Assembly (NCBI GenBank): GCA_976551045.1
Contig: CDPCPM010000430.1
Span: 62,001-126,000 of the forward strand
Source: Glaucostegus cemiculus
Taxonomy: Eukaryota
Reading direction: 5' to 3'
DNA: 64,000 nt
In this document: positions 1 to 64,000 of the stretch, piece after piece
How positions within the stretch are numbered: the first letter of the stretch is position 1
Layout: every line of letters begins with the position of its first letter
The notes under the pieces: model-generated
Database searches by the model: none
What the model was told of the DNA's origin: nothing
What the model saw: the letters and a program-made list of their open reading frames with translations, nothing else
Made by a program: the position numbers and the translations under genes

Positions 1-299
1 AACTCGTCCATATCGACAGTGGTGCCTATCTTCACTAATCCTATTTGCCTGCATTAAGCCAGTGTCTCTCTACTCCTTTCCTGTCTGACAACATGACCAG
101 ATAGAATCTTCCTTCCGAACTGCTGACCATTGGGGTCTTCTATTTGCACTGACTCTTAAGGTTCTTCTCTGCCTTGTGTTCCTCTGCTTCCTCTTGGTGG
201 ACAACTTTTGGCATAAGCATGCCTAAAGTACCTTGTATGGTCCTCGCGCTGGAGACTGGAGGTTCAACATGTCACTGAACACGTTAACAAACTAATACG

Positions 300-2700
300 T
301 ATGTACTGTTGAAAGTATCATGATCTGGAACACAGTTCGAATGCACAGAAATGTGAGAAATGGCAGAGCACAGTGGACTCAGCTCAATGCATCACGGGCA
401 CGTCTCTCCCCACCATCAAAAGTATCTACATGAGGTGCTGCCTCAAGAAGGTAGTATCTATCATGTAAGATCCCCGCTATCTGGGCTATGCCATATTTAC
501 AAAGATCATAGAACATTAGAGTACAGTACAGGCCCTTTGGCCCACGATATTGTGCCGACATTTTATCCTGCTCTAATATCTATCTAACCCTTTTCTCCCA
601 CATAGCCCTACCATTTCTCTATCATTCATGTGGCTATCTAAGAGTTTCTTAAATGTCCCTAATGAATCTGCCCCATAACCTCTGCCGGTAGTGCATTTCA
701 CGCACCCACCACTCTCTGTATAAAAAAAATTACCTCTGACATCCCCCTTAGACCTTCCTCTAATCACCTTAAAATTATGCCCCCTCGTATTAGTGATTTT
801 TCACCCTGTGAAAAAGTCCACCTGATCTATGCCTCATCATCTTGTACACCTCTATCAAGTCACCTCTCATTCTCCTTCTCTCCAAAGAGAAAAGCCCTGG
901 CTCACTCTATAGACAATAGGAGCAGAAGTAGACCATTTGGCCCTTCGAGTCTGGTCCGACATTTTGAGATCATGGCTGATCCTCAACCCTCAATATCCCG
1001 TTCCTGCCTTGTCCCCATATCCCTTGATTCCCCTATCTATAAGAAACCTATCTAGCTCCTTCTTGAAAGTGCCCAGAGAATTGGCCTCCACTGCCCTCTG
1101 AGGCAGTGCGTTCCACAATCTCACAACCCTTTGAGAAGAAGAAGGATACTCCACCTATCCTCGTGAGACATGCTCTCCGATCCAGGCAGCATCCTGGTAA
1201 ATCTCCTCTGCACCCTTTCTAAAGCTTCCAGATCCTTTCTATAATGTTGTGACCAGAACTGAACACAATGCTACAAGTGTGGTCTAACCAGAGTTCTATA
1301 GGGCTGCAATGTTACCTCGTGGCTCTTGAACTCAATACCTCAACTAATGAAGGCCAACACTCCATACGCCTTCTTACCAACCCTATCAACCTGTGCAGCA
1401 ACCTTGAGGGATCTATGGATGTGGACCCCAAGATCCCTCTGTTCCTCCACACTGCTAAGAGTCCTGCCATTAATTTTGTATTCTGCCTTCAAATTTAATC
1501 TGAAGTGTATCACTTCACATTTTTCCAGGTCGAACTCCATCTGCCACTTGTCAGACCAGGTCTGCATTCTATTTGTAATTCTGTTGTAATCTACAGCAAC
1601 CTTCTACACTATCCACAACACCACCAACCTTTGTATCATCAACAAGCTTACTAATCCACCCTTCTACATCCTCATCCAAGTCATTTATAAAAATCACAAA
1701 GAGCAGGGGTCCCAGAATGGATCCATGCAGAACACCACTGGTCACTGACCTCCAGGCAAAATACGCCCCATCTACCACCACCCTCTGTCTTCTATGGGTG
1801 AGCCAATTCTGAATCCACACAGCCAAGTTTTCCTGGATCCCATGCCTCTTGACTTTCTGAATAAGCCTTCCATGAGGAACCTTATCAAATGCCTTACTAA
1901 AATCCATATACATCACATTCACTGCTCTACCTTCATCAGTGTGCTTTGTCACATCCTCAAAGAATTCAGTCAGGCTTGTGAGGTACGACCTACCCCTCAC
2001 AAAGCCATGCTGACTGTCCCTAATCAGCCTGTACTTCTCCAAATACCCATAAATCCTCTCTCTAAGAATCTTTTCCAGTAAGTTGCCCACCACTGAAGTA
2101 AGACTCACTGGTCTGGAATTTGTAGGGTTATCCCTACTCCCTTTCTTAAACAAAGGAACAACATTTGCCACCCTCCAATCCTGTGGCACTACTCCTGTGG
2201 TCAGTGAAAGCGCAAAGATCATCGCCAAAGGTGCAGCAATCTCTTCCCTCGCTTCCCGTAATAACCTTGAATGTATCCTGTCTGGCCTCGGTGACTTATC
2301 TTTCCTAATGTTTTTCAAAAGTTCCAGCACATCCTCTTTCCTCACATCGACATGCCCTAGTGTATCAGCCTGTCGTATGCCATGTTCTTGCAGGAAGTAC
2401 AGAGCCTAAAGTCCCAAAACACCAGGTTCAAGAACAGCTATTTCCCTTCAGCTATTCAGTTCTTGAACAACCTGCACAACCCTAATCACTATCTAAGTGT
2501 AGCAACACTATGACCACTTTGCACTAAAATAGATTTTTTGTTCTAATTGTGTTCTTTCATGTATAATTTTATAAAATTTGTTTTATTAGTGAATGCTGTT
2601 TTTCTAATGCTATGTGTCTGTGATGTTGCAGCAAATAAATTTTTTGTTACATCTGTGCATACATGAACTTGTGTATATGACAATAAACTCTCTCTGACTT
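300..2700 (+). mobile_element. Rex1/Babar-type LINE 3' relic split by a CR1 insertion (host parts about 300-494 and 2376-2700)
   Basis: Degenerate RT C-terminal sequence continues across the insert; tatgccat duplicated at 487-494 and 2376-2383; tail gacaataaac. Confidence 0.7.
495..2375 (-). mobile_element. CR1 LINE, 5'-truncated, containing a second CR1 3' end at about 908-1147
   Basis: ORFs 1569..2345 (YMDFSKAFDKVPH, GSILGPLLF), 1340..1567 and 573..767 are CR1 ORF2 RT pieces. Confidence 0.92.
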
Positions 2701-4505
2701 GACTTGTTGTAATGGATTGAGAAGCCAAATTGGGCGTAACTCTTCCCCAGTATCTATGCATCAGGGTAGTGTGATCACTGAAAGATGCTATGCAGATGTA
2801 GCATCTATAGAAGGTTGCCATATGAGCTCCTAGGGTATCTGCCATTGATCATTTGAAAGTTCCTTTGGCCAGCCACTGCCTGAACATTGAATAAGTGGAA
2901 GTCCTTGTGATTCACTATGAGTCCAAAGTACACTTAGTGAGGATCTGAAGCTTGGAAGCTAGCAATGCTTACAATCCTTTGATCATGCCTGTGGTCCCAT
3001 TCCAATGCTCAATTTCCAAGTCTTCCTGTAAAAATGGCAGAAGACCTGTGCAATCCTCCATTCAGAGTACTTTCCATGTGCTGAAATGTCAGTGGTGAAC
3101 CGTCAAAGCTCCTGTTAAATGGGAGTGGATTTTAACTTTGCAGTCTGACTCCAGAGGGCCATGTGGAAGACTGCACGTGTTTCAAGTGAAAATATGAACG
3201 ATCCTTTAAACCTTGCAACTACAGATCAAATAGTGTCATGAAAAATGTTTCATTTTTGAGTGAATGACATGTGTGTTTTTGAATTTTGACCAACTTTTAT
3301 CCAGATTCTGGAAAACTGCACAGTATTTAACAACAATTGGTGTGCCATCCGTGCTAGAGTTGCATTTCCTGTGTAAGTGGGCCTGCTCTGAAAATGTCAA
3401 GTTGAATTTCTGAAGTGACAGGTGATGATCGAGAAATAGTTGTTCTCATATTTCATTCCAGGAATTTTTTTTAATTACTGAAAAAGAAACAAGATGTAGT
3501 TAAACTTTTAGACCTTTTTCCCCATAAATCTCTTGGCTAGAACTGACTGATTGAGGCACAGCCTCACAGACCTTCAGCAGACAATTTATGACTAGATTCA
3601 AAGAATGTGGCAAAATGCTTCATGCTCTTCTGGGAGAAAAAACCTCCATCTGTGAACAGACACAGTAAGATACTACAGAGCACATTATGGAACCACTATC
3701 TGGAGACTGCTCTTGCATGTTTTGTCTTTAATTTTCTGGCCAAATCATTAGTGACATCTTATGGGGTATTGATATTTGTTCTAATGACAGGTATAAAGTA
3801 TCTGAACTGCTGCATGGCATTTTCTCTGGACTCTCAATCTTGAGGTGGTGGGGGGGTGGGGGGTGGAAGAATAAATGTTTATAATGCAATCTAATACTGT
3901 GGCTTTGAGTTTGGATATAAATCATAAGATGTATGATAGATCATTAACTACTTTTCAGATGTAACCTCTGATAGGCAGATTTTTTTTGTCTATTATGAAG
4001 AGTTTTAATATGTTTCCTTGATGGCAGTATCACACAGCTAAACTTGGGTAAAATATATGTGGCCCCTGGCCAGTAATTACCATCCTTGTTAGCTGAGAGG
4101 TACAACAGACATGTAATGCTGCATAATTGGAAGTAGTCCAGTTGGTTTCTTCCACTCTTGCAGCAGAAATTTTACAGATGGATGCCTTTCTGTAGCATGC
4201 CAGAAAACCCACCTTAACTGCATTTCTGTAATGAAACCTCCAAGAATCTATTACTTTAAAAGTGAATATTTGGTACTATCGTCTCCAGATAGGTAAGGCA
4301 AACATCAGATAAGAGGAGTGTAAACACTTTTCCAGAAGAAAAATTGAGATAAATCTTCTGTTCTGTGGTAAGCCTGACTTGGGGCATCCTTTATACTAAA
4401 CACGAAAAGATCATGTTTTGCTCTTTGAGCTGAAAGAAACGCTGATAATGAAAAAGAAATTTTAAAATGCTGTTCTGATATTCTGTTTTCTGATTTTTCT
4501 TTCAG

Positions 4506-4641
4506 CTATGGAGGAATGTTAAGTGCGTACATAAGAATTAAGTATCCTCATATTGTGGAAGGTGCTCTGGCATCAAGTGCACCTGTGGTGTCCGCTGCTA
4601 ATATTGGAGATAGCAGGCAGTTTTTTCATGACGTGACTAAA
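4506..4641 (+). CDS. DPP7: Dipeptidyl peptidase 2/7 (S28 family) exon carrying the nucleophile motif; upstream exons lie outside the window
   Basis: ttcag|C TAT GGA...ACT AAA|gtgagt; (S)[45 protein letters not shown] matches the DPP7 GGSYGGML region; catalytic Ser codon is split by the upstream intron. Confidence 0.95.
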
Positions 4642-4924
4642 GTGAGTATGTGCAGATAAGTTTGTGTTCCTTTCTTACTGTTCTGTGATATTTTGAAAGC
4701 CTATTTGTTGCAGAAATCTAGACTGATTTTTTAATACAGTCACAACTCTCTGTTAGGGGCCTATCAGCAAATTTAAAAATTATCATTTTGTTATGATTTC
4801 ATTCAATGCTTCTCGTACATAAGATAATGAGCATAGCTCGTAAAGAAATCATGACATCGCAATGGAACAGAGCCCTCTAATGGCAATTCTGTCAATTTAG
4901 AATTAAATCAGATTATATAGCAAG

Positions 4925-5030
4925 AGTAACAAACAGATTGCTGGAGGAACTCTGGGTCGAGCAACATCTGTGGTGGTGGTGGTGGGGGAATGAATTGTCA
5001 ATATTTTAGGTCAAAACCCTGCATGAGATG
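4925..5030 (-). mobile_element. Penelope-like terminal repeat relic
   Basis: tgctggaggaactc...catctgtgg motif shared with copies near 38960, 44140 and 62945; decayed hammerhead at about 4995-5027. Confidence 0.6.
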
Positions 5031-5035
5031 GCAAA

Positions 5036-5320
5036 GGGCAGTGCTATGCATGGTAGTGTAACGTTTAGTGTAATGCCAGAGACCAGGGTTCAATTTTCGC
5101 TACTGTCTGTAATGAGTTTGTACGTTCTCCCCATGTCTGCACGGGTTTCCTCTGGATGCACTGGTTTCCTCCCACATTCCAAATATGTATGGGTTAGGAA
5201 GTTGCGGGCATGCTATGTTGGTGCGAGAAGCATGGTGACATTTGCGCGCTGTCCCCAGAACACATTACACAAAAGATGTATTTCACTGTGTTTTGATGTA
5301 CCAGTGACTAATAAAGATAT
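5036..5320 (+). mobile_element. tRNA-derived V-SINE (HE1-like core)
   Basis: ccagggttcaatt B-box-like head and V-domain gagtttgtacgttctccccatgtctgcacgggtttcc. Confidence 0.8.
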
Positions 5321-5789
5321 TTTAGATTGTTCTTGACTGGAGCTTATAATCTTTAAGGACAATGTAAATACAGTTTTTATTTTGCTTATTAAAAAACACA
5401 CATTGGAGATATTTTTGATTTTCCTATGATTTTAACAAAAATGGAAAATAGAGTCCAAATAAGTAAATTTGGATTTAGTTGTATAATGTATCAACAAAAC
5501 AGAAACCTATGGAATGTGAGCAAGGAGCTAATATAGTGGCAGCCTACTTTTGTTCATATGCTGTCAAAGTCCTCAACAGCATTTCCAAAGCTACTATTTT
5601 TATTTGTACTGTAGAAAAATATATTGATCTTATTTGTGAATGTATTGGGTTCTAGGCAAAGTGTTGCGATATTGGTACTCTATGACATTGTGGTTGAAGT
5701 AGGGACCTATGTAAGGGGAGGCTTGATGGAAAACTGAGTGGAGCGACAGTAGTATAATTGCAGCAGAGGTAAGAAGGATAATTAGAATG

Positions 5790-6590
5790 AGAGAAAACTC
5801 AGAATTATGGAAGATTTACGACACAGAATGAGATCAATCTCCCCATCACGTCCATGTCAGACTCCAACTCCCAATACTGCAGGTTACAGGTCTTCAAATG
5901 CACTTCCAATTTCTTCTAGTGTAGTGAGAGTTTCTGCCTCTACTGTCTGTTCAAGCAATGAGTTCCAGCCATCCTCTAGATGAAAACATTTTACATCACC
6001 TCTCTAATTCTTCTTCCAGTTACTTTAAACTTGTTCCCCTTGCTGTTGAAGTCTCTGCTGAGGGAAATAAGTCCTTTCTAATTGCTGATCTGGCCAATAA
6101 TTCACACACCAAGACAAACTAATTTTTACTTGTGGCTAATTTTTTCTTTCAGCTTTGGCAGTATTATTGTTATTCTTCTCTGTACCTCCATTTGTACAAC
6201 CAGGTCTTTCTTGTAATGCAGCACTCATGGTGAGACCTGACTGGTTTTGTATACAGGTCTAACCTCCCTGTTCTTGAATTCTATGCCTTGACTAGTAAAG
6301 AAATGTTTGCTTTGTGCCTTTTTCCCACATTATCAATATGCCTTCCTACTCCAAGGTTTATCTGTTCCTCCACACATCTCGGCATCCTCTGATTTATTGT
6401 GTATTCCCTTCCCTGGTTGCACTTCCCCATGTTACATCACATTTCTCCAGATTGAATTTTACCTGTTATTTTTCTACCCCACTGACTTGATATCTTCCTG
6501 GAGTCTCAAGGTTGCTTCCTCAGTGGTCTGATTTTGCATCTGTAAACTTTTTATAGTGCCCCATAAAGTTAAGTCTAAATCATTAAATAT
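5790..6590 (-). mobile_element. Old CR1 relic
   Basis: Degenerate reverse-complement of the CR1 3' region; no open frame. Confidence 0.6.
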
Positions 6591-8504
6591 GATTTAGTGA
6601 TGTAAACTTATTCTTTCATTTCTATGCTGTCAAGTCTGTAATTCAACACTATTTTGAAATCTTGCCGAGAAATTAGGGCAGAATCGTGTTGGATCCGGAT
6701 GACTGTCCAGATTTGGTACCTGCAATCCCCACCTATACATAACAGATGAGTGGGGAGCTATCTCATTAATCCTTTGCCATCCAACTTCTGGATACAAGGC
6801 ATATTGAGGCAATGCATATAGGCCATAGATGATGTGGTCTTGAAGTCCTGTTTTCAGAGTGGCCTGTAAGGCATTGACAGAGTATAAAGCTTTTCATGCA
6901 AGGCTTTGGGCTGGTTTCAAAACCTGAGAGCCTTTTCTGTTACAGCTTCAAATTGTCTCTGATTTTCAGAGATATTTAGAAAAACTATTAAAGATAACAT
7001 GATTTTTTTTACATATTTTAAATATTAAGTAAAGGGAAGCCAGCTGAAAACTGAAATACTTGCAAATCAAATCAAAAACATTAAAGTAACCAAAAATAAA
7101 TCACTGGTTGCACCTGTATCCTGGTGAAGGACTTGAAATTTAGTGGAGCTTATTCCAAATTTCAGAAGAAATCAATTTTTGACATTGATTACTCAGAAAT
7201 ACTTTAGATAACAAATTAACTTGTCAAAGTTAGAGAATGCAATCAAGCCAGAATGATCAAAAGAAATCGGAAAATAAGACAAATTGCTTCAAATTTGCAC
7301 TATTTTTTTCACTATTTAAATGATTATTCATTTCGATTTCACAATCCCCTAAGTTAATGAAATATCACATTGCAGTGTTTTGTGAATTAAGCCTGCTTTG
7401 TGTTTAAATATCTACACTTGCAGCCTTCTACCAGTTTATTATATTACCAATATTTGGTTAGATTGCAAGCACACTATTTTAAAAAGCATCCACTATTATA
7501 TGAAAAGAATTGTTGATCAATGTAGATGATCCTAAGGGGATTTTTCTTAATCTTTTTCCATTGTCTTCTGGGGTTTTGTATTGTAACCTAAAGGAAGTAG
7601 GGTTCTTACATTGTCATGTCAGAATCCAGAATTTCCTTCCAGCAGTGAGCTGCCCATGCTCAGCACGGATGTACAGGACAAAGTACAAGCTTACTTTTTG
7701 TAGCTCCCTTGTATCAGTACTGCTAAGTGCTAACCCATTCTTGAGTGGTGGAGCCCTGCATGGGAGTGAGACTTTGCTCGCTTCAAAGCCATGATGTGAG
7801 GGTGGGGGAAGCTTAACAAACCTGTGGCAATGAAACAACAAAATCTGTCAAATGGGTAACTCCACTGCTTCTTAGCTTAGTATAGTCAGGAACTTTAAAT
7901 GATTTTCTGAATGCCCTGATCAAGGAAAAATAGTTCAGAATGATTACTTTTCTAAATGTAAACCAAAATTGGAGCTCTCAAAACACTTAAGAACAAATGC
8001 AAATATATAATTAAATAATTAATAAGATGTAAATTGGCTATGACCTGGTGCCAGATTTATCTAGCAGGATACTGGAGAATTATTGCAACTTTGCACTTAA
8101 CAGTGTAACTCAGTGGGTCTGCAAGTCCGGGTCTTACACATTCACGCAGGAATCCTGATCTACGTGGTACATGTGCATGGAAATCATGGCAATTCTGCAT
8201 GTAACTGATGGCATTTTCCTTTAAGAAACTTGCCTTTTTTGTTAAGAATCATCATTATTAGAAAAATTGTAGTTTTTATTTCAATATTGTTTTACTCATT
8301 CACACTCATTGGTGATGCCTCTGGGTAAGAAATCTAGAAATTTGATCTTCACTCAGGGAATTCTGCACAAGCCCCAGGTTGGATCTTTCGATAAGATCAT
8401 AAAACAATATCTTAGTTGCCTTATAAAATACTCCTTGTCATTAGTAGATGAGCAGGTTATTTTTCTGGAATATTCACCAACATTCATGCCTTAACCATTG
8501 CCCA

Positions 8505-9368
8505 GTGTTGAAGCTTGCTGAGGGATATCGCTAGGATGCAGAGTTGGGCAGACAATTGGCAGATGGAGTTCAATCCGGAGAAGTGTGAGATGGTACACTT
8601 TGTAAGGGCAAACTCCAAGGTGGAGTACAAGGTTAATGGCAGGATTCTGGGTAGTGTAGAGAAGCAGATGGATCTGGGGGTTCATAGCCACAGATCACTG
8701 AAAGTTGCCTCACAGGTGGATAGGGTAGTTAAGAAAGCTGGTGGAATGTTAGCTTTCATAAGTTGTGGGATCCAATTTAAGAGCCGCAAGTTAATGATGC
8801 AGCTCTACCAAAACTCTGGTTAGACTACACTTAGAGTACTGTGTCCAGTTCTGGTCGCCTCATAGGAAGGATGTGGAAGCATTGGAAAGGGTACAGAGAA
8901 GATTTACCAGGATGCTGGCTGGATTGGAGAGTATGGATAATAAGGAAAGACTAAGGGAGCTAGGGCTTTACTCTTTGGAGAGAAGAAGGATGAGGGGAGA
9001 CATAATAGAGGTATAAAAAATATTAAGAGGAGTAGATAGAGTGGGCAGCCAGCGCCTCTTTCCCATGGCACCAATCCTCAATACAAGAGGGCATGGCTTT
9101 AAAGTAATGGGTGGGAAGTTCAAGGGAGATATCAGAGGGAGGTTTTTCACCCAGAGAGTGGTTGGTGCATGGAATGTGCTGCCTGGGGTAGTGGTGGAGG
9201 CAGATATGTTGGTCAAGTTCAAGAGACTGTTAGATAAATATATGGAGGAATTTAAAATAGGGGGATATGTGGGAGGAAGGGGTTAGATAGTCTTAGGTGT
9301 GGTTTGAAGGTCGGCATGACATTGTGGGCCAAAGGGCCTATATTGTGCTGTATTGTTCTATGGTTCTA
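8505..9368 (+). mobile_element. CR1 LINE 3' part
   Basis: ORFs 8515..8823 (WQMEFNPEKC) and 9041..9286 (FFTQRVVGAWN); tail tgttctatggttcta. Confidence 0.92.
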
Positions 9369-9594
9369 AAGGCTGATTAACTGGTCAGTTATTCAGTTCT
9401 GTTTTGTGGGATCTTGCTGTTCATATTTTACTGTGCATTTACACACAAAATAACCATAACTGTCTTTAAAATTTCTGTTGTACTTTTGGGAGGGCTTAAA
9501 AATATGTTGCTATTCCTTTTAAATTAATGACTTGGTTTTTTGAATGTGCTATAACTCCGACATGCATTATATAATTTAAATTATCTTTCATCAG

Positions 9595-9676
9595 GATTTT
9601 GAGCGTAATTCACCCGATTGCGTTTCAAAAATCCGAGAAGCTTTCCAGGAGCTGGAAAAGTATGCACAGCAACAAG
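9595..9676 (+). CDS. DPP7: DPP7 exon
   Basis: tcag|GAT TTT...CAA G|gtatgg; DFERNSPDCVSKIREAFQELEKYAQQQ; phase 0 to 1. Confidence 0.9.
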
Positions 9677-10427
9677 GTATGGGACGGTTGGTCAAAAAAT
9701 TTCATGTGTGCCTGAAACACAAGATAAATAATTTAAGACTTTTGGTCTACTTTCAGTTTTAAATATCACAGTAACGTGCAGGAACTAACAAGCATTTTGT
9801 AGCTAAATGCTATTTGGGGAAATATCTCAAGTGGGCTTCCTATGTATGCCAGAATATGAAGGGTACTTGTGTGTCCTGGTGCCAAATGATTACACTCTTG
9901 GAAGGAAGAATTTCAATGCTTTTATTCAGAAACGCAAAGCAAGAACAATCTGTTACTTTAGCAGGAAATTCAAACTTTGGAAAGTAATTTTCTAAGTTTT
10001 TCACTAAGACTGCAGTAACCTGACAGACTTTTCAGTAAAAGCTGGGAGAGCCCTCCACTATTATTCAAATGACTTCTCTCTGGAAAATTAATCTAATTCA
10101 GGTTTGCGGAAGGTAATGAGATAGAATAAAGTTACTCTGCCTTTTTATTCCACACGATGAATATACTGTACAACATATTTACAAAACTCTTATATACTTA
10201 CCCTAATAATTCTACATTGATATGTATTTTTCTTTTGCTGGACTGCATTTACAGTCTATCTCCAACTTGCAAACTTGAGTCATAGACTTGTCTGTTGCTT
10301 GCATTTTCTGCATGGAATAGTATTCTAGTAATAGGATGAGTAATAAAGACATCTGTAGTAATAGAATGTGCCCTGAGGAAGTCAAGTGTCCAATTTATTT
10401 TCTGTCCTCTAAATACCTGTTTTATAG

Positions 10428-10594
10428 CGTGGAACAAAATTGGCAGTAAACTATCTCTGTGTAAGCCGTTGAAATCCAGAAAGGAAGTTGATCATCTGTA
10501 TGGATGGGCACGAAATGCTTTTACATACTTAGCAATGTTTAACTACCCATACAAGACAGAAATGGGTTTACACTTCCCAGCAAACCCAGTGGAT
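10428..10594 (+). CDS. DPP7: DPP7 exon
   Basis: tttatag|CG TGG...GAT|gtaagt; AWNKIGSKLSLCKPL...ARNAFTYLAMFNYPYKTEMGLHFPANPVD. Confidence 0.93.
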
Positions 10595-10865
10595 GTAAGT
10601 ATTCTAGCTTTCCTGCACAATGACTTTTTTGAAGAATACATTAAGTAATTATACTAAGGCTTATGTGTGTGTTCTTCCTCAGTATGTTATTATCTTCATT
10701 AACTGTAATTTTTATGGATATATTTGCACTATAATATACTTCTTCTGCACAACTCCCTAAGGCTAATTATCCAATTAAAACTTTTACATGTAAAAAATTA
10801 TAAATTCATGTGTGTGTAAACATATAGATATGCACATATATTAATGTGACTGTTAATTTCCTAAG

Positions 10866-10926
10866 GTTGCATGCCATTATATTCTGAGGAAGAGTGATCA
10901 TATTGGAGGCTTACTATCTATATTAG
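10866..10926 (+). CDS. DPP7: DPP7 exon
   Basis: ctaag|GTT GCA TGC...TTA G|gtaagt; VACHYILRKSDHIGGLLSILG; phase 0 to 1. Confidence 0.88.
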
Positions 10927-12269
10927 GTAAGTATGCAGTAAAATATGCAGAAAAATTATATGAACAGGGAATCAAGTGGGAGGTTGATATCCTCATAGTT
11001 CAATTGTTAGAGTTTATTAAGACACAGAGCTGATATAGGAAATTAGTTCCCTTTTCAAAGGGAAAAAAATCAGCATATAATTGTCATATTTACAACAATA
11101 TGTAGTAATCTTTATTGCTCTTGGGTTACATGCACATTTTACATTTATGATTGTTGATATCTGTTTTTTTGAGAGATTAGGGATAATAATAACTGGAACT
11201 GAACTAAACCCATCTGTTATCTTCTTGCATGTCTGTTCTGAAGTTTTTTCTTAATTCCTCCTGTGGCACAGCAAAGGTCTCCAGCAACTTAAATATTTGT
11301 TGACTGCCACTTTCATTTATGTATATGTTTATGTTTAATTATTTCAGGGACTGCAGGAGTACACTCTACCCAGTGTAGTGTTATTTAACGCCCATCCCCA
11401 GGTGCTCTTGAATAGAGGTTATACCTTGAATTGTTGCAGTCCTTGTGAGTGAGGTGCTTCACACATTGGTATTAGGAAATTGCAGGATTTTCAACAAGCG
11501 ACAATGAAGGAATGGTAATTTATTTTCAGGTCAGGATGCTCTGTAACTTGCAAGTTGATTTGCTCCTGCTACCCTTACCAGTCCCAGTGATAGAAACAAT
11601 TAGTGTGTCATAGAAGCATTTGGCAATTGCTGCAACACATTTTATATGTTCTGCTGTAGGCATGGTGGATGCTAGGGTGCTAATCAGAACAATTGGTTTG
11701 TTCTGAATGGTGTTGAACTGTGATAAGTATACCAGTTTGAAAAATAAATCTTATTTTTGCCTTGATCCTAGCTGGAATAATATTGGAATTGAGAAAATGT
11801 TTTTAATAATACTGAGTTGTCAGGGTATCACTTTAATAGATTTGTCCTTAATAAGATTAAAGTCAACTGTTGTATGGATTTCTTACATATTGACCTGGAA
11901 TTTCTAGTGCATCCTGGATATTCCAATACACTCTAACAACAATGTTGGTTGGACCAAGCAGCAGAGGCCCAGTGACCATTTTGATGGGTCACCCCATGCT
12001 GCTAGTTTTACCTGCAAGTGAGATTGAAAATAAGCTGCCTGGTACTACGTTCTGAGGCTGGGTTCAGGATGGATAGCTGCCACAGGCCCAACTAAACTTG
12101 TACTGTGGCTGGGGGAGAGGGGCATCAGAGTCTGGCACAGCAATGTATGGTTAGGGAGTTGGGGGAAGTGCTGGCAGATTGGAGGAGGCTTTGTGGTGAG
12201 GTCAGTAGGGTGTAAATGCAGTGAAGGAGTAAACAGCTCAGCATTAGGACCAATACTTTAAAAAAAACA

Positions 12270-13500
12270 TTATTTCTGAAACCTGGGCATCCCTGGCAGC
12301 ACCAGCATTTATTAAAATCCTTTAGAAGGTGGTGCTGTTAGCTTTCTTGAACCACCACAGTTTTTCTAATAAAAGTACGCCAGCAGTGCTGTTGAATAAT
12401 GAATTTCGTATTTAGACCCAGAACAATGAGAGACTGATGATGCATTTTTAAGTCAGCATGCTGTAACTTGCAGGAGAACCTGCAGTTGCTGGTGGCCTCA
12501 TGCGTCCACTCTTGACTTGTTGATGGTATGGGTTGCGGGCTTGGGAGGTGACATCAAAGTAGCCTGGATGAATAACTGCAGTGGACTTTGTAAATGGTAC
12601 ACACCACAGTTACAGTCAGTGATGGAAAAATAACTGTTCAGCACTGTTTGATAGCATGCCATTCAAGTGGGTTGTTCTGTACTGGATGATTCTGAGCTTC
12701 TTGAGTGCTGTTTGAACTCCACTGATCCAGCCAAGTGGCGAGTATCCATCATACTCCTAACATGAGCATTGTAGATGGTGATAAAGCCTTGGGAGTATCA
12801 GGAGATGAGTTAGTCACCACTGTCCTCTTTCCCTGACCGGCCATTCTAGCCACAGTATTTATGTGGCTGGTTCTTTTGAGGTTCTGATTGATGATAACCA
12901 TCAGGATGTTAATGGTGAGGGACACAGCAATGATGAATGCCATTGAATGTTAAGGGTAGGTAGTTACACTCTCTCTTGTTGGGGGTAGTCATTGGGTGAC
13001 AGATTTTACATACCACTAACCATGCTGGAATATTGTTTAGGTCTTGTTAAATGGTTCGGTCTGTGACAACTATCTGCCCTGAGGAACTGCTGTAGTGATG
13101 TCTTGGGACCAGGATGATTGACCTCTGGCAAACACAACCATCGTCCTTTTTGCAAGATATGGCATCAATGTCCATTGATGTCTGTTTTACCAGGGCACCT
13201 TGACATTGCATTTGGTCAAATGTTGCCTTGATGTCGAGGGCAGTCCCTGCCATCTCACGTCTTGAATCTAGCTCTTTGTGCCACGATTGCCCCAAAGCTA
13301 TGATGAGGTCTGGCACCAGTGATACTGGGTGAACACCAAAATGAGCATTTGTGGATTAGTTATTAGCAAGTCCTACTTGGTAGCACTGTCACCTTCAGAT
13401 TCCATCAATTTGGTTGAGATTAGATTGATTTGATGGCAATTAACTGGATTGGATTTGTCTAGCTTTTTGTGAACAAGTCATATCTGAGCAATTTTCCATA
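12270..13500 (-). mobile_element. Old non-LTR retrotransposon relic distinct from the CR1 copies (related fragment at about 11400-11720)
   Basis: ORF 13047..13316 PDLIIALGQSWHKELD...ALDIKATFD is a decayed RT motif of the LDxxxAFD type. Confidence 0.6.
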
Positions 13501-13504
13501 TTGG

Positions 13505-15528
13505 TTATGGGAAGAAGTAGGATAGACTGGGCTTGTTTTCCTTGGAGCAAAGGAAACTGAGGGAAGACCTGATAGAATATATATTATAAGAAGCAATGAT
13601 AACATTGTCAAAATCTCTTCTCCATGGTAAGAATATCAAAAGCAAGAGGGCATTTGTTTAAAGTGAGAGATTGTATGGAATCCAGGGAGAGTAGGCGGGC
13701 TAATTAAATATACAGTGGGTTTGATGGGCAGATTAGAGGAGGATGGTGGAAGTTTGTTTCTTGGACTGGAGGCCGGTGACTAGTCGTGGGCCTCGGGTCG
13801 GTGCTTTGTTGTTTGTCATCTGTATCAACAATTTGGTTAAGAATGTACAAGGCATGCTTAGTGAGTTTGCCGATGACACTGAAATACGTGGCATTGTGAA
13901 CAGTGAAGAAGGGTATCAAAATTACAGGGGAATCTTGATCAGTTGAGTAAGTGGACCGTGGAATGGCAAATGGAGTTTAATTCAGATGTGCGATGTGTTG
14001 CATTTTGGAAAGTCAGATCAAGGTTGGATTTTCACAGAGAATGGCAGGGCCCTGGAGAGTGTTGTAGAACAGAGGGACCTTGGATTTCAAGTACCGGTTC
14101 CCTGAAAGTGGAGTTGCAGGTAGACAAGGTGGTGAAGAAGGCTTTTGGCACTCTGGCCTTCATTAGTCAGGGCATTGAGTATAAATTTGAAAGATCATGG
14201 TATGGTTGTACAAGACACTGGTGAGGCTGCACTTGGAGCATTGTGTTCAGTTTTGATCACCTTGCTAAAGGAAAGATGTTATTAAACTGGAAGTAATGCA
14301 GAAAAGATTTACTAGGATGTTGCCAGGACTTGAGGGACTGAGTTATAATGAGAGGTTGGAGTGTAGGAGACTGAGAGGTGATCTTATAGACGTGTATAAA
14401 GTCATGAGGGGCATAGACAGGGTGAATACACACAGTCTTTTTCCCAGGGTTGGGGAATCGAGAACTGGAGGGCATAGGTATAAGGTGACAGGGGAGAGAT
14501 GGAGAGATTTAATAGGAACCTGAGGGGCAACTTTTTTTCACATGGGGGATGGTAAGTACATGGAATGAGTTGCCACAGGAAGTGGTTTAGGCAGGTACAA
14601 TAACAACTTTTAAAAGTCATTTGTACAGGTTTAGAAGGATGTGAGCCAAACACTGGCAAATGGCAACTAGCTTTGATAGGCAGCTTGGTCGGCAAGCACC
14701 AGTTGGGCCGAAAGGCCTATTTCCCGAATCAGAATCAGTTTTATTGTCACAACCATATACATACATAGTATGCATAGGAGCGAGATACCGTCCTCCTCAG
14801 GTGCTCGTCCCATAAAAAAAGAATAACATAACAACCAACAGAGAGACACATACACACTTGGCAGAATACACAGTACAGAACATTACACATTAGAAGCTAT
14901 GGAGATTGAAATTGAATTATTACGCAGATTAAATTAAAAGTGGCCAGTAAATAAATAAATAGTTATTAAAGTGAACGGGCTGGTGTCGGCATTTAAAGTG
15001 CTGGTGCATTTCTGTACACCTAGCATCTCTTAGTGTTAACAAAGGAAGATGGAGGGATGAGTGAGTTTGCAGTTCTGATGGCTTGCAGAAAGAAACTATT
15101 GTTCAGCCTGGACGTTCTTGCCCTGATACATTTAAGCCTCCTCCCCGATGGCAAAATTGTGAAGAGGTGGTGGGAGGGGTGAGAAGGGTCGGCCATTATG
15201 CTTTTGGTCTTCCTCACACAACGGTCTTTGTATATGTCTGCGAGGGATGGAAGCGAGACATATTTCCAATATGTATGACTCTGAGTGGTAAAAGTATTAA
15301 AAGGGGTTTGAAGACTAAGTCTTTTTACACAGAGAGTGGTTATTTGGAACATGCTGGCAGAGGAGGTGGTGGAATCAGATACAGTTTACTATGTTTAGGA
15401 GGCCTTTAAACACAAATAAGCAAGGCATAGAAGCATACTGTCCTAGCAAATGGGTTTAGTGCAGATGGGTAAAAAGGTCAGTATTGGCAGGAGGCCCTGT
15501 TTCTGTGCTGTACAACTCTGTGACTCTA
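13505..15528 (+). mobile_element. Nested cluster: CR1 3' end (13505-13670 and 15283-15528) split by a younger CR1 (about 13670-14725) and a minus-strand Rex1 3' end
   Basis: CR1 ORFs 13743, 13943 and 14296 (EFADDT, RFTRMLPGL); the gtttaaagtgagag...gtaaaag consensus resumes at about 15283. Confidence 0.8.
14726..15282 (-). mobile_element. Rex1/Babar LINE 3' end
   Basis: ORF 15020..15352 DPSHPSHHLFTILPSGRRLKCIRARTSRLNNSFF; tail (gattct)n. Confidence 0.85.
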
Positions 15529-16129
15529 ATTGCCGGGTAGGTGCCAATGTTTTAACTCTACAGGGACACCTTGACTAGAGGCACAGCTTGTTCTGGAGTA
15601 CAGGTCTTTGGGATGTTATCTAGTCCCATAGACTTTGCTCTCTCCAGTGCTTTTAGCCATTTCATGATAGTGCATGAAACAAAATTACTTTACTGGAGAC
15701 ATGCTCCTGTGATGGGAGGATCTCAAAGATGGAGAAAACCAAGTTGGATCATCTATTTGGCATTTCTGGCTGAACATGTTTGTGAAATACTTCAGCCATT
15801 TCTTTAGCACTCATTCAGGATGGAGATGTTCTTGGAACCACCACCTCCCATGAACAGTTTAGTTGTCCAACATCATTCATGACCAGATGTTTTGTATATA
15901 AGTCAAGACTTGGATATAGGAAATGTAAGCAGAAATTTATGAGAAAACCTGAGAGAGGTATTCAAATAATGCCTTTGGTAAGGGAATTGGTACTCAGTAG
16001 TTATAGATTTAATATGGTTGGCAAAAATAAATTGAACAACAAATTAGGAGAAATCTTTTCATCTAGACAGTTGTTGAGAATTGGAACTCATTACTGGAAG
16101 CGATGGAATCAAATTCTATTGTAACTACT

Positions 16130-16720
16130 TTGTCAGAAGACTAAGGAAATTCGGTAGGTCCCTGTTGACCCATATAGATGCACTATAGAAACCTTCCTAT
16201 CTGAATGCATCACAGCTTAGTATGGCAACTGCTTTGCCCAGGGCAGCAAGGAATTACAGAGAGTTGTAGACATAGCTTAGCACATCACAGAAACCAGCTT
16301 CCCCTCCGTGGACTCTGCCTACACTTCCCACTACCTTGGAAAAGCAGCCAATGTAATGAAAGACCCCACCTGCCCCGGTCATTCTATCTCTTCCCCGCTT
16401 CCATTGGAAAGAAGATACAAAAGATTGAAAACCAGGCTCAAGGATATTTTCTGTCCCGCTTTTATAAGACTCTTGAATGGACCACTTCTATAGTAAAGTT
16501 GAAATTTTGATGACAATCTACCTCATTGTGGCCCTTGCACCTTATTGTCTGTCTGTGCTGCCTTTCTCTGTAACACTTTATTCTGGATTCTGCTATTGCT
16601 TTTCCTTTTGTAATGCCTCATTGTACTGATGTCTTGAAATGATCTCTATGGATGGCATGCAGAACAAAGTTTATTACTGTATCTCACTACATGTGACAAT
16701 AATAAACCAATTACCAACTT
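16130..16720 (+). mobile_element. Rex1/Babar LINE 3' fragment
   Basis: ORF 16308 KDPTCPGH...RRYKRLKTRLKDIF; tail gtgacaataataaaccaatt. Confidence 0.8.
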
Positions 16721-16959
16721 TTAAGAGAATTAGATGTGCACAGGAAGAGGATTAATTTGCATGGTCGTGGGAAAAGGTTGGTGCATTGGTCCAAATTAGA
16801 CCGCTTTTTTAAATAGCTAGCACAGGTGTAATGGCTTCTGTGCTATGTTGAGAATGATGTTTTATGATTGGTATTTGACATTTTTGAAGCCCAAGTTAGA
16901 AAAGTTGTCTCTCTCATGATTCTACTGTTGATATTTTCCCAACCGGAATAGCTAAATAT

Positions 16960-19900
16960 GATAATAGATAAAGAGGGCCCTACAAGGGAGAGGGCAAAGG
17001 TCAACCTACTCTTAGGTAATAGAGTGGGGCAGGTGACTGAAGTGACAGTGGGGGACCACTTTGGGACTAGTGACCATAGTTCTATTAGTTTTAAAATAGT
17101 TCTGGAAAGGGACAGAACTAATCCACAGGTTCAAGTTCTAAGTCTACCAGACAACCTGGTCCAGCCTACCAGACAACCTGGACCCATTGCAATTCGTCTA
17201 TTGGCGAAACAGGTCTACAGCGGATGCTATCTCCCTGGCCCTACACTCAGCTCTGGAGCATCTGGACAGTAAAGACACAAACGTTAGACTATTGTTTATT
17301 GACTACAGCTCTGCCTTCAATACAATAGTTCCAACCAAGCTTGTCACCAAACTCCGACACCTAGGCCTCAACACCTCCCTCTGTAACTGGATCCTTGATT
17401 TTCTAACAAACAGACCGCAGCAATACCTCCGGAACGATTATTCTCAACACTGGTGCCCCACAAGGCTGTGTCCTCAGCCCTCTACTCCCTATACACTCAT
17501 GACTGTGTGGCCAAATTCTGCTCTAACTCCACCTACAAGTTTGCAGATGATACCACCGTTGTAGGCCGTATCTCAAACAGTGATGAGTCGGAGTACAGGA
17601 AGGAGATATAGAGCTTAGTGGAATGGTGCCATGACAACAACCTTTCCCTCAATGTCAACAAAAAAGCTGGTCATTGACTTCAGGAAAGGGGTTGGTGTAC
17701 ATGCACCCATCTAGAGCTGAGGTCGAGAGGGTTGAGAGCTTCAAGTTCCTGGGTGTTAACATCACCAACAGCCTGTCCTGGTCAAATCATGTAGATGCCA
17801 CGGCCAAGAAAGCTCACCAGCACCTCTACTTCCTCAGGAGGCTAAAGAAATTTGGTTTGTCCACTTTAACTCTCACCAACTTTTACCGATGCACCATAGA
17901 AAGCATCCTATCTGGATGTATCATGGCTTGGTACAGAAACTGCTCTGCCCGTGACCGCAAGAAGCTGCAGAATGTTGTGGACACAGCCCAGTGCATCATG
18001 GACTCCAGCCTCCCCTCCTTGGACTCTGTCTTAACCTCTCGTTGTCTTGGTGTAGCAGCCAGTATAATCAAAGACCCTACCCACCCAGGACATCCTCTTC
18101 CATCAGGTAGAAGATACAGGTGCCTGAGGGCATGTACCACCAGATTTAAGGACAGCTTCTACCCCACTGTGATGAGACTATTGAATGGTTCCCTTATACA
18201 GTGAGATGGACTATGACCTCACAATCTGCCTTGTGTGACCTCACAATCTGCACCTTATTTCACTGCAGCTGTCCTGTTATTGTTTTTACCTGTACTACAT
18301 CAATGCACTTTGTACTAGCTTGGTGTAACTGCACTGTGTAATGAATTGACCTGTACAATCAGTTTGTAAGACAAGCTTTTCATTGTACCTTGGTACAAGT
18401 GACAATAATAAACCAATATCAAGAAATTGGGGCATGACAAATTTGGACAGTATGAGACAGGAGCTTGCAAAGGTTGATTGGAGTAGGTTGTTTGCCGGCA
18501 AAGGGATCACAGGCAAGTGGGAGGCTTTTAAAGGTGAGATAGTGAGAGCTCAAGTCTGTATGTTCCTATTAGATTGAAGGGCAAGGCTGGTAGGAGTAGG
18601 GAACCCTGGATGACGAGGGATATTCAGGCCCTTGCCAGGAAAAAGTAGGCGTAAGTCAGGTACAGGCAAATCCCTGGAGGAGTATAGAGCATGCAGGAGT
18701 GTACTCAAGGAAATTAGAAGGGCAAAAAGGGGGGCATGAGATAGCTTTGCTAGGGAAGATTAAGGAAAATCCAAAAAGATTTTATATTAAGGGAAAAAGT
18801 AACTAGAGAAAAAATAGGGCCCCTCAAAGATCACAAGGGACATCTTTGAGTGGAGAGCTGCAGGAGATGCACAAGGTCCTTAATAAATATTTCTCATCTG
18901 TGTTTACTGTGGAGAAAGACACAAAGACTTAAGAATTAGGAAAAATAAATGGGGAGGTCTTAGGGATTGTCCGCATTAGAGTAGAGAAGGAGCTGGATGT
19001 CTTAAGAGGTATGAAGGTATACACATCTCCAGGGCCTGAGCAGGTATATCCAAGAACGCTGTGGGAGGCTAGAGAAGAAATTGTGGGAGCCCTGGCTGAG
19101 ATAATTGCATCATCATTAGCCACAGGTGAAATACCAGTAGACTGGAGGGTAGCAAATATTGTGCCTTTATATAAGAAGGGTGGCTAAGAAAAACCTGGGA
19201 ACTTATTGGTGAGGATTCTGACGGACAAGATATACGTCCATCTGGAAAGACGGGTTGATTAAGGATAGTCGGCATGGCTTTGTGCACAGGAGATAATGTT
19301 TTATGAACTTGAGATTTTTGATGATGTGACCAAGAAAGCTGATGAAGGCAGGGAGGTAGACATGGTTTATATGGACTTCAGAAAGGCCTTTGATAAGGTT
19401 CCAGATGGTAGGCTGCTCTGGAAGGTTAGATTGCATGAAATCCAGGGAAAGCTGGCTAAATGGATACACCGTAGGCTTGATGATAGAAAGCAGAGGCTGA
19501 TGGTGGAAGGTTGTTTCTTGGACTGAAGGCTCTAACTAGCGGTGTGCCTCAGGGGTTGGTGCTGGACCCATTGTTGTTTGTCATCTATATGAATAATTTG
19601 GATAAGAATGTACAAGGCATGGTTAGTAAGTCTGCCAATGACATTAAAATAAGTGGTATAGTGGACAATGAAGAAGGTTATCAAAACTTACAGGGGAGCT
19701 TGATCAGCTGAGTAAGTGGGCCAAGGCATGGCAAATGGAGTTTAATTCGGATAAGTGTGAGGTGTTGCATTTTGGAAAGTCAGATGCAGATAGGACTTTC
19801 ACAGTGAACAGCAAGGCCCTGGGGACTGTTGTAGAACAAAGGGACCTTGGAGTACAAGTACGTGGTTTCCTGAAAGTGGAGTCACAGGTAGACAGGGTGG

Positions 19901-20528
19901 TGAAGAAGGCTTTTGGCACGCTGGCCTTTATAAGTCAGGATACTGGGGACAAATGTTGGGAGGTCTTGGTGTGGTTGTACAGGACGCTGGTGAGAACACA
20001 CTTGGAGTATTGTGTTCAGTTTTGGTTGCCCTGCTGGAGGAAAGATGTTATTAAACTTGAAAGGGTGCAGAAAAAATTTACAAGGATCTTGCCAGGACTT
20101 GAGAGACTGAGTTATAGGAAGAGGTTGGACAGGTTAGGACTTCATTCCATAGAGCTTAAGAAACTGAGAGGTGATCTTGCAGAGGTGTATAACATCATGT
20201 GGGGCATAGATAGGGTGAATGCACTCAGTCTTTTTCCCAGGGTTGGAGAATCAAGAACTAGTGGGCATAGGTTTAAGGTGAGAGGGGAGAGATTTAATAG
20301 GAACTTGAGGGGCAACTTTTTTTTTACTCAAAGGGTGGTATGTGGAAGGAGCTGCCAGAGGAGCAGGTACAATAACAACTTTTAAAAGACAATTGGATAG
20401 CTCCATGGATTGGAAAGGTTAGAAAGTTATGGGCCAAATGCTAGCAAATGGGACTAGCTTGGATGGGGCATCTTGGTCGGCACGGACCATTTGGGCTGCA
20501 GGGCGTGTATCCGTGCTGTGTAACTCTT
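16960..20528 (+). mobile_element. CR1 LINE, about 2.3 kb excluding the Rex1 insert, frameshifted
   Basis: ORFs 16958 (GTSDH, EN end), 18383, 19296, 19511 and 19735 are consecutive CR1 ORF2 pieces. Confidence 0.92.
17141..18423 (+). mobile_element. Rex1/Babar LINE (RT to 3' tail) inserted into the CR1
   Basis: [46 protein letters not shown] and FYRCTIESIL are Rex1 RT motifs. Confidence 0.9.
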
Positions 20529-20619
20529 TGAAAATCTTCTATTTCTTTAGATGAACTCAGGTATTCATTGAATCATGTACACATGTTATCAGACTTGTTA
20601 TAACAATAGAAAATAAACT

Positions 20620-20625
20620 TTTATT
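20620..20625 (-). terminator. Candidate polyA signal of the kelch gene
   Basis: Minus-strand AATAAA about 500 nt past the stop, at the end of a repeat-free stretch just before a CR1. Confidence 0.5.
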
Positions 20626-21121
20626 TGTTAAAATGTAGAGCATTTATGCTTTGGATTTAATAACATGCTGATCCACCACAGGTAATGTTCCAGGTGACAG
20701 ATTTCGTAATGTAGTTTGTTGTCATTTAGTTTCATTCTTTTTGGGAAGAAGTACTGTCTTGTGTAAATTGCCAGATGATGAGTTTACTATAGAACTGCAT
20801 ATGTGGTTGCAATTCTTTTCCCAGCAACTCTTGGTTAACGTAATTAATACAGTCTGCGTCATAGTATAAAATAATCAGCTTGAAGGACCAGTTAACATCT
20901 CATTGCAGTCAGTGATCATTTTTGCAAGAGACTTTTTCAAAAACAGCATGATTTTCAGGAAATGCCTTTTAACGAGGTAAATTCAATACATATTTAGCCA
21001 TTCCACAAATGTTCAATGACCTAATGTCAATTTGATTGTATTTTAACATTTTTACCCTTGCCATACAATTTCATTTCTGAATTACATTCATATGTTCCCA
21101 TATTGTAAGCATAATACCAGA

Positions 21122-21487
21122 CTAATCAGTTACAAAAAGATTGAGAGTGGAAGTCTTTTTTGTCCCAAGAAGAGGATGGACACACATCTCACGTTTTAAC
21201 TTGTGTAAAATCTGCCCAGAGAGTTTAACTGTGCATGCAACATGATCCATCAGCGGCAGAGGTAATGCACCTGCTCTCTCCCATTTTCTGGCTTCTGGAT
21301 CATAAATAAAAATGCTGTCCTTTTTGGCCATTTGACACAGAGAACCCCCACCGGTGATGTAGAGTTTGGAATTGTGTACAGAAGTGCTAAATTGACAGCA
21401 GTCAAAGGGCGATACCTTAAGTGTTGTCCACTGATCAACTGCTGGGATGTAATATTCAGTTTCATTTACATGAAGCCATTCATTTGA
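21122..21487 (-). CDS. Nested kelch-like gene, last coding exon
   Basis: ttttcag|TCA AAT GAA...GAT TAG; SNEWLHVNETEYYIPAVDQW...KLYITGGG...IYDPEARKW...LNLFVTD*. Confidence 0.92.
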   Translation of the reverse strand, partial: SNEWLHVNETEYYIPAVDQWTTLKVSPFDCCQFSTSVHNSKLYITGGGSLCQMAKKDSIFIYDPEARKWERAGALPLPLMDHVACTVKLSGQILHKLKREMCVHPLLGTKKTSTLNLFVTD

Positions 21488-22029
21488 CTGAAAAGAAATG
21501 AATGACATAGTTAAGCAGTACAAAAAAATAACGTCACTACATTATTTAATTATAATCAGCACAATACTTTCTACTCCTCTCACTGTATAAAGTGGTGCAT
21601 TCAGTTCCTATGGATTTTTTTATTAGGGAATGCTGGTATGTTTAAGTGCTTTAATGAGCCATTCTTTGAAAATGAAAAGTATTTTACACAACATTCTCAG
21701 GAAATTAGGTTGGGAGATAGTTTTGGTTATCTAGGTTTGAATCCAGCTTGGAGAGAGAATTCTTTTAAAATTTCTTTGAAATTTAGATCTCTAGTCTGTT
21801 TTATCTGTAGTTCACAAAACTAATTTTTGTGTCTGCGCTCTGTTCACAATGACCATCTTGAGCTGTCGGGTGAACCCATTTCAGCTGTCCTCCCCTTTCC
21901 CACACCGACCTGTCTGTTCTCGGCCTCCTCCTCTGCCAGGGTGAGGCCAAACGCAAACAAGAAGAGCAGCTCCTCCTATCCCACCTAGGTAGTCAACAAC
22001 CCAGTAGCCTGCCCCACCTGGCTCCATGT

Positions 22030-22265
22030 GTGCATCAACCTTTCCTCTCCTGGATCCACCTGCCACTTGCCAGCTCCTGCCTCATCCCTCCCCTTCACCT
22101 CTTTATACTGGCTATCTCTTTAATACTCTCAGTCCTGATGCAAGGTTTCAACCTGAAACATCAACTATCCCTTTGCAACCACAGATGCTGCCTGATCCGC
22201 TGATTTCCTCCAGCAGCTTGTTTTTGGTTCCAGATCCCTGCATCTGGAGTCTCTTGAGTCTCCAG
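22030..22265 (+). mobile_element. Penelope-like terminal repeat with hammerhead motif
   Basis: tatactggctatct...agtcctgatgcaaggtttcaacctgaaacatcaact...cacagatgctgcctga. Confidence 0.75.
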
Positions 22266-22399
22266 ATTAACTTCTGTGTTCATTCATGTCACCAGACTTT
22301 GTTCTGTTTACCAACAAAATGTATCTCATGTTTTCACATTTAGCTAAGCTGAGGCAAAAGAGTAGCATTATCTGACATTATGATAACCTATATCTAAGT

Positions 22400-23725
22400 T
22401 TGGAAACTTTAGACAAGTAAGCCTAACATCTGTGGTAGGTAAGTTACTAGAGGCAATTCTGAGGGATAACATATATATAAGCATTTGGGAAGTCAGGGGT
22501 TGATTAGGAATAGTCAGCAGGGCTTTGTGCATGGGAGATCATGTCTCAGGAATTTGGGTTTTGTGAAGAAATAACGAGGAAGGTCGGTGAGGACAGGGTG
22601 GTAGACGTTAGTCTGCGTGGACTTCAGTAAGGCCTTTGATAAGGTTCCACATGGCAGGCTGCTCAGGAAAGTTAGATTGGATGGGATCCAGGTTTGATGG
22701 TAGGAAGCAGAGGGTGATGGGAAGGTTGTTTTTTGTCTGGAGGCCTGTGACTCGTGATGTTCCCCAGGGTGCAGTGCTAGGCCCATTACTACTTGTTATC
22801 TATATCAACGATTTGGATGAGAATGTACAAGACATGGTTAGTAAGTTTGCAGATGACACGAGAATAGGTGATATCATTGACAGTGAAGATGTTCATCAGG
22901 ATTTACGGAGGGATCTTGATCAGCTGGGTAAGTGAGCTGAGGAATGGCAAATGAAGTTTAATTTAGATAAATGCAAGGTGTTGCATTTTGGGGAGATAAA
23001 TCGGTAGGATATTCATAGTGAACAGTAGGGCCCTGGGGAGTGTTGTAGAAGAGGGACCTGGGAGTACAAGTACATGGTTCCCTGAAAGTGGTGTCACAGG
23101 TAGACAGGGTGGTGAAGAAGGCTTTTGTCATGCTGGCCTTCATCAGTCAGGGCACTGAGGATGTTATGTTGGGATGTTATGTTGTAGTTGTACAAGACGT
23201 TGGTGAGGCTGCATTGTGTTCAGTTTTGGTTGCCATGCTATAGGAAAGATGCCACTAAGCTGGAAAGAGTGCAGAGGAGATTTACAAGGATGTTGCCTGG
23301 ACCTGAGGGACTGGGGTATGGAGAGAGGTTGAGCAGGTTGGGACTTCATTGATTGGAGGGTAGGAGAATGAGGGATGATCTTATAGTGGTGTGTAAAATC
23401 ATGAGGGACATAAAGAGGCTGAACCTGCAGTTTTTTTTCCCCCAGGGCTGGGGAATCAAGAACTAGAGGGCATAGGTTTAAGGTGATAGGGGAGAGATTT
23501 AATAGGAACCTAAGAGGCAACTTTTTCACCTAAAAGGTGGTCAGTATATGGAACAAGCTGCCAGAGGAAGTGGTAGATGAGGGGAAAATTAACAACAGTT
23601 ACCTGGATAGGAAAGGTTTAGAGGGATATGGGCCAAACATTGGAAATGGGACTGCTTAAATGGGACTTTTGGTTGGCATGGACCAGTTGGGCTGAAGGGT
23701 GAGTTTCCGAGCTGTATGATTCTCT
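22400..23725 (+). mobile_element. CR1 LINE
   Basis: ORF 22636 VPQGAVLGPLL...KFADDT; CR1 3' tail. Confidence 0.9.
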
Positions 23726-24607
23726 AAGTCTGTGGATGTATCAGGTTCTGCCGGTTTGTAATTCATTTATTATGGTGGGAAACAAAAATCTGTGGACTTG
23801 GGATTGTATAACTTTAATATTCACAAGTTATAGTGTAACGTCGGCTTTGTCAAATAACTTTGAAAATTCTGTGATACTTTTCAAGGCAACATTAGAACCC
23901 AGTAAATCATTCTCTTACATTGTGTAAACTATGAGCTGAAACAGTTAATTGAAAACTTTTACTCAAAATGTTATATAAATGCACATTATTATTGCACTCT
24001 GAAGGTGGTGCAGCATTGATCAGAGTTGGAGAATGACTAGGGCAGAGAAATTATAAAGACAATAGTAATAAGTATTATAACCAAAGTGACTTGATCTCTA
24101 AGTGTGGTTGAGGTTTAACATAAGTATGTTAGCAAGGGAGTATTTCATTGTAGAAATCCAAGGAACCCTGAAGGTGGAAACACAGGTAGATAAGGTAGTG
24201 AAGGAGGGAATATTTGCCCTCCACAGTCAGGGCATAGAATATGAGAGCAGAGAGGCTATGGTATTCCTAAAACATTGATTAGAACACATTTAGAATACTG
24301 CGTACAGTTCTGGTTGCCCCAGAATTGTCATTGAGCTGAAGAGGGCGCAGAGGAGGTTCACTACGAAGTTGCCTGAATGGAGCACTCAGTTATGAGGAGA
24401 AACAGGATAGGCTGCATTCTGCCTTTATTTGAAGGCTTAGAGTTCAATGCTCCTTGAGGTCAATGCTCCTTGAGATCAATATTTAACATGCTTTAATGTG
24501 CCGTCCAAGTCCTCAGTGCTTTCCATCAAACAAACTGGTGTTATTTAAACAGATTGAGAAAAGTTTGTACTGAAAGTAACAACATGAAAATTTAAAATAT
24601 ATCTTAC

Positions 24608-24768
24608 TGAGTTCAAAGCTCTTCCCCCTACACAAAATATTTTGTCTCCAATGGTAGCCATTCCATGGTCACACCGGGCAAATGTCATGGGTTGGTTAAT
24701 GATCCATCGCTGCAGTCTTGGGATATAACTGTACAGATCATTCAGAGCTCTTCCTGCTGAGAATCCAC
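24608..24768 (-). CDS. Nested kelch-like gene, coding exon 3
   Basis: catcag|GT GGA...AAC TCA|gtaaga; GGFSAGRALNDLYSYIPRLQRW...KIFCVGGRALNS; 161 bp, phase 1 to 0. Confidence 0.92.
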
Positions 24769-24939
24769 CTGATGGACATGACAAAATGGCTGAATATCCA
24801 GATTTTTTAATAGAAGAACATATGTAACTCTTGCAAAGTGCAACATTAACTCAAAGGCTGAATGTCAGAAAAATGGATGGGAAATGTATCATTTTAACAT
24901 TTAAAAACAGACAAACCCAGAGGACAGGAGGAATCCGAT

Positions 24940-25172
24940 GGGGGTTCTTTCAGACCCTCTCTCACTGCTCCCCCTCTGTGATTTTTTTTTATTCTTTGCA
25001 CCCCTCCTCACCTGGATCCACCTATTGCCTGCCAGCTCCTGCCACCTTCTTATACTGGCTATTTCTTCCCCCCCCCCCACTTCCTTCCATAGATGCTGCC
25101 TGACCCACTGAGTTCCACCAGCATTTTATGTGTTGCTCCATATTCCAGCACCTGCAGTCTCTTGTGTCTCCA
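24940..25172 (+). mobile_element. Penelope-like terminal repeat, hammerhead segment deleted
   Basis: Same flanking motifs as 22030-22265 with the ctgatg...gaaa core missing. Confidence 0.65.
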
Positions 25173-26637
25173 TATACCTCAAAGAGACTTCGCAGGAGAG
25201 TAGCAAAATGGAGACGTGGAACCAACTAGGCGTTTAGATCTAAACTTTGGGGGAGGGGATTTCCACACCAATTCAAGAAGGCAGCAGACAGTAGAACTAG
25301 GGACAGGCAATGACTATTGGTCTTGCAGATGGTATTCAAGTTCTTGAAATGAATAAACAGAGCTTTAAGGTGCCTAGTAGATAATGTTACTGGAACTTGG
25401 GATGCATTCCTATTTTTTATGGTTCTGCCTTAGACACAGAGTAGGTACTGTTGCCATTCTTCCACTAGAGGCTCCTTCTCCTGCCTTGCCAAATCTCACC
25501 ATCCACTGTCATCCATCAGTACCTAATATTTGTGCTTGTATACAAAGAGGTGGGTTTTAGGAATGAACTGATGAGTAGCACTTGAAGGCAAGACTAGGAG
25601 AGAAGCACTGGGGACTGAGAAGAGCAGTGGAGACACAAGTAGGATTGTTACAAAGGGAAGTGGTAACACAAAGACAAGCAACAGGAAGACTGTATTTTCA
25701 AATATGTGCAACGCCAAAAGAGACCAAGAAATAACTACCTGCACATCTATAACACTTTTTCAACATTGTACGTTCCTCAAGTTCCTTTACAGCAACACTC
25801 AAATAATTCCGCACCACCAATGATGAAATATTCGAAAAATGAAAAATTGAAATTTTGGAGTTAGAGAGGCAGATAAGTCTAGTGAAGGGATTCCAAAGCT
25901 TTGAACTTGAACTGGTGAAGCCACAACCACTAATGGTGGGACAAGGAAATCAAAGGTACTTGAGACTATTAGAGACACATTTAAGTTCTCAATGGAATAG
26001 AGGTTAGGGAAGGGAATTTAACACAAGCTAAGAATTTTAAACTTGTGATATTACAGGACCCTATATAGGTAAAATTATTGTGTGCTTTCTAAACATGGCC
26101 GTTAAACCTAAAGGTACGTCAAGGTTGTGGATTGATAACTGCAGTGAAATTCCTGGTTTTGGAGTTTGAAGATTTCAACACAACACGCTCACAGAAAGAT
26201 ATTAGCCTACCACAGAATTTTTTTCTTTTTAAGTTGATACAATCAATTGCATTTTTGCCACTTAACAATTATGTCTAAGTGACAATACTATCTGAAGTTG
26301 GCTTCCTTTAGATTATGTTCTACTGTCTTTATTCTTTCCTCTATTTCTCCCCATTCAAAGGTGCCTCAGGCAGTGCACTTGCAATGACAGGCCACCCGCA
26401 CAGCACCTCCATGTGTATTGATTGTGTTAGGAGGTGTGCAAAAGTGCCCTTCTTTCTGGAACACCTAAATATACTTAACATATGTTACTGCAGCCTGTTG
26501 CATTTGTGGGATGTATGGTGAGGCAACATATTTCCTGAGGTACAAACCTACATAACTTTTAACCTTGAGATGGATAATCTTGAAGTGCGACTGTTCTAAA
26601 AATTGTATGTAATTTTTCTCCCATCCTTTGTCCTTAC

Positions 26638-26890
26638 CTGAAATATAGAGAATGCCTTTGTGCACAGCCCCAGTGTGGTCCGCCACTGCCACAGGGAAGG
26701 GTGTTACAAACTCCCATTTGTTCTTTTCACATTTGTATTCCTCTACTGTATTAGTGAGGTTCCCTAGCAGTGTGCCCCCTGCCACAGAAATAATGCGGTC
26801 TAAAATTGTATCCACGTGAAACCGCGTGCGTCTTTCCAGCATGCCAGCAACCTGAATCCATGAGTTATTTCGTGGATCAAACCGAAAAAC
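26638..26890 (-). CDS. Nested kelch-like gene, coding exon 2
   Basis: ttacccag|GTT TTT CGG...TCA G|gtaagg; VFRFDPRNNSWIQVAGMLERRTRFHV...GILYISG; 253 bp, phase 0 to 1. Confidence 0.92.
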
Positions 26891-27019
26891 CTGGGTAAAG
26901 AAAAGACCTAAATATGACTAATACATTAACTTAACTGATGTACCAAAAGTTGATTTTTCTGTGAATGTAATAAATTTGATCCTTAGATACTCAGAAAATT
27001 AACCTGATAATTTTTACAC

Positions 27020-27990
27020 ATCAAAAGTAATTGGCTAGATCTGCTTGGTAGACTGATTAGAAAGTGAAAACCCATGAGATCCAAGAAAATGTGATGTTGA
27101 ATCCAAAAATGGCTAGGTGGTGGCCTTATAGTGACTGCAGTTGGAATCCTAAAACCCCACTGGTATAGTCCCGTGGTTTTCCTATGCAGATCAATGTTTG
27201 AACTTGAAGATAATAACCATGATAAAGAAGCTTGTGTGTGACACATAAATTGGACAGTGTTGAAAAAGAAAGTTGAAGGCAGCAGGAAATAACAACTGGT
27301 CAGGTGAACAAAAATGAGGCAGGTTGAATTCAATCTTGAAAAATTGTGAAGCAACGTATTGGGGAAGGCAAGGAAGACAGCAGAATGCAATGTATGATAG
27401 AAATCTTAGATCCTATTTCTGATGCATGCTCACAGATACCTTTATTGGTAAAGACATAGAACATAAGAGCAAGGAGGTAACATTAGAACTGTGCAAAATA
27501 GGCTGCAGTTCAGATAGGGTGTCCAGATCAGTGTCAATTAGTGCCACAATGTGATTGCACTGGTGAGTGAAAGGGGAATTTACAGGGATGCTGCTCGGTC
27601 TGGAGAATTCTAATAGAGGAGAGAATGGCTACACTGAGTTGTTTTAATCTTGGGAACTGAAGAGGCCGACAGAAGTTATAATCTAGGTGTACAACATTAA
27701 AGAAGCAGCAGGCAGGAAACTGTTACACTTAGCGTAAAAAGGAAAAGGATTAGAGGTGAGGAAAATATTTCCACCTAACAGTGGTAAGGATGAGGAAATC
27801 AGTTTGAAAGGTTGATCAAGGCAGAAACCTCATCACATTTTAAAAAATACTTGGGTGAGCACCATAAGTGTCATACTTTATAGATTAACTTACTAAGAGC
27901 TGGGATTCCCCTAAGTAATTTGTTTTTGGCCTGTGTGAATAGGGCAGGTGTTGATATAATGCGCTGAAAGCTGCCTTCTGTGTCATAAAT
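27020..27990 (+). mobile_element. Old CR1 relic
   Basis: Degenerate CR1 RT and 3' sequence. Confidence 0.55.
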
Positions 27991-28993
27991 TTCAATGAGC
28001 ACTATTAATATTGTGTGCAATTTATTGTAGTATATGCTTCTTGGTTCAGTTTTAATTAGTCTCTTTATTCCCTTTTGAGCTGGTTTGCTTACTACAAATT
28101 TGTGTGTGTATTCCCCCTCCCTTTGCCAGTTTTCTTTTTTCCTCTTCTACAGGCATGAATCCATTGATTAGATCAATGGTCACCCTTTGGTCTCTTCCAC
28201 AGTTGTACTTTATTTATATGTGAACCTCAGTAGGTTGTTTGAACACTGCTATAGGCTAACCATCATCTCACTAGGTGTTCACACATGTCTTTCATAGCAG
28301 TATTTGCAGAACAGCAAGCAAGTACGAACCTTAGCTGAATTGGTTTTTCCTTTCCCTAACTGGGGTTGTTTCCTTGACCGTACAAACCTGCAAAACAATC
28401 AGCAGAAATTTCCTCTGTATTTTTCGCCATTCCTGCCTGTCTCAAACATTACGCTGCATTGCATAACTATTCACAGACCTGAGAGAGGGCTAACTCGAAC
28501 CTCGAATATCTGCCAGTATTAGATTTTAAACAAGATGTTAAGTGGCAGCATATATGAACTTGATCATTTTTAGAGTGCCCTTCATTACCTCTCTGTAGAT
28601 GATTTAGCTGATCGACTAATTTTTTTTTGTGGAAGTGACAGGGAGCTCCTGTATCCTCATGTTCTTTGGCTGGTAGGTTAGTACACCAACCAGGGTTTAA
28701 CAGTGTTAGGGGTTTTGAGTTTAATCCTTTATAAAATTAACTTCCAATTTGGTCCTTCAACCTTTGGCAAAATTTTATAAACACTAATATTGTAACAATA
28801 TTTAATAGTCTGAAAAATGTTAAGTTATAATCTATTTGTGCATCACATTTGCCACCTAATTAAAAAGATCTCCAGATAAGTTATTAATGGCAATGAGGCA
28901 ATCTTACATCTTCAATGATAATCCATGTGGTTCATAACATTGCTGGGAAAGAACATTGTGCATGCTTGGAAAGCTGGTTTAAATTGATGCTGT

Positions 28994-29231
28994 TGTAGCA
29001 GCCAGCAGGGTGCGACTTAGAAGAACATGAGGACACGGAGACTCGATCGAGCACGCTTTTAATAACTCACCAGAAGCCACGCATATCCCGAACTACAAAA
29101 AAACATGGCCGGCGGAAGTGACGTCATGCTCCCGCCAGAAGTCCCGCCTTCCGGCACTATCGCGGGGAAACTCGAACGTTTCCCTGCGACGGCCGACGGC
29201 GTTTCAGACCCTGGTAGCGTGAGTCGCTACA
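28994..29231 (-). mobile_element. Solo LTR (Gypsy-like), 238 bp
   Basis: TGTAGC...GCTACA termini, 4-bp TSD ctgt (28990-93 and 29232-35), minus-strand ATTAAA, CpG-rich. Confidence 0.8.
29113..29126 (+). promoter_or_regulatory. Overlapping ETS-CRE composite motif CGGAAGTGACGTCA
   Basis: Exact ETS core overlapping a full palindromic CRE; YY1-like aaacatggcc at 29101-29110; GC-box-like cccgcc twice nearby. Confidence 0.55.
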
Positions 29232-30308
29232 CTGTAATTGTAAAGCTTTCATGTTAGCAAACTGATGAACATCACAAAGTGGTCTCTTGTGCAGTGACTT
29301 TATTTTCTTTGGTATCTGTAGTATGTGTTTTTGGATTCCAGATAATTTTGTCTTTCAGTTGTACATTAATGACAGTTTAAAACTAAAGACAAATCAGTAC
29401 CAACATTAGTAAAATACTAAACTCTAGCATTGTAGAGGATGGTATCAGATTACAAGCTGGCTCCTCATTGAAAGTGGCTGTACTCTTGAAAGTGTGGTAA
29501 CATCTTCTGTACCGCAAAACTGTCCATTATTGTTCAGCATGGATAAAATCCAGGCTTTATTAACTGTGCTGAGTCTGCTGATCTTAGCTAAATTGTTACT
29601 AGGTGTGACTGCCAAAGAACCTTTAGGCTACTCTGCATCACAACCTCACTTACCAGCTGGGGCCATCTGTGAATGGGGTGAGCACAAAATTCTTTCAGCT
29701 TTGGTAACCACCAGGGTTAAACCCTGCTGTCACTCGTTCTATTTGTATGACATTTAACTGAGATTAACAAAAACAGAAATTTGTGAATTGTGCAAGTAGG
29801 GCGAACTATGAATTTTGAAGATGGGGCTAAAAAGATTATAAAATAATTTCAGACTGGAGAGACAAGATGGCAGAAGGTTTTTGCACTGGAAATAGCAAAG
29901 AAATTTGAAACTGAATGATTGGACAGTGCAGTGCTGGAACAGTTTATTGACATGAAAAAAGCTAGAGTAAAGTGATAAATGAGTGGGGAAAGTATGGCTT
30001 GGGATATGCATTTTGGGTTTAGCTAAGGTGGAGTTTAGACAAAGACGTGGATGAGGATCTTCTGGGTGATAGAGGGGAGTCAAAGGAAAGATGGCTGGTC
30101 GGATAAACATAAGCTGCTTTGTTCTTGGTCGAGATGCAGGGTTTAAAGATAAAGGGCACAGCTTAATTTAAGGGAATAGTCAGGGAAAGGAGGAAATGAG
30201 TAGCCGAAGGTTCAGATCATGCCCTGAATTGCAGTCAGTGAATAACTATTAGTCTTATAAAATATCAAAAATAAAAATTCAGCAATACTGCAGATCGTAG
30301 GGACTTAC

Positions 30309-31355
30309 CTTATTTGATGGCTGATTTCCAGTAGCATTGAAGCTGTTTTGTCCACCTATTACAAATACAAAATTATTCACAACTGCTACACCATGATTGT
30401 ACAAAGGAGTATGCATTTCTCCCAGTTTTCTCCAACAGCTGCCAGTCTCATCTGCAACCCAAACATCACTGCAAGTACTGTTGTTTGTTGTGCGGCCTCC
30501 GAGGATTAACATATTTTCAGTGTTTGACCGAATCCGCGAATGTTCAAATGCTAGCATAGGCTGAGCATATAATCGAGAATGGTAACTGAATGCTTCTTGG
30601 AGGTACTTGTAGCATTGGGAATCAGTTTTCATAACTGAGATTTCTTGAACGTATTCCTGCAAATCAACAGCTGAAATAAGGCAGAATCGAATTCTTTTCA
30701 TTACGTGTGCAGCATCCTTCAGTCTGTCCCTATCGTGATGCAGCCACATAGATGCACAATTGAATAGTTCCAGTTCACTGTACTCTTGCATTTCATCATT
30801 CTCCAGAACTTTGCACAGTGTTGCTTTATCCAGCTCAACAAGGTAATGATGATTTGCTAATATATATTTGTGGTATTGTCCCAGATACAAAAATGCTTTT
30901 TGTTTTAACTCTTCAGGTCCAAATTTTTGAATTATTTTAAAAATATCCAAACAATTTCCCCTACCGAGATGTTCCTCGAGGAACCTAAAACATAGAGTAA
31001 TTGCATCCCCGATCAACAAACTCTCGGCTGCCTTTAATATATCTTCAATTGTATCTACAGTAAGATCTAGTCTGTTTGAGTAAATGAAGTCTAGCACGTG
31101 CTTCAGCCCTCTTGCACTGACATTATTTAACTTAATAGCATTGTTTTGTTGGCTTTCTAATAATAACTTGCAATAACTACTCGCAGATGCTAGAATAACT
31201 TTGTGAGCAGGAAAGGTGGCTCCTTCAGCCTCCAGCGTAACATCACACAAAATGTTTCTCATGCGCAAATTGAAGAGCCCCTCAAGTAACCTGCCAGGAT
31301 AGGTGTCTGAAACACGTGAATGGTGCTCCACATTGTTGTGCAAACTATTTGACAT
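30309..31355 (-). CDS. Nested kelch-like gene, coding exon 1 (BTB, BACK, first kelch repeats); KLHL9/13/26-group-like
   Basis: 349 codons from ATG (A at -3): LCDVTLEAEGATFPAHKVILASASSYC (BTB), ELELFNCASMWLHHD (BACK), LILGGR and FVIGGQ (kelch); donor AAG|gtaagt. Confidence 0.92.
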
Positions 31356-32655
31356 TTTTTCTAAGGTAGAAGAGATCTCTGCTACAAAGTTCTGTTTTCT
31401 TTGCTGTATGAAACTCCTGCTTGATAGGAAAAAAAATTATATCATCGTTGCTATAGTCTACTAATTCATTTAAAAGTCCCAGTCCTAAAGATGAGACATC
31501 TGTAGTGATCTCTAACTGCAGTCACTGAGGTCTGCCACACTTGCGTGTGTGAAGATTTTCTGATAATAGTGATGAGGATGCCAGTTACAAGTGAAATTCA
31601 TTAGCTATTAGATAGTTCTGAGATACTTCAAGAATGTCTACTTTCAGTTTATCTGTTACATTGATATGTTAAATCATTGTATTAATGCACAGTCTTAACT
31701 TACAACTATCCAGCAGCTGGCTCTTGAAGCTTTGCAATCAAATAGAAGGTATTCTTTGTTGCTTATTGTTTTCTGCTTCATTCATCTGGCATTTTGGAGA
31801 TGTTTGACCAGTAAACTTGCAGCATCATTCAAATACTTGGTCCTTTTTGCGTCCAGTGAATTTTCAGCATGCAGATGTACTACTTATTAACATTAAATGT
31901 CCTTGGTTGTTCTCTGCTACATTGGCTCAACGTTTAGACAAACTGAATCGTTTAGAGTACTGATCACAATGGGATTTTTTTTTTTGCAGCTTAGTACCTC
32001 TTAGTGTTTTATCTTAGTCAAGTATTTAAAATGTCAGCAGTACTTGTCTGGACTTGTCTGCAGTCAAAATGCAATTGGTGTTCAGATACACAATGTCACA
32101 GTGTGTGACCAAAACAATGTGTGTTCAATATTCCAAAGGTCATTTTACAAGTGCCAAAAATATTTTTGTTTCCTTCACTAAACAAGTAAATTTGGATCAT
32201 ATTAAAAGAATCCTTGCTGTTTAGAGTTTGCAGATTGAAATATTGTAAGATTGAATGCAAATTTCCCCAAAGTTGTACCTGTGTTTGGATTTCTGCCAAT
32301 CCTTTGCTTGTTTGAATTTCTCAATTAGGACTTAGCTTATTTCCATTTTTTAAAAATATCATTAAGCAGTAGAAAGCACCAGGTCATTTTAACTTTGCCA
32401 AAGGCTTCAATATTACCATAATCTAATATGAAAACTGAAGCTTAATAATGTTCTGTAACAGCCTAATGGCAACTTTTAAAGTAGTTCCCTGCCTCCAACT
32501 TAATCCTGTCCTTTTGTTTTATACATTGCTTTGAGGTAAGTGTGAAATTTTTGTTGAAAGTTGGTTATTTTCCTTAACATCTTCATTCTATGCCTTTCAA
32601 ACCTTACACCCATGGCAACAATTGCTCTTTACTTCCTCTGTTCCAAGGAGGAACA

Positions 32656-34011
32656 GGTATCGTGGTAGGTAAGCTGTTGGAAAGGATTTTGAGGGACAGG
32701 ATCTATGAGCACTTGGAGAGTCATGGACTGATTAGGGACAGTCAGCATGGCTTTGTGAAGGGAAGATCTTGCCTCACGAGCCTGATAAGAGTTCTTTGAG
32801 GAGGTGACGAGGAAGCTTGATGAGGGCAGGGCGGTGGATGTAGTGTATATGGATTTTAGTAAGGCGTTCGATAAGGTTCCTCATGACAGGCTGCTTCAGA
32901 AGATCAGAGGTCGAGGTATCCAGGGGAGGTTGGCTGTGTGGATAAGAAATTGGCTTTCCTGTAGAAGGCAGAGGGTTGTGGTGGAGGGAGTGCCCTCGGA
33001 TTGGAGGGCTGTGACTAGTGGAGTCCCGCAGAGATCAGTTCTGGGGCCTCTACTCTTTGTTATATTCATAGATGATTTGGATGAAGGAGTGGAGGGATGG
33101 GTTGGTAAGTTTGCAGATGACACCAAGATCGGTGGTGTGGTAGATAGTGTGGAGGACTGTAGGAGCTTACAGGGGGATATTGATAGGATGCAGAACTGGG
33201 CTGACAGGTGGCAGATGGAGTTTAATCCGGAGAAGTGTGAGGTGGTGCACTTTGGGAGGACAAACTCCAGGACAGAGTATAAGGTAAATGGCAAGGTTCT
33301 TGGCAGTGTAGAGGAGCAGAGGGATCTGGGGGTTCATATCCACAGGTCACTCAAAGTTGCCTCGCAGGTGGATAGGGCTGTTAAGAAGGCTTATGGGATG
33401 TTGGCTTTTATAAATAGAGGGATTGAGTTCAAGAGCAGAGAGGTGATGATGCTGCTTTACAAAACTCTAGTTAGGCCACACTTGGAATATTGTGTTCAGT
33501 TCTGGTCGCCGCATTATAGGAAGGATGTGGAGGCGTTGGAGAGGGTGCAGAGGCGATTTACCAGGATGATGCCTGGATTGGAGGGTATGGAATATAGAGA
33601 GAGGCTGAAGGTGCTAGGGCTCTACTCATTAGAGAGGAGGAGGATGAGAGGGGACTTGATAGAGGTGTTTAAGATATTGAGAGGAATAGATAGAGTTAAT
33701 AGTCAGCGCCTCTTTCCCAGAGCGCAGATGCTCAAGACGAGAGGGCATGCCTTTAAGATAATTGGTGGAAAGTATAGGGGAGATGTCAGAGGGAAGTTTT
33801 TCACCCAGAGAGTGGTTGGTGCATGGAATGCACTGCCTGGGGTGGTAGTGGAGGCAGATACGTTGGACAGGTTTAAGAGATTGTTAGATAAGCACATGGA
33901 AGAATGTGGAATAGTAAGATATGAGGGTGGAAAGAGTTAGTTTGGGAGTTGTTTGTAGGATGGCACAGCTTGATGGGCCGAAGGGCCTGTTCTGTGCTGT
34001 ATTGTTCTATT
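32656..34011 (+). mobile_element. Young 5'-truncated CR1 LINE inserted into an older minus-strand CR1 (about 32450-34380)
   Basis: 378-aa uninterrupted ORF 32804..33940 with KFADDTK and an intact C-terminus; gaaca on both flanks. Confidence 0.95.
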
Positions 34012-34459
34012 GAGAACAACATTTTCCTGTTTACAAACTAAAATTCCTCATCCTTGGAATCACTCTAGGAAGAACATTGGACACAATACTTCAGCTGAAG
34101 CCAAAATGTTACTTTATGAAGGTTCTTCATGACTCCCTTACTCCTGCACGGTATGCTTCTGTGTACATATCCCAGCATCTCATTTGATGCATTTATCTAC
34201 TTCCTCAACTTGCTTTGCCACTTTCAATGATAATGCATGCATACCCCCAGATCTCTTTAGTTAATATTGCCTCTCCTCATTCCTTCTAAAGAAACGTGAC
34301 ACTCAACTTTTAAACTTAATCTGCCGTTTGTCCACCCACCCAAATGGCTTATCTGTTTTCTCATAAGCCTACTATTTACTCTTCAGTGCTTAAAGATTTT
34401 GTTTGTAATACTAGCTCATTTGACTGGTATTTAATTATTTTTTCAATACACTCTAACAG

Positions 34460-34578
34460 GTATGTTTTATAATTCCACGGGGACAAAAAAATGCTTTGAT
34501 ATCTATACTGAGTTTCAACATTGTGCTGATCCGACAGGTTGTGGTTTGGGCTCTGCAAGTCAAGCATGGGATTTCCAG
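34460..34578 (+). CDS. DPP7: DPP7 exon with the CADPTGCG loop
   Basis: aacag|GT ATG...TTC CAG|gtacag; GMFYNSTGTKKCFDIYTEFQHCADPTGCGLGSASQAWDFQ; the CADPTGCG loop distinguishes DPP7 from PRCP. Confidence 0.95.
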
Positions 34579-35226
34579 GTACAGAACTGTTCTATGTATG
34601 CATAAAACCTACCATATAGCTTTTGTTAACCAGTCTGAAGAAATCCTCCCAATTTTGATAGCACAGGAGAAAGGTCTTGTACAAGAGGAGTAAACATTTG
34701 TACTAACATCAGTTTATTCACTGCAACTTGTCTTTATTTTAATGCTTTAAATTATACTATTTAATTCATACAAAATTTAGTAAGACACAACATGCCCCCT
34801 GTATTTTAACATTAAATTAGGAAGGCGGCTTGTACGTTGATTTTTACAGCATTTGATTTGGAGATTCACGTTATTAATTCCTGAGATGGGTTGTTATCCA
34901 ATGAGATTAATAGAACAATCACACACATGCTGTATTGCTCTGATGTAGGTCAGCTTAAGATTGCCATAAAAGGAAGAACTGAACCTTTTGCCCAGGAGCC
35001 ATCATGGAGCAAAGGTGGCTTTAACATAGTTTTATCTCAGCATAGTTTTTACCTGAGCAATCTGCTTGTCTCCAGATACAAAGCTTATTAAACACAAACA
35101 TTCAAGATTAGTAACTCACAATGAAAATATTTCTACCTGCCCATTATAATGTTTAATTTTATTACATTGCTGTTCAGATTTACTATAAACAAATGGTTTA
35201 TTCATCATCCTAATTTTCATTTTTAG

Positions 35227-35383
35227 GTTTGCACAGAGATAAACCTGTTGTATGAAACCAACAATAAGACTGATATGTTCCCAGTGCTTCCCTTCACTGA
35301 AGGAATGAGGAGGAATTATTGTCGCAGTAAATGGGGTGTATACCCCAATACAGAATGGTTAAAAATCCAATACTGGGGAGACG
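35227..35383 (+). CDS. DPP7: DPP7 exon
   Basis: ttttag|GTT TGC ACA GAG...GAC G|gtaata; VCTEINLLYETNNKTDMFPVLPFTEGMRRNYCRSKWGVYPNTEWLKIQYWGD. Confidence 0.95.
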
Positions 35384-35463
35384 GTAATATTTGTTTTTTT
35401 TAAATCAGCCTTATAATTTTGAGTGGAAGAGGTTATATCTAACTAAGTGTATTATTATTGCAG

Positions 35464-35528
35464 ATTTCAAAGCAGCAAGTAATATAATATTTTCTAATGG
35501 TGACTTGGATCCATGGGCAAATGGTGGT
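35464..35528 (+). CDS. DPP7: DPP7 exon with catalytic Asp
   Basis: tgcag|AT TTC...GGT|gtaagt; [22 protein letters not shown]. Confidence 0.95.
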
Positions 35529-35606
35529 GTAAGTATCTGACTACACTGAATGCAGTGCAGAACAAAAGATGGTGGAAAACTAACTGTTTTCTCCTCCTCG
35601 AAACAG

Positions 35607-35677
35607 ATACTCAGAAATGTGACTCCGTCTGTGGTTGCTTATATCATAGAGGGAGCAGCACATCACCTCGACCTGAG
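35607..35677 (+). CDS. DPP7: DPP7 exon with catalytic His
   Basis: aacag|ATA...CTG AG|gtaagt; ILRNVTPSVVAYIIEGAAHHLDLR. Confidence 0.95.
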
Positions 35678-35858
35678 GTAAGTGATGAAATAAGCTAAAA
35701 CCTTTCTTTCATCTTATCACCTTTAATATCCAACAATACATGCAGCTGCTGTCATTTCTGACTATCAGTAATAGCCAAGAGGCTGACCTTTATACTGTTC
35801 GAACAGACTCTTTTGAGTCTAAATTACTTTGAATGGTTCACATATTGTTCTCTTTCAG

Positions 35859-35961
35859 AGCATCTAATCCAGCTGATCCACAATCAGTTACTATAATTCG
35901 TAAAAGGGAATCAAGTATCATCAGTGAATGGGTGAAAAAGTATCAGCATCATTCTATTTGA
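35859..35961 (+). CDS. DPP7: DPP7 last coding exon
   Basis: tttcag|A GCA TCT...ATT TGA; ASNPADPQSVTIIRKRESSIISEWVKKYQHHSI*. Confidence 0.93.
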
Positions 35962-36134
35962 CAAGTTAGATGTGACATCTGATAACACTGGACCAAAATC
36001 CACATGTATAAGAATAGGACATTATTGTTATTTGTGTTTGAAAAAAATTATGAGACTTGGAAATGTATGAAACAAACTAATAATGTTGGAGAGATAATTT
36101 TGTATTTGCATTGGTATTGGAGAAAATTTTATAC

Positions 36135-36140
36135 AATAAA
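36135..36140 (+). terminator. Candidate DPP7 polyadenylation signal
   Basis: AATAAA about 175 nt after the DPP7 stop codon. Confidence 0.55.
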
Positions 36141-38079
36141 ATTGAAAATTTACAGAACTAACATTTACAGTTTTTTCTAGAAGGAGAAAATCTCAAACAA
36201 GGTCACTTAATTATTGAAAATAGCACATAAACAAGTACACAAGTTGTTAAATGTAACAATATTAAATAAAGGGGAATGATAGAGATTAAAGCTACATCCA
36301 CTGCCACTCAATTCAAAATAAACAAGAATGGGGTAAAGAAAATACATTAAAAAATGTTTTACAGAAGCGGGCAGGGATATTGCCAATCAGGCTGAATAAC
36401 CTGTGGTAAAGCTATTAACCTGAAATTATTGAGTGTTGGTGCAGGAATTGCATCTTGCCTAATTCATCTAATATTTGTTTCCAAGTTATTATTCTTATAA
36501 TAGATGCAGCAGGCATACCGTTTTAGTTGATATACATTTCAGCAGCCATTATTCTCATTGAATACAATGTTCAGTTTACTCAAATTACTAAGAATTTAGC
36601 TGCTGTTCAACAGCATATGCAGCCAGTTACTGAACAAGCTTCATTTTTTTCTTTTATATATGGCACTTACTTTCATTGTAGTGTTGCAATTAAATGTAAA
36701 GACACTCAAGACATCCCTGGAACTACTGCAAAGTTGCATGTTAGTCTGAAAAATCCACCCAAAACAGTTTACTTCCAAATGGCACAAAAATGAAGTGGCG
36801 CTGTACCCATAATTTACCATGTAAGAAATGCAACACTAAGTGCATTACAAATAATTCAAAGGTGACAAAAATCAATATCAGCATCTAGAAATTTAAGTAA
36901 CAAATATTGGTGTCCTCGGGAAATGCTTCTAACTTCAGGTTCAAAGGCTATTTTCTTCAAACTAATGCCCAGACAAATTGGGCAACTTTGAAATAATTGC
37001 AAAATTATGGCTCATTTCCTTGTTTTACTCATTTAAAATCTGATTGCATCTCATTATTTAACCCCTCCTCCCTTCTAATTAGCAACAAATTAATAAAGGC
37101 TGCCTGAATCTAACTTGTATCCCACTGTGCCTGATTTCTCATACTGCAGGAGGAGGAAGGCATCACCAAAACACTCATTCAAATGCTGAATAAATAAATC
37201 CTTCCACATTTTTCCAAAGGACCAGCTTTTTAATCAGGAATGCAAAATTTAAAATTAGCATTATGTTGTTAGATGTATTTCAAATGCAATCAAGCTGCAG
37301 CCTGAAGCAGAGAAATGCTAAACATTTTATTTACAGAAAACGAACCTAGTCCTCATCATGTTTAGATACAGGGGGTAAGAATATTTCATCACTGAACAAA
37401 ACCTGTGCTAAGAAATTTAGTCTAATGGATTCTACTAACCACTTTTCAAAATAAACCAGCAGCATTTATAGATACACATATAGTTGGGACCCGCATTTTT
37501 CCTTAAGATATTTCACACATTGGTATTGCAAATATAATTTCATTACATATTTACATGTCATCAATATTTTTGGACTATAATCATAACACATGAATGAATC
37601 CATTTTGATTATTCTATATTTAACCAAGTATATAATTAGCTTTCTTGGTCACTGATATTTATAAGAATTCTACCCTTATCAATTCAGTCTCTGTGTCCAT
37701 AAAATCTGTTCTATTTCTGCATTCAGGCCATTTAATTTTAAAAAAGTTACATAAAATATTCCTCTATTGGACTGAACTTGACAGGAAAGAATGAATGGGC
37801 AGGCAACATGTGGTAAGCATCTTTTGTAATGTACAAAACAAGTCAATTCAAGTGCAACTCTTCTTCTAATTGTTCCCTGGTTTATATTATTTAGGTTCAC
37901 ATTTGTTTCTAAACACACCTTTGCAGTCATGGCCACTTTTTATACACACACTTGTGTAGCTGTGAATGTTCACAGTGATTAATACAAATCCTCCACAGTG
38001 GTTAGCTCCAACTGACATCATCGATCCCACAACCAAGATGTACCAGGTTTCTAGACAAAACTCGTCATTCCTACATTTA

Positions 38080-38280
38080 TCAGGTTGTCCATATTGGAAG
38101 AATGTGTGCTTCAGTATTAAAAATATATTTGTCCAGGCTGATTAAGTTAAATTCATCAGAAAAAAGAAGGAAGAAATATTTCAGTGTCTCTCCAAGGAAG
38201 AAGCTCTCCATTTTATCCCGGGGTTCGGGGTTCTCAGAACTCCGCACATTATTAATGGAAGTATAACCTCCTGTGTCAAC
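38080..38280 (-). CDS. MAN1B1: MAN1B1 last coding exon
   Basis: cacag|GTT GAC...TGA; GGYTSINNV...[21 protein letters not shown]...[13 protein letters not shown]. Confidence 0.95.
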
Positions 38281-38439
38281 CTGTGTAAAGTTAAAACAAC
38301 CCAACTGAAGGTGCCTTTAGAAAGTTCTTACAATAGCTCAAGAAATTGACATGCAATTATAAACCATTAAACTGTTTAAGACTAAGTGACAACTTTGCAA
38401 ATTATAGTCACTTATTTAACATGAGAAGTCTAAGGATAA

Positions 38440-38590
38440 TCTGATTCACTGATACTGGTTGGTGGATTAATTTGCCTGGTTGCCTCTATCATATTTCTAA
38501 CAATGTCATGGATAATTGATGTCCACCTGAGGAGAGTTGGACCTCAGCTTAATGTGTTAATCAGAAAGTTGCAAAACCATAGCCCAGTTG
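38440..38590 (-). mobile_element. DeuSINE-like relic (similar pieces at about 8380-8500 plus 9369-9500, and about 59990-60140)
   Basis: Reverse strand reads ...ctcaggtggacatcaattatccatgacattgtt, resembling the Deu domain; recognised by eye. Confidence 0.45.
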
Positions 38591-38954
38591 TTGCTGTAAG
38601 CAGCAATGTGATAGAACTCACTCACCTCAGAGAAAGCTGTCCACAAAGACAGACCAGCACTAACAGATGCTTATGGATTTTCCCATTTAACTGTGCCTGC
38701 GTGACCTCCTAACGATGCTGTCATTTCAGGTTGACCAAATGCTAGCGAATTTACTGTGTTAATTCTGGGCCTACATTAATATAGGGTACGCATAAGTCAG
38801 TTCCTTAATAGAAGGAAATGCCAAGCATCCAACCAACAGAGACAGAAGTGGCTGTAGGAAAGGTTGAGCCTTTCTGTTAAGCAATGCAAACAGAGTGCCA
38901 CATTAACTCAATAAAATTCATTTTAAGGCAGGAACAAAATATTAGGCATATGGG

Positions 38955-39570
38955 GCAAAAAGCAAACTGCTGGAGGAACTCAGATCAGGCAACATCTGTG
39001 GAGGTAAATAGACAGTTGGCGTTTGGGGTCAAGACCCTTCATCTAGATTGGATAGGGGGAGATAGCCGGTATAGAGAGGTAAGAGGGAAGGGTGGGGTAA
39101 GAGCTGGCAAGCGACAAGTGGATCCAGAGGACAAGGGACAATTGACAGATGGGCTGAGGAAGGGAAGGGGAGGGAAGGGTGGAAATAGTGACAGAGGCTG
39201 GGAGGTGACAGAGGGCTGCAGAGGTTGGAATCTGATAGGAAAAGGTGGAGAATGGGACAAAACAAGGGAGATGGGGAGGGCAGATGGGAGCAGTGCGGGA
39301 AGGGGACCCAGAGGGAGGAGTTTGGGGGTGATGGGCAGTTGCAGTGGGTGGGGGAGGGAAACTGCTGAATAGGGGCTGGGGGTGTCAGAAAGGGTGTGTG
39401 CCATGTTCATGAACATTGAATTCTCCAATTTCAGGTAACCTGCTCCCTGTCTGATCTAACCAGGTCCTCCGACACACACACCACCCCCTAATCACCCTGT
39501 TTCTTTCCCCTCCCCAACTGATCCCATCTGCCATCACCAACATTCTCCTCCCACTGGGTCCCATTAGGCT
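38955..39570 (-). mobile_element. Penelope-like element 3' and terminal region
   Basis: tgctggaggaactcag terminus, hammerhead-like stem at 39014-39049, purine-rich low-complexity body. Confidence 0.7.
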
Positions 39571-40179
39571 TATGTTGTGACAACTGACAATAAACAAATC
39601 AGCCAAGAGAGAAGACTGGATAAGCTGGGGAATTTTTGGAACAGAGGTGGTGACAGGAGATTTAACTGAATGCACTCAGTTCATCATCTGTTGGTTTATG
39701 GAAGTCAGCTCAATTTTTTTTTCCCCCCAGAGGTTTTATAGTTAATGTGGGAACCATTGATATCAGCAAGTACTAACCTTAAGTGATCAGTTTTGAAATT
39801 ACAAAGTACAGCTGTGTAAAGAAGGATCACAGGCAACCACTTGGCACATGCGGTTGGGAAACTGACCACCGCAGTTAGACGGTGTACTCAAGAGAGGTGT
39901 GAAATGTACCAGGTGGCTGTAAACAGCCATCACTAGAGGGAAGCTAGAGACAAATAAGCCATGCATCAGAAACACTGGACAGTTTACTGCTAAAGGTGCT
40001 GGCACCACCGAGAGGGACTGAGTAAGGGCTTGGTAAATTTATGGCTCCAGAATCCAAATACCTCTTCAACCTCAAAAGGTACTTAAATGTTTTAACATTA
40101 TTATATGTTAGTGTTTTTAGAACATTACTTTGAGAGGTATATTGAGCCTCAATGGTACCTGCATTTTTTTTTGCTATAA

Positions 40180-40760
40180 ACAGAAAGTCCATGCCCCCTA
40201 ACCTTCATAGTCAAGGACAGCGAAGTCTTATTGCAATTGTACAGGGATTTAGTCAGACTGCACCTTAAGTATTGTGAACAGCTCTGGCCCACTCCTCTAA
40301 GAAAGCCTGTACCTGCCATTGAGAGACTGCAGCGAAGATTCATAAAGCAGGTTTGCTGAATGAGGAAGTGAGCAAACTAGGATGGTAATCTCTGGAGCTG
40401 AGTGTCGGGGGTGGTGGTTGTATCTTAAAGGGCTTCACAGATGAGATCCAGGGAAGATATTTTCCTTGGCTTGATTTGGTGGGGATGGTGGTCTAGGACC
40501 AGAGGGCACAGTTTCAAAACAAAAAGTTGGCCATTTGGAATAATTGAGCTGAAGAAATTCCTTCACTCAGAGGGTGGGAACAGTCAAGCCCAGAGAGTTG
40601 ATCTGTATTTATTCAAAACACAGATCAGTAACTTTCCAGACATTAAGGGAATCGGGGGTTATGGGGATAGTACTGGAAAAAGGCATTGAGTTGGAAAGAT
40701 TAGTCATGAAGTGACAGTGATAAAGGAGGCTCAGTCAGATTGCCTGCACCTATTATGTTC
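40180..40760 (+). mobile_element. Old CR1 3' relic
   Basis: SRTRGHSFK and cactcagagggtgg motifs. Confidence 0.65.
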
Positions 40761-41509
40761 TTGCTGCATTTATGCAGTATTTGGATGTGGTCATACAGAG
40801 TTGTAACCTGCAGGGCTAGGACCTCGAGCTGGGGGGGGGGGGAGGATTCCACTGGATTGCTCTTCTACAATCCTCACAGATATGGGCTGACCAGCCCGCT
40901 GTGTCTCAAATTTTCTACCATGAAGAAAACTGAGTCAATCAATGCACTAACACAAGTGACAAGCTGAAATCCAGCTTGCAGTTAAAGATCTACCCAACTT
41001 GCTGAAAGAACTTGTGGGGACACAGTTTAAAAATGTAGAAAATATCTTCATTGTGTTAATATACAGAAGTCAGTCAGCATATTCATATATTTGGGGAACA
41101 GCTTAAACATGCATTTTTAACCCCATTTAAATTATGCTATTACATCATGACTGGAGTGTTTTACCTTAGTAACCACTTTGTTTCCCTGATTACACATCCC
41201 TCTGTACACTGCAGTTCAATCTTGGAATGCAATTGGCTTGGTTTGCAGGGTTTTATGGGCAAAATTAGTGATTGTTATTTTTATAGTAGTCTATCATTGG
41301 AATAGAAAGCAAGAAGGTAGCTGGAACTATGATAAGAATAAGTTACTTTCCTGATTTACATTTTATTTAATCGGCATGGTTAAAGATCACGTTTTGAAGC
41401 AAATCAGGGGAAATAAAAAGATATAGTTGATACATTTATCCTGTCATCATAAATCACTACTGTTCCAAAAGCAATTGTGTATCTTAAAACTAAATCACAT
41501 ATTACTTAC

Positions 41510-41641
41510 CCGGGTATATTTGTTGAAGTTTTGAAAAATCTCCCAGCCCCAGTCTTGGTATTTCTTGTCATGTGTAAATCTATACATGTAGAAAAGGCTT
41601 TCTATTGTCTCGGGTCTTAACAGGTTGTGTCTGTCTGCAGG
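41510..41641 (-). CDS. MAN1B1: MAN1B1 exon
   Basis: gacag|CCT GCA...CGG|gtaagt; [44 protein letters not shown]. Confidence 0.95.
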
Positions 41642-42389
41642 CTGTCAGAAAGACTGAGAATTAATCTGAGAATATGAAATCAGCATTTTCAAAAGCCATT
41701 AAAACTATGCACACATTACATCAAGGTACAATGTTTCATATACCAGGTCTTGCAACCAACAACTTTGATTAACATTTACTTACACTAAACTGCTCAATCT
41801 AACCAAGTTGCATGCTACCTTGTTGGCTTCATTAACTGACTGTATATAATGTCTCGATTTGGCTTTTGATGTCAGGCATTCTTGCATGAAGGCCTGTGAA
41901 ATAAGGTGCCAACATTCCAAAGCTGCAGCTCATTATTTTTCATTATAATGAGGAACTGGCTCACACTGAGCCCTTCTAGCAACTTTGCTTCGACAGCAAC
42001 AAGCAAACTTGGTAGTTATCGATACACTTTTTATTTGTCAACCACACTGTACAGTATCACTTAGCACTGTTCATCACTGTAAAATAACTCCCAGTTAATA
42101 CACAGCAGCATTCTCACCTCTCTCTGTCCGGAGCTGTTTGACATTCAGCCCTTATTTTATAGTCTGGTTTTAATAAGCTACATTTAAAAATATCAAGAAT
42201 GCATACATTTTGTGTTTACATTCAAACATTCTGATCGATGACACATTTGTTTTAAAAAGTGGATAACCACTAAATTCCCAGCAATACCACAGAAGGTTCA
42301 AATGGAATTGAATGTAAATTTATCTTGTGAAATGCATGCATCTCTGAAGGATCATAAATATCATGTGCCCTGTACAACTAATAAAATTA

Positions 42390-42735
42390 ATGAGCAGCAC
42401 AGTGGCACAACCAGCAGAGGTGCCGCATCACAGGTCCAGTGATCCAGGTTCAATCCTGACTTCCTGTGCTGTCTATGTGGAGTTTGCAAGTTCTGTGACC
42501 ACACGAGTTTCCTCCAGGTGCTCCTGTTTTCTCCCAAGTCCCAAAGTGGTGCGGGTTGGTAGGTTAATTAGCCACTGTAAATTGTCCCTGGTATAGGCGA
42601 GGGGCAAAATCTGGGGGGGAAGTTGATGGGAATGTGGGGAGAATAAAACTGGATCAGTGTAGGATTAGTGTGGGTGGGTGATCGATGGTCAGAATGCACT
42701 GAAGGGCCTGTATCCGTGCTGTGTTACAGTTCATT
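42390..42735 (+). mobile_element. V-SINE (HE1-like) with CR1-type tail, ending about 10 nt from a MAN1B1 donor site
   Basis: gcagcacagtggcac head, ggttcaatcc B box, V-domain, tail gaagggcctgtatccgtgctgt. Confidence 0.85.
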
Positions 42736-42743
42736 GTACATAC

Positions 42744-42938
42744 CTTAACTTCAACATCCTTGGCATTGTGTGGACTCAAATTGAAATGTACAATCTCTGG
42801 GCTTAACCCGGTTTCAATCTGTGCATACATTTGGTAGCAGGTTTCTATCAGTTCCTTGGCCAGTTCCATGTGATCTGCACTGAGTCCATGATGAGCTCCT
42901 AAAGCGAGAGTCCCAGGGAGGAAACACACCAAATGATC
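42744..42938 (-). CDS. MAN1B1: MAN1B1 exon
   Basis: taaag|GAT CAT...AAG|gtatgt; [14 protein letters not shown]...[12 protein letters not shown]...DVEVK. Confidence 0.95.
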
Positions 42939-44119
42939 CTTTATTTAAAAAAAAGGAAAAACTTAGGTCAATGAAATCACCGCTTACAACACAAACATCA
43001 CTCTATCCATAACTAAGTTCAAAACACTGCAGATGCTACAAATCTGAAACAAACAGGAAACATGTCAAGGAGCATTTACAGAGGGAAACAGTTAATGTGC
43101 GGCAAAGTAAAAAAAATAGAAGGCGAAGCTTTATCTCAAATTGAGTACCCCCTGAACACTCCATCCCTGTTTCCTAACCCCTTGCACCATTATCCCCCAT
43201 CATTCAGCCTTCAGGATCTCACCCACAGACCCTTTTTGTCCTTCGCCACCCATTCACTTTGCATCCTACAATATTTTTAAACTTTTCCCAACTCTGATAA
43301 AAAAAATCTGACTGGAAATCCAGTTTTTAGTAGTAAAAGTGGACAGATTCAACCCGAAATCAAAATATTCTATACAACTGAATCACAGAGATTCAGACAG
43401 ATAAGGCAAGGATGGGCTGTGACAACCTTTCAAATGCTATCTTGACAATAAACATCTTGACAATGAAAGCAATCTGTCCCAGCAACTCCCAAAGCAAGTG
43501 TGTCAGCTGCCTTCAGCATCGCTGCTGAGAACCACATCAACTGCACAACCCCACTTCAAAATGTATGGTTTTCCAGCTGTTATTATAGCACTTCTTAATT
43601 TGTACTCTTACACAATAAGTAGGTACATCCCTGCGGTGACAATCCAGTTGGTGATTTCTCTTTAATTTAGTCAACAAGATAGAGAACATGGAGAGAAATG
43701 CAAGATGCATACATACCAGTTCACTGTAAGAAGTGTTGAACACTGTGTGCAACAGTAAAATGTCAGAATTACCATTTACGTGCCTTTGGAATGCAGGGCA
43801 ATCTATGGGAGTGCACCAGGCATTTCTCTGCAAATTCCACTAAGCCTGCACTGCAAATTAGTCATGTTGAAAGCTGGAAAATTGAGTGCATTCAGCCACT
43901 TGGACCAGAGCTACCCCTTCTTCTATCCTCCTCCCATCTTGGTGATTAAAATATCTCCATCCCCACATTGAACAATGGCCTCCAGAAGCATACTCCAGCA
44001 GAACTTGCCCTCTGCACTATAACCTGCTGCCATAATTATCCAAAGTTATAAACCAGGGGGACAGAGAAAAATCAAACTGATAACCTTACACCAGTCCCTG
44101 CCAGTTCAGGCAGAAAGAA

Positions 44120-45570
44120 ACAAAAATAAAAGATAAAGTGCTGGAAGGATTCAGCAAGTCAAGCAGCATCTGTGGCAGGAGAAATATTAGAGGTCTGAGA
44201 CCCTTGGCCCAAACTGGGAAGAGAGAAACAATTGAGTTGCAGAAAAGGTGGCTCAGGGAATGGATAGGATGAAAGCAGTATCTGTGATAGGGCAAGACCA
44301 AGGACAATAGCCAGATGGCAAGTATGCTTCTTTGTGTTGGGTGTTGTTAATAGCAGGGCTGTGGGACATGCCCAGCAGGTCAGGATCTACTAATGGAAGA
44401 GAAAACAACTGAGCCAACATCAGAGATGGCTGACAGGCAGAAGCGGCCAGTTCAGACACAGCGAGTTAACTAAAGCCGGAGGCTTTGAAGTTGAGTCTGG
44501 AAAGCTACAACGTGCCCAGGTGGAAGATGAGGGGGGTAGTGAATTGCTGGAATTCCCTGCCCCCGAAAGTGGTGGAGGCCAGATCATTGGATATATTTAA
44601 GGTGGAAATAGATAATTATTTTAAAGATCAAAGAGTTAGGGGTGATGGGGAACTGGCACACGAGAGTTGAGACCGGCATGGATCAGCCACGATCATACTG
44701 AATGGTGTAAGGCTTGAGGAGCTGAGTGGCCTTCTCCTGCTCCTGTTTACTTCCATTCTTGTATTCCTCAAGCTTGCGTGAGCTCTCACTGCAACTGTGC
44801 AGGAGGCCACAGACAGAGAGATCAGGGTAAGAGTGGGATGGTGAATTAAGGTGGCAGGAAACCAGAACCTCAGGGTCACCTCTGAGGACTGAGCGCAGGC
44901 GTTCAGAGGGCGGGCACCTAATCTGTGTTTGGTTTCTCCACAGTAGAGGAGACCACACTGTGAACGCCACATGCAGACTAGATTATACGAAGGTCTGAGT
45001 CCCTCAAATGGAAGGACTGCTTGAATCAGTGGATGGCGGGAAGAGGGGTAAGAACAGATGTTGCATCTCCTGCAGGTACATGGGAAAGTGCCATAAGTCA
45101 GGGAGCGGTTCACGGGGACAGATCTCCAAAGTAGCTATCTATTCAAAATACCAAAGAATGAGGAGTGCGACCTAGAGGTGGGATCTTGTTGGAGCTGGTG
45201 GAGATCATGACATATGATCCATTGAATTGGAAGCTGAGATCGGGGGAAGCCTGGTCTTAGTCTGTCCAGGAGAGAGCACTGGGGCAGGAAATAGATGAGA
45301 TGCAATCAGAGGCTCTATCCACAATGTTGGAGGGGAAGCTAAAGTAAGGAATGGGAAAGTCATTTCAGAGGTACCTGTGCGGAAAGTCTCATCATCGGAG
45401 CAAGTGTGGCAGAGGTGAAGGAACTGGGAGAATAGAATGGAGTCCCCACAGGAGGCCGAGGTGGGAGGATGTACAGAACAAGGGAGCTGTGGGCTCTAGA
45501 GAATGCACCGGAGACGGAGACGAGATCCACAAAGGGAAGGCAAAAGTCGGGAATCGACCACGTGAAGATG
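44120..45570 (-). mobile_element. Penelope-like element relic (RT thumb, GIY-YIG, terminal repeat), interrupted by a + CR1 3' end at about 44532-44763
   Basis: FTWSIPDFCLPFVDLVSVSG (RT thumb); GTFPCTCRRCNIC and NLVCMWRSQCGLLYCGETKHRLG (Cys motif plus GIY-YIG). Confidence 0.85.
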
Positions 45571-45829
45571 TCAACAGGGTGGGAACTGGCACAAGTGATG
45601 GCATTACAGAGCAGAGGAAGTGCTGTTTGGGGAAGTTCCAACAAATCCCAACGTAAGAGGCCAAAACCAGAGGTCAGGCATATGCCAGGAATGGGACGGG
45701 TAATTATTTTGGAAACCTGGATATACCAGATCCATTCATTCCAACTCATCAAGTCTACTCATTGTGCCCTCATGAAGCCATAGTTATCAAACACAAACAT
45801 TACATTGACTACCGAGTCGTATGATTTCC

Positions 45830-46320
45830 TGAATCAGAGTTGTACAGCACAGAAACAGGCCCTTCGGCCCAATACATCCGTGCCGACTTTTTGCCCATCC
45901 ACACTAATCCCATTTGCCCACATTAGGACTGTATCCTTCGATGCCTTGTCTATTTAAATATCTGCCTAAATGCTTCTTAAAGATAATGACTGTACTGTCT
46001 CCACTGGCAGAGAGTGCCAGACATCAACCACTCTGTAAGAAGAAACTTTCCCCTCAGATCCCCTTTAAATCTCCCAACTTAAACCGCTGCCCTCTTGTTT
46101 TTGATACCCCTTACCATGAGAAAAAGATTTTGACTATGTACCCTCTCTATACCTCTCATCATCTTACACAGCTCTATCAGCTCACCCCTCGGTCTCCTTC
46201 ACTCCGGGGAAAACAAGTTCAGCCTCTCCAATCTCTCCCCAGACCAAATCCTTCAATCCAGCCAACGTCCTGGTCAATCTCTGCACTCTCTCCAGCACAA
46301 CCACATCCTGATCCCTGTTA
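45830..46320 (-). mobile_element. CR1 3' end
   Basis: acagcacagaaacaggcccttcggccc reverse tail followed by CR1 3' sequence. Confidence 0.8.
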
Positions 46321-47404
46321 AAATGTCCCTAACGATGAATTCCAGCATCCTTCCGACAACTGCCATGCTAACTGGTCTACAGTTCTCTACCACTTTCGGT
46401 TCCTGCTGAAGTAGCAGTGGTACATTTGCTCCTTATACATCTACAGGAACTGCTCCAGAATCAGGGAGTTTTGCATTTTTTACTCTCCGTTCACTTCAAT
46501 TCCCTTAAAAACGATCTACTTAAGTGCCTCAGCCAACTTGTTATTTTACTGGTACTTGCTGCTGAGGCATCCACTTCAACTACATAGGTTTGTGTAATTA
46601 TTTTTGCTAGTTCTTGGGAATTAACTCGCAATTTCTCTACCAACTTCAGCCATCTCTGCTTCTTCCAAGACCTCACTATCATCAGGCTTCGACACCCCTT
46701 GACGACACTTTAAGCCTTTATTAATCCAATACAGAAGCTAACAGAATTGCTAAGGTCTAATCAAAACTTATGGGGTTATTTCTTTGTGATCTCTATGGCA
46801 GAGAGCACAGAAACAGGCCCTTTGCCAACAATTCAAACCTTGTTTGTGAATTCTCCAATTCTGTCAGAAATCTGGGAATATTGTGTGTAATTAAGGTGTA
46901 ATATACATTATATTTCCTGGTATCTGTTGGTTACTTGCTGAACAAGTCTACTAACACAAACCACTCCAAGACTACAGCAACACTAACATGTTGAAACATG
47001 AAATTAAATTGCTACTAAATGTCAATAAAACAATCTAGACTGTCATTTATCAAACTTCTCAAACTTAAATCAATATTTACTCTGTGATTCCAGGCTCACA
47101 AATACTATAAAGCTGTGGTTATAGGGCTTTGTTGGTACACAGCAAGTCACTCAAGTTTTCCAGAAGTAAGACACAAGTCTTTTATTCTCTCACCCTGGTG
47201 ACCTGAATGCAAAGATTTTTTGAAGAAGGACACAAGCATTTAACTATATAAATCCCCTGAAAACACATCTAACAGCAGTTGGATACAATTCTCAGTATCA
47301 GTTCTGCATTGAACAATTAATTGGTGTAAGTTAGAACTAGGCTGAGCTGATTAAAGTGAAGGCAATATGAAAGACTTGCAGATTAAGCAGAAGGATGAAC
47401 TAAC

Positions 47405-48305
47405 CATGGATGTGTTGTGGATAGTATAGAGGGCTGTCAAAGGTCACAGCGGGACAGATGGGATGCAAAGCTGGGCTGAGAAGTGGCAGATGCAGTTCAA
47501 CCCAGATAAGTGTTAAGTGGTTCATTTTGGTAGGTCAAGTATGATGGCAGAATATAGTATTAAGAAGTAGGACTCTTGGCAGTGTGGAAGATCAGAGGGA
47601 TGTTGGGGTCTGAGTCCATAGGATGCTGAGTCCATAGGACGCTCAAAGCAGCTGCACAGGTTGACTCTGGTTAAGAAGGCATATGGTGTATTGTCCTTCA
47701 TCAATTGTGGAATTGAATTTAGGAGCCGAGAGGTAATGTTGCAGCTATACAGGACCCTGGTCAGACCCCACTTGGAGTACTGTGCTCAGTTCCAGTCACC
47801 TCACTACAGGAAGGATGTGGAAGCCATAGAAAGGGTGCAGAGGAGATTTACAAGGATGCTGCCTGGAATGTGGAGCATGCCTTATGAAAGCAGGTTGAGG
47901 GAACTCGGCCTTTTGTCCTTGGAGCGACAGGGGATGAGAAGTGACCTGAAAGGGATAAATAAGATGATGAGAGGTATTAATTGGGTAGATAGTCAGAGGC
48001 TTTTCCCCAGGGCTGAAATGGTTGCCACAAGAGGACATAGGTTTAAGGTGCTGGGAAGTAGGTGTAGAGGAGATGTCAGGAGTAAGTTTTTTTACTCAGA
48101 GTGGTGAGTGCGTGGAATGGGCTGCCAGAAACAGTGGTGGAGGCAGATACGATAGGGTCTTTTAAGAGACTTTTGGATAGGTACATAGAGCAGAGAAAAA
48201 TAGAGGGCTATGGGTAAGCCTAGTAATCTTCTAAGGCAGGGACATGTTCGGTACAGCTTTGTGGGCTGAAGGGCCTGAATTACGCTGTAGGTTTTCTGCG
48301 TTTCT
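47405..48305 (+). mobile_element. CR1 3' part
   Basis: ORF 47661 LVRPHLEYCAQF...RFTRMLPG. Confidence 0.9.
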
Positions 48306-48744
48306 AACGAGATCTCGAGGAGCTGGTTTTCCTTATCCACTTGGTTTGTATATAAAATGTGCAATTAGCTTAACTGACGTGGAGAAGACTTTTTAAAATA
48401 AGGTGATGTAATCTTGGAATTAACAATTGGGCCAGTGTTTGGTCATTCAGATCACACTGAAACTGGTGTGACGTATGGATTTGCCTTTTGTAGCCCTGCC
48501 ATTGTGGATTTGCTTGCAGGAGCCAACCAATTCAAAATGGGCAGATCCTGCAATACAACCTTCCACGATGTAATGTGGTCAGCTAAACAGGCCAGAATAA
48601 GCCTGCCTCAAATTGGCTCCTTAAAAACCAACAACTGACTAAGCCATAACTTTACTGGTTGTCCTCAACAACCAGAAACATTGCAAAGAAAAAAAATCAA
48701 GAAAACAATTAATTCATCTCAAAATTGATCAGAGTGCTTAAATA

Positions 48745-48839
48745 GTCAGGCAGCATCTGTGGAGAGAAAGAAACAGAGTAAACGCTTCATATCAATGACC
48801 TGAAACGTTAACTATTTCTCCCCACAGATGCTGCCTGAC
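48745..48839. repeat. Fold-back inverted repeat made of two Penelope termini
   Basis: Perfect 18-bp arms 48745-62 and 48822-39 plus imperfect inner arms. Confidence 0.8.
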
Positions 48840-49227
48840 CTGCTGGGTATTTCACTGCACGATGCCACTGGACTCCACCGCAAACCCACCGGCGGAGCTT
48901 GGCCACCAACGCAGGAATCTCCGCATTTGCTCGGGAGTCCCAAACCCGAATCCTGAGGGGAGAGGGTGGAGGGTGGAGGGTGAATGTCTCCTGTCAGGGG
49001 TGGAACTGCCACCATTTCCCAGCAGGTTCCTGCACAATGTTAGGTTAAAATTTCCCATGAACAAGTAAATACACAATGTATGAAGGATCCTGCAAGACAT
49101 GAATATGCTAGGAGTGGAGGGACATGGATCACATGCAGGCAGAAGGGATTTGGTTTAATTTGAGGTCATGTTTGACACAGACATTGTGGCCAAAGGGCCT
49201 GTTCCTGTGCTGTACTGTGTTTTAATG

Positions 49228-49506
49228 CTGTAAAACTCTGATAATCCAGCTCCCTCAGGTGGTGCCTGATTAGCTAACTTCTGGATGTTGTTTACATTAA
49301 TACCCCAGCACAGTTTTAAACTTTCATGTCTTAGGTATTACATAGTAGTGTAATCAATCTCCCAGTGAACCAAGCGAGTCCAGACGGAGTGTGGGAACTG
49401 GGGCCCCACTGAGTCGAAAGGGAGCGTGGCAAAAATTTCCTGGTGAACCTGATGCCGGATTCAGGATTTCCGAATAGTCAGATTGTGCATTATCGGGGAT
49501 TTACTG
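49228..49506 (+). mobile_element. Tc1/pogo (Tigger-like) MITE
   Basis: TIRs ctgtaaaactctgataat and attatcggggatttactg. Confidence 0.6.
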
Positions 49507-49522
49507 CAATATGATCATCGAG

Positions 49523-49760
49523 GGCAGCAAGATAGCGTAGTGGTTAGCACAACGCTGTTACAGCACCAGCGATTGGGGTTCGATTCCAGTCGCTGACTGT
49601 AAGGAGTTTTTATGTTCTCCCGTGTCTGCGTGGGTTTCCTCCGGGTGCTCCGGTTTCCTCCCACATTCTAAAGATGTACGGGTAGGTTAATTTGGGGGTT
49701 TAAAATGGGCAGCGTGGACTCGTTGGGCCACGCTGTAAATAAAATTTAATTTAATTTAAT
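49523..49760 (+). mobile_element. V-SINE with intact Pol III boxes
   Basis: A box TAGCGTAGTGG 49533-43, B box GGTTCGATTCC 49577-87, V-domain, (ttaat)n tail. Confidence 0.88.
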
Positions 49761-49897
49761 AGAAATGTAATGATTAAAGCAGTCCTTCAGTGACTTCAAA
49801 GCACTAACCACTTTCAACAACTCCATACTCATTGGTTAATCTGGTGATGGGCATCATTCTATCCCCGTCGTGCTCTGGTTTCATGAAAGCCACTTAC

Positions 49898-50018
49898 CAT
49901 CTTTGGACTGAACTGATTGTGGGACAATTCACCTACAAAGGTCAATTTGTTTGGTTCTGATTTTCGAATCAAGTTCTTCTTGACACCTTCTATGGCCTGG
50001 AGATAGTCTTCCAGCAAG
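49898..50018 (-). CDS. MAN1B1: MAN1B1 exon
   Basis: attag|C TTG...ATG|gtaagt; [40 protein letters not shown]. Confidence 0.95.
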
Positions 50019-50170
50019 CTAATAATTAAACAAAAACGTAAACCATTTTGAGCTTCACTACACACCATTCAAGATGTTAACTGAAAACGGGTTAACGAGA
50101 CGTAGTGTGACAGAGATTGGTGAAATATACACTAGTGTAACTACTTTCCCCATAAGTAATCATCCTGGTA

Positions 50171-50541
50171 CAGTAAAGCTCCGACCATCTGACTGTTTGA
50201 AAGTCCTCACGGTCCTGTCGTAACCTCACTCATTCACCCAGAATGTCAGCCGGGGGCCAGAGTACAAGCCGGATCTGCGGCTGGAGCTGGGCTTGGGGTG
50301 TGTGACACCAGGGGTCGGGAATGGGGTGGGTGTGCAGTCGGAGCTGGGCTCCAGAGTGCTGGTCTGTTCCCCACTCCCACTACACAGACCGGGGTTCACT
50401 GGGCGGTTTATTACACGACTGCGTAACACGGAAAGAACTTGAAATAAAAGTACATTTGGGTATTAATGAGAGTAACATCCAATAGTCCAGACAGTGGCAC
50501 CAGCAAAGTCCTCAGGGTGCCCTATTATTGGAGTTCTACTG
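50171..50541 (-). mobile_element. Tc1/pogo MITE, same family as 49228-49506; third decayed copy at about 50940-51205
   Basis: ta|cagtaaagctccga ... ttggagttctactg TIRs; shared internal ggtgcc...ggatgtt...ttaatacc. Confidence 0.6.
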
Positions 50542-51341
50542 CAGCTGGTTAAGAGGCAGCAGGGTTTCACTGTCCATCCAGTGAGAGTTAATATAAAAAA
50601 TCCGAGGGAAGCTGGGAGAGGGAGAGTGGTGGAGGCAGCAGAGATCCATTTTGAAAACTTCCTTAAAAATCTTAAGTTCCACAAGTGTTAGCAATTTGTG
50701 GAAATGATTCTGAATGTGGAATGTCTCATTACACAGGGAAGTTTAAGAGTGTTAGCAACAGTTGAGGAAACCAATGAACCTGTATTCCACACTCTGCTGT
50801 CTGCATTGAATACATCCAGTCCGAGGGCATGGTCAAACTAAATCCTTCCAGCACCCACGAAGCCACCTTGAGGAAGCACTTCACAGGCTCTTAACCAGTT
50901 CCAACAGGTTTACAGGAAGGTATTGCAAACAAACTGCGCTGATCGAACTTTGGTGAAGCCAGACTGGCAGATGTTCCAGACTATCGGACGGTATCTCCAG
51001 TAACAACGCAACACTCCTAACCCGCTTCCTTCAGGTGTCACGTGGTATGAGGAGAAAGTTTCCAGTAACCGGCCAGTGGGAAGCGCGGGAGTCGGGACCT
51101 CAGCCAGCGGGAAGGTTGGGGGGGGGGGGGCGCGGTAAACGTTACCTGGTGGACCAAGTGCCGACCGTCAGGACTCTGACTGGTCAGACAGTGGACCACC
51201 AGTAGTTGCCAAACCTTAACATTTGGTTCAATCTTTGATTTATTAATTTATTTCTGGGATTTCAATAAAGAATGAAATAACTTAGAACACTACTAATACT
51301 AACTGCTTTGATTGGCTCAATTTAAATTCAGTATTACTCAC

Positions 51342-51532
51342 TCTGCTTCTCTCCTTCCTCCCTGGATCCACTGTTTCAGCAGGTACTCATAGTAGCTGTC
51401 AGCCCTGGCACCAAGTGTATAGACACCGAGGTGGGTAAACTGTCCGGAGTTAGTGTTGATGAACATTGGCACCAATCCATCCTTTTTCCCTCCAAGTTTG
51501 TGAATACGTTTCATCACATTATCTACTGCTGC
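51342..51532 (-). CDS. MAN1B1: MAN1B1 exon
   Basis: aacag|GCA GCA...GCA GA|gtgagt; [15 protein letters not shown]...[20 protein letters not shown]. Confidence 0.95.
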
Positions 51533-51949
51533 CTGTTTAGGAGGGGAAAAGGACAAAAATTATTTGGGCACTGATGAGTTGTCATGACTGTAAAAATAAA
51601 AGAGCACGTTCTGTTGGAAATTATTATTCACAAGTTCAAATCTAAACAGAAACACAAAATAGTTTCCTGATTCAGATCCATGATTCTAGTTTGACTATTG
51701 ATTTATAAACAGCCAATGAAAAGAAAACTGATTTGGCACTCCTTCAACATCAACATCTTTAAAGTTCTCAGGTATAAAAACTACTAACTTAAAACTAATA
51801 TCAAAGATCAGAAACGAAGATCTCTAGGGATATTGCGTGAGGCAATACTGGTTTTGTTTGTCCTTGTTGAACGTTGCTCCAGGAGGGTTTCTCGTATTTT
51901 CTTGTACCATAGGAAGCCTCTTGGCGCATTAAGTCAAGGCCAGCTCCCA

Positions 51950-52580
51950 TCTATCCCATTCCCCCACTTATTCTCTCTCTGTGCCCATAAACACTGATTC
52001 TCCTACCCTTCACCCCACGGGTGATTTACAGCAACCAATTAACCCACAAACCCATCGTTTAGTAAGGGTAGCAAGGACAAGCTGGGGAACTACGGTCGGT
52101 CAGCCTGACATCAGTGGTGGGAAAAGTTACTGGAGGGAATTCTGAGGGACAGGATCTACCAGCATTTGGATAGGCAGAGTCTGATTAGAAGGAGTCAGCA
52201 TGGCTTTGTGTATGGAAAGTCGTGCTTGACGAACCTTTTTAGAGTTTTGTTTTGAAGACGTAACCGAAACGGTAGATGAGGGTAGGGCAGTGGATGTTGT
52301 CTATTTGGACTTTTGCAAGTCCTGTGACAAGGTCCCACATGGGAGGCTGGTCTGGAAGGTTGGGTCCCATGGAATCCAGGGGGAGCTGGTTAGGTGGATT
52401 CAAAATTGGCTAGGAGGTAGGAAGCAGAGGCTGGTGGTTAAAGGTTGTTCCTCAGAATGGAGGCTGGTGACCAGTGGTGTGTCACAGACCCTCACGACTT
52501 TAGGGTGTGGAGGTAATTGGGGCACCCAGGAAAGCCCACGTGGTCACAGGGAGAACGTGGGAAGTCCACACAGACAGTAC
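51950..52580 (-). mobile_element. V-SINE split by an internal + CR1 RT fragment (52054-52482)
   Basis: SINE halves flank ORF 52290 (VYLDFCKSCDKVPH); cacaaaccc and cacagaccc flank the insert. Confidence 0.75.
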
Positions 52581-53336
52581 TGTAGTGCTACTTTTCTGTT
52601 TTTTCTACTTTTGTTTTATTGAGTAACAGGTAAACTTTGAATTGAGATTTATAGATTAAGAGACATTTTGAGCATGTGTGAAGGTCATAGAAATAAAGAA
52701 ATCAATAGAGGGTTTGGCAGGTAGATGCATGGACGATGCTTCCCTTGACTGCGGGTTTCTCGAACCAGAAGTCAAACTCAAGAGTAAGGAAGTGACCTTC
52801 TGGGGCTGAGATAAGAGGATAGTGGATGTCAGTAATTCTCCACCCAGTGTGGACACTGAGACTTTGAGCATATTGAAGACAGATCCATAGATTTTTGAAC
52901 ATTAAGGGAATCAAGGGATATATACGGTGCAGAAAAATGGAGCCACCACCTACTGATAACAAGGGGCCAAAGAGCCTACCCACTACCACTATTTATGTTC
53001 ATTGGTTAGAGACTATAATATTATTTAAGTGAAGACTGAAGAAAATATAGACAATTATAATTTAACAAATGTAAACAAACATTACTCAAAACTGATAATT
53101 CTTCTGTGAAACAATATTTTGTAAAAAAAAAAGGTTTAATATTGAAATATACTGCATTTCTCTCAGAATACATGAAACCAACAAAAATTCAAAGCATCAG
53201 AGGAGAAATCAAAGGTCACCGAGACCAATCTGAGTAGACTCTGCACCTTTGTGACCGAAGAAATTCACAATCAGTGCATTCAGACATTGAAAATGACTCC
53301 AGTGCAGCCCCAGTGGAGGTAACCGGCCGACCATAC

Positions 53337-53525
53337 CTGGTACTTTTCCTTCTCGGTGAGGCGACTGAGCTCCCGGAACTCCAGCTGAATGCTGGTCACC
53401 TCCGCGACGGTGCTGTCAGAGGTCCAGCGAGGTGGGTGGGCAGTCCCGCGGCCAATATTCACATCAGAGTACGGGATCTCGGACGGCGTGTTGAAGGCTG
53501 GCATGAGGCGGTCCCCAAGCTCACT
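53337..53525 (-). CDS. MAN1B1: MAN1B1 exon
   Basis: aatag|AGT GAG...CAG|gtatgg; [25 protein letters not shown]...[14 protein letters not shown]. Confidence 0.95.
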
Positions 53526-54914
53526 CTATTAACGCAGGAAGCAAAAGCATTTAGTCCCGCATCACTGCAGAGCAAGAAACATGAACCAAGTGTCAAGTGT
53601 AAACTATACAGATAGCACTATTCTCAAACTGTACACCAATAAAACATTATTACTTTAAACATTTGGTTTATTGGTACTTGAACTTTAAGGAAAGGGTGAC
53701 TGGGTTTGGGCATTGTCAAGTTTAAAACATTCTAGCTAGGGATGCTAAAACTTATAAATCAGTTGCGTCATGTATAAAGTAACAGCAGTTAGACAAGGGC
53801 AAACAATTCTAACCAAGACCAAAGTAATGAATATAAGTAGACTAGTAAACGAAATGTGACAGGAAAAAAGGGCTGTTAAAGGCAGTCTTTAGTGCCCATT
53901 GAATTTGAACTTTGCCACCGGGATATTTGCGAAGACAAACCGTCGACAAAGCTTTGCCGTAACATGGTATTTTTAAAAAAAAATTACATTGTTCTTCCCG
54001 TTTGCTAAAACAAACATGTCTCCCTCCCCTTTTTCTATCAAATTCATGAGAAGCCAAGCAACTAGACAAGAGAAGGAACACACTTATGAAAAGTTCAAAG
54101 AAATCAGTGAATGGGTACAAAGAAAAATAGGAAATCAGACGGGAGTGGGAATACTTCAACATCACTGGCTGGGTTGATGGCAGCGAAAGTTAAAAAAAAT
54201 GTGATCCAGAACTTCAGACATGTGACATTTGTGTGTCACAGACCAAGCAAAGTAAAGCTAACTGGATAGGGTGGCCTGTGCCAATATTGTGCTGGGTAAT
54301 CAGAGGTCAGGCAGACATCTTCACTCACACTCAAAGCATCTTGAGAGAATGTTTTACTGAGGTTGTAAAATGCATCATGAAAAATACCTTAAGCTCAAGG
54401 CACAAGTCAAATTATGTGGCCTAACTATCGATAATAAAGCATAGAAGAAGTTGATTAAATTTGAAAAATACAGATTGTTTATCTATCAGTCGTTTGGCTC
54501 TAATAATCACAAAGATGAACTCTTGCAAGGTAACTGGCCTTTGGGACCACAAAGACAATAAAATTCTACACACCCTCTCGTCACAGGCACTGAGCCTCAA
54601 ACATTATCGGATACACAACGAATCACAGCTGTAGAAGACAAATGAAGCTCATCAATCTTCAATTATCACAGCAAGTCTGAGATTATTTATTCAGAACAAA
54701 GTTATAGCCACAGGGTCAGGTTGGATTCCTTACCATTTCGACCTTCCCCTCCTCTCCCACAGGTGTCCACAGGCACCTCATCTCACACTTTGCTCCAGTG
54801 ACATCCCATGTGCAAACTTACAGCACTTTGTCCCAGTGATTATCCTAGTGCCAAGCTCAAGACAATGCAAATTCCCCGTTCCATCTAACCCCGACAATCT
54901 CCCTAACCGGACTG

Positions 54915-55310
54915 CTTCCCTGTGTAGCAGCCAGCATAATCAAAGACCCCACTCATCCAGGACATTCTCTCTTCTCCCATCGGGTAGAAGATACAGGTGC
55001 CTGAGGGCACGTACCACCAGACTTAAGGACAGCTTCTATCCCACTGTGATAAGACTATTGGAACGGTTCCCTTATACAATGAGATGGACTCTGACCTCAT
55101 GATCTACCTTGCTGTGACCTTGCACCTTATTGCACCGCACTCTCTCTGTAGCTGTGACACTATTCTGTACTGTTACAGTTTTTACCTGTACTACATCAAT
55201 GCACTTTGTACTATGTAACTGTATATTGAATTGACCTGTACAATAGGTTTGTAAGACAAGCTTTTCACTGTACCTCGATATAAGTGACAATAATAAACCA
55301 ATACCAATAA
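54915..55310 (+). mobile_element. Rex1/Babar 3' end, close to the 17141-18423 copy
   Basis: LPSGRRYRCLRARTTRLKDSFYPTVIRLL; tail gtgacaataataaaccaata. Confidence 0.88.
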
Positions 55311-55519
55311 TAACATCAGTGAGTGTCTTTAATTAACCCCATTGTCCAAGAACAAAGTCTGTTTCAGATATCTGATCAGTTTTCCCTTCCTGCTCCAACC
55401 ATTACATATTCCAACAAGACTCAAGATGAAGGTACCTTCCCAACTTCTCCCCTTGTCTCTTAGTTACTAATTGCTGATCCCTCTTTAACGATGCCTGGCA
55501 AGAGGAAACAATGTCCCTG

Positions 55520-58210
55520 TCATGGACAAGAAGCCAAGACGGTAAGATGAGGGAACCTTGGTGACCAAAGGAAACTTGAAGATTTGGTGAGAGAGGAGGA
55601 GGAAGAGTATGTCAGGTGTAGGCAGCTGGTAACGAGTCCTTTTGAGGTTTACAGGGGATGTAGGAGACAATTTTTAAAAATTAGAAGGGTGAAAAGAGGA
55701 CATCTAAGTAAACCAGATTAAGAAGAATCCCAAAACCTTGGGTGACTATATTAGGAGCTAGAGGATAGCTAAGGAAAGAGCAGGTCCCCTCAGGAAGCAG
55801 AGGGGCAATTATGTGTGGAGCTGGGGGGCCGGAATGAATACCTCTCACTGGGATTCACCAGGGAGAAGGGGTGGAGTGTTAGGGGAGGGCAATGCTGATA
55901 TTCTGGAGCACGTCTGTCAGAAAGGAAGCATTAGAAATACTGATGCACATCAAGATGGATAAATCCCCAGGGCCTGACCGGATCCATCACAGAATGCTGT
56001 CGGAAGCAAGGGAGGAGATTGCTGGGCTTCGAACAGAGAATTTTGCATTTTCGTCAGCCATGGGTGAAGTTCCAGAAGACTGAAGGATAGTTAATGTTGC
56101 CCCCCAACTTTTTCCCAAAAAGGGCAGAAGTGATAACCCAGGAAACTACAAGCCAGTGAGTTATCCATGAAAAGGAGGGAAAATGATTGGAAACAAATCC
56201 TAAGAGATAGGGTTTATGTTCACCTGGAAAGGCAGGGATTGATAGGGAGGAGTCAGCATTGTGTCGTGCAGGGGAGATCCTGTCTTACAATTATGGCTGA
56301 ATTTTTTGAGGAAGTAACTAAGAAAAATCAAGGCAGAGCAATAGAATGGCTTACACGGACTTTAGCGAGGCTCTTGACAAAGTCCCGCACGGTAGGCTCG
56401 TCAAAGTGAAGACACATGGAATCAAAGGTGCGTTGGCAAACTAGATCCAAAATTGGCTTGGTGAGAGGAGGCAGTGGAGGGGTGTTTGTCTGACTAGAAG
56501 TCAGAGACTGGTGGTGGACTGCAAGGATGGGTGTGGGACCTTGTTTGTCAGATATAGATAGATTTGGATGAGAATATAAGTGGACAGTGGTGGCAGATGG
56601 AATTTAACCCAGACAAGCGTGAGGTAATACATTTTGGGATGTCACGAACTGGCAGAACATGTACAGTAAATGGCAGGGAGCTCAGGAGATGGAGTCATAG
56701 AGTTGTACAGCATAGAAACAGGCCCTTCAGCCCACTGTGTCTATGCTGACCATCATGCCTATCTACACTGATTCCACTTGCCTGCATTAATTCCATGTCG
56801 CTCATGCTTTTCTCATTCAAGTCCCTGCCCAGATGCCCCTTAAATGTTGTTACCGTTCCTGCTTCCGCCACCTCCTCTGACAGCTCATTCCAGATACCAA
56901 CCACTCTGTGTGAAAAATTTACCCCTCAGATTCTCCTTAAACCTCCTCCCTCTCACCTTAATCATATGCCCTCTAGTTTTAGACATCCCTACCATGGGAA
57001 ACAGACACTGGCTATCGACCTTACCTGTGCCTCTCAGTGTTGTACACCTCCATCAGGTCACCTCTCAGCCTCATTTGCTTCAGGGAAAACAGTCCAGGCT
57101 TATCCAATCCCTCATTATAACTAAAGTCCTCCAATCCAGGCAACATCCTTGTGAATCTCTATCTTTACGCTCTATAGCTTAAACAATCCTTCCTATAGTA
57201 TACCTCAGTGAGTAGAACTGCACACAAAACTCGAAGTGCAGTTGTAACACGACGTCCCAACTCTTGGACTGAATACCTCAGCGGATGAAGGCCAGCATGC
57301 CATATGCCTTCTCACTATCCAGTCTACCTGCATTCCCAATGTCAGGAAAAATGTACTCGCACCCCAAAATCTCTATTCTATAACAATCCCCAGGCCCTGA
57401 TATTCACTATGTCTTGCCCTAGTTTAACTTCCCAAAATGCATCACCACTCTGCCATTCCCTTGCCCACCTTCCCAGTTGATCGAGACCCTGTTGTAAGCT
57501 TAGGCCAACCTTCTAAGGACTGCTGATGTACAGAGAGACCTTGGTGTACAAGTTCACAGTTCTCTGAAAATGGCGACGCAGGTGGATAGGGCCGTGAAGA
57601 AGACATTCACAAACTTGTCTTCACAGGCTGGAGCACTGAGTGTAAAGGTTGGGATATCACGTTGCATTCCTACGGTCAAGATCGGCAAGGCTACACCTGG
57701 AGTATTGTGTCCAGTTCTGGTCACCACACTACAGGAAGCATGTGGTACTATTACAGAGAATGTGGAAGAGATTCAGCAGGATGTTGCCTGGAATGGAGGC
57801 TAGCGTTATGAGAGACTGGATCGGCTGGGTTTGTTCTCACTGGACTGTAGGAGGCTGAAGTATGATCTTATAGAGAGCTATAAAAGTGAGGAGCATAGAT
57901 AAGGTAGAGAGAGTCTTTCTCCTAAGGCGTCTAGAACTGGAGGGCACAGGTTCAAGGTGAGAGGGGAGAAATTTGAAGGAGATCTGAGGGGTACGTTCCT
58001 TCACACAGAGGATGGTGGTTATCTGCAACGTGTTGCCAGAGGAAGTGGAAAAGGTGGATGCAATTACAGCATTTAAAAAGCATTTTGACAGGAAGGGAGG
58101 AGAGCGATATAAGTCTAATGCAGGCAGGTGGGATCATCTTAGGTGGGCACCAGAGTCAGCATGGACAATTTGCCCCAAAGGGCCTGTTATGGCGATCTAC
58201 AACTCTCTAA
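55520..58210 (+). mobile_element. CR1 (+) split by a minus-strand CR1 3' part (about 56690-57515)
   Basis: ORFs 55892, 56167, 56564, 57570 and 58012 on + and 56695 on -. Confidence 0.85.
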
Positions 58211-58590
58211 CCGTTTCCCACCACGACACTGAGAAGGATCCTATTTTTCCCTTCCCCAAAAAGAAATTTATATCCATCAGCCAGGGCACAACCCATGACG
58301 TCTCAAGGACGGTGGGGGTAAGGACATGGGTCATGCACCAGATTTCCCAGCTATATGGCACAAGCATCGAGCAGAGAGGCTGCCACAGCTGTGCAGGCAT
58401 CTGCTTACTAATCAGGTGACCACCCACGGCGAAGAGCCGCGCAGTAAATCAGCAACTTTAACACTCCTTCCCTGAATTAGGACTGTACAACAGCAGATAA
58501 TAACTATTCTGTATTAGTTCTTTTAATGTCAAACATTAGTACTTGACTGCTTCATAATGCGCTAAATTACAGAGAAGGAAAAATCCTTAC

Positions 58591-58739
58591 TGCTTTATCC
58601 AGGAAGACCTGATCTCCAGTTAGATTGTACACACTGAGCAATCCACCAAGAATACGAATTGTTGTCTCAAACAAGTTCACATCCACGCTTTTACCAAGAT
58701 TCAATTCGTTGATCACCCATTTCCTGGCTTCTTCAAATT
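58591..58739 (-). CDS. MAN1B1: MAN1B1 exon
   Basis: tttag|AA TTT...GCA|gtaagg; EFEEARKWV...[32 protein letters not shown]. Confidence 0.95.
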
Positions 58740-59070
58740 CTAAAAATCACAAAATAATTATGTACAGAACTGATTCTGAAAAAGGAAAAATAAAGTGATG
58801 AGAAATGGCAAATTTAGAAACAATTTGACTTTTGGTACAGGGCAACTTCCTGCAGTGCACAAAGCACAATTTAACATACCTTTTTGAAATGCCAAATGCA
58901 TTCTTCATCTACACCACAAATGTAGTCTTAAAAGGTCATTTGATTTTTAACTGGTAGTAACTTCATTCTCCAAATGTAGAAAACAAAATTGTACTGCCAT
59001 CTAAAAGATCTCGTGCCCGTCTTACACCAAAGGACAATGATAGCGGAGTTATGCAATTCATTGAACTCAC

Positions 59071-59256
59071 CTTGTTTTAGGCCCAAAATCCACATCGTGT
59101 CCAGGGCATCAATTAGTGTCAATCCTAAGCCGAACCATTCACTGTAAGTCTTAGAGATCGGCTTCAGTTCATCATGCCCCCAGGCATACTGTTTGTATCC
59201 CTTCCACGCATGCTGGAATGCTTCTATCACTGCCTTCTGCTGCTCATTTACAGTGG
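59071..59256 (-). CDS. MAN1B1: ER alpha-1,2-mannosidase I (GH47) exon
   Basis: tgtag|CC ACT...CAA G|gtgagt; [28 protein letters not shown]...[13 protein letters not shown]. Confidence 0.95.
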
Positions 59257-60919
59257 CTACAAGTGAACAGAACCAAATGAGGCTGCTGCAGCTACATTAA
59301 ATGCTAACGTGCAGATCACTGCATTAGAGGTTTCAAAAAAATAAAAATATGAACTCTCACAAAGGCAGAGTTTTAAAGTGGGCAGTTTATTTTCCCTCCT
59401 GACCTGTCCATCTAGGCTCCTGTCCTCTCCTAACTCTTGCTGTTCTTGGGTTCTACTTCTGCTGGTGATTTTCCAGTACCTCAGGTTCAAGGTCAAAGAA
59501 CTCAAACATGTTCTCCAGATGACCACATTCAAACATTTTCTTGGCTAAGCAACCAAACAGTTATCAGAAGGCAAGATGCAATGACTTTTATTCTCCTTTC
59601 TCCCAATTACAGCTTAAACCTGCACAAGACACCAGGCTAAGGAAAGCAGGCAAGGATCTTTGCAATGTTTTCAGGTTACCTCAAGGTGTTTAACAATGAA
59701 GTCAGCACTCCATAAGTGTAGTTGCTGTTGTGATACAAAAGCAGAATTGGAAGCAGCAATTAAAAAAACCCTTTTTTTTTTAAGGAAAGTGAGAAAATAG
59801 TGTGGAATGGAATACTTAAAGATCAGAAAAATGCCTTTTCTATCAAAAGGAAACTCACTTCAACTGGGAAGAAAAATGAGGTAATTTATGTACTTCGAAT
59901 TTAAGTAGTGATGGGATCTGATAACATTTGATGGATTGAAATACTCAACATGTCCAAACAATGCAAACACCTAGTGTTAAACAAGGTGCGGCCTGGCTCA
60001 GAATGGAACTACTGACTGAGAGAGGTGCTTCTGGCCTCAGGTCTGGTGGTTTGAATACATTATTTAGACTGGCAATTCAGTGCTTTAGGGCACTGCACAT
60101 GCAGGAGAAATGATGAACTATAAATGTCTTCTCTCTCAGCAGACTGATGCTTGGAATGGAAGTAAATAGTTTTGCAGCCAGAACAACCAGGGAGGGAATG
60201 TGAGTGGAGTAACTGGGCATACGTTCAAACTTGTAAAATACAAGTTAGGACTTGAGTCAGCATTTCTATGTGTGGGTCGATACGTGAAATTATTGTGCAA
60301 TAAAAAAAAAAGCAATGAAAAACAATTGAATTCTCTGATATGCGACCTGAAGGAACAACCTTCTCCCTTAGACATCTGCTTGTTGGAGCATGAATTTTTC
60401 AGACATAGGGTGGGGTGGATGAGGACCGAGTGAAAAATCACTGCCTACAGTGCCCTTCAGCGCTTTCCCAGTCACTTACTGCCCGATTATCTCAGCCCTT
60501 CTCAACCTCGGTGGGATTCAGCGGGGCTCCCAGCATTAACATGGTGCATAGTGCAACATTTCAATGGTGGTGTGAACGTGGCGTTAGGTAATGAGGAACC
60601 CATCTTTACAAACCCAGGTAATTAAAATCTCTATGAGCTGAAAAGCAGTTGAAATGAACATTTAACTTGACTGCCAAAATACACACTGAACCATCAAAAA
60701 AAAAAGTGGCCCTTGAAAAAGATCCAGTTGTAAATAAATTCCACGTCCTCAACGCAATTCAGGTCTTTGTTGATTTCCCATCATCCTCCGCTCTCATTTT
60801 TGACTACATGAAATGTAAAAAACAATAATGAAAGTATCAAACGGGTAAACTGAGAATGTCACAGTAGATCTGTCACACTCCCTTCCAACAGGGAGAAGCC
60901 AAGGGGATGGGGTATTAGA

Positions 60920-62610
60920 TGCTCAACCAGATGAGGTGATGCATTTTGGGAGGTTAGCACATAAGAAACAGGAGCAGAAGGAGACCATCCGGCCCGTCGA
61001 GCCTGCTCTGCCCTTCAATAAGATCACAGCTGATCTGGCTGTGGACTCAGAGCCACCTTCCTGCCTTTTCCCCCTAATCCTTAATTCCCCTGCTCTGCAA
61101 AGATCTACCTGACGGTGTCTTAAATATATTTAATGAGGGAGCCTCTGCTGCTTCTCCGGGCAGAGAATTCCACAGATTCACTGCTCTCTGGGAAAAGCAG
61201 TTTCTCTTCATCTCCATCCTGAATCTATTCCCCCGAATCTTGATGCTATGTCCCCAGTTCTAGTCTCACCTACCAGTGGAAACAACCTTCCTGTCTCTGC
61301 CTTATTAATCCCTTTCATAATTTCATATGTTTCTATAAGATCCCCTCTCATTCTTCTGAATTCCAGTGAGTACAGTCCCAGGCGAGTCATTCTCTCACAG
61401 GCTAACCCCCTCATCTCCAGAATCAATCTAGTGAACCTCCTCTGCACCACCTCTAAAGCCAGCGCATCCTTCCTCAAGTAAGGAGACCGGAACTGCAGGC
61501 AGCACTCCAGACGCAGCCTCACCAGTGCCCTGTACAGTTGCGACATAACCTCCCTGCTCTTAAATTCAATCCCTCCAGCAACGAAAGCCAATGTTCCATT
61601 TGCCTTCTTGATAACCTGTTGCACCTGCAAAGCAATCTTTTGGGATTCGTGCACCAGCACTCCCAAGTCCCTCTGCACAACAGCATGCTGCAATCTTTCA
61701 CCATTTAAATTATAATTTGATCTTCTATTTTTCCTTACAAAGTGGATGACCTGGCATTTACCAACATTGTACTCCATCTGCCAGACCCTTGCCCAATCGC
61801 TTAACCTCTCTCTCTCTGAAGACTCCGCATCTTCTACGCAATTTGCTTTTCCACTCAATTAAGTGTCTCTAAATTTTCCACTCAATTTTTGTTAAATGTA
61901 AGAGAAAAGTATACAGTAAATAGCAGGACCCTTTGGTGAACTGATATACAGAGGGATCTTGGGTACAAGTTCATAGCTCTCTGAAAGTCACAACACAAGT
62001 GGATAGGGTAGTAACGAAGGCATATAGCATGCTTGCCTTCATCGGTCAGGGCACTGAGTTAGGAAGGCAGGTTCCAGCTGTATGAAACTTTGGTTAAGCC
62101 ACATTTGGAGTATTTTATGCATTTCTGGTCACCACATTACAAGAAAGATGTGGAGGATGTGGAGAAGGTACAGAAGAGGTTCACCACGACGTTGCCTGGT
62201 TTAGAGAGTACTAGCTACAAGGAGAGGTTGTATAAACTTGGATTGTTTTCTCTGGAGCGTCAGAGGCTGAGGGGAGACCTTAGAAGGATATAAAATTATG
62301 AGAGGCATCGATAGGATAGTCAGAGTCTTTTTCGCAGGGTGGACATGTCAAGTACTAGAGGGCAAAGCTTTAAGGTGAGAGGGGGAAATTTAAAGGCTTA
62401 TTATTTATTTTACAGAGCGGTAGGTGCCTGGAACATGCTGCCAGGGGAAGTGGTGGAAGGAGGTGTGATATGAACATTTAGCCAGGCACGTGAACAGGCA
62501 GGGAATGGAGTGATATGGACCACTGCAGATGGGTTTGGTTTAGACTGGCACTGTCGGTCGGTGCAGATGTGGTAGGCAGAGGACCTGATCCTGTGCTGTA
62601 CTATCCTCTG
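60920..62610 (+). mobile_element. CR1 (+) split by a minus-strand CR1 of another subfamily (about 60957-61890)
   Basis: ORF 61208..61858 (-) WQMEYNVGKC; ORF 62090 (+); gtta on both sides of the insert. Confidence 0.85.
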
Positions 62611-62899
62611 ATGAAACATACAGAGATTTGCACAGAAAATGTTCCACTTTTTACAAAGAAGTGTTCCTAGAAGGCAAGTGTTTCCTTCAACCACATCTAG
62701 AAGGCCACTGAGTTGTTCTCCTCAAGCTATTAACTCACACCAGAAAACTACTTTCTTTCTGATGTCATTAACAGTAGGACTCCAAGATGATTGATCCATC
62801 CAAGGAAAGAAGGTAATCAGCAATCTAACTTCCCAAGATCCCAAATTTTTCTTCCAGGTTCTGAAATCTATTCAGCAAAAAAAGAATTAGCAATGGAGA

Positions 62900-63200
62900 G
62901 GAACAAAGGACTGCAGATGCTGGAATCTAGATGAAAAACACAAACATGCTGGAGGAACTCAGCAGGCCAGGCAGCATCCATGGAGAAAAGCAGGCGGTCA
63001 ACATTTTGGGTCAGGACCCTTCTTCAGGACTGAAGATAGGGAAAGGGGAAGCCCAGTATATAGGAGGGAAAAGCATAGCAGTGATAGGTGGACAAAAGAG
63101 GGGAGGTGGGGTGGGCACAGGGTGGTGATAGGTAGATGCAGGGGAGGAGGGGAGAGCAGATCCACCGGGGGTGGGTCAAAGGAGAGAGAGAGGAAAACAA
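62900..63200 (-). mobile_element. Penelope-like terminal repeat with the best-preserved hammerhead motif
   Basis: ctgcagatgctggaatct...tgctggaggaactcagcaggccaggcagcatc terminus. Confidence 0.8.
62996..63031 (-). ncRNA. Minimal type I hammerhead ribozyme motif, probably inactivated
   Basis: AGUC-CUGAAGA-A-GGGUC(CU)GACCC-AAAA-UGUU-GACC; CUGANGA box and stems I and II present, GAAA box reads AAAA. Confidence 0.6.
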
Positions 63201-63382
63201 AAAGGTAGAAAAGGTAGAATTAGCAATGACAGCGAAACAAAAGCCCGGAGTTAAAGGCTACACACTGACCTTCCTGCTTTCAATTCCCCAGCTGCCTGAT
63301 GCTACTTCACAAACTGCACAACATAGTTACAAGAGGGTGAAAAGATTGACCAAGAGGAGTACACCTTACATGGCTGTGCTAC

Positions 63383-63489
63383 CTGTTTCTTTGGCGTTTT
63401 CTTTTTCATGAGACATTGGCTTCTTCTCTTGCTTTGAATCGGGTAAAGCTACGGTAACGGATTCAGGAGCAGTCTCCATCCCACGCCAA
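63383..63489 (-). CDS. MAN1B1: MAN1B1 stem-region exon; upstream exons lie outside the window
   Basis: ttgcag|T TGG CGT GGG...ACA G|gtagca; (S)WRGMETAPES...KET; SWRG start resembles the MAN1B1 stem exon; phase fits the next exon. Confidence 0.7.
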
Positions 63490-64000
63490 CTGCAAGTACA
63501 AACATCAGAAGAAAATATGAACCAGGAGTTAAACAGACATGGGTCAGAGTAAAACAGGTTAAATATTAGCTTATTCTATTAAATACTCTTGAACTATTGT
63601 TGCTCATTCATTTCACAATCGTTCCCGTGGTGCTTTAGAATGACAAATCAATTCCAGCATTCCCAGTTCATTAATTTTTACTATTTCATGACTTGTGGCC
63701 CAAATAAGGTTTCAATGACTTACCATCCCATAATTTCTGTTCAATGGAATTCACTGGCCCTGAAAAAACCCATGAGCCCTTCAATTGTTTAGAAGTTGTA
63801 CATTTTCAACCATATTACTTTTTGTTTCTAAACACGTTAATGCTATTCCAACTTCCCTAATCTGCTGTGTCTGTTCCAATCTTTATTTTGCTCTGAGTTT
63901 AGAGTCACTGGTTGCTTGATAACACACAGCAGTGAGAACACAGAGACCTCTTAGAGTTACTGACTGACAGCAACCTACATTGATTACAGAGAAAGGCACA

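What the first reader, a model, noticed from the sequence alone, without database searches (positions are those of the whole stretch)
21122..31355. Complete, divergent BTB-BACK-Kelch gene nested antisense in a DPP7 intron
Seen: four minus-strand exons (1047, 253, 161 and 366 bp) with GT-AG sites and matching phases join into an uninterrupted ~608-aa protein with BTB, BACK and six kelch repeats, entirely within the DPP7 intron 10927-34459. Known: KLHL proteins are CUL3 ubiquitin-ligase substrate adaptors, and human DPP7 is compact with no such nested gene. Inference: motifs such as VFRFDPRNNSW, HGVAVVNNFVFVIGGQ and LYISGG place it near KLHL9/13/26, but it does not look like a clear orthologue. 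It may be an uncharacterised vertebrate KLHL lineage lost in mammals. The intact frame among decayed repeats implies purifying selection.
Basis: partly seen in the sequence, partly recalled or inferred. Interest (0 to 1): 0.8.

Follow-up and report, generated by a model that had tools for sequence, protein, structure and literature searches.

The report
Unnamed vertebrate kelch gene inside DPP7
An intact four-exon kelch gene sits backwards inside an intron of DPP7; it belongs to an old, misnamed gene lineage found from lampreys to marsupials, likely lost in placental mammals, and it lacks the usual cullin-3 docking motif, so it likely binds partners without directly tagging them for destruction.

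Summary
Observation confirmed: four GT-AG exons give a stop-free 608-aa BTB-BACK-six-kelch protein, antisense inside DPP7 intron 10927-34459 of a cartilaginous fish. It is not KLHL9/13/26: those genes sit elsewhere in the same genome, and orthology with KLHL13 is rejected (p-AU 1e-16). It belongs to a distinct lineage (support 100/99), sister to KLHL34 (100/97), with members in lamprey, sharks, chimaera, coelacanth, non-teleost ray-fins, eels/bonefish, amphibians, reptiles, birds and marsupials. Databases auto-label them 'KLHL9' or 'KLHL13'. 'Lost in mammals' is wrong as written: three marsupials keep it. No placental, zebrafish-type teleost or songbird member appeared in three capped protein searches. 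All three introns are conserved across vertebrates, spliced relatives exist, and an ostrich MAN1B1-kelch read-through model shows the neighbourhood is shared with birds. New point: 0 of 156 family sequences carry the phi-x-E CUL3-docking glutamate, and marsupial copies have lost the 3-box while keeping the propeller. Best reading: a dimeric substrate-binding kelch protein that recruits CUL3 weakly or not at all (about 0.5; untested). The chicken member appears unlabelled in a 2023 supplementary tree; no description was found. New member of a known family; moderate interest.

The parts
30309..31355 (-). Coding exon 1: ATG, BTB, 3-box/BACK, first kelch blade and part of the second; alpha3-beta4 loop lacks phi-x-E
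26638..26890 (-). Coding exon 2 (kelch)
24608..24768 (-). Coding exon 3 (kelch)
   Evidence: its 3' end matches the loose end of a contig from run X1
21122..21487 (-). Coding exon 4 (kelch, C-terminal tail, stop)
31416..31437 (-). Pyrimidine-rich acceptor-like site 61 nt upstream of the ATG; possible upstream exon, not located
   Evidence: inference only
20620..20625 (-). AATAAA about 500 nt after the stop, likely polyA signal
   Evidence: use not shown
10927..34459 (+). Host DPP7 intron (23,533 bp, GT-AG)
10866..10926 (+). DPP7 exon before the host intron
34460..34578 (+). DPP7 exon after the host intron
38080..59254 (-). MAN1B1 coding exons (approximate span seen), tail-to-tail with DPP7 and upstream of the kelch gene on the same strand

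Best explanation
This is an intact, conserved KLHL-family gene of an unnamed vertebrate lineage, likely the sister of KLHL34, whose protein is predicted to dimerise through its BTB domain and to grip a specific partner with its kelch propeller but likely recruits CUL3 weakly or not at all. Shown: gene structure, domains, separate lineage, range from lamprey to marsupials, absence of the phi-x-E glutamate, loss of the 3-box in marsupial models. Inferred: dimerisation and partner binding (from BTB-kelch family knowledge); reduced CUL3 recruitment, so that it would act as a scaffold, sequestering factor or decoy in the manner proposed for KLHL39/IVNS1ABP; loss in placental mammals, most teleosts and perhaps songbirds.
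For: Lineage: careful tree 100/99 for the family and 100/97 for family+KLHL34 (same grouping at 0.957 and 81). The same genome has its own KLHL34, KLHL26, KLHL13 (88% to devil KLHL9/13), KLHL15, KLHL32 and two KLHL31. Forcing the window gene and the chimaera member into gnathostome KLHL13 costs 395 log-likelihood units, p-AU 1e-16. Mechanism: 0 of 156 family rows have Glu at the phi-x-E position, against 58 of 75 non-family BTB-kelch representatives; that loop is the least conserved part of the BTB (top-residue frequency 0.56 against 0.78). In KLHL3, phi buries the most surface against CUL3 and E85A severely disrupts binding (PMC3616122, passages). Marsupial models align over only 9-13 of 32 3-box positions yet over 297 of 297 kelch positions at 47-48% identity. 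87 of 297 kelch columns are at least 95% conserved in 133 rows. Of seven human BTB-kelch proteins shown without the motif in PMC10146909 Fig S3, four (KLHL14, KLHL31, KLHL29, calicin) have no CUL3 interaction listed and IVNS1ABP is noted 'probably not direct E3' in PMC13061254 Table S1K.
Against: Two of those seven motif-less human proteins, gigaxonin and KLHL10, do have CUL3 interactions listed, so the motif is not strictly required. Outside marsupials the 3-box helices are present (32 of 32 positions covered in most rows; helices in the model). Marsupial deletions come from automatic gene models and may mean decay or mis-annotation rather than a function without CUL3. Sister status to KLHL34 fell to SH-aLRT 81 in the 52-row tree, several rows have odd composition, and family+KLHL9/13 as one clade was not rejected (p-AU 0.10). 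No binding or cell data exist. Absence in placentals rests on capped, word-based protein searches and not on genome DNA.
Confidence: 0.5

Rival explanations
1. Same unnamed lineage, but a working CUL3 substrate adaptor that docks without phi-x-E, through the 3-box and a remodelled alpha3-beta4 loop, as gigaxonin does.
For: Gigaxonin and KLHL10 lack the motif at the aligned position yet have CUL3 interactions listed; 3-box helices present in non-marsupial members; full BTB-BACK-kelch layout kept for about 500 million years; best structural match is the CUL3-KLHL22 complex.
Against: The loop is variable in length and sequence rather than conserved in a new form; marsupials drop the 3-box but keep the propeller.
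Confidence: 0.33
2. It reaches CUL3 indirectly, as the CUL3-blind half of a BTB heterodimer with another KLHL (for example KLHL34, 13 or 26), lending its propeller to that ligase or damping it.
For: BTB core stays conserved (34 of 114 columns at 95% or more) even in marsupials (47-50% identity) while CUL3-facing parts vary; BTB heterodimers are known in this superfamily (recalled).
Against: No test here; no partner identified.
Confidence: 0.12
3. It is a fast-evolving duplicate or orthologue of KLHL9/13, as the database names say.
For: Most database records are named kelch-like protein 9 or 13; best BLAST score among ten named references is hagfish KLHL13 (32% identity, 313 bits, against 271 for KLHL34); sister grouping with KLHL9/13 not rejected.
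Against: True KLHL13 and a second KLHL13-like gene lie elsewhere in this genome; Tasmanian devil has both kinds; orthology rejected; different intron positions.
Confidence: 0.04
4. A dead or spurious reading frame.
For: No certain RNA run of this species was available.
Against: 84% identity to sawshark, 62% coelacanth, 55% turtle over the whole length; conserved introns; spliced relatives.
Confidence: 0.01

Closest known systems
KLHL34 (vertebrate kelch-like 34)
   Same: Sister lineage in three trees; BTB-BACK-six kelch; function of both poorly known (curators 'Unclear (T-X-E)').
   Different: Only 28-30% identical; KLHL34 is a single 625-codon frame in this genome and keeps T-x-E; this gene has three introns and no phi-x-E; KLHL34 survives in placentals (shrew row).
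KLHL9/KLHL13
   Same: Same large clade (clade 1 of PMC10146909); source of the automatic names; 32-34% identity.
   Different: Separate genes in the same genomes; M-K-E motif present; far slower evolution (88% ray to devil, against 47-48% in the kelch domain here).
KLHL39/IVNS1ABP, KLHL14, KLHL31, calicin (motif-less BTB-kelch proteins)
   Same: Lack phi-x-E at the aligned position; CUL3 recruitment absent, unclear or indirect in curated data.
   Different: Not its closest relatives by tree (KLHL39 and calicin not in my trees); the likeness is functional only.
Chicken XP_004945797.1 in PMC10146909 Figs S2/S3
   Same: It is a member of this lineage (P0395) and the paper's table shows it without phi-x-E.
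   Different: There it is an unnumbered branch; the section on the tree does not mention it.

Membership tests
KLHL (BTB-BACK-kelch) family | N-terminal BTB domain | tested here: met
   Pfam BTB E 2e-23
KLHL (BTB-BACK-kelch) family | BACK domain | tested here: met
   Pfam BACK E 3e-14; marsupial members have no BACK hit listed
KLHL (BTB-BACK-kelch) family | Six-bladed kelch propeller | tested here: met
   Model of the sawshark orthologue with six four-stranded blades; TM about 0.93 to KEAP1 kelch
CRL3 substrate receptor (canonical) | phi-x-E motif in the BTB alpha3-beta4 loop | tested here: not met
   0 of 156 family rows (1 of 157 not located); 58 of 75 other representatives have it
CRL3 substrate receptor (canonical) | 3-box helices after the BTB | tested here: inconclusive
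   Present in the model and in non-marsupial rows, largely deleted in three marsupials
CRL3 substrate receptor (canonical) | Binds CUL3 and ubiquitinates a substrate | not testable with these tools
KLHL9/13 orthogroup | Groups inside KLHL9/13 and is that gene of its genome | tested here: not met
   p-AU 1e-16; separate KLHL13 at L009
KLHL26 orthogroup | Groups with KLHL26 | tested here: not met
   Separate KLHL26 at L002, 75% to rodent KLHL26, clade 100/100
KLHL34 orthogroup | Groups inside KLHL34 | tested here: not met
   KLHL34 clade 100/100 holds the genome's own L001; this gene is outside it
Other human clade-1 KLHLs (22, 42) and teleost klhl43 | Orthology | not tested
   No such rows were in my trees; KLHL22 is 27% identical to the model; in PMC10146909 the chicken member is listed apart from KLHL22 and KLHL42
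Nested antisense gene | Coding exons inside one host intron on the opposite strand | tested here: met
   conservation of the nesting in other species not testable here

The most novel reading that the evidence does not exclude
An unrecognised pan-vertebrate KLHL orthogroup, at least as old as the lamprey split, sister to KLHL34, that gave up direct CUL3 recruitment early, works as a CUL3-independent binder or decoy, and was then lost repeatedly (placental mammals, most teleosts, probably songbirds), with marsupials caught midway, keeping the propeller but shedding the 3-box.
Probability: 0.3. Interest if true: 0.62.

Novelty: new member of a known kind. Interest (0 to 1): 0.42.

Why it matters
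It adds a missing branch to the vertebrate KLHL inventory and shows that well over a hundred database records named KLHL9 or KLHL13 in sharks, amphibians, reptiles, birds and marsupials are a different gene, which misleads expression and orthology studies. If it is CUL3-blind, it is a natural test of how much phi-x-E and the 3-box matter and of ligase-independent roles for BTB-kelch proteins. Chicken and Xenopus carry it, so it is testable; zebrafish and mouse probably do not, which would explain why it was overlooked. It has no direct human relevance.

Tried and rejected
No RNA holder listed for this stretch; runs X2 and X5 behave as DNA of relatives. The first read-laying over 19500-36500 was swamped by repeats and showed no exon joint among the 15 joints listed of 5386; X1 left exon 2 uncovered, which is no evidence. 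ESM Atlas gave only generic KLHL clusters (32, 26, 14) and no taxon range. An AU test on the 52-row set did not finish and was redone on 25 rows; three own-genome rows were dropped after a script error. The DPP7 test join used a start two bases off and came out of frame; the acceptor found in the same call (10866) fixes the exon. No complex prediction with CUL3 was sent, as no CUL3 protein was on hand; a BTB homodimer job was judged uninformative. Literature searches that found no description of the lineage: 0 papers each; listings, nothing on it; only open-access papers are searched. 'klhl13-like' of zebrafish and Carassius (PMC10179623 supplement passage) was considered; no sequence was seen, and no cyprinid appeared among the 95 of 95 hits, so it is more likely the second KLHL13-type gene (like L008), untested. 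The search of earlier findings returned nothing. A proper dN/dS could not be run for want of orthologous coding DNA.

Full report
1. The observation. Pfam finds BTB and BACK in exon 1 and a kelch repeat in every exon. The flanking DPP7 exons match human DPP2 at chain positions 222-266 and 288-327, with the 61-bp exon 10866-10926 filling the gap, so no DPP7 exon lies inside 10927-34459. MAN1B1 lies to the right on the minus strand, so the kelch gene is downstream of MAN1B1 on its strand and antisense to DPP7. The best protein matches are sharks (80-84%) and the genome's KLHL34 is 82% identical to that of the ray Narcine: a cartilaginous fish.

2. Range. An exon-1 search gave 137 hits, 120 listed (10 without a name): sharks, chimaera, coelacanth, sturgeons, gar, amphibians, reptiles and birds at 48-83% identity, nearly all auto-named kelch-like 9 or 13. 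A profile search of 1.84 billion representatives added a lamprey (Lethenteron), bonefish (Albula) and brushtail possum. A possum query (168 hits among 8000 scored candidates, 120 listed) gave four marsupial rows from three species and then only non-mammals. A bonefish query (95 hits, all listed) gave three teleost rows, all eels or bonefish, four marsupial rows, and no placental. I saw no monotreme, placental, zebrafish-type teleost or songbird name in the three lists (taxonomic placing of names is from my own knowledge). These are capped word-based searches of predicted proteins, with 17 and 48 hits unlisted, so loss is likely but not proven. In PMC10146909's nine-proteome tree (supplement parts 3-4, machine-read figure text) only the chicken member appears, unnumbered; human, mouse, cattle, whale, mole-rat and zebrafish have none, but Xenopus was missed there too, so this is weak support.

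3. Identity. The same genome holds separate KLHL34, KLHL26, KLHL13, a second KLHL13-like gene, KLHL15, KLHL32, two KLHL31 and a gene I read as KLHL36 (that name is recalled) (reference names). A 112-row FastTree, a 52-row quick tree and a 25-row careful tree all make the family one clade including lamprey and marsupials (1.0; 100; 100/99) and join it to KLHL34 (0.957; 81; 100/97). Placing the window gene and the chimaera member inside gnathostome KLHL13 is rejected (p-AU 1e-16); making the whole family sister to KLHL9/13 is 26 log-likelihood units worse but not rejected (p-AU 0.10). KLHL22, KLHL42 and klhl43 were not in the smaller trees; own-genome rows were single-exon pieces.

4. It is a living gene. 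Whole-length identity is 84% to sawshark, 72% chimaera, 62% coelacanth, 56% Xenopus, 55% turtle. Protein models that run into introns stop at the same three places: intron 1 in 12 of 12 rows picked for this check (ray or shark, sturgeon, eel, frog, lizard, bird), intron 2 in 6 of 6, intron 3 in lamprey, bonefish, frog and sturgeon rows. Sturgeon gives full-length 605-608 aa proteins on 2.2-2.7 kb contigs, while a 7.8-kb contig gives exon 1 and exon 4 as separate pieces: spliced transcripts, by inference. In run X1 (kind uncertain: the tool says probably DNA) one contig stops at the exon-4 acceptor with 11 loose letters identical to the end of exon 3, whereas X2 runs through the intron; this is below the tool's 31-letter bar for a bridge, so a hint only. 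Of 19 coding differences to relatives that the tool listed (a small subset), 9 are silent against about 4 expected, crude pN/pS 0.31, p 0.012. An ostrich RefSeq isoform of MAN1B1 splices from its penultimate exon into kelch exon 2, showing the same order and strand in a bird. Whether the gene sits in the same DPP7 intron elsewhere could not be checked; MAN1B1 and DPP7 are neighbours in fish and cats (PMC2121648, PMC13047762, passages).

5. How it likely works. The fold is a standard BTB-BACK-kelch (model of the sawshark orthologue). The propeller carries lineage-specific invariant residues at the blade entries (87 of 297 columns at 95% or more), which points to a conserved partner. The CUL3 side is different. 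The phi-x-E motif, whose glutamate is needed for KLHL3-CUL3 binding (PMC3616122, passages) and which with the 3-box marks CRL3 receptors (PMC13061254, passages; PMC3597819, passages), is absent in 156 of 156 family rows in which the helix was located, against 58 of 75 other representatives that have it. The loop varies freely, and marsupial models also lose most of the 3-box while the BTB and propeller stay at 47-50% identity. Among seven human proteins without the motif, four have no CUL3 interaction listed, IVNS1ABP is judged probably not a direct E3, but gigaxonin and KLHL10 do have CUL3 interactions (PMC13061254 Table S1K rows). I therefore put weak or no direct CUL3 recruitment at 0.5, non-canonical direct docking at 0.33 and heterodimer-mediated access at 0.12. 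None of this is tested by experiment.

6. Novelty. The gene is in the databases under wrong names, and the chicken protein appears unlabelled in one supplementary tree that even tabulates its missing motif, but the paper's section on the tree does not mention it. Nine searches of the open literature found no description of the lineage; subscription journals and bioRxiv supplements were not covered. Nested antisense genes and lineage-lost KLHLs are ordinary kinds of thing (own knowledge). Verdict: a real, unnamed orthogroup, new member of a known family, with a testable oddity; interest 0.42.

Noticed in passing
window 28994-29231: 238-bp TG...CA element with a 4-bp target-site duplication in intron 1 of the kelch gene, like a solo LTR; at least 40 copies at 92-95% identity in the genome (2794 candidates), some in pairs about 4 kb apart. 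It carries an overlapping ETS/CRE-like promoter motif (motif recalled).
   Followed up: partly
P0412 (ostrich); window 41510 and 26890: Ostrich MAN1B1 isoform X2 fuses the mannosidase to kelch exons 2-4; the matching donor and acceptor in this window are both phase 0, so the same read-through would be in frame here. No transcript evidence in this species.
   Followed up: partly
L008 (G000:C143) and L009 (G000:C363): Two KLHL13-type genes in this genome, 64% and 88% identical to devil KLHL9/13; the first may be a retained duplicate without a human counterpart.
   Followed up: partly
L005/L024 (G000:C106) and L006/L028 (G000:C290): Two KLHL31-type genes; one may correspond to klhl43, said to be specific to ray-finned fish (PMC10179623), which would make it older.
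   Followed up: no
L001 (G000:C114): KLHL34 is a single uninterrupted GC-rich frame, 0.75 Mb from KLHL15; being intronless and sister to this intron-bearing gene, it may be an ancient retrocopy (speculation).
   Followed up: no
window 32789-33937: 383-codon open reverse-transcriptase-like (CR1-type, recalled) frame in the same DPP7 intron, between the kelch gene and the next DPP7 exon.
   Followed up: no
window about 35870-36490: X1 contigs from the DPP7 3' end and from a 3-kb minus-strand record meet at 36088/36089, suggesting abutting or overlapping 3' ends of DPP7 and MAN1B1.
   Followed up: no
P0183: A turtle-like protein model joins this gene's BTB-BACK to C2H2 zinc fingers; probably a gene-model artefact.
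   Followed up: no
window 21125-21160: A short C-terminal motif after the propeller is kept in 55 of 132 full-length family rows, from sharks to birds, and is absent in marsupials and lamprey; role unknown.
   Followed up: partly
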